A DNA stretch of 64,000 nucleotides, taken from NCBI GenBank assembly GCA_965220255.1, contig OZ244816.1, positions 1,736,491 to 1,800,490 of the forward strand. Direction: 5' to 3'. The DNA is from Dehalococcoidia bacterium (lineage in GTDB: Bacteria > Chloroflexota > Dehalococcoidia > Lucifugimonadales > VXLM01). Under the pieces are notes generated by a model. The model was not told the origin of the DNA. It did no database searches and saw only the letters and a list, made by a program, of their open reading frames with translations. Each line of letters begins with the position of its first letter. The stretch's first letter is position 1. This document shows positions 1 to 64,000 of this stretch, piece after piece. A program made the position numbers and the translations under genes.

Positions 1-518
1 ACTTTAGAATGCGTGACGTAGAGTTGTTGATACGGTTTTTTGCTTTCACCGAGTCGATTGAATGCTACAATGGTAATCTAAAGACATTTCTCGATAACAC
101 ATCGAAGCACTTTAACGATCACTGGAAGACACGAAAAGGCGATATCGAGCTAATTGCCGATCAATGCGACAAAGCTATAGATGTGACCTTTGAGATTTTT
201 GGAACAAATGCTTTCAGAAGGTGGCGAAGCCCGACCGGCTATGAAAATCGCTTCAATCGGGCAGTGTTTGACATAATGACATACTATTTCCGCTATCCTG
301 CTATAGGACAACGTGCTGTCAGAATGAAAGATGAAGTGAGGGAAGCGTTTGAAGAACTATGTAAGAATGATGAACAATTCAGTGAGTCATTACAGACAAC
401 GACTAAAAGTGTTGGATCCACATTTACGCGATTGCGCCGCTGGGGAGTGAAATTGCAATCTGTACTGGATTGTCAAATAGAAATTCCTGAGACTCCCTTG
501 TCGGCCGAACTCCACTAG
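1..518 (+). CDS. DUF262/GmrSD-like protein, C-terminal fragment (5' end outside window)
   Basis: Frame is open from nt 3 to the window edge (ORF track 9..518). The segment RDVELLIRFFAF...YNGNLKTFLDN resembles, from memory, the helical region downstream of ParB-like DUF262 domains. The first 60 nt are 42% GC, against about 60% in the next operon. Confidence 0.45.
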   Translation, partial: FRMRDVELLIRFFAFTESIECYNGNLKTFLDNTSKHFNDHWKTRKGDIELIADQCDKAIDVTFEIFGTNAFRRWRSPTGYENRFNRAVFDIMTYYFRYPAIGQRAVRMKDEVREAFEELCKNDEQFSESLQTTTKSVGSTFTRLRRWGVKLQSVLDCQIEIPETPLSAELH

Positions 519-525
519 ATGCAAA

Positions 526-1167
526 ATGCCAACTTCGCTCAGGTTTCGTGAACTGCGAAGAAGAATCGTAGAGCTGCGGGATCACTTCTTACCCAAACAG
601 TTTGACCCTACCGGTTCCTATACACCGCGTCAAAGTGATCGCGCCAGAGCATTCAGGTTGTTGGCACATGCGGAGATCGAATCCTATCTTGAGGATGTAG
701 TAAAGGAAGCAGCAAATGTAGCTTTCGAAATGTGGCGGACGGGTGCAGGTATTTCCTCGTCATTAGTCGCTATGATTGCATTTGTGGATGAAAATCTTGG
801 GGCGGTGCCAGAAACAAAGGATTTGACTGGTGAGCGGGAGTTGACGAAGAGGATAAGGCTGTCTAGGGACAAATTCAACAAGTATGCATTTGCAAGAAAT
901 CATGGAATCACTGAAAGAGATGTCTTGAAGCTATTGCTTCCTGTTGGAATAAGTGAAAAGGATATCGACTCAACATGGCTCGCAACTATAGATTCTTTTG
1001 GTCAATCTCGTGGAAGAACAGCTCACAGGTCAAAGCGAGTTGATCAACCACCGGACCCAAGGAACGAGTATGAGATAGTGAGTCAGATTATTGACGGCCT
1101 TATGGTGATTGACCAAGAATTGCTTGAATTAGGCAAACTACCACGGAAGAGGAGAGGAGGGAAGTAG
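526..1167 (+). CDS. HEPN-like protein (R-x4-H motif), likely partner of the upstream DUF262-like gene
   Basis: 213-aa ORF starting 8 nt after the upstream stop. Predicted helical protein with SRGRTAH (R-x4-H) near the C-terminal third. Low GC, like its neighbour. Confidence 0.45.
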   Translation: MPTSLRFRELRRRIVELRDHFLPKQFDPTGSYTPRQSDRARAFRLLAHAEIESYLEDVVKEAANVAFEMWRTGAGISSSLVAMIAFVDENLGAVPETKDLTGERELTKRIRLSRDKFNKYAFARNHGITERDVLKLLLPVGISEKDIDSTWLATIDSFGQSRGRTAHRSKRVDQPPDPRNEYEIVSQIIDGLMVIDQELLELGKLPRKRRGGK

Positions 1168-1477
1168 TTTGATGGAGGCCTACAAACAAGCAATAGCGTG
1201 GAGAACAATTCTCAATGTCAGAGTGCGACATGTGTATGTATAGCTTGCGCATATGGAGTTGTTTCTTGAGATTGTGCTAGGATGTTGACCCTCACAGACG
1301 GCGACTCCTTTAGATGTCGTGCGGAGCCGTCCTTTGAGCAGCACACATCTGTAGGGAGAGACTGTCGTCGCCTGATGACCATGTGGTGGAAGGTATCGTG
1401 TAAGTGGTGATGGGTGATAGTTCACCAGGTTGCACAGTCAAGGCTGGTGGTCATTGCTAGGGACGGTTTGACAGCGA

Positions 1478-2419
1478 ATGAACGCGATTGAGCTTGATGG
1501 CTTGACGAAGACGTTCAGGCGTCGGGGTTCGGAGCCGGTTCATGCCGTTGTCGATCTGAGTCTTTCGATACCTCGTGGCCAGATATTCGGCTTTCTTGGT
1601 CCGAACGGCGCGGGGAAGACGACCACGATCAAGATGATGTGCGGTGTCGTCGCGCCGGATTCCGGTGGGGCCACGCTACTCGGTCATGACGTCCGGCGGG
1701 ACCGGGCGGCCGCCATGCGGCAGTTCAGCGCGGTGCTCGAGGGGGCGCGTACCGTTTACTGGCGGCTTTCGGCGATGGAAAACCTGATGTATTTCGGGAG
1801 GCTGAAGGGCGTCCGGGGCAAGTATCTCAGGCCGAGAGGGGAGCGGCTGCTGAAGGAGCTGGATCTCTGGGACAGGAGGAACGACGACGTCCGGGAGTTC
1901 TCACGAGGGATGCAGCAGAAGGTAGCCATTGCGGCGGCGCTCATGTCCGATCCTCCGATTGTATTGCTCGACGAGCCCACGTTGGGCCTGGACGTCGAGT
2001 CGGCGCGGACGGTCCGAGAGTGGGTCTCGCGACTTGCCAAAGAGGAGAACAAGACCGTCCTGCTCACGACGCACCAGCTGACGATGGCCCAGGAGCTCTG
2101 CGACCGGGTGGCCATCATCAACGAGGGTCGTCTGATCGCGGATCGCACAGTCGCAGAGTTGCTGTCCCTGTTTCGTCGAGACTACTACAGGATACGTGTC
2201 GGCGGTCAAATCAAGGGCAAAGTGTCGCTACCGGAGGGACTGATTGTCGAGGAGGGCGAGCACGAGACGACGATATCGGGCGACATCGCCGACCAGGAGC
2301 GACTTCACGAGGTGCTCCGTTTGATACGAGAAGAGGGGCTGCCGCTCTTGTCGGTGCAACGCAGCGAGCCGAGTTTGGAGCACATCTTCATTGAGCTGCT
2401 GAACGAGGACCGACAGTGA
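1478..2419 (+). CDS. ABC transporter ATP-binding protein (ABC-2/DrrA-like)
   Basis: Walker A GPNGAGKTT, signature SRGMQQKV, Walker B VLLDEPTLGLD. Its stop overlaps the next start (GTGA). Confidence 0.9.
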   Translation: MNAIELDGLTKTFRRRGSEPVHAVVDLSLSIPRGQIFGFLGPNGAGKTTTIKMMCGVVAPDSGGATLLGHDVRRDRAAAMRQFSAVLEGARTVYWRLSAMENLMYFGRLKGVRGKYLRPRGERLLKELDLWDRRNDDVREFSRGMQQKVAIAAALMSDPPIVLLDEPTLGLDVESARTVREWVSRLAKEENKTVLLTTHQLTMAQELCDRVAIINEGRLIADRTVAELLSLFRRDYYRIRVGGQIKGKVSLPEGLIVEEGEHETTISGDIADQERLHEVLRLIREEGLPLLSVQRSEPSLEHIFIELLNEDRQ

Positions 2420-3204
2420 TAGCCGCGCCGCTCGTCCTCTACAACGAGGCCCGCAAGGAACTCCTCATTACCTGGAACTATCGGGCCAATTTGGTAATAG
2501 AACTGCTAACGCTGGCTGTCCTTTTCATCTTCATCAGCTACTTTGTTGGAACCGGCGCGATCGCTACTCAAGGGCTACCGGCGTTTCTCCTCGGCTACTT
2601 GATCTGGTTTTACGCGGCCATCGCTATCTCAAGCATGAGCAGCAACCTCTTAAGTGAGGCGTCGGTCGGCACCCTAGAGCAGCTCTACATGAGCCCGGTC
2701 CCGACGTGGGTGCTTTTTCTTGGGCGGGTCATCGCCACCTTCTTGAAATCGACAATTATGGTCGCGCTCGTTGGGGTGACCTTGATGTTGGTTCTTCGTA
2801 TCACCCTGCCGCTGGAACCGGCGGCACTACCGCCGTTCTTCCTAACTATGGTTGGCCTGTTTGGATTCGGGTACGCTATCGGTGGTCTGACCTTGATGTA
2901 TAAGCAGATCACCTCAGTCACCAACTTGGTGAACAACTTACTCTTGTTCCTCAACGGCGCGCTGTTGCCAGTACAGTACTTCCCGGACTGGCTTGAGACC
3001 TTCGCAAGACTGCTCCCGACAACACAGGGGATTGAAGTGCTTCGCAAGGTGGTGATTGACGGTGCGTCTCTCTCAGCGGTCTGGGAGGATGGAAGCATGG
3101 TGTTCTTGGCGGTCCAGTCCGTAGTGTTTCTGTTGGTAGGGTGGGTCCTGTTCAACGTCGGGGAACGGATCGCGAAGGGGCGAGGGACGTTGGGGCAGTA
3201 TTAG
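2416..3204 (+). CDS. ABC-2 type transporter permease
   Basis: 262-aa hydrophobic protein with about 6 TM segments. GTG start overlaps the ATPase stop. Confidence 0.8.
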   Translation: MIAAPLVLYNEARKELLITWNYRANLVIELLTLAVLFIFISYFVGTGAIATQGLPAFLLGYLIWFYAAIAISSMSSNLLSEASVGTLEQLYMSPVPTWVLFLGRVIATFLKSTIMVALVGVTLMLVLRITLPLEPAALPPFFLTMVGLFGFGYAIGGLTLMYKQITSVTNLVNNLLLFLNGALLPVQYFPDWLETFARLLPTTQGIEVLRKVVIDGASLSAVWEDGSMVFLAVQSVVFLLVGWVLFNVGERIAKGRGTLGQY

Positions 3205-3606
3205 AGGAAGGTTTGATGGGTCAGCCGAAAGTATGGGTATGGTTCTCTTTGAATCATGAGCGGGGTTGGCACCCTTCGACAGGCTTTCAAGTAACTGCTC
3301 TGGGCCGAGGGGATTCACCACAGAGGGCACAGAGATCACAGAGTGAGGAGACAGGGTGGGCTGTGAGACAGTTACTTTCACTTGTACGGCCCCGGCGCGG
3401 GGCGTAACGCTGCTCAGGGCGAACGGAATCCTTTTTCGACAGCCTCTTTGCCCCACTCACTTCACACACCTAACACCTGCTGCCGAATGACGTTGTATAT
3501 CCAAATCGGTTGACGTTTCTGACGGCGTCCCAATGCCTCCCCATGGATTCGGGCTGGTGGGGTAGCGAGTCTCTTGTCGTTTTGGGGCGACTCTCCTTGC
3601 GGGGTA

Positions 3607-3634
3607 TGGATTCCCGCGTTCACGGGAATGACGG
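3607..3634. repeat. Short palindromic repeat, family TGGATTCCCGC-N-GCGGGAATGACGG
   Basis: tggattcccgcgttcacgggaatgacgg. Related copies at 10394, 45602, 56704 and 57946, plus GGATACCC variants at 19462, 39447 and 44028. Confidence 0.8.
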
Positions 3635-3780
3635 TTGGGAGGGCGGCGGTGTGGCGCGTTGTCGTTTGGGGTGCGATAGGGTATTGTGTGGCGGACGTTT
3701 CAGGGCTAGGCAGTCGGCTTTTCTAGGGGGACTGTGGGCGGCGTATCCGAACGTTCCGGCAATCGAGGTAACACAGGTCT

Positions 3781-4710
3781 ATGTGGGTATATATCGTCCG
3801 ACGGTTGCTCTTTCTGCCGGTGGCTCTCGTGGCCGTGTCGTTGATCACCTGGACGTTGGGTGTGTACGGCCCCGGCGACCCCATTCGGGTGATGATGGGC
3901 AACAAGTACGACCCAGTGGCAGCGGAGCGCATCCGCGATGAGCTGGGGCTGAACCGGCCTTTCTTCGTGCAGTACGGCGATTATATGTACGGCTTCTTCC
4001 AAGGCGACTTTGGGGAGAGTCTACGGTTCATCGGCCAGCCGGTGCGCGACATAATCGTGCCAAAGATGTGGGTGTCCGCGCAGCTTTCTATCGCCGCGAT
4101 GATCATCAGCCTCAGCATCGGTCTGCCATTGGGGTTCTACATCGCCCACAAGCAAGGGACCTGGCAGGACCCGACGGTAGTGACTTTTGCGCTTGTGCTC
4201 ATGTCGATACCGATCATGGTGACGGTGCCTGCGCTCCTGTGGGTGGGGTGCCTGAAGACCGACCTGATACCGTGCTCGGGCTGGGGAGGTTTCTTCGACC
4301 CACGCATCGTCGTTCCTGCGATAGCGATGGGGGTTCCCCCCATCGCGGCATTCATCCGCCTCATGCGGGCGAGCACCCTCGACGTGATGGGGCAGGACTT
4401 CATCCGCACGGCCCACTCGAAGGGTCTTGGCCCCGTAAGGGTCGACGTGACGCACGTGCTGCGCAACGCAATGATCCCCATCATCACGATTCTCGCCTTC
4501 TCACTGGCGGGCCTGATCGGCGGATCGTTCATAACCGAGACGATCATGGGCATTCCGGGTGTCGGCCGCTTCGCCGTCGAGTCTATCTTCAACCGCGACT
4601 ACCCGGTCATCATGGCGATCACGCTCATCGGGGCGATAGCGTTCGTGCTCGCCAACCTCTTGGCCGACGTAGCCTATGCGTATATCGACCCACGTATCAG
4701 GTATAGCTAA
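3781..4710 (+). CDS. Peptide/nickel ABC transporter permease (DppB/OppB-like)
   Basis: The N-terminus MWVYIVRRLLFLPVALVAVSLITWTL and the GLNRPFFVQY segment are typical of OppB/DppB. Multi-TM protein. Confidence 0.85.
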   Translation: MWVYIVRRLLFLPVALVAVSLITWTLGVYGPGDPIRVMMGNKYDPVAAERIRDELGLNRPFFVQYGDYMYGFFQGDFGESLRFIGQPVRDIIVPKMWVSAQLSIAAMIISLSIGLPLGFYIAHKQGTWQDPTVVTFALVLMSIPIMVTVPALLWVGCLKTDLIPCSGWGGFFDPRIVVPAIAMGVPPIAAFIRLMRASTLDVMGQDFIRTAHSKGLGPVRVDVTHVLRNAMIPIITILAFSLAGLIGGSFITETIMGIPGVGRFAVESIFNRDYPVIMAITLIGAIAFVLANLLADVAYAYIDPRIRYS

Positions 4711-5724
4711 GTGGCGCTTCAACCACAGTCCCAGCCGTTTGAGATTCGACGCGACGAGGACGACGAACTCACCGAAGAGACTCCGCGACACCGGCGGGGA
4801 CACTTCGCGCGCGCCCTCTCCCGGCTCATGCGGAAGAAGATCGCGGTCGCGGCTATGGCGGTCATCTCGGTCATTTGGCTGGCCGGGATATTCGCCGCGC
4901 CGCTGTCCACGTTCGTGACTGGGTACGAGTACACCGACCAGGACTACACGGCCATAGCCGAGCCGCCGAGCCGCGAACACTGGGCGGGCACCGACCGCGC
5001 GGGACGGGACGTCTTCACCCGCCTGCTGTGGGGAATTCAGAACACGGTCATCCTCACCTTCGTCGGGATGCTCACGGGCGGCCTGCTCATCGGGGTCACG
5101 CTCGGGCTGGTGTCGGGGTATTTCGGCGGGAAGGTGGACGAGTTCATCATGCGGAGCGGCGAGATTGCCTCGTCGTTCCCTGACATCTTCTTGGTAATCA
5201 TCCTCGCCGCCACGCTACGTCCGCGTATAGTCGAATACGTACGCTGGGTCGAGGACAACACCTTCCTGGACGGTCTCGTCCGCTCGGGAACGGTAGATTA
5301 CGTGGTCATATCCGTCGCCCTCGTGAGCTTCGGGTGGATCGGCACGGCAAGGCTGTTACGGGGGCAGATCCTCTACCTGAAGGAGACTCAGTATGTCGAG
5401 AGCGCCCGCGCTATCGGGATTTCGACGACACGCATCCTCTTCCGGCATCTGCTCCCGAATGCAATCAGCCCCCTCGTCGTGACAGTCTCAATGGGTATGG
5501 GCAGCATGGTGGGTGTGGAGATCGTGCTGAGCTGGTTGGGGCTAGGCATCCAGCCGCCCCGCCCAAGCCTAGGCGTGATGCTCTACGAGGCCGGTTCGAT
5601 CAGCGCACTGCGTGTGATGCCATGGCTTCTGCTGGCGCCTGGGGTCATTGCGTGGTCGATGGTGCTGGCGTGGAACCTACTGGGAGACGCGCTCAACGAC
5701 GTTCTGAATCCGCGCACGCGCTGA
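4711..5724 (+). CDS. Peptide/nickel ABC transporter permease (DppC/OppC-like)
   Basis: GTG start immediately after the oppB-like stop. Contains HWAGTDRAGRDVFTRLLWG, typical of OppC/DppC, and is multi-TM. Confidence 0.85.
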   Translation: MALQPQSQPFEIRRDEDDELTEETPRHRRGHFARALSRLMRKKIAVAAMAVISVIWLAGIFAAPLSTFVTGYEYTDQDYTAIAEPPSREHWAGTDRAGRDVFTRLLWGIQNTVILTFVGMLTGGLLIGVTLGLVSGYFGGKVDEFIMRSGEIASSFPDIFLVIILAATLRPRIVEYVRWVEDNTFLDGLVRSGTVDYVVISVALVSFGWIGTARLLRGQILYLKETQYVESARAIGISTTRILFRHLLPNAISPLVVTVSMGMGSMVGVEIVLSWLGLGIQPPRPSLGVMLYEAGSISALRVMPWLLLAPGVIAWSMVLAWNLLGDALNDVLNPRTR

Positions 5725-5726
5725 CG

Positions 5727-6854
5727 ATGGAGTGCGCTCTAGAGATTCTTCGTGGTCTCGGATCGTGTCCGGCCACGCCGTTCTTCGAGGGGCTGCCGGC
5801 GCGATATATTACTGAGGCGCTAGCACGTGCGGGTGTCGATTATTGCCGTGACGAGTTCGGTAACGTCGTCGCGCATGTTCCGGCGAAGGCAGAATCGTCG
5901 GTGCCGCCTATCGCGTTCGTCGCGCACATGGACCATCCGGGCTTCGAGATCGTGGAGATCGAGGGATCCCAAGCGGTCGCAAGGGCGATGGGTGGAGTGC
6001 CCGCCGCATCGCTGACGAAGCCGGCGCCCGTTTTCGTGCTCGCGCCTGACGGGACAAGGATTCCCGGGGTGACGGAGCCACACGAGGACACGGACGATCC
6101 GAATGATCGCGCTTCGGACCGCCTGGTGCGAGTGCGGTTGGACGAGACAATCGATCTGGAGCCGCCTCTGCCGGTGGTGTTTGATCTGGCCGACTTCAAG
6201 CTGGACGGGGACACTATCAGGATGCGCGCCGTGGACGATCTGGCGGGGTGTGCGGCGATACTTGCTCTGCTGGAGCGGGTTGTCGGTGATGGTCCGGCTG
6301 GCGGCGACGTGTACGGCGTATTCACGCGGGCGGAGGAGGGTGGTCTGTTCGGGGCTCGCCTTATGGCTGAGGCTGCCGTCCTCCCGAAGGATACGGTCAT
6401 CGTGTCGGTCGAATCGAGTTCGGTCATTCCGGGAGTCGAGCAGGGGGCGGGGCCGGTCATACGTACAGGCGATGCGCTGACCACATTCGACTCTCATGCG
6501 GAGCGCCTGCTCACGTCGGCAGCGGCATCCATTCGCCGCCGCAAGCCGGAATTTGCTGTGCAACGCCAGTTGATGTCGGGGGGAGTGTGCGAGGCGACGG
6601 CGTTCTCACTGGCCGGATACTCGGTCACAGGCGTCGCGTTTCCACTTGGCAACTATCACAACGCCACGACGACGATTCCCGACCCTGACGGGGGTGTGGC
6701 GGAGGAGTATATTCGTGTGTCGGACTACCTCGGAGGGGTGGAACTGCTGTCGGAGGCTGCAATTGCAGGGGTTAGTGGGGACGGCGCAACTTCACGAATT
6801 GGGGCCGTCACGGAAGACGTGAGGGAACGGCTGCGGAACTCTCGGGGGTGGTGA
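5727..6854 (+). CDS. M42-family (FrvX/TET-like) aminopeptidase-like protein
   Basis: ATG at 5727, 2 nt after the oppC-like stop. Motifs FVAHMDHPGF, AVDDLAGCAAIL and FTRAEEGGLFGA. The longer ORF from 5334 overlaps oppC and was rejected. Confidence 0.7.
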   Translation: MECALEILRGLGSCPATPFFEGLPARYITEALARAGVDYCRDEFGNVVAHVPAKAESSVPPIAFVAHMDHPGFEIVEIEGSQAVARAMGGVPAASLTKPAPVFVLAPDGTRIPGVTEPHEDTDDPNDRASDRLVRVRLDETIDLEPPLPVVFDLADFKLDGDTIRMRAVDDLAGCAAILALLERVVGDGPAGGDVYGVFTRAEEGGLFGARLMAEAAVLPKDTVIVSVESSSVIPGVEQGAGPVIRTGDALTTFDSHAERLLTSAAASIRRRKPEFAVQRQLMSGGVCEATAFSLAGYSVTGVAFPLGNYHNATTTIPDPDGGVAEEYIRVSDYLGGVELLSEAAIAGVSGDGATSRIGAVTEDVRERLRNSRGW

Positions 6855-6876
6855 ACAACACCCCCTCTCGCCACTC

Positions 6877-8733
6877 CTAATCGCCGCCGCTCGGCTCGGG
6901 GAGCGGTGGGGGAGGGGCGTTGAGCATGTCGGTGAGGGCCTTGCCCTCGAGGGTCTCATGCTCGATGAGGTACTTCGACACCTCGGTCAGCTTGTCCTTG
7001 TGGGTGATGATGAGGTTCTTGGCCGTCTGGTATGCGCCCTGGATGAGGTTGTGCACCTCTTCGTCGATGGTGTCGGCTATGCGCTCGCTGTAGTCAGCCT
7101 GCTCCGATATCTCCCTGCCGAGGAAGACCAATTCCTCGCGCTTGCCGAAGGTGCGCGGGCCCAGCTTGTTGCTCATACCGTATCGCATGACCATCTGGCG
7201 GGCGAGATTGGTTGCTTGCTCAATGTCATTGCTCGCGCCGGTGGTAATCTGCTCAGCCCCGAAGACCTCTTCTTCGGCGGCGCGACCGCCCATGAGCGTG
7301 GCGAGGCGGGCCTTCACCTGCTTGAGGGTCATGTAGTAGGACTCTTCATTGGGGATAGACTTGGTATAACCGCCTGCGTGTCCCCGCGAGACGATAGTGA
7401 CCTTGGCGACGGGATCCGCGTCGTCCAGCAGGTGGCCGACGAGTGTGTGGCCCGCTTCGTGATAGGCGGTGACCTCTTTGTCGCGCGCGCTGATGACGCG
7501 CGACTTTCGAGCGGGACCGGCAATTACGCGGTCGATGGACTCGGCGAAGTCCTCGTAGAGCACAGTTGTCCGGTTGTTGCGCGCGGCGAGGATGGCGGAC
7601 TCGTTTACGAGGTTCGCCAGGTCGGCGCCGCTGAATCCCGGCGTCTGCTTGGCGACACTCTCCACGTCGATTGTCTCGTCAATGGGCTTGCCCTTCATGT
7701 GGACCTTGAGGATAGCCTCGCGCCCCTTCACGTCGGGGTTGTCCAGAGTCACACGACGATCGAAGCGGCCCGGCCTGAGCAGGGCGGGATCGAGGATGTC
7801 AGGACGGTTTGTGGATGAGAGAACGATGACGTTGACGCTTGTGTCGAAGCCGTCCATCTCGACGAGTATCTGGTTCAGGGTCTGCTCTCGTTCGTCGTGG
7901 CCGCCGCCGAGGCCGGCACCACGGTGCCTGCCGACGGCGTCGATCTCGTCGATGAAGACGATGCACGGCGCGTTGCGTTTCGCCTGCTCGAACAGGTCGC
8001 GCACACGGGACGCGCCGACGCCGACGAACATCTCCACGAACTCCGAGCCACTGATCGAGAAGAAGGGCACCCCTGCCTCGCCCGCAACGGCCCTGGCTAG
8101 CAGGGTCTTCCCGGTGCCGGGCGGGCCTACGAGCAGGACGCCGCGAGGGACGCGCGCGCCCAAGGTCTCGAATCGCTCGGGGTATCTCAGGAAGTCTACG
8201 ACCTCTTCCAACTCCTCCTTGGCCTCATCGGCACCCGCAACGTCCTCGAACGTGACGCTGGGCTGGTTGCCGACCAGCATCCTGGCACGGCTGCGCCCAA
8301 AGCTAAAGGTCTGATTGGTGCTCCCCTGCGCCTGGCGCATCATAAAGAGCAACACGGCACCGAAGAAGATGAGGGGCAGGAAGTTTATGAGGATCCCGAA
8401 GAGACTGCCGAGGCCACTCGAACCGACGACCACGACGTTCGGATTTCCGCCCTTGTACGGATCGATTCCCGCGTCGACGAGGATGTCGACGATGCTGGCG
8501 TTCTGCTCGATTCGCGATGAGAAGGTCTCCTGCAGAGGGGTGATGATAGTAAGGCGGTCACCGCTCACTTCAATGGTCTCTATCTCGCCGCGTTTAGCCA
8601 TAGCTACGACTTCGGATATGCTCAGGTCTTTGTTGCCGCCGGGCACGTCCGAAAACAGCGTGAAGAAGATCGCGATTACGGCCACGACGATCAGCAGGTA
8701 GATAAAGCCATTGCGCATGAAACGGGAGTTCAT
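6877..8733 (-). CDS. ftsH: ATP-dependent zinc metalloprotease FtsH
   Basis: N-terminal TM segment, Walker [24 protein letters not shown], zinc motif HEAGH. SD GGAGGGG upstream. Confidence 0.95.
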
Positions 8734-8908
8734 TGCCCCTCCAGAGGACTTCTCGCCAGATGTTCCGATGGAACGGTACGGGGGATGAGCATCCCCTAGC
8801 TATCATAGTACCACCGTTTACAGTCCCAGTTCAAAGCATGAATACGACCTCAAATCCACCAAACTGGGAGGGTCCAACGGGCTCCGGGAACCCAAGGCAG
8901 TGTTGCCA

Positions 8909-8934
8909 CCCTTCGACAGGCTCAGGGTGAACGG
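8909..8934. repeat. Short repeat, family CCCTTCGACA(A/G)GCTCAGGG
   Basis: cccttcgacaggctcagggtgaacgg. Related copies at 3272, 19314 and about 44206. Confidence 0.7.
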
Positions 8935-8951
8935 GGTACACCTTCTTGTAC

Positions 8952-11111
8952 TCACCTAGAGGGCGCACTGCTCCATTCGTCGCGGCCGAGACCCTGTTCT
9001 CCTTCGGGGCGTCGAGGCGCGGTCGGATCGCCTGTCGCGCTCTGTCCGAAGTGCTCCGGTTTCCAGTACCAGACGCGCCCCTGATCGGCTCCGGCGACGA
9101 TCTCGAACTTACCGTCTCCGTCCCAGTCGACCGGGGCGGGATGGACACCGTGCCGCCAGAACTCCAGGGGCAGACCGTCCTTGTCCCACAGGATGACTTC
9201 GGGCCGCCTGAAGACGGGGATATTGTTCGTTCCGACGTTCTTGGCGAAGAGGACGTAGCTGCCGCGATACGGGCTTCCGTGCTGCGGGCCGACACCGAGG
9301 AGCAAGTCGAGCACACCGTCGCGGTCCCAGTCGACAACGGTGATCTTCGTCCTGCCGCGACCGTCGCCTCCTCCCTCGGTGTAGACCCCGTGGGTCTTTA
9401 TTGTCTCGCCGTCCTCGTAGCGCAGCTTTTCGCCGGGGTGCAGGAGGGAGGGTGCGTCGGGGCCGACCCTTCGGAATATGGCAAGGTCGAGGTCCTTGTC
9501 CTGGATGACGATGTCGGGCAGTCCGCTGCCGGAGAAATCTCCGACGCCGGCCTGTTGCCTCCAAGGGCCGCGCAATGGCTCGCCGTCGGTGACATACAGG
9601 CGTTGAGGAGGGCCAAGCTCCGGCTCGGTCTTAGTACCCCAGTTGGGATACCAATCGTAGAGGCCAATCATGTCGCTTACGAGCAGGTCCAGGAGGCCGT
9701 TGCCGTTCCAGTCCACGAGGACGGGATTGCTGTAACCGCCGGTGTCGCCGTCGTAGGGTCCCTGCGAGCCGCCCCAGTGGTGACCGCCTGCGGGGTCGGG
9801 CGCGGCAAGACGGCGAATCTCGGTCGTGCCGTATCGAACGCGCTCGGGCAGGGCGAAGCGCAGGGGATCTGTCGATAGGGTCTTGTACCAGAGGACGTAG
9901 CCCTCTACTCCGCCAACCAAGAGGTCGGGCGTACCAGTGCCACGCCAGTCGCCGACGGTGGGGACGCTGAAGAAGCTGTTGCCGACGTGGGGATTGCGCT
10001 GCCTGATCTTCTTCGGGGTGTCGTAGACGGGACGGCCTTCCGCGTCGTGGCCTCGGAGGCGGGACCACGAGGGAGTCTGGGAACGGTCGCCCGCGAAGAT
10101 GTCGAATCGTCCGGGTTCCAGCACGTCGGACACGCCGATGTTGATGTCGAAGTTCGTTGTGCGGTTGAACGGCTCATTGTGCAACGTGAAGAGCTCAGTG
10201 ATGGGTCCCCACTGTGGAGAAGGCCCCGTCGCAAGGAGGGGGAGGTGATAGACCCTGCCGTAGTAGGTACAGAGAAGGAAACCCGCGCCAGGGTTGGTCG
10301 GGTCGACGGGGGATGCCCACATGGTATGGCAGGGCAGGTCGACGTTCGCCTTGCCGGCGTAGGTGAATTGGATGCCGCCGTTAACTTCGAGTGTGGATTC
10401 CCGCTTCCGTGGGAATGACGGAGACATATGGCCGGTGTTCTTGAAGAGGTGAAGGGTCGGCGTGGGAACCTCGCCAATCCAGCGACCGTCCTGATGGTAG
10501 CGGTTGGCCTGGTCTTCGGGAGAAATCCCTGTTTTCGGGTCGATGTGGTACCCGCTGCGTTCGCCTCCGCTGACGACGACGAGGTCGGGTCTGCCGTCGC
10601 CGTTCCAGTCGATTGCCGCCGTGGATCCCTTTGCCCACGACTTGGCGTCAAGGTCGGTGCCAATCACGTCAACCGGGGTCCCGGCTTCACGGTCCGTCGC
10701 GACGCCTCCCATCAGCGAAAGGGCGACGACCGGCCTTTGCGAGTAGTATCTCAGCCCGATGATCACCTCGTCTGAGCCATCGCCGTTGAAGTCGGCGGCC
10801 GTGAGCAGGAAGCCGGTGAGACCCTCGTCATTCTCGTCGCGCTGGGCGGAACGGGAGATGGTGCCCCATCGCCGCCCCCGGTCGACGACGGGCGTCCCGT
10901 CCGCGAGGGCGTCAATGAACTTGTGGGCGAAGATGTCGTTGCCGGACGTTACGAGCTCCGATTCGCCGTCGCCGTCCCAGTCGAGTACGTGCACGGTCGA
11001 CGTTGGGTCGCAAGGCGCGTGAAGGTCGCCGATGACGTTGTCGTCGCCGAGCACCAATGGGGAGCCGTCCCCCCGGTTGCCGCCTTCGATGGGGCGTGGG
11101 TATTCGTTCAT
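8952..11111 (-). CDS. FG-GAP/VCBS repeat-containing protein (beta-propeller)
   Basis: 719 aa with many DWDGDG / DWNGDG / DFNGDGSDE calcium-binding-type repeats. SD AGGAGGA. No N-terminal signal peptide visible. Confidence 0.8.
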   Translation of the reverse strand: MNEYPRPIEGGNRGDGSPLVLGDDNVIGDLHAPCDPTSTVHVLDWDGDGESELVTSGNDIFAHKFIDALADGTPVVDRGRRWGTISRSAQRDENDEGLTGFLLTAADFNGDGSDEVIIGLRYYSQRPVVALSLMGGVATDREAGTPVDVIGTDLDAKSWAKGSTAAIDWNGDGRPDLVVVSGGERSGYHIDPKTGISPEDQANRYHQDGRWIGEVPTPTLHLFKNTGHMSPSFPRKRESTLEVNGGIQFTYAGKANVDLPCHTMWASPVDPTNPGAGFLLCTYYGRVYHLPLLATGPSPQWGPITELFTLHNEPFNRTTNFDINIGVSDVLEPGRFDIFAGDRSQTPSWSRLRGHDAEGRPVYDTPKKIRQRNPHVGNSFFSVPTVGDWRGTGTPDLLVGGVEGYVLWYKTLSTDPLRFALPERVRYGTTEIRRLAAPDPAGGHHWGGSQGPYDGDTGGYSNPVLVDWNGNGLLDLLVSDMIGLYDWYPNWGTKTEPELGPPQRLYVTDGEPLRGPWRQQAGVGDFSGSGLPDIVIQDKDLDLAIFRRVGPDAPSLLHPGEKLRYEDGETIKTHGVYTEGGGDGRGRTKITVVDWDRDGVLDLLLGVGPQHGSPYRGSYVLFAKNVGTNNIPVFRRPEVILWDKDGLPLEFWRHGVHPAPVDWDGDGKFEIVAGADQGRVWYWKPEHFGQSATGDPTAPRRPEGEQGLGRDEWSSAPSR
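10394..10421. repeat. Palindromic repeat copy embedded in-frame in the FG-GAP CDS
   Basis: tggattcccgcttccgtgggaatgacgg matches the intergenic family. On the coding strand it encodes ...SPSFPRKRES... Confidence 0.75.
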
Positions 11112-11282
11112 GATTCGATTCCTCCTGGCCGTATGAAGGGTTAGCCGGACGCGCGGAATTATACGCGGGAATGCGTAACACGTCGTGCTTTTTTCGCCGG
11201 AATTACTCTGTGGTCGTTATGGTATCCTTTGGGCGGCAACGCAGCGGGCTCTCGGACGATGCTAACGCACGGGAGGGACGAC

Positions 11283-12854
11283 ATGAAACGACCACGCTTG
11301 ATCTACTACAACGACGCTCACCACTTTCACGCCAAACGCATGGAACCGCCCGCCAGCATCCACATGCTGGAGTGGCCGGTCAACGAGGTCGCGGGCACGG
11401 GGGTAGACCTTCTCGTGCTGGGTCTTGGCTATGGCGACGTCTACTTTCACCAGAGCAAGGTGGGGCGTGTCGTGGGCCAGCAGAAAGAGGTGTGGGAGAA
11501 CTACATCGACTGGCGGATCATGCGGATGGTCGAAGAGGCCGCAGAGAAGGGGACCGACCAGCTCCGAGAGGTGATCCGGAGGGGCCGAGAGACGGGCATA
11601 TCTGTTTATCCCAGCTTCAAATTGCAGTCCACCAACGCCCGCTACAGTGAACGGTGTGGACGTCTCAAGTGGGAGCGGGGCAGCGAGGTCTGCATAGGTG
11701 AGCCCGGTCGCAACGAGTGGGCCTACGACTACGCGATTAAGGAAGTTCGCGACGAAAGCCTCGCCGTAATTCGTGAAGTGTTGGAGGACTATGAGGCCGA
11801 CGGCATTGAGCTTGATTACAAGTTCGGCGGGCAGTACTTCAAGAGCGACGCCGTGGACGAGGGCGTCAAGACGATGAATGCCTTCGTGATGGACGTCCGT
11901 GAACTTGCCACCCAGATTGGACAGAAGCAAGGTAGGGATGTCGGTGTCATGGCCCGTGTCGACTTGCTACGAGACACGAACCTGTCGGAGGCGCTCGACA
12001 CGGAGCAGTGGCTTCGTGACGGGTCGCTCGACTACATCGTGGGCCAGGACCCCTACGTCGTCTCGGAGACGGGAGTGCGACAGTCGTGGATGCCGGACGC
12101 CGCCAACGCCAATGGCGCGGCGGCGTACTACCGCCCGCCGAGGCGTGTATACGACGAGCGAGTAGGACTGCCAAGTATCGAAATGTATCGCGCGCTGAAC
12201 CAGACCCTTGCATCAGACGGATGGGGAGGACAGTACCACGGATACCTCCTGTGGCCGTTCGCCCACCGCGAGTACCAGATTCTCCGCGAGCTGGCCCACC
12301 CGGAAGTACACGTCCGCAGCCACAAGCGCTACATCGCCCAGCCGCGCGAGGGAGTGGAAGGTGAGCCGACCAAGACGCCGCACCGCGAGTTGCCTGCGGA
12401 GTTTGTGGAGGGCGAGACATCGTCGGTGACGATTCGCGTAGAGGACGACATAGAGAGCGCGAAGGCGGACGGCGAGATGCGCAAGCCGATACTGACGATC
12501 AGGTTCTCGTACTTCTGCATCGAGGACAAGTACGAGATCAGGTTCAACGGCGAGGCGCTTCCTCTCGACCAGGCAGAGATAACCGATGAGCGCGGGCTTG
12601 AGATGCGGACGATATTGCGCGGGGGGATGGACCTCCAAGCGCCCCTCGGCATGTCGGCGCACTGGTTCCGGTTCTCGCTGCCGATCCACCTCGTCAGGCG
12701 AGGGGACAACCTCGTCGAGGTCGAGATGTTCAAGTTCGAGCCTCGCGCGGGGTTTACGCGCAGCATCAACGGCGTCGAGGTGCTCATGCGCTACAAGGAT
12801 ATGGAGCGACCCCAAGGCTTCGACGTGGAGCGAGTGTCTCCGCTTTCGGCGTAG
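11283..12854 (+). CDS. Hypothetical protein, possibly a glycoside-hydrolase-like TIM barrel
   Basis: ATG at 11283 preceded by GGGAGGG. The segment EADGIELDYKFGG resembles GH-like (GHL10-type) barrels, but the family is not recognised with certainty. Confidence 0.6.
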   Translation: MKRPRLIYYNDAHHFHAKRMEPPASIHMLEWPVNEVAGTGVDLLVLGLGYGDVYFHQSKVGRVVGQQKEVWENYIDWRIMRMVEEAAEKGTDQLREVIRRGRETGISVYPSFKLQSTNARYSERCGRLKWERGSEVCIGEPGRNEWAYDYAIKEVRDESLAVIREVLEDYEADGIELDYKFGGQYFKSDAVDEGVKTMNAFVMDVRELATQIGQKQGRDVGVMARVDLLRDTNLSEALDTEQWLRDGSLDYIVGQDPYVVSETGVRQSWMPDAANANGAAAYYRPPRRVYDERVGLPSIEMYRALNQTLASDGWGGQYHGYLLWPFAHREYQILRELAHPEVHVRSHKRYIAQPREGVEGEPTKTPHRELPAEFVEGETSSVTIRVEDDIESAKADGEMRKPILTIRFSYFCIEDKYEIRFNGEALPLDQAEITDERGLEMRTILRGGMDLQAPLGMSAHWFRFSLPIHLVRRGDNLVEVEMFKFEPRAGFTRSINGVEVLMRYKDMERPQGFDVERVSPLSA

Positions 12855-13141
12855 AGGGACGTACTGTTCCCGGCTAGGGTTGACAATCCGTCGTTAATGG
12901 TGTGAAAATGGCGGATGTCACCCCGCCGCACGTGTCCTTGCATTCCGTTTCCTTTTGTGATGGTTGAGTTAGGGTATTTGTCCGAACTTTCTTGAGCCCC
13001 AACGTCGAGACTAGGCTCGCACTATGGGGAACCCTCATTTGAACGGAGCGGCTGTCACTTGTAGTGCGGGCGTTGTGGGATTCGGATTCTGCGTTTGTGT
13101 AGACCCCTTGGTTGAATGACCTGCGTTTACCGTAGGCATGG

Positions 13142-13175
13142 CATTTTAGATTCCTCGCTATGCTCGGAATGACAG
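13142..13175. repeat. Single arm of the CTGTCATTCCGAGC...GAGGAATCTAAA repeat family
   Basis: cattttagattcctcgctatgctcggaatgacag. Confidence 0.7.
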
Positions 13176-13357
13176 TTAACCCACGGAACAACAGGTCACT
13201 AATGCCCGCAAAGCCGAACTCGTCATTCCTGGCATTGACAAGTTGAGAACTGCTGATCGAACGTATGGTGAACACACGCTGCGGATGCTGAACACGGCCC
13301 CGTTTATCCGGCATTGCGAAGTTCTGCCATTGGTCGGTAAAGCTGAAAGAGGAATAG

Positions 13358-15142
13358 TTGGTATCTGAAATCATCCAGCGTTTCACAGGTCCGCGCACCA
13401 AGGTCCCGGTGCGGCAATACGGCGCGCTTCTGCTCAAGTATCTCCGTCAGCAGAAGGGCCTCGTGGCGCTCGCCTCAGTGTTGATCCTGACGAATATCGG
13501 ATTGAAGCTTGTCAACCCGCAGATCATGCGGTACTTCATCGACGAGGCGGCGGCGGGCAGTATGCTAAGCACGCTCGTGGCTGCCGCGTTAGCGTTCATG
13601 GCCGTGGCGCTGGTCCAGCAGGTGGTTGGGGTAGTCGCGACATACACGAGCGGCCAAGTCGGTTGGAACGCGACGAACTCCCTGCGGTCCGATCTCGCGA
13701 GGCACGCGCTGTTCCTCGATATGCCATTTCATAACAGCAACACCCCGGGGGCGATGATCGAGCGCATCGACGGCGATGCCCAGACGCTCGGAAAGTTCTT
13801 CTCCACGTTCGCCGTGCATATCTTGGGCAACGCCGTCATGCTCGTTGCCGTCCTTGTTCTTCTATTTCGCGAGAACTGGCTAGCCGGTTCCGCTCTCACT
13901 GTGTTCGCTCTTATCTCGCTGACGGTGATCCTGCGGATGCGAAACGTCTCCGTAGCAAACTGGAAGGCCAACCGCGAGGAGAGCACCAAGACGTATGGAT
14001 TCATCGAGGAGCGTCTGGCGGGTCGCGAGGATATCCGGACGAGCGCGGCCCAGTCCTACGTCATGAAGGGCTACTTCGACCACATGTGGAGGTGGTTCCG
14101 CGTCCGGGTAAAGGCCGCGTTCGTCGCCAACGTCGTCTCAGGGGCTACGGAGACGATCTATGGCGTTGGTTTAGCGGTGGCACTGGCGGTAGGGGCGTAC
14201 CTGTTCTTCGAGGGCTGGATCACGATTGGCACGGTCTATCTCATCTACGGGTACGCCCGGCTCGTCATCGCGCCGATCTATCAGATGTCCCATGAGATCG
14301 AGGCCCTGCAGCAGGCCGGAGCGAGTGTCATCAGGATAAACGACCTCCTCCGCACCCGTAGGGAGGTTGCCGACGGTCCCGGCAGGAAGTTCCGCAAGGG
14401 GGCGCTGGCCGTTCGGCTCGATTCGGTCTCGTTCGGTTACAACAGGACTGAGCCCGTCCTGCGCGACATAACCATAGACCTGAGGCCCGGTAGGGTGCTT
14501 GGTCTCCTCGGCAGGACGGGGAGCGGCAAGACGACGATAACGCGGCTGCTTTTCCGGCTCTATGATCCCGACGTGGGCAGGGTATTGATTGGCGGTGAGG
14601 ACATCCGCGACGCGCGGATCGCGGAACTCCGCAACCGGGTCGGTCTCGTCACGCAAGACGTACGGCTCTTCCACGGGACGGTGAGGGACAATCTGACCTT
14701 CTTCGACCGAAATGCACCCGACGAGCGGTTGCTCGAGGTCCTGCATGACCTCGGTCTGAAGCGATGGTCCGACTCGCTTCCAGAGGGCCTCGACACGACG
14801 CTGGAACCTGAAGGGGGTGGTCTGTCGTCCGGTGAAGCTCAGATGCTTGCCTTCGCAAGAGTATTCCTCAAAGACCCCGGACTTGTCATTCTCGACGAGG
14901 CAACATCGCGGCTGGACAGGAGCACGGAGGCGGCCATCGAGCGGGCGGTCGACAGGCTGGTTGAGGGGAGGACCGTGCTGATCGTCGCCCACCACCTGGC
15001 GACCATCCAACGGTGCGACGACATCGTCATCCTCGAGGGCGGGCGGATCGTGGAGGCCGGAGAGCGGGAGACTCTCGCTTCCGACCCCAACACGCGGTTT
15101 CACAGCCTTCTCAGGAGCGGGCTGGAGGAGGTGCTGACGTGA
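13358..15142 (+). CDS. ABC exporter, fused permease/ATPase (MsbA-like half transporter)
   Basis: TTG start after AAGAGG. Six-TM region, then Walker [10 protein letters not shown], signature LSSGEAQ, Walker [10 protein letters not shown]. Confidence 0.9.
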
Positions 15143-16899
15143 GCGCCTGGCAATACCTCAAGTCTCTCGCGTGGACGTTCAAATGGACGCTGTCGCTCGA
15201 CATATTCGTCCAAGCTGTTCTGATAGCCGCTCTTGAACACGCATTCGTTCTCACCATTCGAGAGATATTCGACACCCTGACCGACGACGCAAGGACATCC
15301 CTGGGGGTCTGGACGCTCTGCGCTGTGCTGGCCGGAATGGTGGCCTTTCAGATGGTCTTGTACGTTGGATCGGTCACACTGCAGTTCGCCAACCAGTTCA
15401 TGATCGGGGCTTTGCTTCGGAGGAACGTGCTCTCCCACCTTATGGAATTGAGTGGGATGCGAGGACTTCCGGCATCGCCGGGAGAGGCGGTGACCCGTTT
15501 TCGCGGGGATGTTTCTGGGGTCGGCAGGTTCTACATTTGGCCCAAGTTCATTGTCACACAACTGGCGGTGTCGATTGTCGCCGTCGTAATCATGGTGAGC
15601 ATTTCTCCTTTCGTTACGCTCGTGGGACTGCTGCCCCTCATGCTGGTGTTCACGGTCGTCCACTTTGCCAGGACACGTATCGAAAGGACGCGGCAGCAAA
15701 GCAGAGAGGCTGCGGGGGAGGTAACCGGCTTCCTGGGCGAGATGTTCGGCTCGGCTGAGGCCATCAAGGTGGCCGGGGCGGAGGCTCACGTTCTCAACGA
15801 GTTTGACCGTGTGAACGCTGCACGTAAGCGAGCCACCCTGCGGGACACGCTCCTGACTCAAACGCTGAACGCTATATTCCGCAACCTGGAGGGTATAGGC
15901 GTCGGCGCTATCTTGATAGTCGCCGGTCACGCGATGCTGAGCGGGCAGCTGACAGTCGGAGACCTCGTGTTGTTCGTCTTCTACCTAGAGGGGTTCTCGT
16001 GGCTTTGGGCGGGCCTTGGTCGGGTAATGACGGAGTATCGGCAGGTAGGGGTCGGGATCAACCGGCTTGATGAACTGATGCCCGGAGCGCCGCCTGAAAA
16101 GCTGGTTGAGCGCAACCCGACGCACCTGTTCAGGAAAGCGCCGGAAGCTGTTTACGTCGAGAAGACCGAGGCCGATCGGCTGGAAAGCCTGGAAGCCAAG
16201 GGGCTGACCTACGAGTATCCCGACTCAGAGAGTGGGGTGCGCGACGTTGATGTCTCACTACAGAAGGGGTCGTTCACTGTCGTCACGGGTCGGGTAGGCT
16301 CCGGCAAGAGCACGCTGCTGCGCGTCCTGTTGGGCTCCCTGCCGCTGCACTCAGGGGAAATTCGGTGGAACGGCACGTCCGTTGAGGATACGAGCGAGGT
16401 GTTGGCGCCGCCGCGCGTGGCCTACACGTCCCAGGTGCCACGTCTGTTCAGCGAGGAGCTTCGGGGGAACATTCTGCTGGGGCTTCGGGAGGGGGGTGTG
16501 GACCTGCCGGGAGCCGTTCGTACCGCCGTGCTGGAAGACGACATCGACGATCTGGAAAACGGGCTGGACACGGTCGTAGGTCCGCGCGGGGTGAAGCTGT
16601 CCGGCGGCCAGCAGAGGAGGGCCGCTGCGGCACGGATGTTCGTCCGGGAGCCGGAGTTGTTGGTATTCGACGACCTGTCGAGCGGTCTCGACGTGGAGAC
16701 CGAGCAGACCCTATGGGAGCGGCTTTCCGATCGGCAGGAATGCACGGTTCTCGCGGTCTCGCACCGGCGGGCGGCGCTCCGTCGGGCCGACCACATCATC
16801 GTCCTGAAGGATGGGCGCGTGGATGCCGAGGGGAAACTTGAGGAGCTGCTTGCCACCTCAGACGAGATGCAGCGGTTGTGGGCGGGAGACGTGGAATAG
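15139..16899 (+). CDS. ABC exporter, fused permease/ATPase (heterodimer partner)
   Basis: GTG at 15139 overlaps the upstream stop (GTGA). Walker [10 protein letters not shown], signature LSGGQQRR, Walker [10 protein letters not shown]. Confidence 0.9.
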
Positions 16900-17028
16900 T
16901 CGGGGTTGCCTCGCTAGCGTCCGGCGATTAATGGCGGGGCAGCATCACCATATAGTTGAGTGAAACGTTGGAATTTGTGAGCGCTCCTAGCGTGATACGC
17001 TAGCGCCACGCATCCGACACCTGAGTCC

Positions 17029-18291
17029 GTGCCCCTGATGGAACGACCTCGTCGAAAACTGCACATACGCCGGTGGCTGGCGTCCTTCGTCCTCGCCGTG
17101 CTGTTGGTGCTCCCAAGCGGAGACCGGCTGCACATCACACCCGCGCTGGAAGTGGCGTCCGAGCACGTCTTCTCGCTGGTGCAGTGGCACATCACCAATT
17201 TCTTCGGCAAGTGGGGGCATTTGGTTCGCGAATCGATATCGGGCCAGAAGCCGTTGAGGGATGAGCGTCTCGCGATAGTCGACGAGTACCTGCAGACCTC
17301 CCGATTGGCAGAGAAGGAGGAGCGCCTTATCGAGGGCCGCATTGCAAGGGCCGGTGGGGCGACCAGCGCCAAGGGTGCCAACGTGTCGCGAGAGACGTTG
17401 GACGATTTACTCGCGCTTCAACGGGGGCTGCGGCCAAAGGCGGAGGAGGCCGTCGAGTCGGAGCTTAGTGGCGTGCTGCTTACTGAGGGCTTCGGATGGT
17501 GGGGCAACCTGCTTTTCCCGCCGGTAGACATCAAGTTCGGCCACCTACCGACCATCATCGTCACCTCACGCCGGGACAAGATCGCGCGTCTCGAACGTCT
17601 GCTGCTCCGTCCCGAATTGGAGTACATCGAACGCGGCAGGCTGGAAGACGAGCTCCTTGAGAAACACGACCTCTCGGCCATAGTCGGAAATCTGGCCGGT
17701 CTTTCGACCTACCCCACGCTGGTCACGGATACCGATTCGCTGCGCTCCGTCCTGCGCACGGCGGCCCACGAGTGGCTGCACGTGTACTGGTTCTTCCGGC
17801 CGTTCGGACAGGCATTCTGGATATCGGAGGAGATGGCGACGCTGAACGAGACGGCAGCCGACATAGCAGGGCGCGAACTGGGCGACGAGACGTTCGCGCG
17901 GATGGGGGGCGACCTCGACGAAAACGCCAGGCGCTATCTACCGCAGGAGGACCGTGATCCTCGCTTCACCCAGATGATGCGCGAGACCCGGCAGCGGACG
18001 GAAGAGCTTCTGGCCGAGGGCAAGATCGAGGAGGCCGAGGAGTATATGAAGGAACGCTGGTGGCAGATGCGTCTCGGTGGGTATGGACTGCGCAAGCTCA
18101 ACCAAGCCTTCTTCGCCATGCACGGCATCTACGGCGAGAGCGTAACGTCGGTCAGTCCCATTGGTGACGAGGTGGCAGAGTTTCGGACATACTTCTCCAC
18201 CACGGGCGACTTCATCAGGGCCTTGAACGGGGTGTCAACGTACGGGGAGTTTTTGAGGCGGCTGGGGGAGAAGCGGGGGGAGAGCGGATGA
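17029..18291 (+). CDS. Membrane-anchored putative zinc metalloprotease (HExxH)
   Basis: N-terminal TM segment (WLASFVLAVLLVL). AAHEWLH motif followed by NETAADIAG. Family uncertain. Alternative ATG at 17038. Confidence 0.5.
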   Translation: MPLMERPRRKLHIRRWLASFVLAVLLVLPSGDRLHITPALEVASEHVFSLVQWHITNFFGKWGHLVRESISGQKPLRDERLAIVDEYLQTSRLAEKEERLIEGRIARAGGATSAKGANVSRETLDDLLALQRGLRPKAEEAVESELSGVLLTEGFGWWGNLLFPPVDIKFGHLPTIIVTSRRDKIARLERLLLRPELEYIERGRLEDELLEKHDLSAIVGNLAGLSTYPTLVTDTDSLRSVLRTAAHEWLHVYWFFRPFGQAFWISEEMATLNETAADIAGRELGDETFARMGGDLDENARRYLPQEDRDPRFTQMMRETRQRTEELLAEGKIEEAEEYMKERWWQMRLGGYGLRKLNQAFFAMHGIYGESVTSVSPIGDEVAEFRTYFSTTGDFIRALNGVSTYGEFLRRLGEKRGESG

Positions 18292-18525
18292 TACGAACGG
18301 AGCGATAGCGTACCGACGCGGTAGCTGCATGATGCGGAACCCCGTTGTCTTTCCCTCCATACCTTTGACTCATTAGTGGGGCGTTGTTATCGTTACGACA
18401 CTCTCTGCCATGGGTCAAATCCACATGTAGACGTATACACCTCTCAGAACTTGCTTGAAGCACACGCCGTGGAATAGGCGACTTGTGGTAGAGGAGTAAG
18501 TTCTTGTCGCAAGGGGGCAAATCCC

Positions 18526-19266
18526 ATGAGAGCCATCGCCATTAGCACAATGTCGATAGCCATTATCGTTCTCGCATCTGCAGCGACCGTCCGGCTTGCC
18601 ATTGGACAGACAGACTCCGTGTGCGCCACCAACTCCGTCGTGGCAACGAGCACCCCAAGTCTCATCGGAGACTGCGATACTCTGCTAGGAATAAAGTCTG
18701 ATCTTCGCGGCACTGCTCAGCTGAACTGGTGGTCGGGTCGTTCGATGGCACAATGGGACGGTATAGGAGTTCAGGGAGGCCGGGTGGCCGAGGTGTCACT
18801 CGCCAACCGGGGTCTCAACGGCGTCATTCCCGCCGGGTTCGGCGACCTCTCGGCTCTGAAAACGCTCGACCTGAGTTCCAACGGATTGACCGGGACGATC
18901 CCTTCCGAGCTTGGTGATCTGTCCAACATGGAGTCTCTGTCGCTCTCATCCAACAGCCTCAGCGGTCAGATACCGGAAGAATTGAACCGCCTGACCAAGC
19001 TGAGTTCTCTGCGACTGAGCGGCAACAATTTCACCGGGTGTATGCCGGCCAATTTGCTCGATGTGCCGGACGGCGACGCCACGAGTCTCAATCTGCCCAC
19101 CTGTGGAAGCGGTAACCTGACACCGACAACGGGAGAGAGATTGACTACAGTCGAGGCAAGACTCAGAGATATAGAGGCAAGACTCATCGCAGTGGAGACG
19201 GCTGTGGCACAGCCTGAGGCTACGCCCACACCCACACCCACAGCGACACCGACACCCTCCCGGTGA
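18526..19266 (+). CDS. Secreted leucine-rich repeat protein (plant-specific-type 24-residue LRRs)
   Basis: Signal-like N-terminus. Four consecutive repeats such as LSALKTLDLSSNGLTGTIPSELGD. Thr/Pro-rich tail PEATPTPTPTATPTPS. SD AGGGGG. Confidence 0.8.
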   Translation: MRAIAISTMSIAIIVLASAATVRLAIGQTDSVCATNSVVATSTPSLIGDCDTLLGIKSDLRGTAQLNWWSGRSMAQWDGIGVQGGRVAEVSLANRGLNGVIPAGFGDLSALKTLDLSSNGLTGTIPSELGDLSNMESLSLSSNSLSGQIPEELNRLTKLSSLRLSGNNFTGCMPANLLDVPDGDATSLNLPTCGSGNLTPTTGERLTTVEARLRDIEARLIAVETAVAQPEATPTPTPTATPTPSR

Positions 19267-19461
19267 GTGGCTTTATAAACTATCTCAAAACTAAATGTTT
19301 TAGCGGAGAATTGCCCTTCGACAAGCTCAGGGCATACGTGACTTCCTCTGATCTGATGGGCACCGAGTTTCCTTGTGTGTAATTAGCGATAGTTTCTTAA
19401 GCGCGAAAATGCCGAAACCTCAGGCAGTGCGGCCTTGATGAAGGGAGCGCGCCCGTTACTG

Positions 19462-19556
19462 TGGATACCCTCCCCGTATCCGGGTACGGGGTGACATTCT
19501 TTCACGGGTATGACGGTGGAACGCTCGCATGATGTTTCTTGTGGAGTCTGAACAGT
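19462..19556. repeat. Composite palindromic repeat (right-arm-containing copy)
   Basis: tggataccc-tccccgtatccgggtacgggg-...cacgggtatgacggtgg...gagtctgaacagtc. Shares modules with 39408-39544 and 43986-44100. Confidence 0.7.
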
Positions 19557-19636
19557 CGCCGGTGTATCCGACTTCTTGACACCCTGTCGAGCAGACTCCT
19601 ACACTCTCCGCCGACGTTTCGCAGGAGAGGAATACC

Positions 19637-20272
19637 ATGGCCCTGACGGTCTACGACTATCGTACTGATGTCCGCAGCGTACTTGTAACTCCACAGATAC
19701 GTTCGCGCTTCATGCGGCTGGAGGCGGGAGAGGCGGCAGAGCCGCACTCCCACGATCTCGGTCACGAGATATTCCTCGTGCTGGACGGACGGGCTGAGTT
19801 CACGATCGACGGCGAGACGGGCGAGGTCGGGCCGGGCCAGATGGTAGTCGCGCTTGTGGACCAACTCCATTCGCTCCGCGTGCTGGGCGACAAGCCGATG
19901 ACGATGTATCTGTCGGTGACACCGCACATCCAGCCGACTCACACGATGTGGACACCGGAGGGTGGGCGGATGCCGCATAGATTCGCGTCGTCCACGGCCT
20001 ATGATGTGGAGACGGACACGACAACCCCATTCGACGAATTGCTCGACAGGCTGACTGCCGCAACCCTCGCTGTCCGCGACGCTGCCGACCTTGCAGCCGG
20101 GACGCAGTCCGATGAAGCCGCAGCGTTGAAGTCCGCCGTTGCCGATGGAGACCTCAACTCTGCGTCGGCGTCCCGCAGCGACGTTTGGGACGCCCTCTTA
20201 GAGGTCTACCGCCGCTCCGCCGAGTTGGCCGATTTGTGGAACGACGTTGCGCCCCGTGCGGGAAGGACATGA
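19637..20272 (+). CDS. Cupin domain protein
   Basis: Cupin motif EPHSHDLGHEIFLVLDGRAEFTIDGE...GPGQMVV. Its stop overlaps the next start (ATGA). Confidence 0.75.
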   Translation: MALTVYDYRTDVRSVLVTPQIRSRFMRLEAGEAAEPHSHDLGHEIFLVLDGRAEFTIDGETGEVGPGQMVVALVDQLHSLRVLGDKPMTMYLSVTPHIQPTHTMWTPEGGRMPHRFASSTAYDVETDTTTPFDELLDRLTAATLAVRDAADLAAGTQSDEAAALKSAVADGDLNSASASRSDVWDALLEVYRRSAELADLWNDVAPRAGRT

Positions 20273-21357
20273 GCAACACTATGGATCCCGTTCGAATAGG
20301 CGTCGTTGGATGCGGCGCCATCGCACAGGTACAGCACCTGCCTTTCCTTACGGAGCTGGCCGAAGAGTTCGAGGTCGTCGCCGTCTGCGATGCTTCACCT
20401 TCAGCGGTCGAGTACGCCGCGCGGCTGTATCACGTGCCCAATCACTACACCGACTACCTCTCGATGCTCAACTCGGACATCGACGCCGTGCTGATGTGCC
20501 ACTATGACCCGAAGACGGAGGTCGCCGTGGCCTCCCTGGAAGCAGGGAAGCACGTCTTCGTCGAAAAGCCGGTCTGCTACTCCAACGAAGAGTTCAGCAG
20601 GATTGAAGAGGCCGCCCGACGTTCGGGCAGAGTAGCGCAGGCGGGGTACATGAAGCTCTACGAGCCCGCGTATGAAATGGCCAAGCCTGAGATCGAGGCC
20701 ATGGACGACATCCGATTCGTCCAGATAAACCATCTGCATCCCGATAATGACCTCCACGTTGCCCAGTTCAGGACGCGGTCATTCGACGATGTGCCACAAG
20801 ACGTGATTGAGAAGACGAGCGCCGCCCGGCAGATTGCTGTTCGGCAGGCAATTGGGGATGCTCCCCCCGAGGCCGTCCGTGCGTTCGGGACGATAGCCGG
20901 AAGCATGATCCACGACCTGTACGGGTTGAGAGACCTGTTCGGTGTGCCCAGCAGGGTAATTGGTACCGAGATTTGGCAGGACGGCGGCGCGATATCGACG
21001 ATTTTGGAGTATCCCCAGGGCATTCGCTGCGTGGCGTCCTGGATAGACCTTCCCGATCTATGGGACTTCTACGAGACTCTTGAGGTCTATGGAAGCAGTA
21101 AGCGCGTCATCATCTCGTATCCGACGGGTTTCTCACGTGAGGTCGCGGACCTGAAGATCCACGAGATCGACGGGAACGGGACCAGCATCGTGAAGGAGCC
21201 GGCGCTCGACTGGGAGAGTCCGTTCCGCCGGGAACTGCGCCACTTCCATGACTGCATCGTCAACGGCACGCCGTCGAGGTCGCCACTCGTCGACGCGGGT
21301 CAGGATGTCGCACTGGTGATAGACATTGTGAAAGCGTATTTGGAGGGTGGCCAGTAG
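20269..21357 (+). CDS. Gfo/Idh/MocA family oxidoreductase
   Basis: ATG at 20269 gives MSNTMDPVRIGVVGCGAIAQ (Rossmann N-terminus). EKPV motif (HVFVEKPV). Confidence 0.85.
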   Translation: MSNTMDPVRIGVVGCGAIAQVQHLPFLTELAEEFEVVAVCDASPSAVEYAARLYHVPNHYTDYLSMLNSDIDAVLMCHYDPKTEVAVASLEAGKHVFVEKPVCYSNEEFSRIEEAARRSGRVAQAGYMKLYEPAYEMAKPEIEAMDDIRFVQINHLHPDNDLHVAQFRTRSFDDVPQDVIEKTSAARQIAVRQAIGDAPPEAVRAFGTIAGSMIHDLYGLRDLFGVPSRVIGTEIWQDGGAISTILEYPQGIRCVASWIDLPDLWDFYETLEVYGSSKRVIISYPTGFSREVADLKIHEIDGNGTSIVKEPALDWESPFRRELRHFHDCIVNGTPSRSPLVDAGQDVALVIDIVKAYLEGGQ

Positions 21358-21467
21358 TAGACAGTTTCGCGTGACCGGTTTCCTTGTGGCGAGGGTGTCA
21401 TTGGGTGGGTAGGCAGAGCTTCGAGTTGTCCGTGATCAGGGCAATTCCATTGTGGTAGCATTGGTAT

Positions 21468-21701
21468 GTGAAGACGATTCGGGTTGAGTTCGACGATGCC
21501 ATGCTGGAAAGGTTCGACAGGCATCCTGCAGTCCGTGAGAGAGGCCGATCTGCAGTAATGCGGGAGGCCGTAGGCGCGTATCTTCAGGAAACGGACACCG
21601 AAGACATCGCAGGACGCTACCAATCCGGTTATCGCAGCACCCCGGCGATCGACGACGAACTCGAAGGCTGGACCAACCAGGCCGTATGGCCGAAGGACTA
21701 G
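21468..21701 (+). CDS. Ribbon-helix-helix (CopG/antitoxin-like) protein
   Basis: 77 aa. KTIRVEFDDAMLERFD...RSAVMREAVGAYL fits the RHH strand-helix-helix pattern. GTG start. Confidence 0.5.
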   Translation: MKTIRVEFDDAMLERFDRHPAVRERGRSAVMREAVGAYLQETDTEDIAGRYQSGYRSTPAIDDELEGWTNQAVWPKD

Positions 21702-21719
21702 GCTCCGGACCGCGCCAAA

Positions 21720-21830
21720 CTGTCATTCCGAGCCCAGCGAGGAATCTAGGGCCTTTGCCCTGACACCACACCATCCGGCGGTCAGCGACTTTAGATTCCT
21801 CACACCGCTTCGTTGCATTCGGAATGACAG
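21720..21830. repeat. Inverted pair of CTGTCATTCCGAG...GAGGAATCTA arms (MITE-like hairpin)
   Basis: ctgtcattccgagcccagcgaggaatctaggg ... ctttagattcctcacaccgcttcgttgcattcggaatgacag. Confidence 0.75.
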
Positions 21831-22020
21831 ATGCTGCGGTCTCCGAAAGCCCGCCCTTTTTCCCACTCTGCGCTCTCCGCGCTCTCTGTGGTGAATACTT
21901 TTACGCTTTGGAAAGGCCCTTCTGCGGCCTCGAAAATCTTGACTCCGTGAAGCCTTGAACCCTACAATACGGCCTTCGGGCGACGTGGGCCTCCTAGATT
22001 TCTCAAGGGTCGGTGTCGTT

Positions 22021-22560
22021 ATGCACTTTAACGTTTCGCAGCTTGTCCGTGAGACCGCCGGCTCCACCAGGGAGCACCCGGTCGAAGACCGTATCGTCTT
22101 CCGCGACAACCTGATCGAAGTGGACGGCAGCGTCCGGTTCGTCAGGACGGATAAGGGAGTCTGGGTCACCGCACTCTTGAGCACGAAGGTGGAGTCCGAG
22201 TGCGGACGGTGCCTCGATCCCTACGTCCAGCCCGTGGAGATAACCATCGACGAGGAGGCGATTCCCCTGCTGGACCCGATCACGGGCCATCGTTCCAAGG
22301 ACGAGTTGGACCCCGAGGAGAACCTCGTCATCAACGAGGACAACATCCTCGACCTGACCGAGGCCGCCGGGCAGTACATCTCCCTTGGCCTGCCGATGCA
22401 GCCGCTCTGCCATCCTGAATGCGCCGGCCTCTGCGCCTCATGCGGCGTCAACCGCAACGACGAGCAATGCGAGTGCGACCGAGTCCAGATCGACAGCAGG
22501 TGGGGACCACTGCTGGACGCATTCCCTTCCGTAGAAGCAATGAACCTGAGTAAGAACTAA
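22021..22560 (+). CDS. yceD: YceD/DUF177 family protein
   Basis: CGRC ... CHPECAGLCASCGVNRNDEQCEC cysteine pattern. Located directly upstream of rpmF. Confidence 0.8.
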   Translation: MHFNVSQLVRETAGSTREHPVEDRIVFRDNLIEVDGSVRFVRTDKGVWVTALLSTKVESECGRCLDPYVQPVEITIDEEAIPLLDPITGHRSKDELDPEENLVINEDNILDLTEAAGQYISLGLPMQPLCHPECAGLCASCGVNRNDEQCECDRVQIDSRWGPLLDAFPSVEAMNLSKN

Positions 22561-22642
22561 GAACACCTTGACCTCAAGCCGCTCGACGGGCGAACCTACG
22601 CAGGGCATGTCGAGCGATAGCGCCGAGAAGGACTGAACAACT

Positions 22643-22843
22643 ATGCCAGGCGGACCAGTACCAAAGAAGAAGCACTCGCGCTCACGTCGCGGAAAGCGAG
22701 CAGCGCACCAGTTCCTGAACGTCCCGACACTCGTCGACTGTCCGGACTGCCCGGCGAAGATGCGACCGCACCATGTGTGCCCCACCTGTGGGTTCTACAA
22801 TGGGCGTGAGATCATCCCGAGCGAGGAGATCGAAGTCGAGTAG
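22643..22843 (+). CDS. rpmF: 50S ribosomal protein L32
   Basis: MPGGPVPKKKHSRSRRGKRAAH... and CPDCPAKMRPHHVCPTCGFY. Confidence 0.9.
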   Translation: MPGGPVPKKKHSRSRRGKRAAHQFLNVPTLVDCPDCPAKMRPHHVCPTCGFYNGREIIPSEEIEVE

Positions 22844-22853
22844 GAGTCGACGA

Positions 22854-23813
22854 TTGACCTTGCGTTTTTCTCCTCCGCCAAGAGGTACCGACACGGCGTT
22901 CCTGTTCCCCGGACAGGGGACGCAGAGTGTTGGCATGGGCGAGGAACTCTACAACAACTCCGGCGCCGCGCGGGATGTCTTCCACGAAGTCGACATGGCC
23001 CTCGGCCGTCCGTTGACGCGCCTCCTCTTCGAGGGGCCGGACGAGACGCTCCGTGAGACAGTTAACGCACAGCCGGCAATTATGTCCGTCAGTCTCGCGA
23101 CGATGCGAGCGATGCAGGACTACCTCGGCGACGATGCGACGCCACGGCCTGCCCTCGTAGCGGGTCACAGCCTCGGCGAATACACCGCCCTCGCGGTGGC
23201 CGGTGTGCTGGACATAGGTGAGACGGCGTGGCTCGTCCAGGAGCGAGGACGCCTGATGCAGGAGGCCTGCGAAAGGCAGTCTGGCAGCATGGCCGCGGTC
23301 ATGGGACTCGACGCAATGGTGCTGGAGCAGATCTGCCGGGAGACCGGCACGGTCATTTCCACCGTCAACACACCCGACCAGATCGTCATCGCGGGCGAGC
23401 GACGCGCACTGGCAAACGCACTCGACCTGGCGAACGCGCGTGGCGCGAAGAAGGCAGTGCCGTTGCGGGTCGCGGGAGCCTTCCATTCGCCGCTGATGGA
23501 GCCGGCCCAGGCCGGACTCATCGACGCCGTTGAGAGCCTCAAATTTAAAGACCCGTCCATCCCCATCGTCGCCAACTGCACGGCCAAGCCGGTCACCAAG
23601 GGCGAGGACGTCAAGCGAGAGCTCATCGCGGGAATCTGCAACTGCGTTCACTGGAGCCGCTCGGTCGACTACATGATGGGCAACGGCGTCAGCCGCTTCA
23701 TCGAGGTCGGCCCCGGCCGTGTGCTGAGCGGAATGGTCAAGCGGATCAACCGGCGAGCAGACGTGCAGGCCGTCAGCGACTGGGACTCCATCGTCCGGCT
23801 CAACCGCAACTAG
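22854..23813 (+). CDS. fabD: Malonyl-CoA:ACP transacylase
   Basis: FLFPGQGTQSVGMG and active site GHSLGEYTALAVAG. Start uncertain (TTG at 22854 or 22860). The longer ORF from 22773 overlaps rpmF. Confidence 0.85.
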   Translation: MTLRFSPPPRGTDTAFLFPGQGTQSVGMGEELYNNSGAARDVFHEVDMALGRPLTRLLFEGPDETLRETVNAQPAIMSVSLATMRAMQDYLGDDATPRPALVAGHSLGEYTALAVAGVLDIGETAWLVQERGRLMQEACERQSGSMAAVMGLDAMVLEQICRETGTVISTVNTPDQIVIAGERRALANALDLANARGAKKAVPLRVAGAFHSPLMEPAQAGLIDAVESLKFKDPSIPIVANCTAKPVTKGEDVKRELIAGICNCVHWSRSVDYMMGNGVSRFIEVGPGRVLSGMVKRINRRADVQAVSDWDSIVRLNRN

Positions 23814-23832
23814 AACCTTCCCCCCTTTCGCA

Positions 23833-24306
23833 TTGACCACGAACACCACCCTCAAGCAACCAGCCAAGGCCGTCACCCGGCGCAAGGCACGCGTCATTGC
23901 CGTCCAGGTGCTGTACGAGGTCGACGGCTCAGACCACGAGGTTGAGAGCGCGCTTGCGACCCGGCTCGACGACTCCGCCGTTACGCCTGACTCGGATGTG
24001 TTTACGCGGAAACTCGTTCACGGGGTACTTGCCAACAGGCCGAAAATCGATAAGATAATAGCGACGCACGCGCCGAACTGGCCGATCCAGCAGATGGCGA
24101 TGGTAGACCGTAACATCCTGCGCGTCGCCATCTACGAAATCCTGATGGCCGGTGAGACGCCGCCGAAGGTCGCTATCAACGAGGCCGTGGAACTTGGTAA
24201 GATATACGGGGCCGACAGATCGCCGATGTTCGTCAACGGCGTCCTCGGGGCCCTGATGCACAATAGAGAACAGTACGAAACGTCGAACACCGCTTCGGAC
24301 GAATAG
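23833..24306 (+). CDS. nusB: Transcription antitermination factor NusB
   Basis: [16 protein letters not shown]..., [18 protein letters not shown]. Confidence 0.85.
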
Positions 24307-24320
24307 GGAGGACAACAACT

Positions 24321-24578
24321 ATGGCAAGTCTCTTGGAACGAGTTCAGGAAGTCGTCGCCGACAAGCTGAGCGTTGACACCGAGGAGGTCACTCCCGACGC
24401 GTCATTCACAGAAGACCTCAACGCCGACTCGCTCGATCTCGTCGAGCTCATCATGGCCTTCGAGGAGGAGTTCGGAGACGACGACAATCCCCTCGAGATT
24501 TCCGACGAGGACGCCGAGTCCATCACCACCGTCCAAGCCGCCCTGGACTACCTCTCAGAGCACGGCGCCGGCGAGTAG
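24321..24578 (+). CDS. acpP: Acyl carrier protein
   Basis: [21 protein letters not shown] (phosphopantetheine Ser in DSLD). SD GGGAGG. Confidence 0.9.
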
Positions 24579-24616
24579 CGCCGCTACTCCAAAACTCAGC
24601 ACGCGACTTCATTTAC

Positions 24617-24652
24617 ACGGGCAGACCGGGCGCGGTCTGTCCGTTGTTGTGT
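24617..24652 (+). terminator. Putative intrinsic terminator after acpP
   Basis: acgggcagaccg-ggcg-cggtctgtccgt: 12-bp stem with one G-U pair, followed by tgttgtgt. Confidence 0.5.
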
Positions 24653-24799
24653 CAGGCGACTCACTGCGCGAGCAACTCATAGAGATGTCGGTTTCTCTCG
24701 AGGCCGGCTTGGAAATGAGCCATCACTTCCGGACGAACCTTCTGCCGGGCCTTGTTGTCCAGGTACTCCCGCGATCTCTCCGGTCTCTGTGGTGAGTTC

Positions 24800-25261
24800 C
24801 TACGCATCACTTTCCGCCTTGTTCCTTCGCCGCAGGACGATGTATGTGACGACCGTCGACGTTATCAGGCTCAGTAGGCCGCCGATGAGGATGTCGATGG
24901 GCACGAGGATGGTGGGCCATGTCTTCATCATCAGGAAGATCGGGACGATGTACGTGGCGTAGGCCGCGCAGCCGAGGACGAAGCTGTTCTTCATCGCCCT
25001 GATGAGGTTGTTCTCCTTCAGGGCGGGCTCGATGGCGAGGTAGCTGTTGCCGAGCGCGATCAGCCCCAGGAACACGAGCAGGGCGAGTCCCTGCTCGACT
25101 CCCCACGTGTCCATCTTCCTGCCGAACTCGTCGAGCAGCGCGTCGTTGCCGCTGGCCTCGTAGAGACTCTCATACATCCCCATCGCAATGGGCGAGACGT
25201 TCCACCCCACGTCGATGACCGTATATACAACGAATGCCGCTAGGAACCTGATGTAGTGCAT
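24800..25261 (-). CDS. Small integral membrane protein (DUF2177-like)
   Basis: 153 aa with about 4 TM segments. The pattern GCAAYATYIV...TWPTILVPIDILIGG resembles DUF2177, from memory. Confidence 0.5.
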   Translation of the reverse strand: MHYIRFLAAFVVYTVIDVGWNVSPIAMGMYESLYEASGNDALLDEFGRKMDTWGVEQGLALLVFLGLIALGNSYLAIEPALKENNLIRAMKNSFVLGCAAYATYIVPIFLMMKTWPTILVPIDILIGGLLSLITSTVVTYIVLRRRNKAESDA

Positions 25262-25398
25262 GTTTGCCTCGTGTCGTGGGTTGGGAGTGTGGGGGGATTT
25301 GTATCACGCGGGGTGGTGGGTGGGCAAGCGGGGGGTAAGATGCCTCAATCGCTTTGAGGTAGCATCCTAATCTCATAGAATAGTTTTTCCGCAGTCTT

Positions 25399-26349
25399 CT
25401 AGTGGATATAGCCCGGAACTGTCGTCGCATCCTCAAAGATGTCGATGCCGGCAATCTCTTTTACCAAATGGCGGAGCGCGATCAATTCCTCCGGACGATG
25501 GATCCATCTAGTAAGGAAAGCGTCAGGGTCTTCCCGAATCATCGCAAGAGCTTGTTCATTTACAGTTGGTCTACCAGTAAGTAACTCGTACGGGAATTCC
25601 GTTAGAACAGCAAGCCTCCGTAAGTGCTGTTCATCATAGAACTCGGACGGCCACTTGGCACCCTTTTCTCCGTTGCAAGTCGTGCACAAGAGAGTGGCAT
25701 TCTCTGTCGTTAGAGGCCATAGCAACCGGGCTGGAAGCGTATGATCAAGGGCTTCGTTCTGCTCATCAATGTCAGTGTCACACGAAAAACACTGGTATCC
25801 GAATTTCTTACGAATCTTATTCCGATCGAGTCGGGGGGTGTCACCTCCCAACAACCCAAGAAGACGCCGCCGTTCGGAGGCTTCACGGTGCTGTTCGGAG
25901 ATGCGAGTCTTGTTTTTGATCCGGTTATAAGCAGTCTTGCACGATTTACACTCCCCTTGACGCCCCGATTGTGGTCTGGACCCATGCCTCCCGAAAGCGT
26001 CAAGAGGTTTCATTGTGTAGCAGAGTAGGCAGTATTTGTGGTCAAGGGCATCTCGCACGTAGTCGCCATGCTCTACGACAAATTCTGACGACTCGACGAC
26101 CTTCCCCTCCACGATGAGGTCATAGTCGAACAATCGAGTCGCTGCGCCATCGCGCAGTTCATGCAGGCACGACTCGCACCGTAGCCGGAACCCTGGACGT
26201 ATGTCGTCCCGACGGACAACTATCCATGCTTGGCACTCTGCCACCAGACACTGGAATACCTTGAAGACAGTGTCTCCCTGGCCGCGGACATGTGCTGGGC
26301 GGTTCTGCTCGTGTTTCAGGACTTTCGAGTAGGGTCCACGTCTCGGCAA
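25399..26349 (-). CDS. HNH (beta-beta-alpha-Me) endonuclease with N-terminal zinc-ribbon-like modules; candidate restriction endonuclease
   Basis: CFSCDTDIDEQNEALDHTLP...ENATLLCTTCNGEKGAKWP. Upstream Cys pairs CLVAEC...CESC and CLLC...CKSC. TTG start with SD GGAGGA 5 nt upstream. One 60-nt line here is 45% GC. Confidence 0.75.
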   Translation of the reverse strand: MPRRGPYSKVLKHEQNRPAHVRGQGDTVFKVFQCLVAECQAWIVVRRDDIRPGFRLRCESCLHELRDGAATRLFDYDLIVEGKVVESSEFVVEHGDYVRDALDHKYCLLCYTMKPLDAFGRHGSRPQSGRQGECKSCKTAYNRIKNKTRISEQHREASERRRLLGLLGGDTPRLDRNKIRKKFGYQCFSCDTDIDEQNEALDHTLPARLLWPLTTENATLLCTTCNGEKGAKWPSEFYDEQHLRRLAVLTEFPYELLTGRPTVNEQALAMIREDPDAFLTRWIHRPEELIALRHLVKEIAGIDIFEDATTVPGYIH

Positions 26350-26400
26350 GTGACTCCTCCGGCAACTACAATGAGGATTATCGGCGCAAAGCTAGTCTGC

Positions 26401-26449
26401 TGCAATTGCCATTGCATGTAACTACCAAGATATGGTAGTTTCTTGCAAT
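26401..26449. promoter_or_regulatory. Palindromic candidate operators in the divergent nuclease/methylase promoter region
   Basis: TGCAAT-tgcc-ATTGCA (26401-26416). AACTACCA-agata-TGGTAGTT (26420-26440). A third TGCAAT overlaps the MTase ATG (26444-26449). Confidence 0.35.
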
Positions 26450-29117
26450 GGGCGCACCCACATATAAGTCAATCTACTTCCGCGACTTTCCGTCTCCCGA
26501 TTCTCAGCGTAGGGCCCTGACACTCGCCGTCGGAGCTACTGAGCCAGATCTCGCTATGGCGATCCGCAGCATGAGTAGCCACCAACTTCGGACGGCAATC
26601 GGATACTCGTCCTATTCAGCCCTTGTAGCTGCGGCTGCCTCGGCAGACATACCTGTACACACTTTCTGCATTCGTCTCCTCAAGAAGTGGTTAGGTAAGA
26701 AGAAGTCGGAGGCTGGCTCAGATATTCCGGGCCTTGACGGGCCAATCAGCCATCTCATTACGTTCTCGGACGATCGGGCTGCTCCCTTCCAACGCTGGTT
26801 CCCTCTGCTGGAGGGGTATTCTCTCTCATTCGTGGAACTATTGCTAGCCGAGCGTGGAGGAGATGCCACGCGGGTCCTGGATCCCTTTGGTGGAGTAGGA
26901 ACTACTCCACTTGCAGTAGCCCTTAGAGGCTCATCCGCATTCTATGCCGAAGTCAATCCCGTTCTCCAGAAAGTCGCGGATGCTAAGTTCAAGGCACTTG
27001 GCCTGAGTCAATGGGAACGCGCTATGCTGGTAAGTGAACTTCGGTCCTTGGCCGACCAGTTGCCTACTATAGTTGAGTCCGTTGGAGCAGACCAACAGCT
27101 AAGGGATGCGTATGAACGCACGTTCGGTGTCAGTGAATTCTTCGACGAACACACTTTTGAAGCCGTCTTATCAGTACGGCGCGCTATCGATGTGGCAGAG
27201 ACAGGAACCGAACTAACTCGCGATCTGTTTGAGGTTGCCGCAATCGCCTCTCTCCAGCCTGCTTCGTTCCTTATCCGAGCTGGCGACTTGCGATATCGAA
27301 AGGGACGCGAATTGGATCGAAAGGAGCCTTTCATTGACGGGCTCCGCAACCGGGTTCTAGCTATCGCAGACGATGTCGAGGCAATCGAGGATATAACGGA
27401 ACGGCCGCTCTTGGTGGCGGCGGACGCGCAACGTCTTGATCGAATTCCTCCACTCGGTATCGACGCGGTAGTCACGAGCCCACCGTATTTGAATGGAACC
27501 AATTACATACGGAACACCAAACTCGAACTATGGTTCGTGAGAGCGCTTAAGTCGAAATCAGATCTTCGTTCGTATCGCGACGCGGCAATCACTGCGGGAA
27601 TCAACGATGTACGGGGAGCCGAAGTGCCAGTTCGCTTCGACGCCGCACGCGCGGTGGTATCTGACCTAAAGAACAATGCCTATGATTCTAGAATCCCTAG
27701 GATGGTGTCATCGTATCTTAGTGGTATGTCGAAAGTATTTGCTGGACTTGCCCATCACATGAAGTCAGGCGCACCAGTTTTCCTCGACATTGGGGACTCC
27801 GCCTACGGCGGGATCCACGTTCCAACAGACAGGCTGTTAGTCGAGGTAGCTGCCGACTACGGATTTCGATTGCTAAAGAGCGAAGTGCTGAGAACGAGAA
27901 TGTCCCGCACAGAGATCGCCCTCTCTCAGACTCTCCTCACATTCGAGTTTGTGGCTCCTAGCACCACTGCACAAGGGCGGGCAACCGTTCAGTCGTTACC
28001 GTTCGCTGATGGGTGGAAGGCCTTTAAGGCCGACCTTCCTCACCAGAGCGCACCCTATGCAAAGCGCAACTGGGGCAATGCGAGACATAGCATTTGCTCT
28101 TACCAAGGGAAGATGAAACCCTCTCTCGCTAGTCACTTGGTTAATGTCTTTGCACCCGCGAATGGAACTGTCCTTGATCCCTTCGCTGGGGTCGGCACAA
28201 TTCCGTTCGAAGCTTGCCTTACTGGTCGTCGAGGTATCGGATTCGAGATCTCTCCAGCTGCTCTCGCAATCATGAGGGCAAAATTGACTCCTCCTAACCA
28301 GTTGCAGACTATCAGCCTTATCGACGACCTAGAGGAATATATGAACACCGCCGTAGAGGAGGAGATTGATCGGTCTGTAGCGCGCGAAGTGGCTTTCAAC
28401 GGTCCACTAGAGACTTACTTCCACGATAGAACCTTCAAGGAGATACTGGCGGCGAGGGGATATTTTCAACGCTTGCAGGAAACTCCAGCGAAGGCCTTCG
28501 TCCTTGCATGCCTCCTTCACATCCTACACGGGAATCGACCCTACGCCTTGAGCCGTCGATCTCATCCAATAACTCCATTTGCCCCCACTGGGCCGACAGA
28601 ATATCGCGCTCTCATACCCCGTCTTCGAGAGAAGGCAAGGCGGATGATGGACACCCCCTTACCGGGATGTTTCGTACAAGGAGAGGCACTTCTCCAAGAC
28701 GCTACGGCCCCTTGGCCAGGATGCGTTACGGAGGTCGATGCAATCATAACTTCTCCACCATTCTTCGACAGTACTCGCTTCTATCTCGCGAACTGGATAC
28801 GGCTATGGTTTTGCGGTTGGGGAAGGAACGACTTCTCGCTGGAACCACATAGATACGTCGATGAGCGACAAAAGCGTAGTTTCACAGTCTACCAATCAGT
28901 GCTCCGACAGGCTCGCGAGCGACTCAGGCAGGATGGAGTGCTGATTCTGCACCTAGGCAAGAGCCGTAAGAGCAATATGTCGGATGCGCTAGTGCGCGTC
29001 TCCTCGCCATGGTTCCGGGTGGTTGATAGATTCGAAGAGAGCGTAACTCACACTGAATCTCATGGAATTCGAGACAAAGGAACAGTGACATCGCACCAGT
29101 ATCTCGTTTTGGCTTAA
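26448..29117 (+). CDS. Tandem (internally duplicated) N6-adenine/N4-cytosine DNA methyltransferase
   Basis: Two motif sets. VLDPFGGVGTT (from nt 26877) with TSPPY (27477-27488). VLDPFAGVGTI (from nt 28170) with TSPPF (28752-28763). The regions around the motifs resemble each other (DAVVTSPPY...LELWF vs DAIITSPPF...IRLWF). Confidence 0.8.
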   Translation: MGAPTYKSIYFRDFPSPDSQRRALTLAVGATEPDLAMAIRSMSSHQLRTAIGYSSYSALVAAAASADIPVHTFCIRLLKKWLGKKKSEAGSDIPGLDGPISHLITFSDDRAAPFQRWFPLLEGYSLSFVELLLAERGGDATRVLDPFGGVGTTPLAVALRGSSAFYAEVNPVLQKVADAKFKALGLSQWERAMLVSELRSLADQLPTIVESVGADQQLRDAYERTFGVSEFFDEHTFEAVLSVRRAIDVAETGTELTRDLFEVAAIASLQPASFLIRAGDLRYRKGRELDRKEPFIDGLRNRVLAIADDVEAIEDITERPLLVAADAQRLDRIPPLGIDAVVTSPPYLNGTNYIRNTKLELWFVRALKSKSDLRSYRDAAITAGINDVRGAEVPVRFDAARAVVSDLKNNAYDSRIPRMVSSYLSGMSKVFAGLAHHMKSGAPVFLDIGDSAYGGIHVPTDRLLVEVAADYGFRLLKSEVLRTRMSRTEIALSQTLLTFEFVAPSTTAQGRATVQSLPFADGWKAFKADLPHQSAPYAKRNWGNARHSICSYQGKMKPSLASHLVNVFAPANGTVLDPFAGVGTIPFEACLTGRRGIGFEISPAALAIMRAKLTPPNQLQTISLIDDLEEYMNTAVEEEIDRSVAREVAFNGPLETYFHDRTFKEILAARGYFQRLQETPAKAFVLACLLHILHGNRPYALSRRSHPITPFAPTGPTEYRALIPRLREKARRMMDTPLPGCFVQGEALLQDATAPWPGCVTEVDAIITSPPFFDSTRFYLANWIRLWFCGWGRNDFSLEPHRYVDERQKRSFTVYQSVLRQARERLRQDGVLILHLGKSRKSNMSDALVRVSSPWFRVVDRFEESVTHTESHGIRDKGTVTSHQYLVLA

Positions 29118-29118
29118 C

Positions 29119-29148
29119 GATGGGGAATCATCTATCTAATTCCCCATC
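29119..29148. terminator. Hairpin between the convergent MTase and thrB genes (possible bidirectional terminator)
   Basis: gatggggaat-catctatcta-attccccatc: perfect 10-bp stem. No clear U-tract. Confidence 0.35.
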
Positions 29149-29176
29149 CTCGTCTCCCCAATAGACACCGTACCCC

Positions 29177-30076
29177 TCACCCCACCACGCGCACGCCCGC
29201 GGCCGTTGGCTTGGTGACGATTACGTCGCCGTCGACGCCGGCTTTGGAGGCGGCTTCGGCCATTTCGTAGCCGATGGTCATTTCGCGGGCGGATGAGAGG
29301 GCGAGGATGGTGGAGCCGGCGCCTGAGAGGAAAGCGCCGTGTGCGCCGGCGTCGAGGGCGGCGCGCATGATGACCTTCATGGGGTGAAAGATCGACTGGC
29401 GCGGGGGCTGGTGGAGGCGGTCCTGGGTGGCGACGGCGAGGCGGTCGAGGTCGTCGGTGGCGAGGGCGTTGACGAGGAGTCCGACGCGGCCCATGTTGAA
29501 GACGGCGTCCTGGACGGATATGTCGGTCGGGAGCACGGAGCGGGCCTCGGCGGTGGGCATGGGCATCTCCGGCACGAAGAGGACGGCGCTGAGTCGCTCC
29601 GGTATGGAGACGGTCGAGGTGACGAGGCGGTCTCCGTCGTGGACGACGACCTGGCATCCGCCGTAGAGGGCGGCGGCGGAGTTGTCGGGGTGTCCCTCGA
29701 TGCGGGCGGCAATGGCCAGGACGCGCGCGTCATTTAAGGGGCGTCCAAGCAGCTCGTTGGCGGCGACGATGCCCGCGACCGCGGCGGCGGAGCTGCTGCC
29801 GAGTCCGCGTCCCAGCGGTATCTCGTTGGTGCAGGTGAAGCGGACGGACGGCGCGGGTTGGCCTGCCTCCTCGCAGGCGAGCTGGAAGGCACGCGCCACG
29901 AGGTTGTCCGGGCCGGTCGGAAGCTCGTCGCGTCCGAGGCCGTGTATCTCGAACCCGGTCGCATCGGTGTCGACGCGCACGGTGTTCCAAATGTCGAGTG
30001 CGATGCCGAGGCAGTCGAAGCCCGGCCCCATGTTGGCGCTCGTGGCGGGCGCTTGCACGGTGACGCTGCGTGCCAT
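29177..30076 (-). CDS. thrB: Homoserine kinase
   Basis: SANMGPGFDCLG and GHMP motif GRGLGSSSAAAVAG. ATG at 30076 preceded by GGAGGGAGG. The longer ORF to 30190 runs through a repeat. Confidence 0.85.
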   Translation of the reverse strand: MARSVTVQAPATSANMGPGFDCLGIALDIWNTVRVDTDATGFEIHGLGRDELPTGPDNLVARAFQLACEEAGQPAPSVRFTCTNEIPLGRGLGSSSAAAVAGIVAANELLGRPLNDARVLAIAARIEGHPDNSAAALYGGCQVVVHDGDRLVTSTVSIPERLSAVLFVPEMPMPTAEARSVLPTDISVQDAVFNMGRVGLLVNALATDDLDRLAVATQDRLHQPPRQSIFHPMKVIMRAALDAGAHGAFLSGAGSTILALSSAREMTIGYEMAEAASKAGVDGDVIVTKPTAAGVRVVG

Positions 30077-30120
30077 TTCGTTCCTCCCTGCGGTGGTAAT
30101 CCGGCGGGGGCAGGTGTTTG

Positions 30121-30185
30121 CCCTCACCCCAACCCCCGTATCGAGTACGGGGCAGGCTCTCTCCCACGACGGGAGAGGGGCGGAG
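30121..30185. repeat. Tandem hairpin repeat modules
   Basis: ccctcacccc...ccccgtatcgagtacgggg...ctctcccacgacgggagagggg. Same modules at 53584-53620, 45541-45600 and 56341-56394. Confidence 0.75.
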
Positions 30186-30302
30186 GTCATTATACAACGC
30201 CGCTATGCCTCGAATCGGATATAATTGAGAGGCTGAACACTCGAACCAGACTTGCGATGCGAGTCTCCTCTGCGTCGCAATATCACCCCCGCACCTCACC
30301 CA

Positions 30303-32720
30303 ATGGTCAACTCCATCTCCGGGAAAAAATCTCCTATCGACCTGATTCGGCGCAAGTCGCTTGACGCGCTGGACTACCCGGACGTGCAGGCGGCGGTGGT
30401 CGCCAACACGACGTTCCCTCTGGCCGAGGAGCTTGCGAGGGGAATTGAGCCGGTCTACACGGCGCGAGAGGTCGAGGAACTCCAGCGGGAGACTCGCGAC
30501 GGCGTGGCCTATCTCGAAGAGTCGGGTGACCCCGACCTGAGCGCGAGGGTGGACGCGGGCGAGGCCGTCGACAGGGCGAGTCTCGGCGGAGTGCTGACGG
30601 GCAAGGAACTTTTGGAAGTGGCGGACTCGCTGGAGGTGCTTGGCAGGGCGCGGACGGCGTTTGCGCGCAACACGGCCAGCGCGCCCGTTCTGGCCGAGAT
30701 AGCGGCTGGCATCCCTGACGTGTCTGAGGTTCAGCGCCAAGTCAAGGCGAAGATCGGCATTCGCGGTGAGGTGCTCGACAGCGCGACTCCCACGCTCGGC
30801 CCACTGCGCCGGAGCGTCCGGGCCGCATACCAGAGGACAGTCGAGGCCCTGGAGCGGGTGATGCGGTCGCCCGTAGGCGAGGATGCGCTGCAGGACAATG
30901 TGATCTCCGTGCGCTCGGACCGACTCGTGCTGCAGGTGAGGACGGAACTCCGTCACAAGGTGCCGGGCATCGTCCACGACGTGTCGAAGACGGACGCCAC
31001 GCTCTTCATCGAGCCGTTCGCGACGGTCGACGCCTGCAACACCTGGCGGGAGCTTGCGCTCGAAGAGGACGAGGAGACGCGCAGGGTGCTCATCGACCTC
31101 TCAGAGCTTGTAGGCGAGGTGGCGGACGACATCAGAATGGGGATGCGGCTCACCGCCCGTCTCGACTTCATCATGGCCCGGGCGCGGTACAGCGCCCGGC
31201 TGAACGGCGTTCCGGTGCAGGTAGGGCATAACGATGACTCTGGCCCCATCGTTATACGGCTCATGAACGCGCAACATCCGCTCCTTGGGGACGACGCCGT
31301 CCCGGTTTCCGTCGGCATCCACGCGGAGTCGTCCGTCCTCGTGATAACCGGTCCGAACACCGGCGGCAAGACCGTCGCTATGAAGACGGTAGGGCTGCTC
31401 GCCCTGATGCACCAGTCAGGGCTTTTCGTCCCGGCGGCGGAGGGGAGCGTCCTCCCCATCTTCGACGGGGTGTACGCCGACGTGGGAGACCAGCAGAGCA
31501 TCGCGGGGTCGGTGTCGACGTTCAGCTCTCACATGCTGAACGTCATCGAGATACTCGACCACGCCACGCCCAAATCCCTAGTGCTCCTCGATGAGCTGGG
31601 AACGAGTACCGATCCTGAAGAGGGTTCAGCGCTCGCGAAGGCGGTGCTGGGCCACCTTGCCGTGAAGGGCGTCAAGACGGTGGTTACGACGCACCACCGG
31701 ACTGTCGCCGCATTTGCCGAGGCGTCAAAGGGAATGATGAACGCCAGCGTTGATCTTGAGCCGAATTCGCTGCGTCCGACGTACCACCTGACGATGGGCA
31801 TTCCGGGCCGGAGCTACGCGATGTCGGTGGCCCGCCGTCTTGGTCTGCCGGAGGCGATCATGGACGAGGCTTCGCGCCTGATGGAGCCGCAGTACATGCA
31901 GTTCGAGGACTGGCTCGACGAACTGCAGAGCCAGCGCATGCAGCTCAAGTCGATGCTCCAGGATGCCGAGGACGCCAAGCGTGAGGCGGAGTCGGCAAGC
32001 AAGGCATTAGAGGATGAGCTCAGCGATCTTCGTGCCCAACGCGAGGATATGCTCGATTCCATGCGGGCAGAGCTGTCCGCGCAGCTTGAGGACGCGCAGC
32101 GTATGCTCCGTCGCGCGGAGGCCGCAATGTCGTGGGACGCGCCCGGCGGCGAGCCGGTCGACTACGAGGCCATCAAGCGCGCGCGCCTCGACTTGGAGCA
32201 GGCTCGGACGGAAGTCGAGAAACACGAACGCGCATCGGTAGGACCCCAGCCCGAACCGGCGCGACCCGTCCGTGTTGGAGATGTCGTGAGAATTCGGGGT
32301 CTGAATTTGCAGGGAACCGTCCAGTCCATCGACGATGAGAATGAGGAGGCGACGGTAATCGTCGGCGATGCGCGATTCAGCCTCGACGTGAGCAGGTTGA
32401 CTCCTATAGAAGGCGGGGTTGCGCCTGAAGAGCCCGCCACCGCCAGGAGCATCAACTATGACCTCGAACCCGCCGTGATGAGCAATGAACTGCACATCCG
32501 GGGAATGCGGGCCGACGAAGCTGCGGTCTCCGTGGAAGAGTTTCTAGACAAGGCGCTCCGCAACGGCGCGGACTCGGTGCGCATCGTCCACGGCAAGGGG
32601 CGCGGAGTCCTGCGCCAGAGCGTGCAGGAGACTCTCGACAGGAACTCCCTCGTGAAGTCGTATCGCTACGCCGATCACCGTGAGGGAGGAATCGGCGTTA
32701 CGGTGGTCGAACTCACGTGA
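30303..32720 (+). CDS. mutS2: Endonuclease MutS2 (MutS domain plus C-terminal Smr)
   Basis: Walker A GPNTGGKTVAMKTVG, LLDELGTSTDPEEG, Smr LHIRGMRADEA...VRIVHGKGRGVLR. Alternative TTG start at 30252. Confidence 0.9.
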   Translation: MVNSISGKKSPIDLIRRKSLDALDYPDVQAAVVANTTFPLAEELARGIEPVYTAREVEELQRETRDGVAYLEESGDPDLSARVDAGEAVDRASLGGVLTGKELLEVADSLEVLGRARTAFARNTASAPVLAEIAAGIPDVSEVQRQVKAKIGIRGEVLDSATPTLGPLRRSVRAAYQRTVEALERVMRSPVGEDALQDNVISVRSDRLVLQVRTELRHKVPGIVHDVSKTDATLFIEPFATVDACNTWRELALEEDEETRRVLIDLSELVGEVADDIRMGMRLTARLDFIMARARYSARLNGVPVQVGHNDDSGPIVIRLMNAQHPLLGDDAVPVSVGIHAESSVLVITGPNTGGKTVAMKTVGLLALMHQSGLFVPAAEGSVLPIFDGVYADVGDQQSIAGSVSTFSSHMLNVIEILDHATPKSLVLLDELGTSTDPEEGSALAKAVLGHLAVKGVKTVVTTHHRTVAAFAEASKGMMNASVDLEPNSLRPTYHLTMGIPGRSYAMSVARRLGLPEAIMDEASRLMEPQYMQFEDWLDELQSQRMQLKSMLQDAEDAKREAESASKALEDELSDLRAQREDMLDSMRAELSAQLEDAQRMLRRAEAAMSWDAPGGEPVDYEAIKRARLDLEQARTEVEKHERASVGPQPEPARPVRVGDVVRIRGLNLQGTVQSIDDENEEATVIVGDARFSLDVSRLTPIEGGVAPEEPATARSINYDLEPAVMSNELHIRGMRADEAAVSVEEFLDKALRNGADSVRIVHGKGRGVLRQSVQETLDRNSLVKSYRYADHREGGIGVTVVELT

Positions 32721-33418
32721 GGCATGTAGCTCTGGCGTTGACATTCCTCGCGCTCGTACTCTGCGTCGGGTGCGGTTCAGGCCTTCGGCCTGTGCTGGTA
32801 ACACCTGAGGGGAGCGCGCAGTCCACCGTTGCTCCGACAAATCCTGGCACTGTGCTCGACAGGGCTACGCGCACGCCCACTGACACGCCGTCAAACGAGA
32901 CCTCGACTGCCGCAACCTTGCCGGGCACGAACGAGACCTCAACTCGACCCGTGCTACCTGCGACTCCCCCGACTCCGAGCCCCGTTCCCACGTTCGAGGT
33001 ACTTGAACTCAACGCATCCATCATCATCGGCGACTCCGTCCTACCCGTCGAATTGGCTCTCAACTCAGTGGAACGTACGAAGGGACTTTCGGACAGGGAT
33101 GGCCTCGAACCCGGAACGGGAATGCTGTTCATCTTCGAAGACAGGCAGGCGTCGTCGTTCTGGATGAGAAAGGTGCGATTCTCGTTGGACTTCGTGTGGA
33201 TATCCGAAGACTGCCGGGTCGTGGATATTACGTCGGACGTACCCTTTCCAAAGCCGGGCACGGAAACGTCCGCACTGCCTTCCTATAGCTCCGCAGTTCC
33301 GGCGGCATATAATCTCGAGATCAACGCCGGTGAGGCCAAGTTGTTTGGAATCAGCGTTGGCGATGCTGTACGATTCACTGGTATTCCGGATCACGTAGGC
33401 GACACGTGCGAAAGATAA
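32717..33418 (+). CDS. DUF192 domain lipoprotein
   Basis: Lipobox-like LVLCVGCGS, Thr/Pro-rich linker, then ERTKGLSDRDGLEPGTGMLFIF...FWMRKVRFSLDFVWI. GTG overlaps the mutS2 stop. Confidence 0.7.
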   Translation: MRHVALALTFLALVLCVGCGSGLRPVLVTPEGSAQSTVAPTNPGTVLDRATRTPTDTPSNETSTAATLPGTNETSTRPVLPATPPTPSPVPTFEVLELNASIIIGDSVLPVELALNSVERTKGLSDRDGLEPGTGMLFIFEDRQASSFWMRKVRFSLDFVWISEDCRVVDITSDVPFPKPGTETSALPSYSSAVPAAYNLEINAGEAKLFGISVGDAVRFTGIPDHVGDTCER

Positions 33419-33499
33419 TACTGGGCCATTTGGACGTACCGACCGCCGGCATCGTGACGACGACACCATCCCGTCCAGCATCAATGGCGACGTATTAGA

Positions 33500-36400
33500 A
33501 TGCACTCCCTCACAATCCGGGGACTGGTACGCAGACGTGTTTCAAACAGCCGGTGGCTCTTGGCCAGCGTAGTGATCGGCGTCCTTGCAGCCGCAACGCT
33601 TGTTTCGGCTGTGCCGGTATACATCGCGTCCCTCACGCAGTTGAGCATCAACCTCGAGATCGACGACCTCGGCAGGTCGGGGACGACTGCATTCATCTTC
33701 ACGAACAACCTCATCCTCACGGAGTCGCGATTCCAGGAGATCGAGGGAATCGTTGACGATGCGGTCGATAGTCACATCCGTCCGGTCTATGGCGGGCGAG
33801 AGAGGATCCTCAGCACTCACAATCTCTGGGTCGGCGTCGGCGAGACCCAGGAGCAGACAGGCCTGGTGCCTCCCACGGCGATTGTACGCAGCCTCACCAA
33901 CGGCGATTCCTTCTTCAATATGGTCTTCGGCACAAACGCCGCCCCGACCGTTCAGCAGGGACCGGACGGGCCCGTCATCGAGGCGGTCGTCAGTGAGAAC
34001 GCGTTTGAACTGTACGGTATCGGCGTGGGCGACGAGGTAACCGTAGGGGCTGCAGCGGAGGCTCCTGCCAGGATAACCATACGCGTCGTGGGGATCGTCG
34101 ATAGCACGAGCCTCGACGGCACGCTGGTCTCGATCGCGAGCGGGATGCTCAACCCACCCGTCAGGTACGACCCTGAGTCCGGCCCTCCGCCCCTGCCGCT
34201 GTTCATAAGGGAGAATGCCGTCTCCGAGGCGGTCAGTCCGACCCTGCCGGGCACCGTCATGGACGCGATATGGTTCATTCAGATGGAGCCTGACGCGCTC
34301 AAGTCCTGGTCAGGTGGGGAAACGCTCAGGCGACTTGACGACTTCGAGAGAGAGTTGAACGCCGAGTTGTTCGGCACGAACGTATTGTCGCCGGTGCCGC
34401 GCATCATCAATGGCGCGGAGGCGAGGGCCTTCTTCGCCCGCACGCCAATGATTCTCCTGCTCGCCGTCCTTGCGGTAACGGTCGTGTTTTATCTCGGAAC
34501 GATGGTCAGCTACCTTGTGCGAAGCAGGGAAGAAGACCTCGCGCTCATCCGCACGAGGGGCTTTGGTCTCGTCGCCCTGCTGCGTATCTACTCGTTCGAA
34601 GGGATATTGATCACCCTGTCGGCGGTGATCGTTTCGCCACTGCTAGCGATAGCGCTCGTCATGGCGGCGGGGTTTACTCCACATTTCCGAGAGCTTACGA
34701 GCGGTGGGCCGCTGCCCATCGTTCCCGAGGCGTTACCATTCATAGTCGCAGGAGTGGTTGGCCTGATCTGTCTCGCCGCTGTGGTGCTTCCAAGCGTGAT
34801 GATGGCGCGCGGAGGGATTCTTGCGCAGCGCTTCTCGGCTGCCCGACCTCCCGGCGCTTCCTTCATCCACCGTTACCATCTCGATATCCTCCTGCTTGTC
34901 ATTGGCGGGATGGTCTTCTGGGAGCTTCAGGCTCGCGGGCAGATTGTGTCAGGCGGACTCTTTGGGGAAGTGGACGTGAATGAGGCGCTGCTGTTGGCTC
35001 CCATTCTGTTCCTCATGGCCGTTGGACTCCTGTTCATGCGCTTCTTCCCTCTGCTCGCCAGCTACATCGGAGGGGAGTCGCCCGCGTTGCTCCACGCGGT
35101 AGCGACTGTGTCATTGGGCGTGCTCATTCCAGTCGTCGTGATAAACGGCCTTCGTGGCGAGGGCGTCGAGAACTGGCCCGTGGCCGCAGCGATTCTTGCG
35201 GCATTCGGCGGCGTCTATTGGGCAACGTCGAGGACCGACCTGAAGGTACTTGTCGTGTCCGGCGTTCTCCTGCAGGCGGTGCTGGTGTTCGCCTTCTATC
35301 GTACAAGCTCAATTGAAATTGGCAGCTTTCTGTTCTGGCCGTTCGTCGCCCTCGCGGCGGTGCCAATCGGCAGACCGCTCTTTCTTGTTCTCCGGATGTT
35401 GACCCGCATCACGCCCATCTGGGTGGCGATCATCCTCAGGCACGTCATCAGGCAGCCAACGCAGTACACCTGGCTGGTAGTGCTGGTCGTACTCGTTACC
35501 GGAGTGAGCGTTCTTGCGACGACCGTGGGTGGGACCCTGGAGAGGAGCAGACTCGACCGCGTGCGGCACTACGTTGCCGGCGATGTCCGAGTCAACCTTG
35601 CACGGCAGTTCATCGGCGGGGTGTCTTCTTTCCGTGAGAAACCGTCCGTGGCACTCGCCGCAGAGGCCGTCCGCACCGATGGATCGTTCGGTCCTCTCAA
35701 CTTCGAGGTGTTCGGCATCGACTCCGCCCAGTTCGACCGAGTCTCCTGGTATCGCGACGACTTTTCCGAGCGTCCCTTCGCCCAAGTGGTGGCAGACCTC
35801 CGACCGCAAGCAGGTTCGTCCGTTGCCGTCTTGCCTGAGGGAACGACGAGCATCGGCCTGTGGGCCCTGCCGGCAGAGCACTACCCCGGCCTGGACGTCA
35901 ATATACTGCTCCGAGCAAGGGACGGGCTCCTCAATACGGTGTTCCTGGAGGAGGTGGGCGACCCCGAGTGGAAGCTCATGACAACGGAGATCCCAAACTG
36001 GATGCAGCAGCCGGTTACGCTGGTCGCCGTGCACGTGCAGGATCACGGCGACATCCGGCAGAGAGGGATAACGGCCGGCACGATCCTGGTCGATGAAATT
36101 CACGCGGTCGTCGGTGAAGAGGACCGTACCGTGGTCATAGAGGACTTTGAGAGCTCCGTGTTCACGTGGCTGCCCATCGTTACCGATCCCCTCCGCCCCG
36201 ACAAGTTGGAGCATTTCACCGCGGGAGCCTACCGCGGAAGCGCTTCAGCCAAGTTTACGTTCGGCCAGACAACAGACCACGGCGTGCGTGGGTTCTACAA
36301 GGCCCCTACTCGAAAGTTTCTGCCGGTCGTATTGTCCGAGACGCTGCTGGAGCAGTCGGGGCTGTGGATCGGCGTCACCACCACCCTCAAGCTGGCCGGA

Positions 36401-37108
36401 CGGCAGATAACAGTCGTCGTTACGGACGCCGTCGAGAATTTCCCGACGATGAGCGAACGCATCGACAGGTTCCTAATCACCGACGTCGACCTGCTGTTGG
36501 GCCACGTTAACGTCCTGAGTTCCGTGTATGCCCTGGACCCGAACGAGGTCTACATAAGCACCGCCTCCGACGAGGATGACGAAGTCGAGGCCCTCTCCGC
36601 CGAGCTGAGCGAGAAGCTCTTCATGCAGACCAGCGACCGCGTAACGTTACTGGAGGAGACGAACGTTTCGCCGGCCATGTCTGCCGGTTGGCGGGCCCTC
36701 GCGCTCTTTTCACTCGTGATCGCGGTTGCCGCCGCCGCGGCCGGGTACGTGAGCTACCTCATACTGGCTGACCGGCGGCGCCGCGTCGAAGCCGGTTTTC
36801 TTCGCTCGCTCGGCCTAACGGGCAAGCAGCTTGTCGCTCTCATTGCCTTCGAGCAGATGGCCATCATCGCCATAGCGTTAGCGCTTGGGACATGGGCAGG
36901 ATTTCGTATGAGCCTGCTGATAGTGTCACCGCTGGCCGAGAGCGAAGCCGGAGGAACCATCGTTCCCTCCCTTCTCACCACAACGGACTGGACCTTGCTC
37001 GCGCCGGTATATGTGGCCCTGTTCGCGGTCTTCCTCGCCATCATGATCGCTGCAAGCCTCCGGGCCCTGCGAGTCGATCTGGCGACCATCGCGAGGATGG
37101 AGGCGTGA
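33500..37108 (+). CDS. Large FtsX-like (MacB-type) ABC permease, 1202 aa
   Basis: N-terminal TM segment, two clusters of TM helices (about aa 310-660 and 1090-1200), and large intervening soluble regions. No ATPase gene adjacent. Confidence 0.7.
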   Translation: MHSLTIRGLVRRRVSNSRWLLASVVIGVLAAATLVSAVPVYIASLTQLSINLEIDDLGRSGTTAFIFTNNLILTESRFQEIEGIVDDAVDSHIRPVYGGRERILSTHNLWVGVGETQEQTGLVPPTAIVRSLTNGDSFFNMVFGTNAAPTVQQGPDGPVIEAVVSENAFELYGIGVGDEVTVGAAAEAPARITIRVVGIVDSTSLDGTLVSIASGMLNPPVRYDPESGPPPLPLFIRENAVSEAVSPTLPGTVMDAIWFIQMEPDALKSWSGGETLRRLDDFERELNAELFGTNVLSPVPRIINGAEARAFFARTPMILLLAVLAVTVVFYLGTMVSYLVRSREEDLALIRTRGFGLVALLRIYSFEGILITLSAVIVSPLLAIALVMAAGFTPHFRELTSGGPLPIVPEALPFIVAGVVGLICLAAVVLPSVMMARGGILAQRFSAARPPGASFIHRYHLDILLLVIGGMVFWELQARGQIVSGGLFGEVDVNEALLLAPILFLMAVGLLFMRFFPLLASYIGGESPALLHAVATVSLGVLIPVVVINGLRGEGVENWPVAAAILAAFGGVYWATSRTDLKVLVVSGVLLQAVLVFAFYRTSSIEIGSFLFWPFVALAAVPIGRPLFLVLRMLTRITPIWVAIILRHVIRQPTQYTWLVVLVVLVTGVSVLATTVGGTLERSRLDRVRHYVAGDVRVNLARQFIGGVSSFREKPSVALAAEAVRTDGSFGPLNFEVFGIDSAQFDRVSWYRDDFSERPFAQVVADLRPQAGSSVAVLPEGTTSIGLWALPAEHYPGLDVNILLRARDGLLNTVFLEEVGDPEWKLMTTEIPNWMQQPVTLVAVHVQDHGDIRQRGITAGTILVDEIHAVVGEEDRTVVIEDFESSVFTWLPIVTDPLRPDKLEHFTAGAYRGSASAKFTFGQTTDHGVRGFYKAPTRKFLPVVLSETLLEQSGLWIGVTTTLKLAGRQITVVVTDAVENFPTMSERIDRFLITDVDLLLGHVNVLSSVYALDPNEVYISTASDEDDEVEALSAELSEKLFMQTSDRVTLLEETNVSPAMSAGWRALALFSLVIAVAAAAAGYVSYLILADRRRRVEAGFLRSLGLTGKQLVALIAFEQMAIIAIALALGTWAGFRMSLLIVSPLAESEAGGTIVPSLLTTTDWTLLAPVYVALFAVFLAIMIAASLRALRVDLATIARMEA

Positions 37109-37111
37109 GTC

Positions 37112-37927
37112 TTAGAGCGCCGTGTAGCCCCCATCCACAGCAAGCTCCGCGCCGGTGATGAACGACGATTCGTCCGACGCCAGGAACAGGATGACGCTCG
37201 CGATTTCCTCGGGCTCGCCGAGCCGTCCCATCGGTACCTTCGCCAATCGAGTCTCCACCTGCCCCGGATCATGTATCAGCGGCTCGAACATCGGCGTCAG
37301 GACGAATCCCGGATGTATCGTGTTTACGCGGATATTCTCCCTGGCGTATTGGACCGCCGCCGTCTTGGCGAATAGGCGCATAGCGCCCTTGGCAGTGTGG
37401 TAGCCCGTGGACGACGCGCCGCCCACCAGTCCCGCGAGAGAAGAGATCAGGACGACCGAACCGCCTCCCACCTTCCGCATCTCGGGAATTGCGTGCTTCG
37501 TCCCGAAGAACGCACCCTTGGAATGAGTGTTCATCTGCGCGTCCCACAGTTTCTCGGTGGTCTCCTCGACGGTCGTGCGATACGTAACCCCCGCGGAGTG
37601 CACCAGTACGTCGAGCCGCCCGTACAAGTCCACCGTTCCAGCGATGACGTCTTGCCAAGCGGCCTCGTCGGTTACATCGAGGCGAAAGTACGTCGCTTCG
37701 ATTCCCTCGGCGCGTATCTGGGCGGCCGTCTCCTCGCCAAGTGCGTCATTCACGTCGGTCAGGACTACGCTCGCGCCCTCGCGCGCCAACAGCCTTGCGG
37801 CAGTGCCGGCCAGTCCCTTCAGGCGGCCCTCGACGCCCGCGGCCGCTCCGGTCAGAAGGGCGACTTTGCCTTCAACTCGCACGCTGATGTCTCCGTCGTT
37901 ACCCGTCGCTGACCGTGACGCGCCCAA
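37112..37927 (-). CDS. SDR family oxidoreductase
   Basis: GKVALLTGAA...G Rossmann start, NAG-like HSAGV, catalytic YHTAKGAM (YxxxK). Alternative GTG start at 37882 would avoid overlap with the upstream gene. Confidence 0.85.
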   Translation of the reverse strand: MGASRSATGNDGDISVRVEGKVALLTGAAAGVEGRLKGLAGTAARLLAREGASVVLTDVNDALGEETAAQIRAEGIEATYFRLDVTDEAAWQDVIAGTVDLYGRLDVLVHSAGVTYRTTVEETTEKLWDAQMNTHSKGAFFGTKHAIPEMRKVGGGSVVLISSLAGLVGGASSTGYHTAKGAMRLFAKTAAVQYARENIRVNTIHPGFVLTPMFEPLIHDPGQVETRLAKVPMGRLGEPEEIASVILFLASDESSFITGAELAVDGGYTAL

Positions 37928-39038
37928 CCATGCCCCGGTGAATGGGACACGAGTACGAGAACGTACCCGCCTCGGTGAATGTCAGCGAGTACCCAAGTCC
38001 ACCGGGACGCTGTCCGTATCCTATCAGTCCCGAGCTTCGGAAGCCCGTACCATCGTATTCGTGTGAGGGAGGCCCCTCCGGCGGTGGAGTGCAGGGATTA
38101 TCGGGAAAGGCGTCGCCCGGCGCCTGGTCGGATGGGAAGAGCACACACGGGTTCGCAACAATATACGGAGTGCCGCGAGCGCGCCGTTCGGTCTGGTAGA
38201 AGATGGGCAACCCGTCGTCTCCGGCGAAGACGACCGCGTGGAATCGCGTCGATACCCAAGAGACTGTGTCACCCTTCTGTATCTGGAGGTTTCGCGGGAA
38301 GAACTCCAGCACCTCGGCTTCAGGAGTGCCCATGCCCGCCGCCACCATGTACCGCGACGTTCCGTCGGGCCCGACCTCCACGTCCAGCACGGTCGTCTCC
38401 TGGGCGACCAGTGTCTGGAGCGAGTCCACGATCCCCTGGCCGAACTCCATCTGGATCCGCGCCTCCCTGTCGATGTCTGCCTGGGTAGGCAGGTCGGGGT
38501 CGGACGTCTCCTTAACGACAACCGTGCCGCGGTGAAACTCGTGGATACCGCAGATATAGCGGTACGTCCCCGGCTCGGGGAACCTCATCGTGAATGTATC
38601 GATAATCGGCACATCCTCGCCCAACTGGTAACCGAACATTATCCCGGAGTTGAAGTAGCCGCCCTCGCGGTACTCCTCCACCGGTCCGCCGGGTCTGCGG
38701 GAAGGGTCGACAAGCGTCGGCGCGAATATGAACTCGCCCGGAGCGCCGTTCGGCCTCGGAACGATATCCACCACCTCGTTCAGGTCACGGGCGAACGTCA
38801 CCGTGTGTGGGTCGTCCGCGTTCCCGTTCATGCGCCACGTCACGGTGTCGCCCGCACGGATCTCCACGGCGCGTGGGAAGTACTCGTTGAGCGAACTCGT
38901 TCCTCTAGCTCCACCGACCAGCACTGTCAGGTCGCGCTGGGCGAAAACGGCCGGTTGTTCTTCTTCATCCGAATCGGAATCCCCGCACGCCACGATCAAA
39001 ACGGCAAGCAGCGGCAGGAGTATGATCAGTTGCTTCAT
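37899..39038 (-). CDS. Two-domain cupredoxin (blue-copper-like) lipoprotein
   Basis: Lipobox LIVACG. PHTVTF...YICGIHEFHRGTVVV and FHAVVF...YSCPIHRGMVGRVTV (Cys-x2-His-x2-Met). Confidence 0.7.
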   Translation of the reverse strand: MKQLIILLPLLAVLIVACGDSDSDEEEQPAVFAQRDLTVLVGGARGTSSLNEYFPRAVEIRAGDTVTWRMNGNADDPHTVTFARDLNEVVDIVPRPNGAPGEFIFAPTLVDPSRRPGGPVEEYREGGYFNSGIMFGYQLGEDVPIIDTFTMRFPEPGTYRYICGIHEFHRGTVVVKETSDPDLPTQADIDREARIQMEFGQGIVDSLQTLVAQETTVLDVEVGPDGTSRYMVAAGMGTPEAEVLEFFPRNLQIQKGDTVSWVSTRFHAVVFAGDDGLPIFYQTERRARGTPYIVANPCVLFPSDQAPGDAFPDNPCTPPPEGPPSHEYDGTGFRSSGLIGYGQRPGGLGYSLTFTEAGTFSYSCPIHRGMVGRVTVSDG

Positions 39039-39103
39039 TCAGGCAGTCCCAATGTCAGTTCTCGACGATAGGGTACAGCGGTGCAGCGCTCCCGGTCTAC
39101 CTG

Positions 39104-39393
39104 CTGACAGGGGTATGTATTTGACCATCAATCCGGTTCCATGAATGAGAAAGGATCCCCCTCACTGTCATTCTGAGCGGAGCGGAGCGGAGTCGAAGAA
39201 TCTAAAATGACTGTCACAACGTAAAGCTGACATGGAAAATTCTTACCCGGTTTGACTATTGGTCATGATGAGAAGCGTTGCCTTGGCTGTCCGGTCTTGC
39301 GGTTATGGATTTTAGATTCCTCGCTACGCTCGGAATGACAGGGTTGCGGTGGTCGGATCGTAGCTGCAATCCCATTTTACATACCCCTGTCAG
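39104..39393. mobile_element. 290-bp MITE-like element, copy 1
   Basis: Terminal inverted repeats ctgacaggggtatgta / tacatacccctgtcag. Flanked on both sides by cggtctacctg (39093-39103 and 39394-39404). Roughly 90% identical by eye to 56395-56682. Confidence 0.7.
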
Positions 39394-39407
39394 CGGTCTA
39401 CCTGTGA

Positions 39408-39544
39408 GTGTTCAGAGATCATGGGGTGAACATCCCCCACCCCTGTGGATACCCGCCCCGTATCGTGGTACGGGGTGACGTTCTTTCGCGGGTATGACGG
39501 TGGTTGCGTGCGTTGAGTGCTCTCACGAAGTCTGAACAGTTACC
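39408..39544. repeat. Composite TIR element (GTTCAGAG ... TCTGAACAGTTAC) carrying hairpin modules
   Basis: gagtgttcagag...ggtgaacatccccc...tggatacccgccccgtatcgtggtacgggg...gggtatgacggtgg...ctctcacgaagtctgaacagttac. Confidence 0.7.
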
Positions 39545-39655
39545 AATCGCAAAGCGACGATTGACCGACCCCGAAAGACAGGACTATGATTTCGCCATCG
39601 TCCCCCGCTATCAGGTCGACCTGAACTAGGGAATCCGGAATAGGAGCGTCTCCCG

Positions 39656-41770
39656 ATGCCAGTCCCCACTCGCGACATGCCGACCATCCGAGCCACGGAG
39701 CTTGGCCCGCCTCCGGAGTGGGCGCTTCTCCAGCGTAAGCTGATGAGCACCATGGAGGAGGCGGCAGACTATTTCGTCGAGAAGTATTGTCGCTCGGACC
39801 TGAGCACGTACTACGTCCAGGACGTCGACGACATCTACGAGATCATGCACAACTGGGGGCTCTTCTACGCTCTGGGCGGGTCCGACCGGATTCTCGACTA
39901 CGCCCTCGGTTTCTGGAACGCCACAACCCGCTACTACGAGGACACCGGAGACGATGGAGGAACTCCACACCATCAGTTCTACATGCCGCAGCTCCACAAT
40001 GAGTTTTGGAACCTGAATATCCCGTACAACTCCGACTGGTTCCACATAGGTGAGGGTTCGCAGTCCTTCTACGAATTCGGACTGGCCGATCCGACCCTGG
40101 AGGAGAACATCCGCCGGGCGACGAGGTTCGCCGGTCTGTACATGGGCGAGGACCCAAACGCCCCCAACTACGATCCCAATCACCGCATCATCCGGTCGCC
40201 GTATCACGGCAGCGAAGGGCCCCTTCGACATGCGGGGAGCAAGGTCCCTCTGCTCCATTCGCTGGGCGAGACCACTGAGGACATCGAGTTTGTGAAGGCG
40301 TGGCTGGACCATCCAAACTACGGTGGTTTCCTGCATCGCTCCATCGTTCGGGACTGGGAGCGATGGGCCAAGGGCGACGGAAGCCCGGTAGGCGTCGACT
40401 CTCATCATCTCCTCTACCCGGCGATCAAGGACCTGGAACCGAAGTGGTGGGACGATCCCCGGCGACGGCGTGAAGTCGTCGAGGCGTTCGATAGGGTGGC
40501 TTTGGATGGCGATGTCCCGGAGAACCTCGGCGCCACGGCGATGGTGACGAATGCTTTCCTTTACACCGGCGAGGAAAAGTACCGGCAATGGGTGCTGGAC
40601 TATGTCGAGGCATGGCTCGATAGGACACGAAAGAACGGTGGGATCATTCCGGACAACGTCGGGCCTACCGGCAAAATCGGAGAGCATCGCAACGGCCAGT
40701 GGTGGGGTGGTGTGAAGGGTTGGGCAAGCGATCGAGGGGCTGGCAACCTCCTGCTCACCGTCGCGGTGGGAGCTGAGTGTGCCCACCTACTCACGGGCGA
40801 TACCGGCTACCTGGAGCTCATCAGGTCGCCGATCGACGCTCTACTTGCTCGTGCCAAGATTGACGAGAGCGGCGACCTCCTAATACCAATGCGTCATGGA
40901 TTCGCGCCGCGGGAGGTAGTGAAAGACACGAACGCCGAGGCACGATGGCGCGACTTCGGAAAGATGGGGATATACGAACTTTCGCACCTCTATCACGCCT
41001 CGATGAATGAAACGGACCGCAACACCATTCTGAGAATGCGTGACCACGACCCGCACCGAGACTGGAACGAAGTCGACAGCCAGCGAGACCGGAGGAGCGG
41101 CGATTCGGAGTACGGCCGATTCCAGTTCTACGACGGCAGGAATCCCGACTGGCCGCTCAAGATCCAGTATGCCGAGCTTCGTTTCGTGCTGGCGATGTTG
41201 GAGGCGATGCGACAGGACACCCGAGACGTGGAGACGATCATCCGAGACAACCACTGGCCTCCCCTGCATCCGGAGTACCCGGAGCGAAGGGACTACGGCT
41301 GCGAGGCCGCCAACCCACTCGTGGCGAAGGGCCTGACGCAGGTGACGACGGGCGCTCCGCAGAACATTTACAACGGGGGCCTCCAACGTGGAAGCGTCCG
41401 TTATTTCGACATCGACCGCGCCAGACCGGGACTGCCCCCGGACGTGGCGGCACTGGTCACCAAGCTTGGACCGGACGAAACGGGGCTGGAACTGGTCAAC
41501 GTCGGCACAACCACCATGCGCAGGTTGATCGTCCAAGCGGGCGTTTTCGGTGAGCACCAGTTCAATGAGGTGAAGGTACTCGACCGCACTGGCACCGCGT
41601 CGGTACTGGATCCTCTTGGATGGCTTTCAGAGAGCAAGACCGTCACGGAACGTGTCATGCGCGTAAATGGCGGGCACTTCGTCGTGGAGCTTCCGCCATC
41701 CACGTCGGTGAGAATCGAGGCGGGCGTGACGCGGTTCGCGAACCGTCCGAGCTATGCTCAGCCGTGGTAG
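39656..41770 (+). CDS. Hypothetical protein (704 aa), family not recognised
   Basis: Long ORF with protein-like composition (W/Y/D/E-rich). SD AGGAG 9 nt upstream of the ATG. The antisense 386-aa ORF is R/P/V-rich. Confidence 0.6.
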   Translation: MPVPTRDMPTIRATELGPPPEWALLQRKLMSTMEEAADYFVEKYCRSDLSTYYVQDVDDIYEIMHNWGLFYALGGSDRILDYALGFWNATTRYYEDTGDDGGTPHHQFYMPQLHNEFWNLNIPYNSDWFHIGEGSQSFYEFGLADPTLEENIRRATRFAGLYMGEDPNAPNYDPNHRIIRSPYHGSEGPLRHAGSKVPLLHSLGETTEDIEFVKAWLDHPNYGGFLHRSIVRDWERWAKGDGSPVGVDSHHLLYPAIKDLEPKWWDDPRRRREVVEAFDRVALDGDVPENLGATAMVTNAFLYTGEEKYRQWVLDYVEAWLDRTRKNGGIIPDNVGPTGKIGEHRNGQWWGGVKGWASDRGAGNLLLTVAVGAECAHLLTGDTGYLELIRSPIDALLARAKIDESGDLLIPMRHGFAPREVVKDTNAEARWRDFGKMGIYELSHLYHASMNETDRNTILRMRDHDPHRDWNEVDSQRDRRSGDSEYGRFQFYDGRNPDWPLKIQYAELRFVLAMLEAMRQDTRDVETIIRDNHWPPLHPEYPERRDYGCEAANPLVAKGLTQVTTGAPQNIYNGGLQRGSVRYFDIDRARPGLPPDVAALVTKLGPDETGLELVNVGTTTMRRLIVQAGVFGEHQFNEVKVLDRTGTASVLDPLGWLSESKTVTERVMRVNGGHFVVELPPSTSVRIEAGVTRFANRPSYAQPW

Positions 41771-41788
41771 CAGGGTGGCGGATCTCCG

Positions 41789-42082
41789 TCAAAATCCCGA
41801 CAGCACCTCGCGGTCGATGTCTGATATGTAGGCGTCCTCAGCCGTTGACTCGATGTAGCTGACGACGTTCGTGATGACCTCGTCCGCGTGTCGCGATGAG
41901 TTCGACACCGCCGTCAGTCCCAGCCCGGCGGTCTGCCACGAGTCGTTGAAGTCGACCTCGGCGATGGACACGTTGAACTTGTTCCTGACGCGCGCCATGA
42001 GCGAGCCGATCACGCGCCTCTTGCCCTTGAGACTGCCGTTCTCGGGCAACTGGAGGGTTATCCTTGCCGTGCCTACGTGCAT
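41789..42082 (-). CDS. DUF503 family protein
   Basis: MHVGTARITLQLPENGSLKGKRRVIGSLMARVRNKFNVSIAEVD. ATG at 42082 shares one nt with the upstream TGA. Confidence 0.75.
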   Translation of the reverse strand: MHVGTARITLQLPENGSLKGKRRVIGSLMARVRNKFNVSIAEVDFNDSWQTAGLGLTAVSNSSRHADEVITNVVSYIESTAEDAYISDIDREVLSGF

Positions 42083-42819
42083 CAGTCCTTCAGGAAGTCC
42101 CTGACTATCCGGCCCCAATTCTCCGTGAAGTCCGACTCCATGTAGTATGCGCCAACGTACTCGGTGGGCGTGAAGTCCGAGAGGTCGTACACGGGTGAGG
42201 GGTTGAACTGCACGACTCCGTCGCCCGATCGACAGACGTGGACAACCGTGTCCGAGCTCACGTCAGCACCGTCGATGAGCTGCAGCACGTCCATCCCCTG
42301 GCCGTCCGCTCGCGGGACCGCCTTCAATCGCCATGAGTGCTCTGATGCAGGCATGTCGTCCGGCGAGCACTCAAGGCGCATAGTAGAGCGGATGCTCATG
42401 ATCGACGTGCCGGCGACGAGGGTATCCGTATACATCACCCGCTCGGCGAAGCCAATCTCGAAATCGGCCCATACCTTGGGCGTGCCGTAGATCTCACGTC
42501 CCGCCGGGATGCTGGACTTGGAATTCAAGAAAGCCACCGGCGTGAACCAGCCGTCCTCACCCTCATACCTGCACGCAACGGAGAGTGCGCTCTCGTCGAA
42601 TGCGCCGTAGTTCGCCGACCACGGCACCGTCAGGCCGGTCGCCATGCACATCGGGTCATTCGGAAAATCGAAGCACTCCGGCAGTACCCGGTCGATGGCC
42701 GTCTCGGACACCCGAAAGTACACGAACTGGAACTGAGCGTTGCGGTACCGAGCGGGCGGCATCGGGAAATACGGCGAGAACGCCGGCATAGACTTGATCC
42801 GGTCAAGTGGTATTGTCAT
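42082..42819 (-). CDS. Acetoacetate decarboxylase (ADC) family protein
   Basis: PYFPMPPARYRNAQFQFVYF...GAFDESALSV...IPAGREIYGTPKVWA. SD GGAGG. Confidence 0.7.
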   Translation of the reverse strand: MTIPLDRIKSMPAFSPYFPMPPARYRNAQFQFVYFRVSETAIDRVLPECFDFPNDPMCMATGLTVPWSANYGAFDESALSVACRYEGEDGWFTPVAFLNSKSSIPAGREIYGTPKVWADFEIGFAERVMYTDTLVAGTSIMSIRSTMRLECSPDDMPASEHSWRLKAVPRADGQGMDVLQLIDGADVSSDTVVHVCRSGDGVVQFNPSPVYDLSDFTPTEYVGAYYMESDFTENWGRIVRDFLKD

Positions 42820-42864
42820 TGCGCCTCCAGAGACCGTAATTTGAATGGGTGTCGGGAATCGCGC

Positions 42865-43236
42865 TCATTGCCCTTCCACCGCGTTCTCGATTACCTCAAA
42901 CCGCAGCAGCCTGCCGTTGTGATGCAGCTCGATTGCTACGAGGTCGATACGCCAGTCATGGTACTCCACGCCGCTACATTGTAGGTAGTGCTCCGCCGAT
43001 GCGATCATGTGCGCGGCCTTGTCCGGCGTGATCGATTCTTCAGGCGCGCCAAAAGCACCGGGTCGACGTGTCCTCACCTCGACGAAGACGAGGGTATCCT
43101 CATGCTCGCACACGAGATCGATCTCACCGTGCGGCGTTCGGTGTCTCCGTTTGATGATGCGGTATCCGGCAGTCGCAAGCCGTCGAGCTGCGATCGCCTC
43201 GCCCAGCGCTCCCGTACGTTGACGCGGGGTCGTCAT
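42865..43236 (-). CDS. yraN: YraN family (UPF0102) endonuclease-like protein
   Basis: GALGEAIAARRLATAGYRIIKRRHRTPHGEIDLV...LVFVEVRTR. ATG overlaps the rnhB stop (ATGA). Confidence 0.8.
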   Translation of the reverse strand: MTTPRQRTGALGEAIAARRLATAGYRIIKRRHRTPHGEIDLVCEHEDTLVFVEVRTRRPGAFGAPEESITPDKAAHMIASAEHYLQCSGVEYHDWRIDLVAIELHHNGRLLRFEVIENAVEGQ

Positions 43237-44015
43237 CGCGAGAGGCCGGAATGACGTATCGGAGCGAACGAGTACCTGTGGACAGGGCACGGGCCGAGCT
43301 TCTCGATGCTCCGAATGTGCTCGGCGCTGCCATACCCTTTGTGATTCGCGAATCCGTAACCCGGATACTTCATGTCCAGCGCTGCCATTGTCCGGTCGCG
43401 CGTGACCTTCGCCACCACCGAGGCGGCGGCAATGGAGAGACTCAGGGCGTCGCCCTTGACGATGGCCTTCTGCGGGATATCCACGTCCGACAGCGGGAAG
43501 GCGTCGAGGAGGAGGAACTGCGGCATGAGTGCAAGAGCATCCAGGGCGCGCCGCATCGCCAGCGCCGTCGCGGGAACGATGCCCACCTCGTCGATCTCGA
43601 ACGCTGATGCCTCTCCGGTAGCCGCGCCCCAGGCGTTCTGCAGAATGGCCTCGTACGACCGCTCGCGCTGCGCTGCGGTCATGGCCTTGCTGTCTCGGAT
43701 GCCGTCCAGCCATGCGCCCTCGGGACGTGGAGGCAGGACCACCACCCCGGCGACGACCGGCCCCGCAAGGGGACCCCTTCCGACCTCGTCCATTCCGGCG
43801 ATATACGAGTATCCAAGCTCCAGGAGGGCTTCCTCCTCATCATAGGGAGCGTGGGATAGCACGTTTTCGGTCGACGACGTTCCGGACGGCAAAATTCCAC
43901 CTGCCGCTGCCGTCGTCTCAGGGACGGCGGGGCTGGAGAGAGTATACCGAAGCACCGGCAAAAGTGGCGCGCTAAGCTCAAATGGGTAATTGTTCAGCTT
44001 TGATGAGGCGAACAC
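43233..44015 (-). CDS. rnhB: Ribonuclease HII
   Basis: IAGMDEVGRGPLAGPVVAGVVVL, DSKAMTAAQRE. The 5' end is uncertain. The GTG at 44015 lies inside a repeat element. TTG at 43889 (after AGGTGGA) or GTG at 43862 are alternatives. Confidence 0.85.
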   Translation of the reverse strand: MFASSKLNNYPFELSAPLLPVLRYTLSSPAVPETTAAAGGILPSGTSSTENVLSHAPYDEEEALLELGYSYIAGMDEVGRGPLAGPVVAGVVVLPPRPEGAWLDGIRDSKAMTAAQRERSYEAILQNAWGAATGEASAFEIDEVGIVPATALAMRRALDALALMPQFLLLDAFPLSDVDIPQKAIVKGDALSLSIAAASVVAKVTRDRTMAALDMKYPGYGFANHKGYGSAEHIRSIEKLGPCPVHRYSFAPIRHSGLSR

Positions 44016-44100
44016 CCCTTACCCCTGTGGATACCCGCTTTCGCGGGTATGACGGTGGCTGTGTATACGTCGAGGGATCTCACGAAGTCTGAACAGTTAC
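43986..44100. repeat. Composite TIR element copy
   Basis: gtaattgttcag...gcgaacacccc...tggatacccgctttcgcgggtatgacggtgg...tctcacgaagtctgaacagttac. Confidence 0.7.
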
Positions 44101-44248
44101 CCAAGCGAGTGTCCAAAAGGAATGCCGTTCGCCCCCGTATCAAGAATGGAGCAAGTACTGGGCCTGTCGAAGGGTGAATCTTCAAGTCACTATTCATGGT
44201 TCGACAAGCTCACCACGAACGGTTGTAATCAGGTCGCTTGATAGCTCG

Positions 44249-45340
44249 CTATGCAGCAGCCGGCGAATCAACCTCGATGATTCCGCCGCCGACGAGCTCT
44301 TCGTCTCGATAGAACACGACTGCCTGACCCGGCGTGATTGCCCTCTGCGGCTGGTCAAAGATGATTTCAGCGTATCCATCGTGCACGGTGACCGTGGCGG
44401 GCGCTTCCGACGCCTTGTACCTGATCTTCGCCGTCACATTCAGCGACTCACCGTTCGCCGTTCCGGAAGGGAAGTTGATCCTTGAGGCCCACATTTGTGA
44501 ACGGTACAGGTCGTCCTTGCCGCCCAGGGTCACCCGGTTCGACGCAGGGTCGATCTTCACGACGTACCTCGGCTCTCCCGACCCTCCGTCCAGCCCAAGA
44601 CCGCGGCGCTGGCCGATGGTGAAGAACTGCACACCGGGATGCTGTCCCAAGACCTCGCCATCGAGGTCTACCAAATCACCTGCCTGTGGCCGCGTCCTGT
44701 CGGCCAGGAATGCCCGGTAGTTGTCGTCGGGAATGAAGCATATCTCCTGGCTGTCCGGCTTGTCGGCTACTGGGAGGCCCGCCTCCGCGGCCATCTCCCG
44801 GATCTCCGACTTGGGGTACTCGCCGACCGGAAACAGCAATCGGCCCAGTTCCGGCTGGGTCAGCATGAACAGCACGTACGACTGGTCCTTGCTTGGGTCA
44901 GCACCCTTGAGCAAACGATACGATGCCCCACCGTTCCTGATGCGGGCGTAGTGACCCGTCGCGATATAGTCCGCATCCAGGAACATGGCGCGACGGAGCA
45001 GGAAGTCGAACTTGATCTTGTCGTTGCAGGCCAGACACGGATGCGGTGTCCGGCCACGGTCATACTCCTCGATGAAGTAGTCCACGACGTGCGACTGGAA
45101 CTCGCGCTCGAAGTTCTGGACGTAGTGCGGAACTCCAATCGTCTGGCACACGCGACGCGCGTCCTGCACGTCCTCGACCGAGCAGCAACGCTTGCTGTGG
45201 GCCGGAACGTCGTCCCGCTCTTCCGTCCACAACCGCATGGTAACGCCAATGACTTCATACCCCTGCCGGTGCAGGAGCAGGGCCGCAACGGAGGAATCAA
45301 CGCCTCCGCTCATTGCGACTATTACTCGTCCCTTGCCCAT
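44249..45340 (-). CDS. mnmA: tRNA 2-thiouridine(34) synthase MnmA
   Basis: PP-loop VAMSGGVDSSVAA. CCS...C pattern. C-terminal barrel. Confidence 0.9.
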   Translation of the reverse strand: MGKGRVIVAMSGGVDSSVAALLLHRQGYEVIGVTMRLWTEERDDVPAHSKRCCSVEDVQDARRVCQTIGVPHYVQNFEREFQSHVVDYFIEEYDRGRTPHPCLACNDKIKFDFLLRRAMFLDADYIATGHYARIRNGGASYRLLKGADPSKDQSYVLFMLTQPELGRLLFPVGEYPKSEIREMAAEAGLPVADKPDSQEICFIPDDNYRAFLADRTRPQAGDLVDLDGEVLGQHPGVQFFTIGQRRGLGLDGGSGEPRYVVKIDPASNRVTLGGKDDLYRSQMWASRINFPSGTANGESLNVTAKIRYKASEAPATVTVHDGYAEIIFDQPQRAITPGQAVVFYRDEELVGGGIIEVDSPAAA

Positions 45341-45510
45341 ACGATGTCAGCCTTGTAGGTTGGACTCTCCCCACTGGATCACGACTGCGCGCAGGTCGGC
45401 AAGAAGAACGGGGGGAGTAAATCAGAGGAGGCACCCGAAACGGCACTTCCAGCCTAGGATTCCATTTTAGCCCCGGCAGACCAGGCCGGGCAATATAATC
45501 TCCCCGGACG

Positions 45511-45672
45511 TGAGTGTTTAGAGTAGGTGGGGTGAACAACCCTCACCCCCTGCCTACGCAGGGGCAGGCTCTAGCCCTCTCCCGTGAACGGGAGAGGGGA
45601 TTGGATTCCCGCCTTCGCCGGAATGACGGTGGCTGTGTGTGTTGGGTGCTCTCACGAAGTCTAAACATTTAC
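45511..45672. repeat. Composite TIR element copy with three hairpin modules
   Basis: tgagtgtttagag...ggtgaacaaccctcaccccctgcctacgcaggggcagg...ccctctcccgtgaacgggagagggg...tggattcccgccttcgccggaatgacggtgg...ctctcacgaagtctaaacatttac. Confidence 0.75.
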
Positions 45673-45745
45673 TCGCCGTCTTGAGGTCCCTTCTTGGGCC
45701 CGCCTGCGGCGAATTTGGAACGCCGTTCACGCTACTGCGATGCAG

Positions 45746-46144
45746 CTATACCAATGAAGCTTTGTCGACGAGGGTTTCCGCCTTATTGCGGTCGTCGGCG
45801 GAAACCGATAGGGCAACGATGGTGTGGCCCTCCTTGCGGTCGACGATGTGCAGGCTCTGTATGTTGATTCCCGCGTCCTTGAATCTCTCGGCCAGTCGTG
45901 CCAGCGATCCCGGCTCATCCCGCAGCCGGAGCACCAGCGAATCGTCGGACAGCGCCTTGAAGCCCGCGTTCGTAAGGGCTCGAATTGCCTCGTCGTATGC
46001 GTCGGTGGTCAGGGTAATGGCGCCGGTCTCGTCGATTCCCTCGGCGCTGATGGTCTCGATATTGATCCCCTCGTCTGCCAGAGTCCTGCTGATGTCGGCA
46101 ATGACTCCCACCTCGTTCTTGGCCATAATGATGATTCTGTTCAT
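45746..46144 (-). CDS. Tandem ACT domain protein
   Basis: 132 aa. IIMAKNEVGVIADISRTLADEGINIETI and LRLRDEPGSLARLAERFKDAGINIQSL. SD GGAGGA. Starts 17 nt after the hdc stop. Confidence 0.75.
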   Translation of the reverse strand: MNRIIIMAKNEVGVIADISRTLADEGINIETISAEGIDETGAITLTTDAYDEAIRALTNAGFKALSDDSLVLRLRDEPGSLARLAERFKDAGINIQSLHIVDRKEGHTIVALSVSADDRNKAETLVDKASLV

Positions 46145-46161
46145 CCTGCCGTCCTCCGGTC

Positions 46162-47271
46162 TTACTCAGGGTGGCGCAGGCAGTCGTCGACCACCTCGTC
46201 TACCGTTTCGCGCGTCACATGGGGCATTGTAATCAGGTGAGCGATGCCCTCGTAGGGGGCGAGCTGCCATTTCCGTACCACTTCATCCGATGGTTTGGGG
46301 AATACCACCGTCACCGAGTTCTTGTTCCTCCAGGCATCCATGCCGCTGTCATTGAACCGCGCGACCGCGTAGTCCGCCACTTCCAGGCACCCAGCCACCG
46401 CCTCCCGGAATCCTTCGATCCCGCGTTCGCGAAGAGCGTACCACATCATGAGCGGCGTTAGGGCGCTGCGCGACCCCGTTAGCGTGGTATCCAGCACTCC
46501 GACGTACTCGATCGACCGCGCTATCCGCGAGACGTACTCGCGCTTCGTCAGAGCCACGCCGCAGGGAAGGGGAGCCCCGATCATCTTGTGCCCACTGATA
46601 GCGACGCTGTCGAATCCTGCGTCGAACCCAAACGGCTGCGGATCGTCTACGAACGGCAAGATCATTCCGCTCAGCGCCGCGTCGGCGTGGATGTAGGCGT
46701 TAGATACTGCCAGATCGTCCAGAATCTCCCGTACCTTGCTCACGTCGTCCACGGCGCCCTTCATCGTCGTTCCGATGTTCGCCATGAATATGACCGGCAC
46801 GTCGCGATTGATCCGGATCGTCTCGTGGAGGTCGTCGTAGTCGATCTCACCGTTTCCCTGGCTCTTTATCATGATGTTCCGTGCCTTCAACAGACGGAGG
46901 ATCTTCACCACGCTGTAATGGGTGTCCTGTGAGAAATACACGACCCCTTCCGGGTACGATTCCCGCCCCATGTACAGTCCGTACATGTTCCCCTCGGTGC
47001 CGCCCGACGTCACGTACCCCCAGGCATCGTCCCGAGGCAGGTGCATCAGGTCGGAAAAGAACCCCACGACCTCGCGCTCCATCTCGTGCGTGTTGCTCTG
47101 GAAGTTGCTGTCGTGGAAGGGGTCTCCCACGTTGTTGGCCGAAAAACGCAGGAATGGGAGCAGAGCCGAGTAGTCAAAGTCCTGGTTGCAGGGATACCCC
47201 ACAAGCCGGGATCCCAACTCCTCGAACTCTCGCAGCAGAGAGTCAAGGCGCTCTTGTGTATCGGCGTTCAC
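46162..47271 (-). CDS. hdc: PLP-dependent histidine decarboxylase (group II decarboxylase, Gram-negative HDC type)
   Basis: GYP...DFDYS...FLRFS.NN.GD, WGYVTSGGTEGNMYG, YFSQDTHYSV, HADAALSGMILPFV, SGHKMIGAPLPCG (PLP Lys). Closely parallels enterobacterial HDC as I recall it. GTG start with SD GGAGAG. Confidence 0.8.
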   Translation of the reverse strand: MNADTQERLDSLLREFEELGSRLVGYPCNQDFDYSALLPFLRFSANNVGDPFHDSNFQSNTHEMEREVVGFFSDLMHLPRDDAWGYVTSGGTEGNMYGLYMGRESYPEGVVYFSQDTHYSVVKILRLLKARNIMIKSQGNGEIDYDDLHETIRINRDVPVIFMANIGTTMKGAVDDVSKVREILDDLAVSNAYIHADAALSGMILPFVDDPQPFGFDAGFDSVAISGHKMIGAPLPCGVALTKREYVSRIARSIEYVGVLDTTLTGSRSALTPLMMWYALRERGIEGFREAVAGCLEVADYAVARFNDSGMDAWRNKNSVTVVFPKPSDEVVRKWQLAPYEGIAHLITMPHVTRETVDEVVDDCLRHPE

Positions 47272-47429
47272 CTAAGCACTCTCCGGCAGGTTGAGGGTGT
47301 TTTTAACATTATCGTTACTCCGCCCCAAGTCGTCATCCATATCAGAGTGTACGCCAAACTTCTCAAATCGTCATTTCCACCATGCGTCATTCTTGGGGAG
47401 GCGGACCTATGAGAGACTTACGTTTCAGT

Positions 47430-47561
47430 CTGTCATTCCGAGCGCTGCGAGGAATCTAAGGTGGCCTGCCGTCCTTGTTTGAACCGTTCATCTACGGAAC
47501 TTCCCTTGAATAGCGATGATCCTAGATTCCTCATTCCGCTCCGCTTCATTCGGAATGACAG
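47430..47561. repeat. Inverted pair of CTGTCATTCCGAG...GAGGAATCTA arms (MITE-like hairpin)
   Basis: ctgtcattccgagcgctgcgaggaatctaagg ... cctagattcctcattccgctccgcttcattcggaatgacag. Confidence 0.75.
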
Positions 47562-47642
47562 GCAACGGGGTAACGCAAAGGTCTCCGGAAGCGCGAGTCC
47601 GTTTGTTCGGCGTCCTTTGCACACTCTGTAGGGAGTCCTTGC

Positions 47643-47826
47643 AGGGCAATCGCATCTAAATTTCCAGGTATGGTCCAGCTACAAGGCATCACCGTGGCAC
47701 CTCCACTGGGATGCTTTGGATAATGTTCTGGACTCAGTCTCACCTGCGAATACCAGAGGAAAAGACCTACCAGAGGCGTTTTGCGGCTTATTCCGATCAT
47801 GCGTTCCGTTTAGATGCGATTGCCCT
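47643..47826. mobile_element. 184-bp element with perfect 18-bp terminal inverted repeats and 12-bp direct flanks (MITE or invertible segment)
   Basis: IR-L agggcaatcgcatctaaa (47643-47660) and IR-R tttagatgcgattgccct (47809-47826). Direct repeats gggagtccttgc at 47631-47642 and 47827-47838. Confidence 0.6.
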
Positions 47827-47920
47827 GGGAGTCCTTGCCTGCCCTGAGTTTGACCTGACCAAAATGCTAGAATAGAGATGCAGCCGGAACGTACCCTGAG
47901 GCGTTGAACAGACAACAGGC

Positions 47921-48928
47921 ATGGCAAGACTCGTAACCTTCGGCGAGACCATGGTCTCGTACAACGCCAAGTATATTGGACCGTTCGACCCCTCCGTTGA
48001 CGGGCCCTACGAGGTCTACAGCGCCGGCGCGGAGTCCAATGTGTGCCTCGACCTGCAGCGGCTGGCAGTCCCCGGGCTCGAGACAGTCTGGGTCAGCAAA
48101 CTCGGCAGGGATAAAGAGGGGGACGCGATCCTCAGATCGCTCGAAGGGCGGACGACCGCCATCGCTCCACAGGTCCAAGAGTTTCCGTCCGGCATCGCCT
48201 ACGTGAACCACCTTGAGGACGGCAGCATCGTAAAGTCCTATCGCCGAAAGGGAAGCGCCGCCAGCACAGTATCCATCGACGACGTCCGTCCTCACCTTGC
48301 CGGAGCAGACGCGCTCCACGTCACCGGCATCACTCCCGCCCTCAGCGCGACCACACACGACACGATATTTCAGGCGATCGAGTTTGCCCGCGACAACGAA
48401 ATTCCCGTCACCTTCGACGTGAACTACCGACCGCCGATCTGGGATCCTGCCGAGGCACGCCCCGTCTTCGACCAGATGCTCCCATACTCGTGGGTCTTCA
48501 AGGTTGGACATGATGAGGCCGAGACCGTCTGGGGCTGGGGACTCTCGGCGGAGGAGTACGCCCGCCGCTTCCAGCGCCTGAATGGTCGCCTGGTCATCGT
48601 AACCCGCGACGCCGACGGGGCCATCGCCTGCGACGGCGAGAGTCTGGTCGAACATCCCGGCTACTTGATAGACTTCGTAGATCCCGTCGGCGCGGGCGAC
48701 GCCTTCATCGCCGGATTCCTTGCTGAGGTCTTCCGGCAGGGCACGCTCAAGAGCTTCTTCGCCTCTCATAGAGAGGAACGCCGGAAAACACTTGAACGAT
48801 GCCTCGCAGTCGCCAATGTCTGCGGCGCTCTCATTTGCACCCGCCGCGGAGACACCGAGGCCATGCCTACGGCCGAAGAGGCAGCGGCCTTCCTTGACGC
48901 GCACAGCCATTTGGAACACACACCCTGA
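47921..48928 (+). CDS. PfkB family sugar kinase (KdgK-like)
   Basis: LVTFGETMV N-terminus. DPVGAGDAFIAGFL, GALICTRRG. Confidence 0.85.
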   Translation: MARLVTFGETMVSYNAKYIGPFDPSVDGPYEVYSAGAESNVCLDLQRLAVPGLETVWVSKLGRDKEGDAILRSLEGRTTAIAPQVQEFPSGIAYVNHLEDGSIVKSYRRKGSAASTVSIDDVRPHLAGADALHVTGITPALSATTHDTIFQAIEFARDNEIPVTFDVNYRPPIWDPAEARPVFDQMLPYSWVFKVGHDEAETVWGWGLSAEEYARRFQRLNGRLVIVTRDADGAIACDGESLVEHPGYLIDFVDPVGAGDAFIAGFLAEVFRQGTLKSFFASHREERRKTLERCLAVANVCGALICTRRGDTEAMPTAEEAAAFLDAHSHLEHTP

Positions 48929-48939
48929 AAGCGATAACG

Positions 48940-50994
48940 ATGCTGCGACCGATTCTCCTTCCGTTTGCCGTGATGGCGTTTGCCCTCACCATCGCTTGCG
49001 GTCAAGACCCGGAGTTGGAACCCAGACTTGTGACTCCGACCCCTGTGCCGGACCAGCCCACGGCTACTCCGACTCCGGTGGCTCCTCCAGCCATCGTTCC
49101 ACCGGCTGCCGATCCAACTCCTGCCCCTGCCGACGCCACTGCAGCGACAGCAACTCCGCTCCCCTATAAGTCCTATTTCGTGCCTGACGTATGCCGTACC
49201 AGAGAGCCGCAGGGAGTCATCATGCAGTGCGGCAACCTGGTCGTGCCGGAGAACCGTACCGACCCGGACTCCCGCATGATCGAGCTCCATGTGATCGTCA
49301 TTGGCACGACGTCGAGCAATCCTGCCCTCGACCCGCTGCTGTATCTCTCCGGTGGGCCCGGCTCAAGCATCGTCGAGACGACCGTGTTTCAACTACCCCT
49401 ATTTGAACACTTCCTTGCCGAGCGCGACGTGATCGTCTTCGACCAACGCGGCGTCGGGACCTCCCAGCCAGTTCTTGACTGTTCAGAGGACACGCAGGTC
49501 GTGTTCGAGACTCTCAACCAGCACCTCACCGAAGAGGAACGGAAGAGACTCCACATCGAGGCCATGCGTGCGTGTCGAGACAGACTCGTCGAGGAGGGCG
49601 TCGATCTCACGGGTTACAACACCGCAGAGAACGCCGCCGACGTGAGGGACCTGCGGAACGCCTTGGGCATATCGGAATGGAACATTTACGGCGTTTCCTA
49701 CGGAACGCGACTGGCAATGGCGACAATGCGCGACCACCCTGAGGGCATACGCAGCGTCATTCTCGACTCGGCTTTCCCCCTTGACGTGGACCTCTACCCG
49801 TCGATAGTTCCGAATGCCGAACGCGCATTCAGGAAGCTCTTCGATGAGTGCGCCGCCAACCCCACGTGCAACAGGGCCTATCCAGACCTTGAGTCCAAAC
49901 TCTACGAAGCGGCGAATTTGCTCGACGAGAATCCGGGCCGAACGACCGTACTCAACCCGTTCACCCGCCAGACGCACGAAGTGGTGGTAACCGGCGACCG
50001 GCTCGTCGATACGGTGTTCGACGCGCTCTATGTCAAAGAGTTCATCCCGCTGCTGCCCGAGCTTATATACAACGCCGGTGAGTATGATTTCGAGACGTTT
50101 GAGATCATATTCGGCACGATGCTCGGCCAGATTGATTTCAGCAGTTCCGGCATGCACTTCTCCGTCAACTGCGCCGATGAAGCGCCATTCAGCTCGCAGG
50201 AGAGGGTGGAAGCGTCGTCGAGACTGCACCCTCGTCTGGCGCCATTCCTGGAGCCGGACACGCTGTTCGACGTCTGCAGCTTCTGGGGGGCCAACGCCAC
50301 GCCCGGCCTGAAGGAAGGCATCATTCCCGGGCACATCCCGACGCTCATCCTTGCGGGGGGCTTCGATCCGATCACGCCGCCGGAGTGGGGCCGACGGGCC
50401 GCCTCCGTCCTTGCCGCAGGTCACCTGGTTGAGTTTCCCAGCGCAGCCCACGGCGTTGTGGATTCCAGCGGATGCTCGCTGGACATAACACTGGAATTTC
50501 TCCGATCGCCAGACCGACAGCCGGACGACTCATGCGTTGCGGAACTTCCGCTGCTTGGGTTCAAGACGCCACCTGCCCTCGGCGCCACCCTGGTACCCCT
50601 GGAAGACAGGCAGGTTGGCATCCGAACCGTCGTTCCAGCCGGATGGATCAAGTTCGGTCCGGGCATATACGGCGAGTCATATCGCGGCGCGACCTCGATC
50701 ATCCAACAGGCGGTGCCCACCGACGCAGCTTCACAGATCCTCCCGGCGTTTACCCAGCAATTCGGGATCACGATACCGCAGGAATCCACTCAGACGCTCC
50801 AGTTGGACGGCCTGAAATGGGAAGTCTACCGGCTCTCGCACGGGGAGCGCTCTACCGCCATAGCAATATCGGGTGACGACGAGGGGATGACATTCTTCCT
50901 CATGCTGAATTCCGATGCCGACGAGCACGACGCCCTGTACAGGAATGTCTTCCTCCCCACGCTGGCCGAACTCGAAACCCTGCCAGCACAGTAG
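48940..50994 (+). CDS. Secreted alpha/beta hydrolase (tripeptidyl-aminopeptidase/S33-like) lipoprotein
   Basis: Lipobox LTIACG, Pro/Thr/Ala-rich linker, LSGGPGSS, nucleophile elbow GVSYGT. Confidence 0.75.
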   Translation: MLRPILLPFAVMAFALTIACGQDPELEPRLVTPTPVPDQPTATPTPVAPPAIVPPAADPTPAPADATAATATPLPYKSYFVPDVCRTREPQGVIMQCGNLVVPENRTDPDSRMIELHVIVIGTTSSNPALDPLLYLSGGPGSSIVETTVFQLPLFEHFLAERDVIVFDQRGVGTSQPVLDCSEDTQVVFETLNQHLTEEERKRLHIEAMRACRDRLVEEGVDLTGYNTAENAADVRDLRNALGISEWNIYGVSYGTRLAMATMRDHPEGIRSVILDSAFPLDVDLYPSIVPNAERAFRKLFDECAANPTCNRAYPDLESKLYEAANLLDENPGRTTVLNPFTRQTHEVVVTGDRLVDTVFDALYVKEFIPLLPELIYNAGEYDFETFEIIFGTMLGQIDFSSSGMHFSVNCADEAPFSSQERVEASSRLHPRLAPFLEPDTLFDVCSFWGANATPGLKEGIIPGHIPTLILAGGFDPITPPEWGRRAASVLAAGHLVEFPSAAHGVVDSSGCSLDITLEFLRSPDRQPDDSCVAELPLLGFKTPPALGATLVPLEDRQVGIRTVVPAGWIKFGPGIYGESYRGATSIIQQAVPTDAASQILPAFTQQFGITIPQESTQTLQLDGLKWEVYRLSHGERSTAIAISGDDEGMTFFLMLNSDADEHDALYRNVFLPTLAELETLPAQ

Positions 50995-51000
50995 ATCGGG

Positions 51001-52224
51001 ATGACCCGACTGCTGGACGAGAACCGTCGGTGGCTGGTGCTGGGCACCCTGTTCCTCGCGGCAGGAGCGAACGTGGGGTCGAGCAACTACGCCTTCGGCC
51101 TCTTCGTAGAGCCTTTGGAGGCCACCTTCGGCTGGTCACGCACGGCCATCTCCGCCTCCCTGTCTTTCACTGCTGTCGGCAGCCTTGCTTCACCCATCAT
51201 CGGTCGGCTCATGGACCGGTACGGGGCTCGCCCCGTGCTGGTCATCTCTCTCACCCTCATGGGCATCAGCTTCCTCGTCCGGCCTGCAATGACGGAACTC
51301 TGGCACTGGTACGGGCTGAGCTTCCTGCAGTTCATTGGCATCTCCGGCATAACCGCACTGCCGGCGGGACGGCTGATTGCCATCTGGTTCCCGTACTCGC
51401 AGGGCAGAATCATGGGCATCACGGTCGCCGGGATCAACTTCGGCGGCATTACCATTCCCTTCATCGTCAACGTGACACTGGGAGCGTCGGGCTGGCAGGC
51501 GGCATACGTCGCAATGGGCGTCATCGCCGTGGCCCTGGCGGGGATCGCATTGATCTTCATCCGAGAGCAGCCTTCGGGCGGGCGCGACGACTCCTCAGGG
51601 GCGGCGGCGGGTATGACTACCAACTTGTCAGGTCTCTCACTATCGAAGGCGACGAGAACGCGAAGTTTCTACGCCATCGTGGGTGCGCTGGCCCTCGGCA
51701 GCTTCGCCCACGCGGGGGTTTTCCCTCAACTCATCCCACACTTCAAGGAGCTCGGCGTACGAGCGGAATGGGCTGCCATTACCGTGACGGTGATGGCGGT
51801 TGCGGGCCTTATCTCCAAGCCGACCTTTGGATACGTGTCCGAGCGGATAACCGCCCGCCGAGCAATGATGCTGACGTTGAGCGGGCAGTGTATAGGCTCG
51901 GTGCTGCTCGTGATCTCTCCCGAGTTGGCGTGGGTGGGACTGCCGATCTTCGGGGTCAGCATGGGCGCTCACAGCGCACTGATGCCGCTGCTCGTGCAGG
52001 AGAGCTTTGGGTCGCGCTACTTCGGGAGCATCATGGGGACGGTCACGATGTTCACATTGATCCCGTTCGGTCTCGCCCCGATCATAGCCGGACGGACATT
52101 CGACGTGACCCAGAGCTACACGCTCGCGTACTTGGGATTCGCGGCGCTGTTTGCCGTAGCGGCGGCGGGGCTCACGCAGATGCGTATTCGCGAGGAGGTG
52201 GAGAGAGACTACCCCGCTACCTGA
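51001..52224 (+). CDS. MFS transporter
   Basis: About 12 TM segments. Motif-A-like GRLMDRYGARPV. Confidence 0.85.
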   Translation: MTRLLDENRRWLVLGTLFLAAGANVGSSNYAFGLFVEPLEATFGWSRTAISASLSFTAVGSLASPIIGRLMDRYGARPVLVISLTLMGISFLVRPAMTELWHWYGLSFLQFIGISGITALPAGRLIAIWFPYSQGRIMGITVAGINFGGITIPFIVNVTLGASGWQAAYVAMGVIAVALAGIALIFIREQPSGGRDDSSGAAAGMTTNLSGLSLSKATRTRSFYAIVGALALGSFAHAGVFPQLIPHFKELGVRAEWAAITVTVMAVAGLISKPTFGYVSERITARRAMMLTLSGQCIGSVLLVISPELAWVGLPIFGVSMGAHSALMPLLVQESFGSRYFGSIMGTVTMFTLIPFGLAPIIAGRTFDVTQSYTLAYLGFAALFAVAAAGLTQMRIREEVERDYPAT

Positions 52225-52496
52225 AAGCGCTCGGAGACGGGAGGCTGGGACCAAAGGTCTTCGGCTCCGGCCATCGTGACCTTGCGTTCCGGGCTGGCCT
52301 TCCACTGGTCGTAGATCTCGGCGCTTTCCCAGACCACGAAGGATGTGATCTGCGACGGGTCGGTCATGGAGAGGACTGTGGTGCGGCTGACGAAGCCCGG
52401 CGAATTGGCCTGGGCGCGACCGTTGCCGTCGAGCAGGGCGCGGGCCTCGTCGAACTTGCCGGGTTTGGCCCAATGGTGCGTCAGTACGGCGATCAT
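52209..52496 (-). CDS. Antibiotic-biosynthesis-monooxygenase (ABM) domain protein
   Basis: MIAVLTHHWAKPGKFDEARALL...SFVVWESAEIYDQW. ATG at 52496 preceded by GGGAGG. The 3' end overlaps the convergent MFS gene by 16 nt. Confidence 0.65.
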   Translation of the reverse strand: MIAVLTHHWAKPGKFDEARALLDGNGRAQANSPGFVSRTTVLSMTDPSQITSFVVWESAEIYDQWKASPERKVTMAGAEDLWSQPPVSERFQVAG

Positions 52497-52507
52497 CGTT
52501 GTCCTCC

Positions 52508-53542
52508 CTAGAGGTTGTACTGGGGCTCGATGTAGTCCGGGTCCTTGCGGTACATCTGCAGTCGCCAGCGCTGCGAATCGGATACCACGATGCGTTTTTT
52601 GGCGGGATCGTAGTCGACGCCTGACGGCAGGGCGAAGCGCCACTCAGGCTCAAGCGTCTTCACGCGGCGGCGAGCCTTGAGCACGTCGGCGTTCGAGTCG
52701 ACCTGCTGCTTGTGCCACTTCGCCATTTCCACGGCGTCACCGATGAGGGTCGTAATGAACCTGCCTGTGGCGTCGAATATCTGCACGCGGCTGTTCGCCC
52801 AGTCGCAAACGTAGACATCACCCTCGGGGTCTACGGCTACGTCGGACGGGCGGTTTAACTGGCCGTTGCCAGCGCCGAACGAGCCGAAGGACATGACGTA
52901 GTTCCCATCGGAATCGAGCTTCTGCACGCGGTGGTTCTTGTGATCGGCCACGTAGACGAAGCCGCTAGTGTCTGTTGTGATTCCCCAGGGTGAGTTGAAC
53001 TGACCGGTACCCGCTCCGAGGCTTCCGAATTGTCCGATGTAGGCGCCATCCTTGGAGAGCTTCTGAACACGGTGGTTGAGAGAATCGACAACGTAGAAAG
53101 CCTCATCCGGGCCTAAGGCGATTCCCGCCGCGCCGTTGAACTCGCCGTTGCCTGTGCCTGCGCGACCCCACGTGCTGAGCAACTCGCCGTCAGGGTTGTA
53201 TACGGAGATACGATTGAGCCACTCGTCGCTGACGTAGACGTTCTCGTCGGAGTCGGTGGCGATGCCGGTCGGCCAGACCAGCTCGCCGTCGCCGTCGCCG
53301 TACTGTCCGAACTCGAAGAGGAGCTCCTCGCTGCCGGGAGTGTCGGGGACCTCGTACTTGCCTACTTTGGCGTGAACGGCTGTCTTGTTCCAGGGGACGT
53401 CGGCAAGCTGCTCGTGCTGGCGGCTCAGGACGTAGATGGTGTCGCCGGAACCGAACGCGACGCTAATCGCCATTCCCATGTTTCGGGATCCGACGTTGTA
53501 ATCGTAGTCGTATGTTCTGCCTGCGACGGATTGTGTGAGCAT
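52508..53542 (-). CDS. NHL repeat protein (six-bladed beta-propeller)
   Basis: Repeated G.GNG[EQ]F..P.GIA.D..G.VYV.D..N.R[VI]Q. Start taken at ATG 53542. The alternative GTG at 53590 lies inside a repeat hairpin. Confidence 0.8.
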   Translation of the reverse strand: MLTQSVAGRTYDYDYNVGSRNMGMAISVAFGSGDTIYVLSRQHEQLADVPWNKTAVHAKVGKYEVPDTPGSEELLFEFGQYGDGDGELVWPTGIATDSDENVYVSDEWLNRISVYNPDGELLSTWGRAGTGNGEFNGAAGIALGPDEAFYVVDSLNHRVQKLSKDGAYIGQFGSLGAGTGQFNSPWGITTDTSGFVYVADHKNHRVQKLDSDGNYVMSFGSFGAGNGQLNRPSDVAVDPEGDVYVCDWANSRVQIFDATGRFITTLIGDAVEMAKWHKQQVDSNADVLKARRRVKTLEPEWRFALPSGVDYDPAKKRIVVSDSQRWRLQMYRKDPDYIEPQYNL

Positions 53543-53583
53543 TGGTGGGTGGTGGGTTCTAGGTTCTGGGTTATGGATATTCA

Positions 53584-53620
53584 CCCTCACCCCAGCCCTC
53601 TCCCACGACGGGAGAGGGGG
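53584..53620. repeat. Hairpin repeat module
   Basis: ccctcaccccagccctctcccacgacgggagaggggg. Confidence 0.75.
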
Positions 53621-53640
53621 TTATTCGAAGGTCTCCTTGA

Positions 53641-54771
53641 TTAGTTCAAAAAGCGGGGTTTCTCGAATGTGCCTCCGACTATGGGCTTGGCATCCATTTT
53701 GAGCCAGTCTTCGATGATGGTGCTGTAGACGCCGCGGAAGTCGAGGTTGGGGACGGGGTCGCCCTGTTCGAGGTCCTCGCGCTTGATGGAAGGGTAGGTG
53801 CTGTACTGTCCACCCGCGACGGCGTCGCCGAGCATGAAGACCGCGCCGGCGGCGCCGTGATCGGTGCCTGAGCCGTTGTCGTAGGTACGGCGACCGAACT
53901 CGGAGAAGATGAGCATGATGACGTTGTCCGCCGCGTCGTGCGCCCGGAGGTCGTCGAAGAAGTCCTGGACGCCGCGCGACATGTCGGCGAGGAGCTTGTC
54001 GTGCATCCCGGCCTGATTGGAGTGGCTGTCGTAGCTGCCCTGGTCGACGTAGAAGACCCGCGTCCCAAGGTCGGCCATGTGTATCTGCGCGATGCTTCGC
54101 AGCTTGCGTCCGATGGATGTCTCGGCGTACTCGATGCTGGACTCGTAGCGCTGAGGTGCGACCTTCAGGATGTCGGCTCCCGCAAGCGCGTCGAGTCCCG
54201 TCTGGCCGAGGAAGTCCATCACCGGGCCTGAACCGACGGCGGGACCATAGAGGCGCTTGTAGCGTTCGAGGAGCCGGTCACGCTGTTGTACCTCCTCGAC
54301 ATTGGTCATCAGACCGTAGCTGTCGAGGTTGTCGACGCACGCGACAGGGACGCCAGGCACTGACAGGGCGCGGAACATGCTCGGCCCCATGCTGACGGCC
54401 GTGACGACGTTTTCCTTGTCGGGGTCTAGCTCCCTGACGACCTTGCCGAGCCATCCCTCGGTGCCGAGGGTGTCGGGCTCGCAGGTGTGCCATATATCCA
54501 TCGACCGGAAGTGCGAGCGCGGCGAGTTGGCGTATCCCACGCCATGTATGATGGCGAGGTCTCCTTCGTCGTAGGCGTTCTTGAACGGTCGCATCTCCGG
54601 ATGCAGCCCGACGGTGGAGTCGATGGGAATGACATCCTCTTCTGCCACGCCGACGGTGGGCCGGTAGTCGTAGTACATCCCGTCGGTGTAGGGGATGACG
54701 GTGTTGAGGTAGTCGTTTCCGCCCGTCATCTGGAGGACGACGAGGACGGGTTCTTTGCTGGTGGTCGTCAT
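53641..54771 (-). CDS. DUF1501 domain protein (sulfatase-fold)
   Basis: VLVVLQMTGGNDYLNTVIPY, GYANSPRSHF, SEFGRR..DNGSGTDHG. No Tat or Sec signal at the N-terminus. Confidence 0.8.
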   Translation of the reverse strand: MTTTSKEPVLVVLQMTGGNDYLNTVIPYTDGMYYDYRPTVGVAEEDVIPIDSTVGLHPEMRPFKNAYDEGDLAIIHGVGYANSPRSHFRSMDIWHTCEPDTLGTEGWLGKVVRELDPDKENVVTAVSMGPSMFRALSVPGVPVACVDNLDSYGLMTNVEEVQQRDRLLERYKRLYGPAVGSGPVMDFLGQTGLDALAGADILKVAPQRYESSIEYAETSIGRKLRSIAQIHMADLGTRVFYVDQGSYDSHSNQAGMHDKLLADMSRGVQDFFDDLRAHDAADNVIMLIFSEFGRRTYDNGSGTDHGAAGAVFMLGDAVAGGQYSTYPSIKREDLEQGDPVPNLDFRGVYSTIIEDWLKMDAKPIVGGTFEKPRFLN

Positions 54772-54824
54772 GGTGGTTTCTCCCCGCTCTATCCCTCACT
54801 CCTCGGCGCGGCGCCGACGGAGAC

Positions 54825-56231
54825 TCATGCGAATTGGTAGTCTCGCAGTGCAACGATAAGCTGCAGCAATTCCGTTATGCGCGCTACGGTTCGGTCATAG
54901 CCGCCATTCGACTCCCACGTAAGGGGGCCGCCTTCGGAAGCGTGGTCGACAAGCTCCTGTCTGGATGCCGAATCGACGTCAAGGGGGCCGAGCAGATCGA
55001 GGCAGGTGTCGACGAACTCCTCGGGTGATAGTACGCCCCGATTACGAAGGGCGCCTGTGATCGCCTGGATGCCCGGACGGTTGGCGTCGCTGATCATGTC
55101 GGTGAAGAAATTGGTGCGGGTCATAATCGAGCCGCTGTTAATCCACTCAGGTCCCGTGTGCCAGCCCTCGACGGAGGGTGGATTAAGCAGTTCCTGACCC
55201 ATGTACGAGACTTGCCGGGAGAGGTTGCCAATGCCCGGCGCGGGGAACTCCGAGCCTCCGACGAGTCGGAGCGTACCGATCATCACGTCGACGGGACTCT
55301 TGACCTTCGCAAACTGGGCCTCCTTGAAGAAGTCGGAGTTGAAGAGGAAGCGGAGGGTCTCGCCGATGTCGTAGCCCGTGCAGTAGAGCTTTTCGACGAG
55401 TTGGTCGATGGCAGCGGGGTCGCGAGGCTGGGTCACCGACCAGGCGGGTACCTGCGCCTCGTCGGCCACGAAGAAGGTGTACAGATGCCGCGCTATGAAC
55501 CGCGCCGTGGCGGGCTGACGCAGGACGATGTCAACGATCTCCTCGCCGCTGAGATCGCCCACGTGTCCGAGGAAGCTCTTGTCCGTGTGGTCGTGAATCT
55601 CGTCGCGGTACTCGAACTCCCAGTCGAAACGGCCCATGGGGAACCGGGGCAGCTTTGGGGCCATCGTCCATCCGGTGAAGGCTCGCGAGCACTCGTAGAC
55701 ATCGCCCTCGGTGTAGTTGGTGACGCCCATCGTGAAGAGCTCGAGCAGCTCACGGCCCCAGTTCTCGTTGATGCGGCCGTTGAGGTTCTCGTTGTTGTCG
55801 AGCCAGTAGATCATGGCGGGGTTGCGGGCGACGCTGAGCACGATGTCGCGGAACTTGCCCATGCCGTTGTCGCGGAAGGCGTCGATCATGTCCATGATCT
55901 CGTCCCAATGGTCGACCTTGGAGACGCCGGTGGCGAATATCCCGTGCCAGAAGACGGTCATCTTCTCCTGCAGGGGAGCATTCGTGTTGAGCATCCGGTA
56001 GACCCAGGCAGCGTGCCCCATACCGTAGATGGTGCCGGGCTTCCACGCCCAGGGCTGGTAGCGGTAGAGGTCGTAGATGTCGACCTGCTCCTGAAGGTCG
56101 GGGGACAGGAGCTCCTCGACCGTGGCCTCGTAGCCGTTCGCTACGCGCTCTTCCAGTTCCTCGCGACCCGCACCGAACCCGGCACGGCGCATGAGGTGCG
56201 CCATAAGTGCGATGTCATCCGAATGAGCCAT
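54825..56231 (-). CDS. DUF1800 domain protein
   Basis: MAHSDDIALMAHLMRRAGFGA. ATG at 56231 preceded by GGGAGG with a 7-nt spacer. Classic pairing with DUF1501. Confidence 0.8.
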   Translation of the reverse strand: MAHSDDIALMAHLMRRAGFGAGREELEERVANGYEATVEELLSPDLQEQVDIYDLYRYQPWAWKPGTIYGMGHAAWVYRMLNTNAPLQEKMTVFWHGIFATGVSKVDHWDEIMDMIDAFRDNGMGKFRDIVLSVARNPAMIYWLDNNENLNGRINENWGRELLELFTMGVTNYTEGDVYECSRAFTGWTMAPKLPRFPMGRFDWEFEYRDEIHDHTDKSFLGHVGDLSGEEIVDIVLRQPATARFIARHLYTFFVADEAQVPAWSVTQPRDPAAIDQLVEKLYCTGYDIGETLRFLFNSDFFKEAQFAKVKSPVDVMIGTLRLVGGSEFPAPGIGNLSRQVSYMGQELLNPPSVEGWHTGPEWINSGSIMTRTNFFTDMISDANRPGIQAITGALRNRGVLSPEEFVDTCLDLLGPLDVDSASRQELVDHASEGGPLTWESNGGYDRTVARITELLQLIVALRDYQFA

Positions 56232-56312
56232 GAGAGAACCTCCCACGATATGCGGACCGGCTGAATGAGATTATAGCGAGGTTCCGGCGAATGCGGCAAC
56301 AGGACGGCAGGG

Positions 56313-56731
56313 GTAAATGTTCAGAGTCGGTGAGAAGAACACCCTCACCCCCTGCCTACGCAGGGGCAGGCTCTAGCCCTCTCCCGCGAACGGGCTGACA
56401 GGGGTATGTATTTGACCATCAATCCGGTTCCCTGAATGAGAAAGGATATCCTTCACTGTCATTCTGAGCGCAGCGCAGCGGAGTCGAAGAATCTAAAATG
56501 TCTGTCACAACGTAAAGCTGACACGGCAAATTCTTACCCGGTTTGACTCTTGGTCAAGATACAAGCGTGGCACTGGCTGTCCGGTCTTGCTGTTATGGAT
56601 TTTAGATTCCTCGCTAGGCTCGGAATGACAGGTTGCGGTGGTCGGATCATAGCTGCAAACCCATTTTACATACCCCTGTCAGCCCGTTCACGGGAGAGGG
56701 GAATGGATTACTGCTCTCGCGGGAATGACGG
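56313..56731. repeat. Composite TIR/hairpin element interrupted by the 288-bp MITE
   Basis: gtaaatgttcagag...gaacaccctcaccccctgcctacgcaggggcagg...ccctctcccgcgaacggg [MITE] cccgttcacgggagagggg...tggattactgctctcgcgggaatgacgg. Confidence 0.7.
56395..56682. mobile_element. 288-bp MITE-like element, copy 2 (nested in a hairpin repeat)
   Basis: Same TIRs ctgacaggggtatgta / tacatacccctgtcag. Interrupts the loop of the ccctctcccg-N-cgggagagg hairpin. Confidence 0.7.
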
Positions 56732-56754
56732 TGTGATGAGTATCGGAACGTTCT

Positions 56755-57879
56755 CTATTGGGAGGATCCGCTCGTAGAGGCCTTCACGCCCATGATCCGC
56801 GCCATGTTTCCGCCGAGGATGAGGTCCATGTCCGACTGCGGGATGAAGTTGCAGTAGCTGCGCAGGAATTCGAGGTTCTGCCGGTAGGTCCACCAGAGGA
56901 GGGAGACGGGAATGTCCGTTCCCCAGATGAGCTTGTCTGGCCCCATGCGGCGATACATCTGCTCCATGGTCGGGAGGATTTGTGGCATGGGGTAGTCCCA
57001 GCGCCTCTGGAGGAAGACGGCGAAGAGCAGTTGGATGTGGTAGTTCGGATTGTCGATGGGGGCGGCGTCGTAGACCTCATCGGGGACGACGAGCTTTTCG
57101 TCGTCGGCGAACATACGCCAGTTGAAGCCGTGCGTCTGGACGACGGTGACGTCGGGGTAGCGCTCCATCCAGCGGCCGAGCGTGCGAAGCTCTTCAAGGT
57201 ATTCGGCGTAGTTTGTTGAATAGAGTGTGAAGAAGACAGGTATGTCGAGGTCACTCAGGGCATCCCAGAACGGAGTGAAGGTCGGGCTTGCCCACTTCCA
57301 GTCGAGGCCGTAGAGGTCCATGTGATGGGGCATGAACTGGTAGCCGTGCAGGCCGAGGTCGTTGATGGCATGTTGGAGCTTCCTGATGCAGGCGTCGGTA
57401 TCGGAGGCAAGCAGCCATTCCTCGATATAGGCGAGACCCTGGATGCGGTCGGGGTAGGCACGGACGCAGTCCGCGATGAACTCGTTGGACTTGCTCATGT
57501 AGGGCGTCCGATGGAGCAGCGCCATGTCGACGCCGACGTAGTCCATCTCGGCGACCAGATTGTCGACGGTGAACGTGAGGTGGTCGACCCACGGAGGGAG
57601 AGCCTGCTTGACGAAGGTCTCGCCGTCCACGTCCCACTCGACCCTGCCGTTTTCGGCGGTGCGGAATGCGGCTTCCTTCAAGGCGTCGAAGTCCCATGGA
57701 CGTTCGGGGTCCACGAGTCCGCTGGCGTCGCCGGGAACCCTGTCGCGCTTTCGCCAGACGGGCTGTTGGCGGGAGGTCGCCATGAATAGTTGGAGGAAGC
57801 GGTCGAACTCGGAGCGGTCTTCGAATCCGCCGCCGAGCGAGGGGTCTTGAGCGCAGTAGGCGTGGCCGTCGTAGATCAT
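56755..57879 (-). CDS. Amidohydrolase-2 (TIM-barrel metal-dependent hydrolase) family-like protein
   Basis: 374 aa. MIYDGHAYC N-terminus, VVQTHGFNW, LIWGTDIPVS. The first metal motif is atypical (H-x-Y). Confidence 0.6.
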   Translation of the reverse strand: MIYDGHAYCAQDPSLGGGFEDRSEFDRFLQLFMATSRQQPVWRKRDRVPGDASGLVDPERPWDFDALKEAAFRTAENGRVEWDVDGETFVKQALPPWVDHLTFTVDNLVAEMDYVGVDMALLHRTPYMSKSNEFIADCVRAYPDRIQGLAYIEEWLLASDTDACIRKLQHAINDLGLHGYQFMPHHMDLYGLDWKWASPTFTPFWDALSDLDIPVFFTLYSTNYAEYLEELRTLGRWMERYPDVTVVQTHGFNWRMFADDEKLVVPDEVYDAAPIDNPNYHIQLLFAVFLQRRWDYPMPQILPTMEQMYRRMGPDKLIWGTDIPVSLLWWTYRQNLEFLRSYCNFIPQSDMDLILGGNMARIMGVKASTSGSSQ

Positions 57880-57945
57880 GGGTGTACCCCGTCTATTCTA
57901 CCAATTGTGTGTAGTGAGGCCGTATTCTCGGCTGTCTGGACTTTC

Positions 57946-57973
57946 TGGATTCCGGCCTACGCCGGAATGACGG
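57946..57973. repeat. Short palindromic repeat, family TGGATTCC(C/G)G...CCGGAATGACGG
   Basis: tggattccggcctacgccggaatgacgg, intercistronic within the minus-strand cluster. Confidence 0.75.
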
Positions 57974-57983
57974 GCTAGGGAGA

Positions 57984-58388
57984 CTACATTGTTGCGAGGG
58001 CGGAGACTTCGACGAGGAAGGCTTCGTTCGCGAGTCCGCCGACCACGAGGAGGGTTGCGGGCGGGTAGTCGCCGTCCGGGTAGGCCTCGTCGAAGATAGT
58101 GGTCCGGGCATCCATGAAGCCGGGCACGTTCTCGCGTCCGACGATGTAGTAGGTGAACTCGACTACGTTTGGGTAGGAGGAGCCCGAGCCCGCGAGGACG
58201 GCGGACATGTTGCGGAATACCTGCTGGGTCTGGGCGGCAACGTCGTTTTCGCCGACAAGTTCCCCGTCGATGTTGAGGGCGACCTGTCCTGCGATGACGA
58301 TCAGGGGGCCATCGGCTCGTGCGGCGTGAGAATACTTTCCGGGTGGTTGGTGAACGCCCTGCGGGCTGTCGATTTTGAATCGTGGCAT
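57984..58388 (-). CDS. RidA/YjgF family protein
   Basis: PPGKYSHAARADGPLIVIAGQVALN...AQTQQVFRNMSAVL. SD AAGGAGG. Confidence 0.85.
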   Translation of the reverse strand: MPRFKIDSPQGVHQPPGKYSHAARADGPLIVIAGQVALNIDGELVGENDVAAQTQQVFRNMSAVLAGSGSSYPNVVEFTYYIVGRENVPGFMDARTTIFDEAYPDGDYPPATLLVVGGLANEAFLVEVSALATM

Positions 58389-58399
58389 TGTGAACCTCC

Positions 58400-59266
58400 T
58401 TAAATCGTTTCGAGGCCGAGCAGTCTGGCCCCGTTGTTGTGCGTGATGTCGTTGAAATGGTCATTGGACTCGCATGAGTCGCGGAGCAGGGACAGCATGA
58501 CCTCGCCGAGGCATACGCGAAACGTTCCGTTCGGGTAGTTCCCTCGTCCGTCACTGCACGGACAGTCGGTGCCCCAGAGGAGTTTTTCACGGTGGCGCTT
58601 GAGGAAGTCGTGGGTGAAGGCGGTGTCCCTGAGGAGGGCCAGGTAGCCCGATCGAGCCGAGAGGTCTCCGTAGAGGTTGGGGTACTCGGTGAGGAGGCGG
58701 TCGGAGATGCCGACGGGTTGGACGGGTCCCATGGGGTAGTCGGAGAAGTCGGGCGAGGACGGGTTGGCGACGGCGTCTGCGCTGATGTTGGTCCACCAGG
58801 CCATGGCATGGCCGATGAAGGTGGTGTTGGGCAGGGAACGAACGACACTCTCGAGAGCGGGGAAGTTAGTACCGAAGGGACCGGTGTAGTCCATGTGGAT
58901 GAGGACGGGCCAGCCGAACTCGCCGCAGAGCCGGTAGATTTCCATGTTGCGGGGATGGTCTACGGGCAGGCGGACCTTATGCTCGCCGAAGCCCTTCACT
59001 ACGCCGGTGTTGCGGAGCGCGTTGAGGCGGTCGACGGCATCGGGACTGAGCGGGTCTACGTGGCAGAAGGTGATGGTGTCGTCCGGGTGAGACTCGTGAG
59101 CTTCGGTGGTTATCTGTGTGGACATCGAATCGCCGTCTCCGGCGGCGGAGCTTGGTCCCGGATCGAGGGGTAGGAGGACAGAGATACCCCCGCCGTGTGC
59201 GTCGATGTGCTGACGCACATTGTCGATTGAGCGGTCCTTGCCGAGGTGAGTATGGAAGTCGATCAT
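58400..59266 (-). CDS. Amidohydrolase family protein
   Basis: MIDFHTHLG (HxH), VLIHMDY, FIGHAMAWW, LLWGTDCP. ATG overlaps the DegT stop (ATGA). Confidence 0.7.
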   Translation of the reverse strand: MIDFHTHLGKDRSIDNVRQHIDAHGGGISVLLPLDPGPSSAAGDGDSMSTQITTEAHESHPDDTITFCHVDPLSPDAVDRLNALRNTGVVKGFGEHKVRLPVDHPRNMEIYRLCGEFGWPVLIHMDYTGPFGTNFPALESVVRSLPNTTFIGHAMAWWTNISADAVANPSSPDFSDYPMGPVQPVGISDRLLTEYPNLYGDLSARSGYLALLRDTAFTHDFLKRHREKLLWGTDCPCSDGRGNYPNGTFRVCLGEVMLSLLRDSCESNDHFNDITHNNGARLLGLETI

Positions 59267-60585
59267 GCGGTGGTTTCCGCTAACCTGCGGGCGTTGGTGG
59301 CGATCTTGTCGAAGGCTCTCGCGTACTGGTCGATCAGATCGTCGGCCGGGCGGGTGAAGCTCGGCAGCATGATCGTGTCGTAGGGGACTTCGGGGTCTTC
59401 GGTCACGGGGAGGACGACGTCTTTGTAGTCGATCCTGCTTGCGTTCCGGCCTAGTACCTCCCACAGGATTTCCTCCGTTCCGTGCTCGTTACCCGCGAAC
59501 ACGGGGTGTTTATGGAGCATTCTCCAGAGGCCGTCGGTATGGGGGATGCGCGAGTCCTTGCGGGCGGGTGAAGTCACGCGGGCACCCTCGGCGTTCAGGG
59601 CCTCGATGAGTCTTTCGCGTGTAATGCCACCGAGCCTGTCCGGATGGAACTCAATATGGCCTGAATAGTATGGGGAGGGAAAGTAGTCAGGGAAGTCGGG
59701 GACCGAAAATCCGTCGATCTCCGCGATGGCGCGGCCCAGCTTCTCGGCATTGTCGTGTCGGACGTCGAGGCGTTTTCGCCAGTGCTTCATCTGGACGGTG
59801 CCGATTGCCGCGGTGATGGTCGCCATGCGGTATTTCTCGCCGAAGCTGAAGCCGCTGACGGCGCGCCACTTCGGGTCGGGTAGCTCTTTGAGCCGCTCAT
59901 AGTGGCCGAGCGTGGCAGCGCGCTGGAAGACCTCGTCGGAGTTCGTCATGAAGACTCCCCCCTCGCCGGCGGAGGTCAGCTTGCCGTCCTGGAAGCTGAT
60001 CGCGGAGGCGTCGCCTATGGTTCCGAGCATGCGTCCCCGGTGGGTCGTCCCCTGTGAGACGGCGTTGTCCTCGACGACTTTCAGTCCGTGTCGGCGGGCG
60101 ATGTCCATGAGCGCGTCCATGTTCGCGGGAATGCCCTTCCAGTGGACGACCATGATGGCCCTGGTGCGCGGGGTGATCTTGCTCTCGACATCGTCCGGAT
60201 CGAGCGTCAGGGTCAGAGGGTCGATGTCGGCGAATACGGGCACGGCGCCGCAACCGATTATGGGCAGGCAGTTGAAGGGGTGAACGGCCGACTGGGTGAT
60301 GACCTCATCACCCGGCACCACTCCGACGCCGAACAGGGCGGTGTGGAGGGCTGTCGTGCCGCTGGAGTGGGCTATTGCGTGCCGCACGCCCCAAGTCTCG
60401 GCGACGAGGGACTCCAGTTCGGTGATGGGCCCAGGGCCGTCGATGGCGCTGGAGAGGGCGTGGTTGCGGATGAGTTCAGCGGCGACCTGCGCCTCCTCCT
60501 CAGTGTAGATGGGCCACTGGGAGTAGTGAGCCTGATCGATGGTTATGGCGGGGCTGCCGCCGAGGGCGGCGGGTTCGTCGGTCAT
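59263..60585 (-). CDS. DegT/DnrJ/EryC1/StrS family PLP aminotransferase
   Basis: GDEVITQSAVHPFNCLPII..GAVPVFADID, ISFQDGKLTSAGEGG (PLP Lys). Confidence 0.85.
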   Translation of the reverse strand: MTDEPAALGGSPAITIDQAHYSQWPIYTEEEAQVAAELIRNHALSSAIDGPGPITELESLVAETWGVRHAIAHSSGTTALHTALFGVGVVPGDEVITQSAVHPFNCLPIIGCGAVPVFADIDPLTLTLDPDDVESKITPRTRAIMVVHWKGIPANMDALMDIARRHGLKVVEDNAVSQGTTHRGRMLGTIGDASAISFQDGKLTSAGEGGVFMTNSDEVFQRAATLGHYERLKELPDPKWRAVSGFSFGEKYRMATITAAIGTVQMKHWRKRLDVRHDNAEKLGRAIAEIDGFSVPDFPDYFPSPYYSGHIEFHPDRLGGITRERLIEALNAEGARVTSPARKDSRIPHTDGLWRMLHKHPVFAGNEHGTEEILWEVLGRNASRIDYKDVVLPVTEDPEVPYDTIMLPSFTRPADDLIDQYARAFDKIATNARRLAETTA

Positions 60586-60606
60586 GTGGAGGCCCCCCTT
60601 CCTTAG

Positions 60607-60629
60607 TCCTTCCCCCGGTGGGGGAAGGA
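60607..60629. other. Perfect intercistronic hairpin between the sulfatase and DegT genes
   Basis: tccttccccc-ggt-gggggaagga (10-bp stem). No U-tract on the transcribed strand. Confidence 0.5.
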
Positions 60630-60651
60630 TACGAGATTCAGAAGCGCCTGC

Positions 60652-62184
60652 CTACATGGAGTCCCATTCGTCGGGGAGGACGGGGGTATAGTCTTTGTAC
60701 TTTTCCTGCCAGAGACGTATTCGGGATGCAAGATCGCGGATTGTATGGCGGTATGCCTCGTCGTTATAGAGGTTAACGAGTTCGTGCGGGTCAGCGTTGA
60801 GGTCGTATAGCTCGCACTGGTCGCCTGGGCTGAGGTGGAGCTTCATGCCTTCATGGGAGATGATGACGCGGCGCGGCATGGTGGAGGCTCGCCCGATGAC
60901 GCGCTCAGGGAAGTTCGTGCTGAATGCGGCAGTCGGCCGTCCGTCCGAACCGTTCCATTGAACGATCACATCGTTGTCGCTGAGGTCGGACTTGCCTTCG
61001 AGCACCGGCACGCGACTCTCACCCTGGAGTTCGCGCGGGGCTTCTTGACCGAGGAGGTCGAGCAGGGTGGGGACGGCGTCTATGAGACCAATCCTGCCTT
61101 CGATACGACGCTGCTCATCGGACAGCCAAGGCACACGCATCAGGAAGGGGACTCGCATGGCTTCTTCGTACATCATCGTCTTGTGGAGGATGGCATGGTC
61201 CCCCAGCATCTCACCATGCTCGCTCGTGTAGACGACGATGGTGTCGTCGGCCTGGCCGCTCTCTTCCAGGGCACGCATGATACCGCCGACCGCCCTATCG
61301 ACCAGCGTAACCAGCCCGAAGTACCGTGCGCGAATCTCTCGCCACGCCTCGTCATTCGATAGGTCGAGGCCATCTTCCACGGCGTTCCTGTAGTAGTCGG
61401 CCATCATCTGATGGAGAGCAGAGGTGTCCTCCCCCGGGGCTTGCAGGAATGCCGGGCCGGTATTCAACTTATCGCGGGAGTGGAGGTCGTCCAACGGCCC
61501 GGTGAATGGGTTGTGAGGCTCGAAGAAATTGACGTACAGCATGAAGGGCTGGTCACCGTCCGCCGACTCGCGGATGAATCGCTCAACGGCACGTCCGAGG
61601 AACGAGGCTTTAGTGTGCTGTTCGGGCAACTGAGCGGCGAAAGGCCGGCTGAATACCGGCTGCTCATCGGAGAAACGCGCCCTGGCATCGTGCTCGCCGT
61701 ACTCTTTGGCAAGGGTCTCCCTGCCCTTCACGTCGGGTTCGATCCCCTGCGAGATGAGATAGTAGTGATAGTCGGAAAATGTGCCAAGGTCGACTGTGTC
61801 CGAGTAGTAGGGGCGGTAGAGGTCTTCGATACTGACCCACTCGTCGAATCCGTGCTGCGGGCGGAGCTCGTCACCGAGGTGCCACTTGCCGAAGTATCCT
61901 GTCCGGTAGTTGTCAGAGACCAACTCGGCAATGGTCTTCGTCGCGGGCGGAAGTGGGACGTTGTTCACCGTGCAGCCGCTGGTGTGGGGATAGAGTCCGG
62001 TCAGAATGGTAGCGCGGGAGGGAGTGCATACAGGCTGGCTGACGTAGGCGTTGTCGAAGACGAAGCTGCGGTCGGCTAGCGCGTTGAGGTTCGGAGTCTC
62101 GATGTCGTTGTTGCCATAGCATGCCATGGTGTCGGCGCGCTGTTGGTCTGTGAAAATGAACAGGACGTTCGGCTGCTTTGGCAC
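60652..62184 (-). CDS. Sulfatase (formylglycine-dependent arylsulfatase family)
   Basis: PNVLFIFTDQQRAD, CTPSRATILTG (C-x-P-x-R). GTG at 62184 preceded by AAGGAG with a 7-nt spacer. Alternative TTG at 62238. No signal peptide. Confidence 0.9.
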   Translation of the reverse strand: MPKQPNVLFIFTDQQRADTMACYGNNDIETPNLNALADRSFVFDNAYVSQPVCTPSRATILTGLYPHTSGCTVNNVPLPPATKTIAELVSDNYRTGYFGKWHLGDELRPQHGFDEWVSIEDLYRPYYSDTVDLGTFSDYHYYLISQGIEPDVKGRETLAKEYGEHDARARFSDEQPVFSRPFAAQLPEQHTKASFLGRAVERFIRESADGDQPFMLYVNFFEPHNPFTGPLDDLHSRDKLNTGPAFLQAPGEDTSALHQMMADYYRNAVEDGLDLSNDEAWREIRARYFGLVTLVDRAVGGIMRALEESGQADDTIVVYTSEHGEMLGDHAILHKTMMYEEAMRVPFLMRVPWLSDEQRRIEGRIGLIDAVPTLLDLLGQEAPRELQGESRVPVLEGKSDLSDNDVIVQWNGSDGRPTAAFSTNFPERVIGRASTMPRRVIISHEGMKLHLSPGDQCELYDLNADPHELVNLYNDEAYRHTIRDLASRIRLWQEKYKDYTPVLPDEWDSM

Positions 62185-62262
62185 AGTCACACTCCTTTTG
62201 CGCGGCACCGGAGACCGGACCGCGGGCTTGGTTCGCAAAAGGCAGAATCTGCCAGAGAAGGT

Positions 62263-63435
62263 CTAGTCAAGGGGGATCTCCACTTCACGCCCCGTTGCGG
62301 CGGACAGGTACGCCGAGTACGTCACGGCAACCACGTCGCGGCCGAGGGAGCTTCCCGACTGTGGGGGACGGTCATTCACCACCGACTCGCAGAAGTCCTG
62401 CATCTCGTGAGGAAAGCCGTTAATCCAGTCCTCGTCGGGGTTGGTGAACTGCCACCCTGCCGTGGTCTCCACCTTCTCTCGGACGTACTCTTGGGAGAAG
62501 GCCTGATCGTCAGGGGAATAGGCGACCACGGACGTGTTGGGACTCATGCCGATCTGCACGGTGGCACGACCGGCATACACGGTCATGACGTTCTGAATGC
62601 CTCCGAGGACCGTATCGGCCGCTGTTATCTGGGCGACGGCACCATCGTCGAAAGTGACTATCATTGTCCCCCAGTCCTCGCAGTCGACCCAGCCAGCGCG
62701 GATGGTGTGATCGTCCTCGGTCTCGAAAGCCTCGCTCTTCGTGAGGTTGGCGACAGAGCCCGTAACTTGGACAGGCCGGATCGGGCGTCCCAGGCGTCTC
62801 ATGCCCTCGTCGTGCTTAAGGTAGAGGGCACCACCCAGGGGATGGCAGCCCTTCACCAGCAGGCTGCCGCCTCCGGCAGTTTTCCATTCCATCTGGTAGG
62901 GAGAGTGCGTTCCGCTGTGCGACTCTTCGCCGACGATGCGCAGGATGGGGCTCTGCGACGAAGCCAGGAGGCGTTTGGCCTTCTGAATGCCGGGGGCGTA
63001 GACCCAGTTCTCGGCGTACATGATGTGCTTGCCGGAGGAGCGTTCGGCCTCGATCATTCGATCGGCGCTCTCCAGACCGTCTTCGAGGCAACGCAGCCAA
63101 CCCTTCTCGTCGTGACCGCGCCGAAAGCTGCCGGTTAGCGGTTTTTCGATGACCACGTGCTTACCCGCGCTCAATACCGCGACAGCGGTTTCCTCGTGCA
63201 GGTTGGTAGGAGTGCAGGCGTCCACGAGATCGACATCGGGATCATCAAGGGCTTCCTCGAAGGTGTCGTAGGTCTTCTCGAATCCATGGGCAGCGGCGAA
63301 CTCAGAGGCGGCGTCAGGTCTGCGGCCCCAGACTCCCGTCAAGCGAACGTCGATGCCGTGTACCCGCTTGTAGTTCTCGGCGTGGAAAGTCGCCGCGAAC
63401 CCGTAGCCCAGCATTGCGACTCCGATTGACTTCAT
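62263..63435 (-). CDS. Gfo/Idh/MocA family oxidoreductase
   Basis: MKSIGVAMLGYGFAATFHAENY Rossmann N-terminus. HVVIEKPL motif. Confidence 0.85.
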   Translation of the reverse strand: MKSIGVAMLGYGFAATFHAENYKRVHGIDVRLTGVWGRRPDAASEFAAAHGFEKTYDTFEEALDDPDVDLVDACTPTNLHEETAVAVLSAGKHVVIEKPLTGSFRRGHDEKGWLRCLEDGLESADRMIEAERSSGKHIMYAENWVYAPGIQKAKRLLASSQSPILRIVGEESHSGTHSPYQMEWKTAGGGSLLVKGCHPLGGALYLKHDEGMRRLGRPIRPVQVTGSVANLTKSEAFETEDDHTIRAGWVDCEDWGTMIVTFDDGAVAQITAADTVLGGIQNVMTVYAGRATVQIGMSPNTSVVAYSPDDQAFSQEYVREKVETTAGWQFTNPDEDWINGFPHEMQDFCESVVNDRPPQSGSSLGRDVVAVTYSAYLSAATGREVEIPLD

Positions 63436-63528
63436 TCTGCCCCGCGCGTCCTCTTCATCATCCGACCTTCAGGCCTCGCTGCCTACGATGATACCATGCC
63501 GTGCAAATTTCCCTATGTGAAAGGTGTT

Positions 63529-64000
63529 ATGGCGATCCGGAATTTTGAGATGAGTAGTGCGCGGGATGTGTCGCTCCGCATGATTGTGGAAAGCCATGGG
63601 TGGGTCGCCCTGGAACCCTGGAAGTGGGACGCGGAACGGGAGGCGCTGTCGCGAACCGACCTTCTCGAAGTACCGACGAATATCGCGGTTACCCAGGCTG
63701 GTCCGAGGGTGATCGTGGTCCGTGTGGAAGAGGAGGGGAACCCGGCGCCTGAGACGGTCGAAACGATTGTGAGAAGGTGGTTGTCTTTTGACTGGGACCC
63801 GGCCGATGCGATTGAGGCAGCTTCGAAAGTGGACGAAGTAGTAGCTGACGTGATACGAGCCGGAGGGGGACGTTTCCTGCGCGGATCGAACTTCTACGAG
63901 GACTATCTCAAGACGATTTGCACCGTACAGATCAACTGGGCCGGAACAAAGCGGATGGCCTCACGCCTCGTGCATGAGATAGGAGAGGGATACGTTCCTA
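63529..64000 (+). CDS. Putative HhH-GPD-type DNA glycosylase (AlkA/Ogg-like), 3'-truncated by the window edge
   Basis: ATG at 63529. I translated the frame by eye to nt 64000 without a stop. RFLRGSNFYEDYLKTICTVQINWAGTKRMASRLV resembles the start of the HhH-GPD core. Confidence 0.45.
   Translation, partial: MAIRNFEMSSARDVSLRMIVESHGWVALEPWKWDAEREALSRTDLLEVPTNIAVTQAGPRVIVVRVEEEGNPAPETVETIVRRWLSFDWDPADAIEAASKVDEVVADVIRAGGGRFLRGSNFYEDYLKTICTVQINWAGTKRMASRLVHEIGEGYVP

Follow-up and report, generated by a model that had tools for sequence, protein, structure and literature searches.

A candidate Type II restriction-modification module pairing a zinc-ribbon HNH nuclease with a double amino-methyltransferase in a Dehalococcoidia bacterium

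Introduction

In the FokI restriction-modification system, the two strands of an asymmetric site are modified by two amino-methyltransferase domains, one for each strand, on a single polypeptide, M.FokI. Its nuclease combines an N-terminal recognition region with a C-terminal cleavage domain. MboII likewise has two amino-methyltransferases, one producing m6A and the other m4C. PMC2816704 describes HpyAV and Hin4II as Type IIS systems (CCTTC 6/5) with an HNH-type endonuclease and two methyltransferase activities, which are fused in HpyAV and encoded by separate M1 and M2 genes in Hin4II. HNH/ββα-Me nucleases, asymmetric sites and two methyltransferases are also described for the Type IIS systems MboII/HpyAII, MnlI, HphI and Eco31I (PMC4081073 and PMC2816704).

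Here we analysed a window of 64,000 nucleotides from a Dehalococcoidia bacterium, in which an HNH nuclease gene lies beside a gene for a double methyltransferase. By description, the pair resembles the FokI system in its fused double methyltransferase and modular nuclease, but the FokI cleavage domain is of the PD-(D/E)xK type instead of HNH, and the motifs of M.FokI are DPPY (N6-adenine) where those found here are SPPY and SPPF. With HpyAV and Hin4II, the present methyltransferase family shares the fused or split variation. However, the two halves of HpyAV are C5-cytosine and N6-adenine methyltransferases, whereas here both are paralogous amino-methyltransferases, and its HNH domain is colicin-E9-like (HH...N...H) with no zinc site in the PMC2816704 description, whereas the present nuclease has a Cas9/McrA-like one (DH...N...N) that holds a Cys4 zinc site, besides two further zinc ribbons. 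MboII/HpyAII, MnlI, HphI and Eco31I are also set apart by description, their methyltransferases being separate genes of other classes and none of their nucleases being reported with a double zinc-ribbon N-terminal domain.

Results

The open reading frame list agreed with the initial annotation on both genes, their coordinates, their divergent orientation and the 98-bp gap between them (Table 1). The two genes make up a compositional island. Its GC content, 0.533, is the lowest of any 3.9-kb stretch in the window (mean 0.606, SD 0.019 for 3.9-kb windows), and in tetranucleotide composition it lies 0.310 from the window mean, compared with 0.161 ± 0.030 (rank 1 of 121). The lower-GC island thus stood, but the contrast first quoted (40-58% against 60-75%) was too strong, as 500-bp windows gave 0.51-0.55 against 0.57-0.70. 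As noted at the outset, the island has neither a tRNA nor an integrase gene, and no flanking repeat was convincing.

Table 1. Coordinates of the features of the locus, as positions in the window
Feature	Positions	Strand	Remarks
DUF2177 membrane-protein gene (flank)	24800-25261	-	
Compositional island	25262-29176		GC and tetranucleotide outlier
Unit common to relatives	25386/25399-29120		two genes, stop codon to stop codon; blastn against L001-L003
HNH gene	25399-26349	-	ORF, 316 aa; TTG start 26349, stop 25399-25401
Nuclease residues 244-316	25402-25620	-	C-terminal helical region; helices 240-300 in AF2 model
HNH (ββα-Me) catalytic core, residues 176-243	25621-25824	-	Zn site C187/C190/C222/C225; D202-H203, N217, N226
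Nuclease residues 99-150	25900-26055	-	second zinc ribbon (C107, C110, C134, C137), widespread module
Nuclease residues 1-98	26056-26349	-	first zinc ribbon (C34, C39, C58, C61) and long β-hairpin
Divergent intergenic region	26350-26447	.	98 bp
Nuclease Shine-Dalgarno GGAGGAG	26354-26360	-	4 nt upstream of nuclease start
Inverted repeat AACTACCA-N5-TGGTAGTT	26420-26440		8 nt before methyltransferase ATG
Methyltransferase gene	26448-29117	+	ORF, 889 aa
N-terminal extension, ~100 aa	26448-26747	+	weakly conserved; missing from Bacillota and other short versions
N-terminal methyltransferase domain	26748-28007	+	motif I VLDPFGGVGTT (26874-26906), insert ~190 aa
Motif IV TSPPYLN, N-terminal domain	27474-27494	+	
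C-terminal methyltransferase domain	28008-29114	+	motif I VLDPFAGVGTI (28170-28202), insert ~185 aa
Motif IV TSPPFFD, C-terminal domain	28749-28769	+	
thrB (GHMP kinase; flank)	29177-30190	-	

Translation bore out the amino-methyltransferase motifs in both halves of the larger protein and the HNH signature of the nuclease (ALDHTLP...ENATLLCTTCNGEKG). In each methyltransferase half, motif I is followed by a long insert and then by motif IV, the starts of the two motifs being 200 and 194 residues apart. The halves are paralogues of each other (24% identity over 244 aa, E 5e-11). Among 64 sequences, D-P-F-x-G-x-G-T and T-S-P-P-Y-x-N were invariant or nearly so in the N half, and S-P-P-F was invariant in the C half, as was its motif I. 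Pfam N6_N4_Mtase matched the motif I region of the C half at 8.1e-16, the PADLOC MTase_II model PDLC03389 matched residues 104-498 at 1.4e-64 and other MTase_II models matched residues 540-690, while the N-terminal extension had no Pfam match. We found at least 1167 homologues, mostly full length; in about 11 loci the domains are split into M1 and M2 genes (N domain ~400 aa, C domain ~380 aa). Both genes of the pair are under purifying selection (dN/dS 0.08-0.15 overall), with 0.08-0.13 for the nuclease and 0.11-0.15 for the methyltransferase.

The HNH family is conserved over its full length in 357 homologues at 45-80% identity. Among 86 homologues, the N-terminus MPRR..Y..K, the residues D202, H203 and N226 and 11 of the 12 zinc cysteines were invariant, C225 being replaced by His in some homologues. 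The initial annotation had reported two CxxC...CxxC pairs; the first is in fact Cx4C...CxxC, and there are three Cys4 clusters overall (C34/39/58/61, C107/110/134/137 and C187/190/222/225), the last within the HNH domain. The AF2 model of the full nuclease (pLDDT 89.6) is confident and predicts two domains, with one catalytic domain per chain.

The N-terminal half had been thought to belong to no recognisable family, and this held for residues 1-98 but not for residues 99-150. First, the model of the N-domain (pLDDT 93.6, pTM 0.82) had no match in the PDB (best Foldseek E 0.33, TM ≤0.35), residues 1-98 had no counterpart among the structure libraries searched, and in an exhaustive profile search positions 1-98 matched only members of this HNH family. 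These residues are a family-specific part, presumed to serve DNA recognition. Second, residues 99-150 form a common zinc-ribbon module, profile positions 100-150 recurring in many other proteins, often in tandem, with local matches of 41-50 residues to viral HNH proteins (0.5-2 Å rmsd) and with PHROG "endonuclease VII" families spanning residues 99/104-242. Phage zinc-ribbon HNH endonucleases share the order of a zinc-ribbon module followed by an HNH core, residues 99-242 matching phrog_1035 at 2.5e-14. However, these phage enzymes nick DNA and lie near terminase genes or cos sites without methyltransferase linkage (PMC3592412), whereas the present nuclease has the extra 98-residue domain.

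The catalytic domain is Cas9/McrA-like. Its score against Pfam HNH_5 was 26.1 bits (E 8.5e-6), slightly short of the 27.5-bit gathering cutoff, and its top Foldseek matches were Cas9 HNH domains (probability 1.0). The family profile matched Cas9 HNH at 4.8e-5, phmmer gave E 0.0019, and the motif aligned with the Cas9 D-H...N...N. The HNH domains of Cas9 and EcoKMcrA, which share this motif, are thus its closest relatives in sequence and structure, but they act in an RNA-guided or modification-dependent context and have nothing in common with this nuclease beyond the HNH domain of ~100 residues. The C-terminal region (conserved positions L246, T250, G259, N264, D276 and D303) possibly serves dimerisation or DNA contacts. 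The nuclease fits none of the curated restriction-enzyme models of Pfam, NCBIfam or PADLOC. Some members of the family are automatically annotated "McrA".

Then, we examined 80 HNH-centred loci from Dehalococcoidia, Poribacteria, Latescibacterota, Proteobacteria, Bacillota, Bacteroidota, cyanobacteria and others. Both methyltransferase halves adjoin the HNH gene in 78 of them, usually at 30-130 bp, and the arrangement is reshuffled (69 convergent, 4 divergent and 3 tandem pairs); with the catalytic motifs conserved in both halves, this upheld the proposed restriction-modification pair. One of the two exceptions ends at a contig edge. In Sporofaciens musculi (L041), an intact-looking HNH gene has no methyltransferase within 10 kb, which fits poorly with a conventional restriction enzyme, except if the methylase is encoded in another part of that genome. 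No third conserved gene was found beside the pair in these loci.

The pair is horizontally acquired and mobile as a unit, as the initial annotation had proposed for its acquisition, because its composition is deviant, its chromosomal site differs in every locus, DNA homology to relatives at 78-81% identity ends at both stop codons (blastn) and its GC content is below that of the flanks in 72 of 73 hosts. The window's flank genes are near none of the relatives, and synteny with the closest thrB relative stops at window position 29183, at the 3' end of thrB. One copy sits on a plasmid (L064); a plasmid search with the HNH family gave only one partial match, confined to the HNH domain. In the intergenic region, the inverted-repeat block is invariant between the window and L001-L003, despite their overall identity of 78-81%, which points to a putative regulatory element in front of the methyltransferase gene.

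Co-inheritance proved to be one-sided: the HNH gene is nearly always found with the methyltransferase, but the methyltransferase also occurs with another nuclease. Unexpectedly, methyltransferases 79-81% identical to that of the window adjoin an unrelated PD-(D/E)xK (NOV_C-type) nuclease instead. The pairing with this other nuclease is consistent with an exchangeable restriction partner. The HNH gene is wholly missing from some close methyltransferase relatives, and the methyltransferase is therefore not dependent on that gene.

Discussion

Taking these observations together, the two genes very probably form a Type II restriction-modification module, which is transferred horizontally as a whole. 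It represents a widespread, uncharacterised family and a credible candidate for a new restriction enzyme, not a new kind of system; no characterised member or homologue was found in searches whose scope lay outside REBASE. Since two paralogous methyltransferase domains are always paired, whether fused or split, we infer an asymmetric recognition site. In the 889-aa protein, two amino-methyltransferase domains would work independently of each other, with a target-recognition insert in each, and each domain most likely modifies one strand of that sequence. The likelier product would be N4-methylcytosine, because motif IV reads SPPY in the N domain and SPPF in the C domain, a rule of thumb that has exceptions. 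The 316-aa protein would be the cognate endonuclease, its zinc-ribbon N-terminal domain locating the unmethylated site and its HNH domain (D202-H203, N226, Cys4 zinc) cutting the DNA, while methylation would protect the site. With one active site per HNH domain, two molecules or two successive cuts would be needed to break both strands. Cleavage may fall outside the site (Type IIS), as suggested initially, or within it (Type IIA). In 1.14 Mb of host flanking DNA, k-mer depletion pointed to no candidate recognition site.

The single active site, on one catalytic domain per chain, also fits a nicking system or one in which the strands are cut separately, the HNH protein being a nickase with site specificity, comparable to the phage zinc-ribbon HNH enzymes, which nick (PMC3592412), or to those of the N.BstNBI type, and double-strand cleavage, where present, coming from a second subunit or a second nuclease. 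The two tandem HNH paralogues next to split M1/M2 genes in Paenibacillus favisporus (L039) and the six locus types with both an HNH and a PD-(D/E)xK nuclease would suit this reading. However, in 75 of the 80 loci centred on the HNH family a single HNH gene stands without a further nuclease, and HpyAV, MnlI and HphI, as characterised HNH Type IIS enzymes, cut both strands with one protein (in part from PMC2816704), and we regard a nickase as unlikely.

We give very little credence to a modification-dependent (Type IV, McrA-like) nuclease that is merely the defence-island neighbour of an independent methyltransferase. The "McrA" annotations, the likeness of the catalytic domain to the EcoKMcrA and Cas9 HNH domains and the methyltransferases found without an HNH gene speak for it, but adjacency in 78 of 80 loci across phyla goes well beyond what sharing a defence island would give, a methyl-dependent nuclease fixed beside two active methyltransferases would endanger the genome that encodes it, and searches of the N-terminal domain detected no modified-base reader fold (SRA, McrA N-domain).

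Finally, it is just as improbable that the HNH protein serves homing or mobility, as an endonuclease spreading the methyltransferase cassette by cutting empty sites and not a defence enzyme: although residues 99-242 are homologous to phage "endonuclease VII/HNH" families and the cassette, bounded exactly by its two genes without integrase or repeats, sits at a different site in each genome, 50,697 phage records contain no member of the full-length family, no common sequence context was found among the insertion sites across loci, restriction-modification cassettes are known to move without dedicated mobility genes (PMC2853133), and the strict conservation of two methyltransferase domains would be left unexplained.

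A conserved two-gene module at a synteny breakpoint

The two divergent ORFs proposed in the initial annotation, 98 bp apart, were found where it had placed them, and their translation reproduced exactly the motifs that it quoted. By scanning a genome collection, we obtained 80 loci encoding relatives of the HNH nuclease in at least 10 phyla. First, both methyltransferase halves adjoin the HNH gene in 78 of these loci, as expected for the linked nuclease of a Type II restriction-modification (R-M) system; the two exceptions are L040, where a contig end cuts the locus, and L041, which has a solitary HNH gene. Second, the pair occurs in convergent (69), divergent (4, the type seen in the window) and tandem (3) arrangements, no third conserved gene family recurs near the HNH-centred loci, and the window flank genes were found in 0 of the 80. 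Third, dN/dS against close relatives was 0.08–0.13 for the nuclease and 0.11–0.15 for the methyltransferase. The coordinates of all features are collected in the Table.

Several observations bear on mobility. DNA similarity to the Dehalococcoidia loci L001–L003 begins at window 25386/25399 and stops at 29120, covering both genes and ending at their stop codons. In 72 of 73 hosts, the pair has a lower GC content than the surrounding DNA (mean gap 0.083) while still following host GC (r = 0.91), and one copy is plasmid-borne (L064); in the plasmid database, the nuclease gave a single, partial match limited to the HNH domain. In the window, the island has a GC content of 0.533, the minimum observed, against 0.606 ± 0.019 for 3.9-kb windows, and its tetranucleotide distance from the window mean (0.310 against 0.161 ± 0.030) ranks first of 121. 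The island is therefore a low-GC outlier as initially described, although with a smaller contrast than the per-line figures then given (0.51–0.55 against 0.57–0.70 in 500-bp windows). The window also has no tRNA and no credible repeat flanking the island, in agreement with the initial annotation.

To its right, the window is collinear with L081, the closest thrB relative, from 37906 down to 29183 (MutS2, thrB and upstream genes), and this collinearity stops exactly at the 3′ end of thrB (29183, corresponding to L081 10894). MutS2-thrB synteny is kept in 80 ThrB-centred metagenome loci, of which none carries the pair, and the DUF2177/ACP/NusB/FabD side is not next to thrB in relatives, including L081. 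Since collinearity with L081 ends at the thrB 3′ end, the cassette sits at a synteny breakpoint and not within a conserved gene pair; searching metagenomes with a ThrB probe yielded no clean empty site, only the synteny break at the right edge of the island. For the host genome the finding is an ordinary one, a selfish defence cassette at a synteny breakpoint beside thrB.

Three further features of the window were noticed. A perfect inverted repeat lies between the two genes and ends 8 nt ahead of the methyltransferase ATG, in a block that is invariant across the window and L001–L003 despite an overall identity of 78–81% between these loci; it could serve the divergent R and M genes as an operator or as a translational hairpin. 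The listed thrB ORF encodes 337 aa from an ATG at 30190, but homology to relatives starts only at Met39, 38 codons on, so that the true start is probably the internal ATG at 30076. Finally, the left end of the window is a second compositionally deviant stretch (GC 0.499, tetranucleotide distance 0.300). There, a gene for a HEPN_RiboL-PSP domain protein (Pfam E 6.7e-8) is preceded by a 169-aa ORF without family match and followed by an ABC-2 transporter pair, and this stretch may represent a further acquisition, of a gene for defence or for a toxin.

Table. Coordinates of the features of the window, of its nuclease and of related loci
Locus	Feature	Position	Strand	Remarks
Window	HNH nuclease gene	25399-26349	-	316 aa; TTG start; GGAGGAG ribosome-binding site 4 nt upstream
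Window	Double methyltransferase gene	26448-29117	+	889 aa
Window	DUF2177 membrane-protein gene	24800-25261	-	One flank of the pair
Window	thrB	29177-30190	-	Other flank; probable start at 30076 (window 30076-30190)
Window	Inverted repeat AACTACCA-N5-TGGTAGTT	26420-26440		8 bp, perfect; intergenic region 26350-26447
Window	Deviant left-end stretch	1-2000		
Window	HEPN_RiboL-PSP domain protein	526-1167	+	
Nuclease	Part 1	Residues 1-98		Zinc ribbon and β-hairpin, family-specific
Nuclease	Part 2	Residues 99-150		Common zinc-ribbon module
Nuclease	Part 3			Cas9/McrA-type HNH core
Nuclease	Part 4			Helical tail
L161	NOV_C-type gene	8692-10227		
L162	NOV_C-type gene	8767-10092		
L163	NOV_C-type gene	8772-10097		
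L172	NOV_C-type gene	8669-9925		
L165	NOV_C-type gene	4545-5834		
L079	NOV_C-type gene	11009-12259		
L056	NOV_C-type gene	13847-15115		
L045	NOV_C-type gene	11009-12298		
L065	NOV_C-type gene			
L066	NOV_C-type gene			
L041	Solitary HNH gene	10001-11011		Sporofaciens musculi WCA-9-b2
L039	Tandem HNH paralogues	10001-10996; 11018-12007		Paenibacillus favisporus DSM 17253; 331 and 329 aa
L051	GIY-YIG/DUF4357 gene	11020-11907	-	Bacillota
L046	Fragmented C-terminal methyltransferase half	4982-5734		
L074	Fragmented C-terminal methyltransferase half	11055-11714		
L058	Truncated HNH match	10001-10858		Ends at residue 281

Some loci depart from the common pattern. The solitary HNH gene of L041 looks intact, has no methyltransferase within 10 kb and is surrounded by housekeeping genes; the gene may be silent, or its cognate methylase may be encoded outside this locus. 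In L039, two tandem HNH paralogues with 44% and 38% identity to the window nuclease stand beside a methyltransferase split into separate M1 and M2 genes, and may form a two-subunit nuclease with one subunit per strand. A GIY-YIG/DUF4357 gene is inserted between the HNH and methyltransferase genes of L051. Apparent decay was seen in L046, L074 and L058, which could reflect pseudogenes or assembly errors.

Both halves of the methyltransferase carry intact motifs

The PADLOC Type II methyltransferase model (MTase_II) spans the N half of the protein end to end (residues 104–498, 1.4e-64), and other PADLOC models for Type II enzymes match the C half; the match to Pfam N6_N4_Mtase is limited to the C half, around motif I. 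The two halves are paralogues (24% identity over 244 aa, E 5e-11) and align from motif I across a long insert to motif IV. Motifs I and IV are located at positions 143 and 343 in the N half and 575 and 768 in the C half. In 64 methyltransferases from related loci, the motifs D-P-F-x-G-x-G-T and T-S-P-P-Y of the N half and L-D-P-F-x-G-x-G-T and T-S-P-P-F of the C half are invariant or nearly so, and both halves thus have the AdoMet-binding and catalytic motifs of a Type II R-M methyltransferase. An SPP[YF] motif IV favours N4-cytosine methylation, which makes N4 of cytosine the likelier target. In about 11 loci, mostly from Bacillota plus one from Acidimicrobiia, the halves are encoded by separate and often overlapping M1 and M2 genes (~400 and ~380 aa). 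The first ~100 aa match no family and are absent from short versions of the protein, and the structure search returned no close solved structure. We rejected an RNA methyltransferase, suggested by Trm11/UPF0020 matches, because these are restricted to the motif I region, whereas the entire N half is matched by a Type II DNA methyltransferase model. The names given to these proteins in public records (“hypothetical”, “McrA”, “YacG”, “Trm11”, “DNA methyltransferase”) are generic, uninformative or wrong.

A Cas9-like HNH domain joined to a family-specific N-terminal domain

The nuclease family comprises 357 database matches at 45–80% identity and ~100% coverage, and is conserved over its full length. 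Across 86 sequences, three Cys4 clusters (C34/C39/C58/C61, C107/C110/C134/C137 and C187/C190/C222/C225), D202-H203 and N226 are invariant, except that C225 is sometimes His. The last cluster corresponds to the zinc site of the HNH zinc subgroup, with C187, C190 and C222 invariant, and D-H...N...N aligns with the Cas9 HNH motif, as expected of the ββα-Me superfamily with its catalytic His and metal-binding Asn/His; Pfam HNH_5 scored 26.1 bits, slightly below its cutoff of 27.5 bits. An AlphaFold (AF2) model built from the 86 sequences (pLDDT 89.6, whole-chain pTM 0.54) predicts an N-domain (residues 10–145) and a C-terminal HNH domain connected by a low-confidence segment (146–175), a modular layout like that of Type IIS enzymes in which the N-domain would be responsible for recognition. 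By using Foldseek, we matched the C-terminal domain to Cas9 HNH domains (probability 1.0) and more weakly to Gme HNH, McrA, Hpy99I and PacI; similarly, the family profile matched only Cas9 HNH domains among solved structures.

The N-domain modelled alone reached a pLDDT of 93.6 and a pTM of 0.82. Searching the PDB with this model gave nothing meaningful (best E 0.33, TM ≤0.35), and only a sub-module of 41–50 residues matched viral models (0.5–2 Å rmsd). When 1.84 billion representatives were searched exhaustively with the profile, the full N-domain was confined to the nuclease family (~34 clusters at E ≤ 1e-30), and profile positions 100–150 were present in many other proteins, often in tandem. 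In PHROGs, residues 99–242 fall in phage “endonuclease VII/HNH” families (E 2.5e-14). Together, these profile, structure and PHROG matches divide the nuclease into four parts. A subgroup of ~418-aa HNH-family proteins (P0077, P0096 and P0120) has an additional N-terminal extension of ~87 aa that bears more Cys motifs (CPCGKG...C..C) and may be a fourth zinc-binding module. Exact sequence look-up of the window nuclease (P0001) and of proteins P0171 and P0154 returned no record.

A mobile Type II R-M module is the best-supported reading

Given the observed linkage, motif conservation and selection, the window pair is best explained as a mobile Type II R-M module, in which methylation by the 889-aa protein would protect host DNA. 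The HNH protein could instead be a nickase, in line with the zinc-ribbon HNH nickases of the literature, but this is disfavoured by its tight, order-independent linkage to two methyltransferases with intact motifs and by the absence of the family from phages. The same linkage and absence speak against a Type IV modification-dependent enzyme of the McrA kind, to which the HNH core bears some resemblance, and the PDB and viral-model searches showed no modified-base reader fold in the N-domain. A homing or phage-type nuclease is disfavoured as well, since none of 50,697 phage records matched the family, its chromosomal loci lie beside methyltransferases, and its homology to phage families is limited to the core.

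Within the Type II reading, the recognition site would be asymmetric, as in subtypes IIS and IIA, with one methyltransferase activity per strand, because the two different methyltransferase domains are strictly conserved whether fused or split, the same pattern as in HpyAV/Hin4II. Type IIS-style offset cleavage is plausible from the predicted order of recognition domain, linker and cleavage domain. Comparing k-mer depletion between 1.14 Mb of system-bearing flanks and 0.78 Mb of controls revealed generic palindrome avoidance only, and no asymmetric candidate site.

HpyAV (fused) and Hin4II (split) form, as outlined in PMC2816704, an HNH Type IIS pair with the same variation in its methyltransferases, HpyAV having C5-cytosine and N6-adenine methyltransferase domains and a colicin-E9-like HNH. 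In contrast, both halves here are amino-methyltransferases, with neither C5 motifs nor a Pfam C5 match, and the HNH is Cas9-like. Like M.FokI, the window methyltransferase combines two complete amino-methyltransferase domains in a single chain, and in each of them a long insert separates motif I from a downstream motif IV, but its motifs IV are SPPY and SPPF rather than DPPY (N6-adenine); this counts against membership in the M.FokI family, not against working like M.FokI. Judging by the SPPY/SPPF halves, the Cas9-like zinc HNH and the absence of relatives for the first 98 residues, the system does not belong to the HpyAV/Hin4II, MboII or FokI families, although it would work in a similar way. 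Apart from the precedents of HpyAV/Hin4II and the HNH nickases, our literature search found no characterised member of the nuclease family, and none of the curated restriction-enzyme models of Pfam, NCBIfam and PADLOC covers this nuclease or the NOV_C-type nuclease described below.

If the prediction is true, the family is a source of new restriction specificity, probably asymmetric and possibly Type IIS, with protection probably conferred by N4-methylcytosine on both strands, and the structure libraries searched gave no match to its candidate DNA-recognition domain. The family is widely distributed and particularly frequent in uncultured lineages that are marine or sponge-associated (Dehalococcoidia, Poribacteria, Latescibacterota); its methylation motif should therefore show in many metagenome methylomes without an assigned enzyme. 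Its cultured carriers include Ureibacillus manganicus DSM 26584, Paenibacillus favisporus DSM 17253, Lacibacter sp. MH-610, Tabrizicola sp. M-4 and Ihubacter sp. rT4E-8.

A second, unrelated nuclease partner

Beside methyltransferases 79–81% identical to that of the window, the HNH gene can be replaced by a NOV_C-type partner. This candidate nuclease of 416–511 aa combines an uncharacterised N-terminal region (~290 aa) with a C-terminal NOV_C/Mrr_cat PD-(D/E)xK domain in which D344...E359-x-K361 are invariant; no curated family names it. In our methyltransferase-centred sample, which is small and partly chosen for lacking HNH matches, the NOV_C-type partner occurs without HNH in L161–L163 (methyltransferase 63–81% identical to the window's) and in the more distant L172, an HNH or HNH-like partner alone in L167–L171, and both in L164/L165. 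Both nucleases are also present in the HNH-centred loci L045, L056, L065, L066 and L079. Gene order varies among the three-gene loci, with the genes always contiguous. By methyltransferase identity (78–84%), L162/L163, which are NOV_C-linked, fall among the HNH-linked window, L001, L002 and L003; the nuclease partner was therefore lost or exchanged recently. A three-gene ancestor (HNH, M, NOV_C) was sought in the clade of the window and not found, L173 having no NOV_C gene. We also rejected a recognition domain common to the two nucleases, which have no detectable similarity (hhalign probability 0.3%).

The interchange of HNH and PD-(D/E)xK nucleases beside almost identical methyltransferases cleanly illustrates toxic-component swapping in R-M systems and opens a route to studying how the reading of a single DNA sequence arises in unrelated proteins; it somewhat raises the interest of an otherwise moderate finding. 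Tentatively, and with the odds against it, the double methyltransferase could be a hub served interchangeably by two unrelated modular nucleases, the zinc-ribbon HNH and the NOV_C-type PD-(D/E)xK. Methyltransferases sharing 79–84% identity adjoin either of these nucleases, and both are retained at some loci. If the same methylation restrains both, they must read one asymmetric site through unrelated recognition domains, and the HNH nuclease would do so with a fold that had no match in the structure libraries searched. Such a hub would amount to natural convergent DNA specificity and offer two new Type IIS-like tool enzymes. Alternatively, each nuclease of a three-gene locus might serve one of the two strands.

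L164/L165 carry the methyltransferase, the NOV_C-type nuclease and an HNH-like gene beside phage-type integrase, DruA and DUF87 genes, a defence-island context that is absent from the window.
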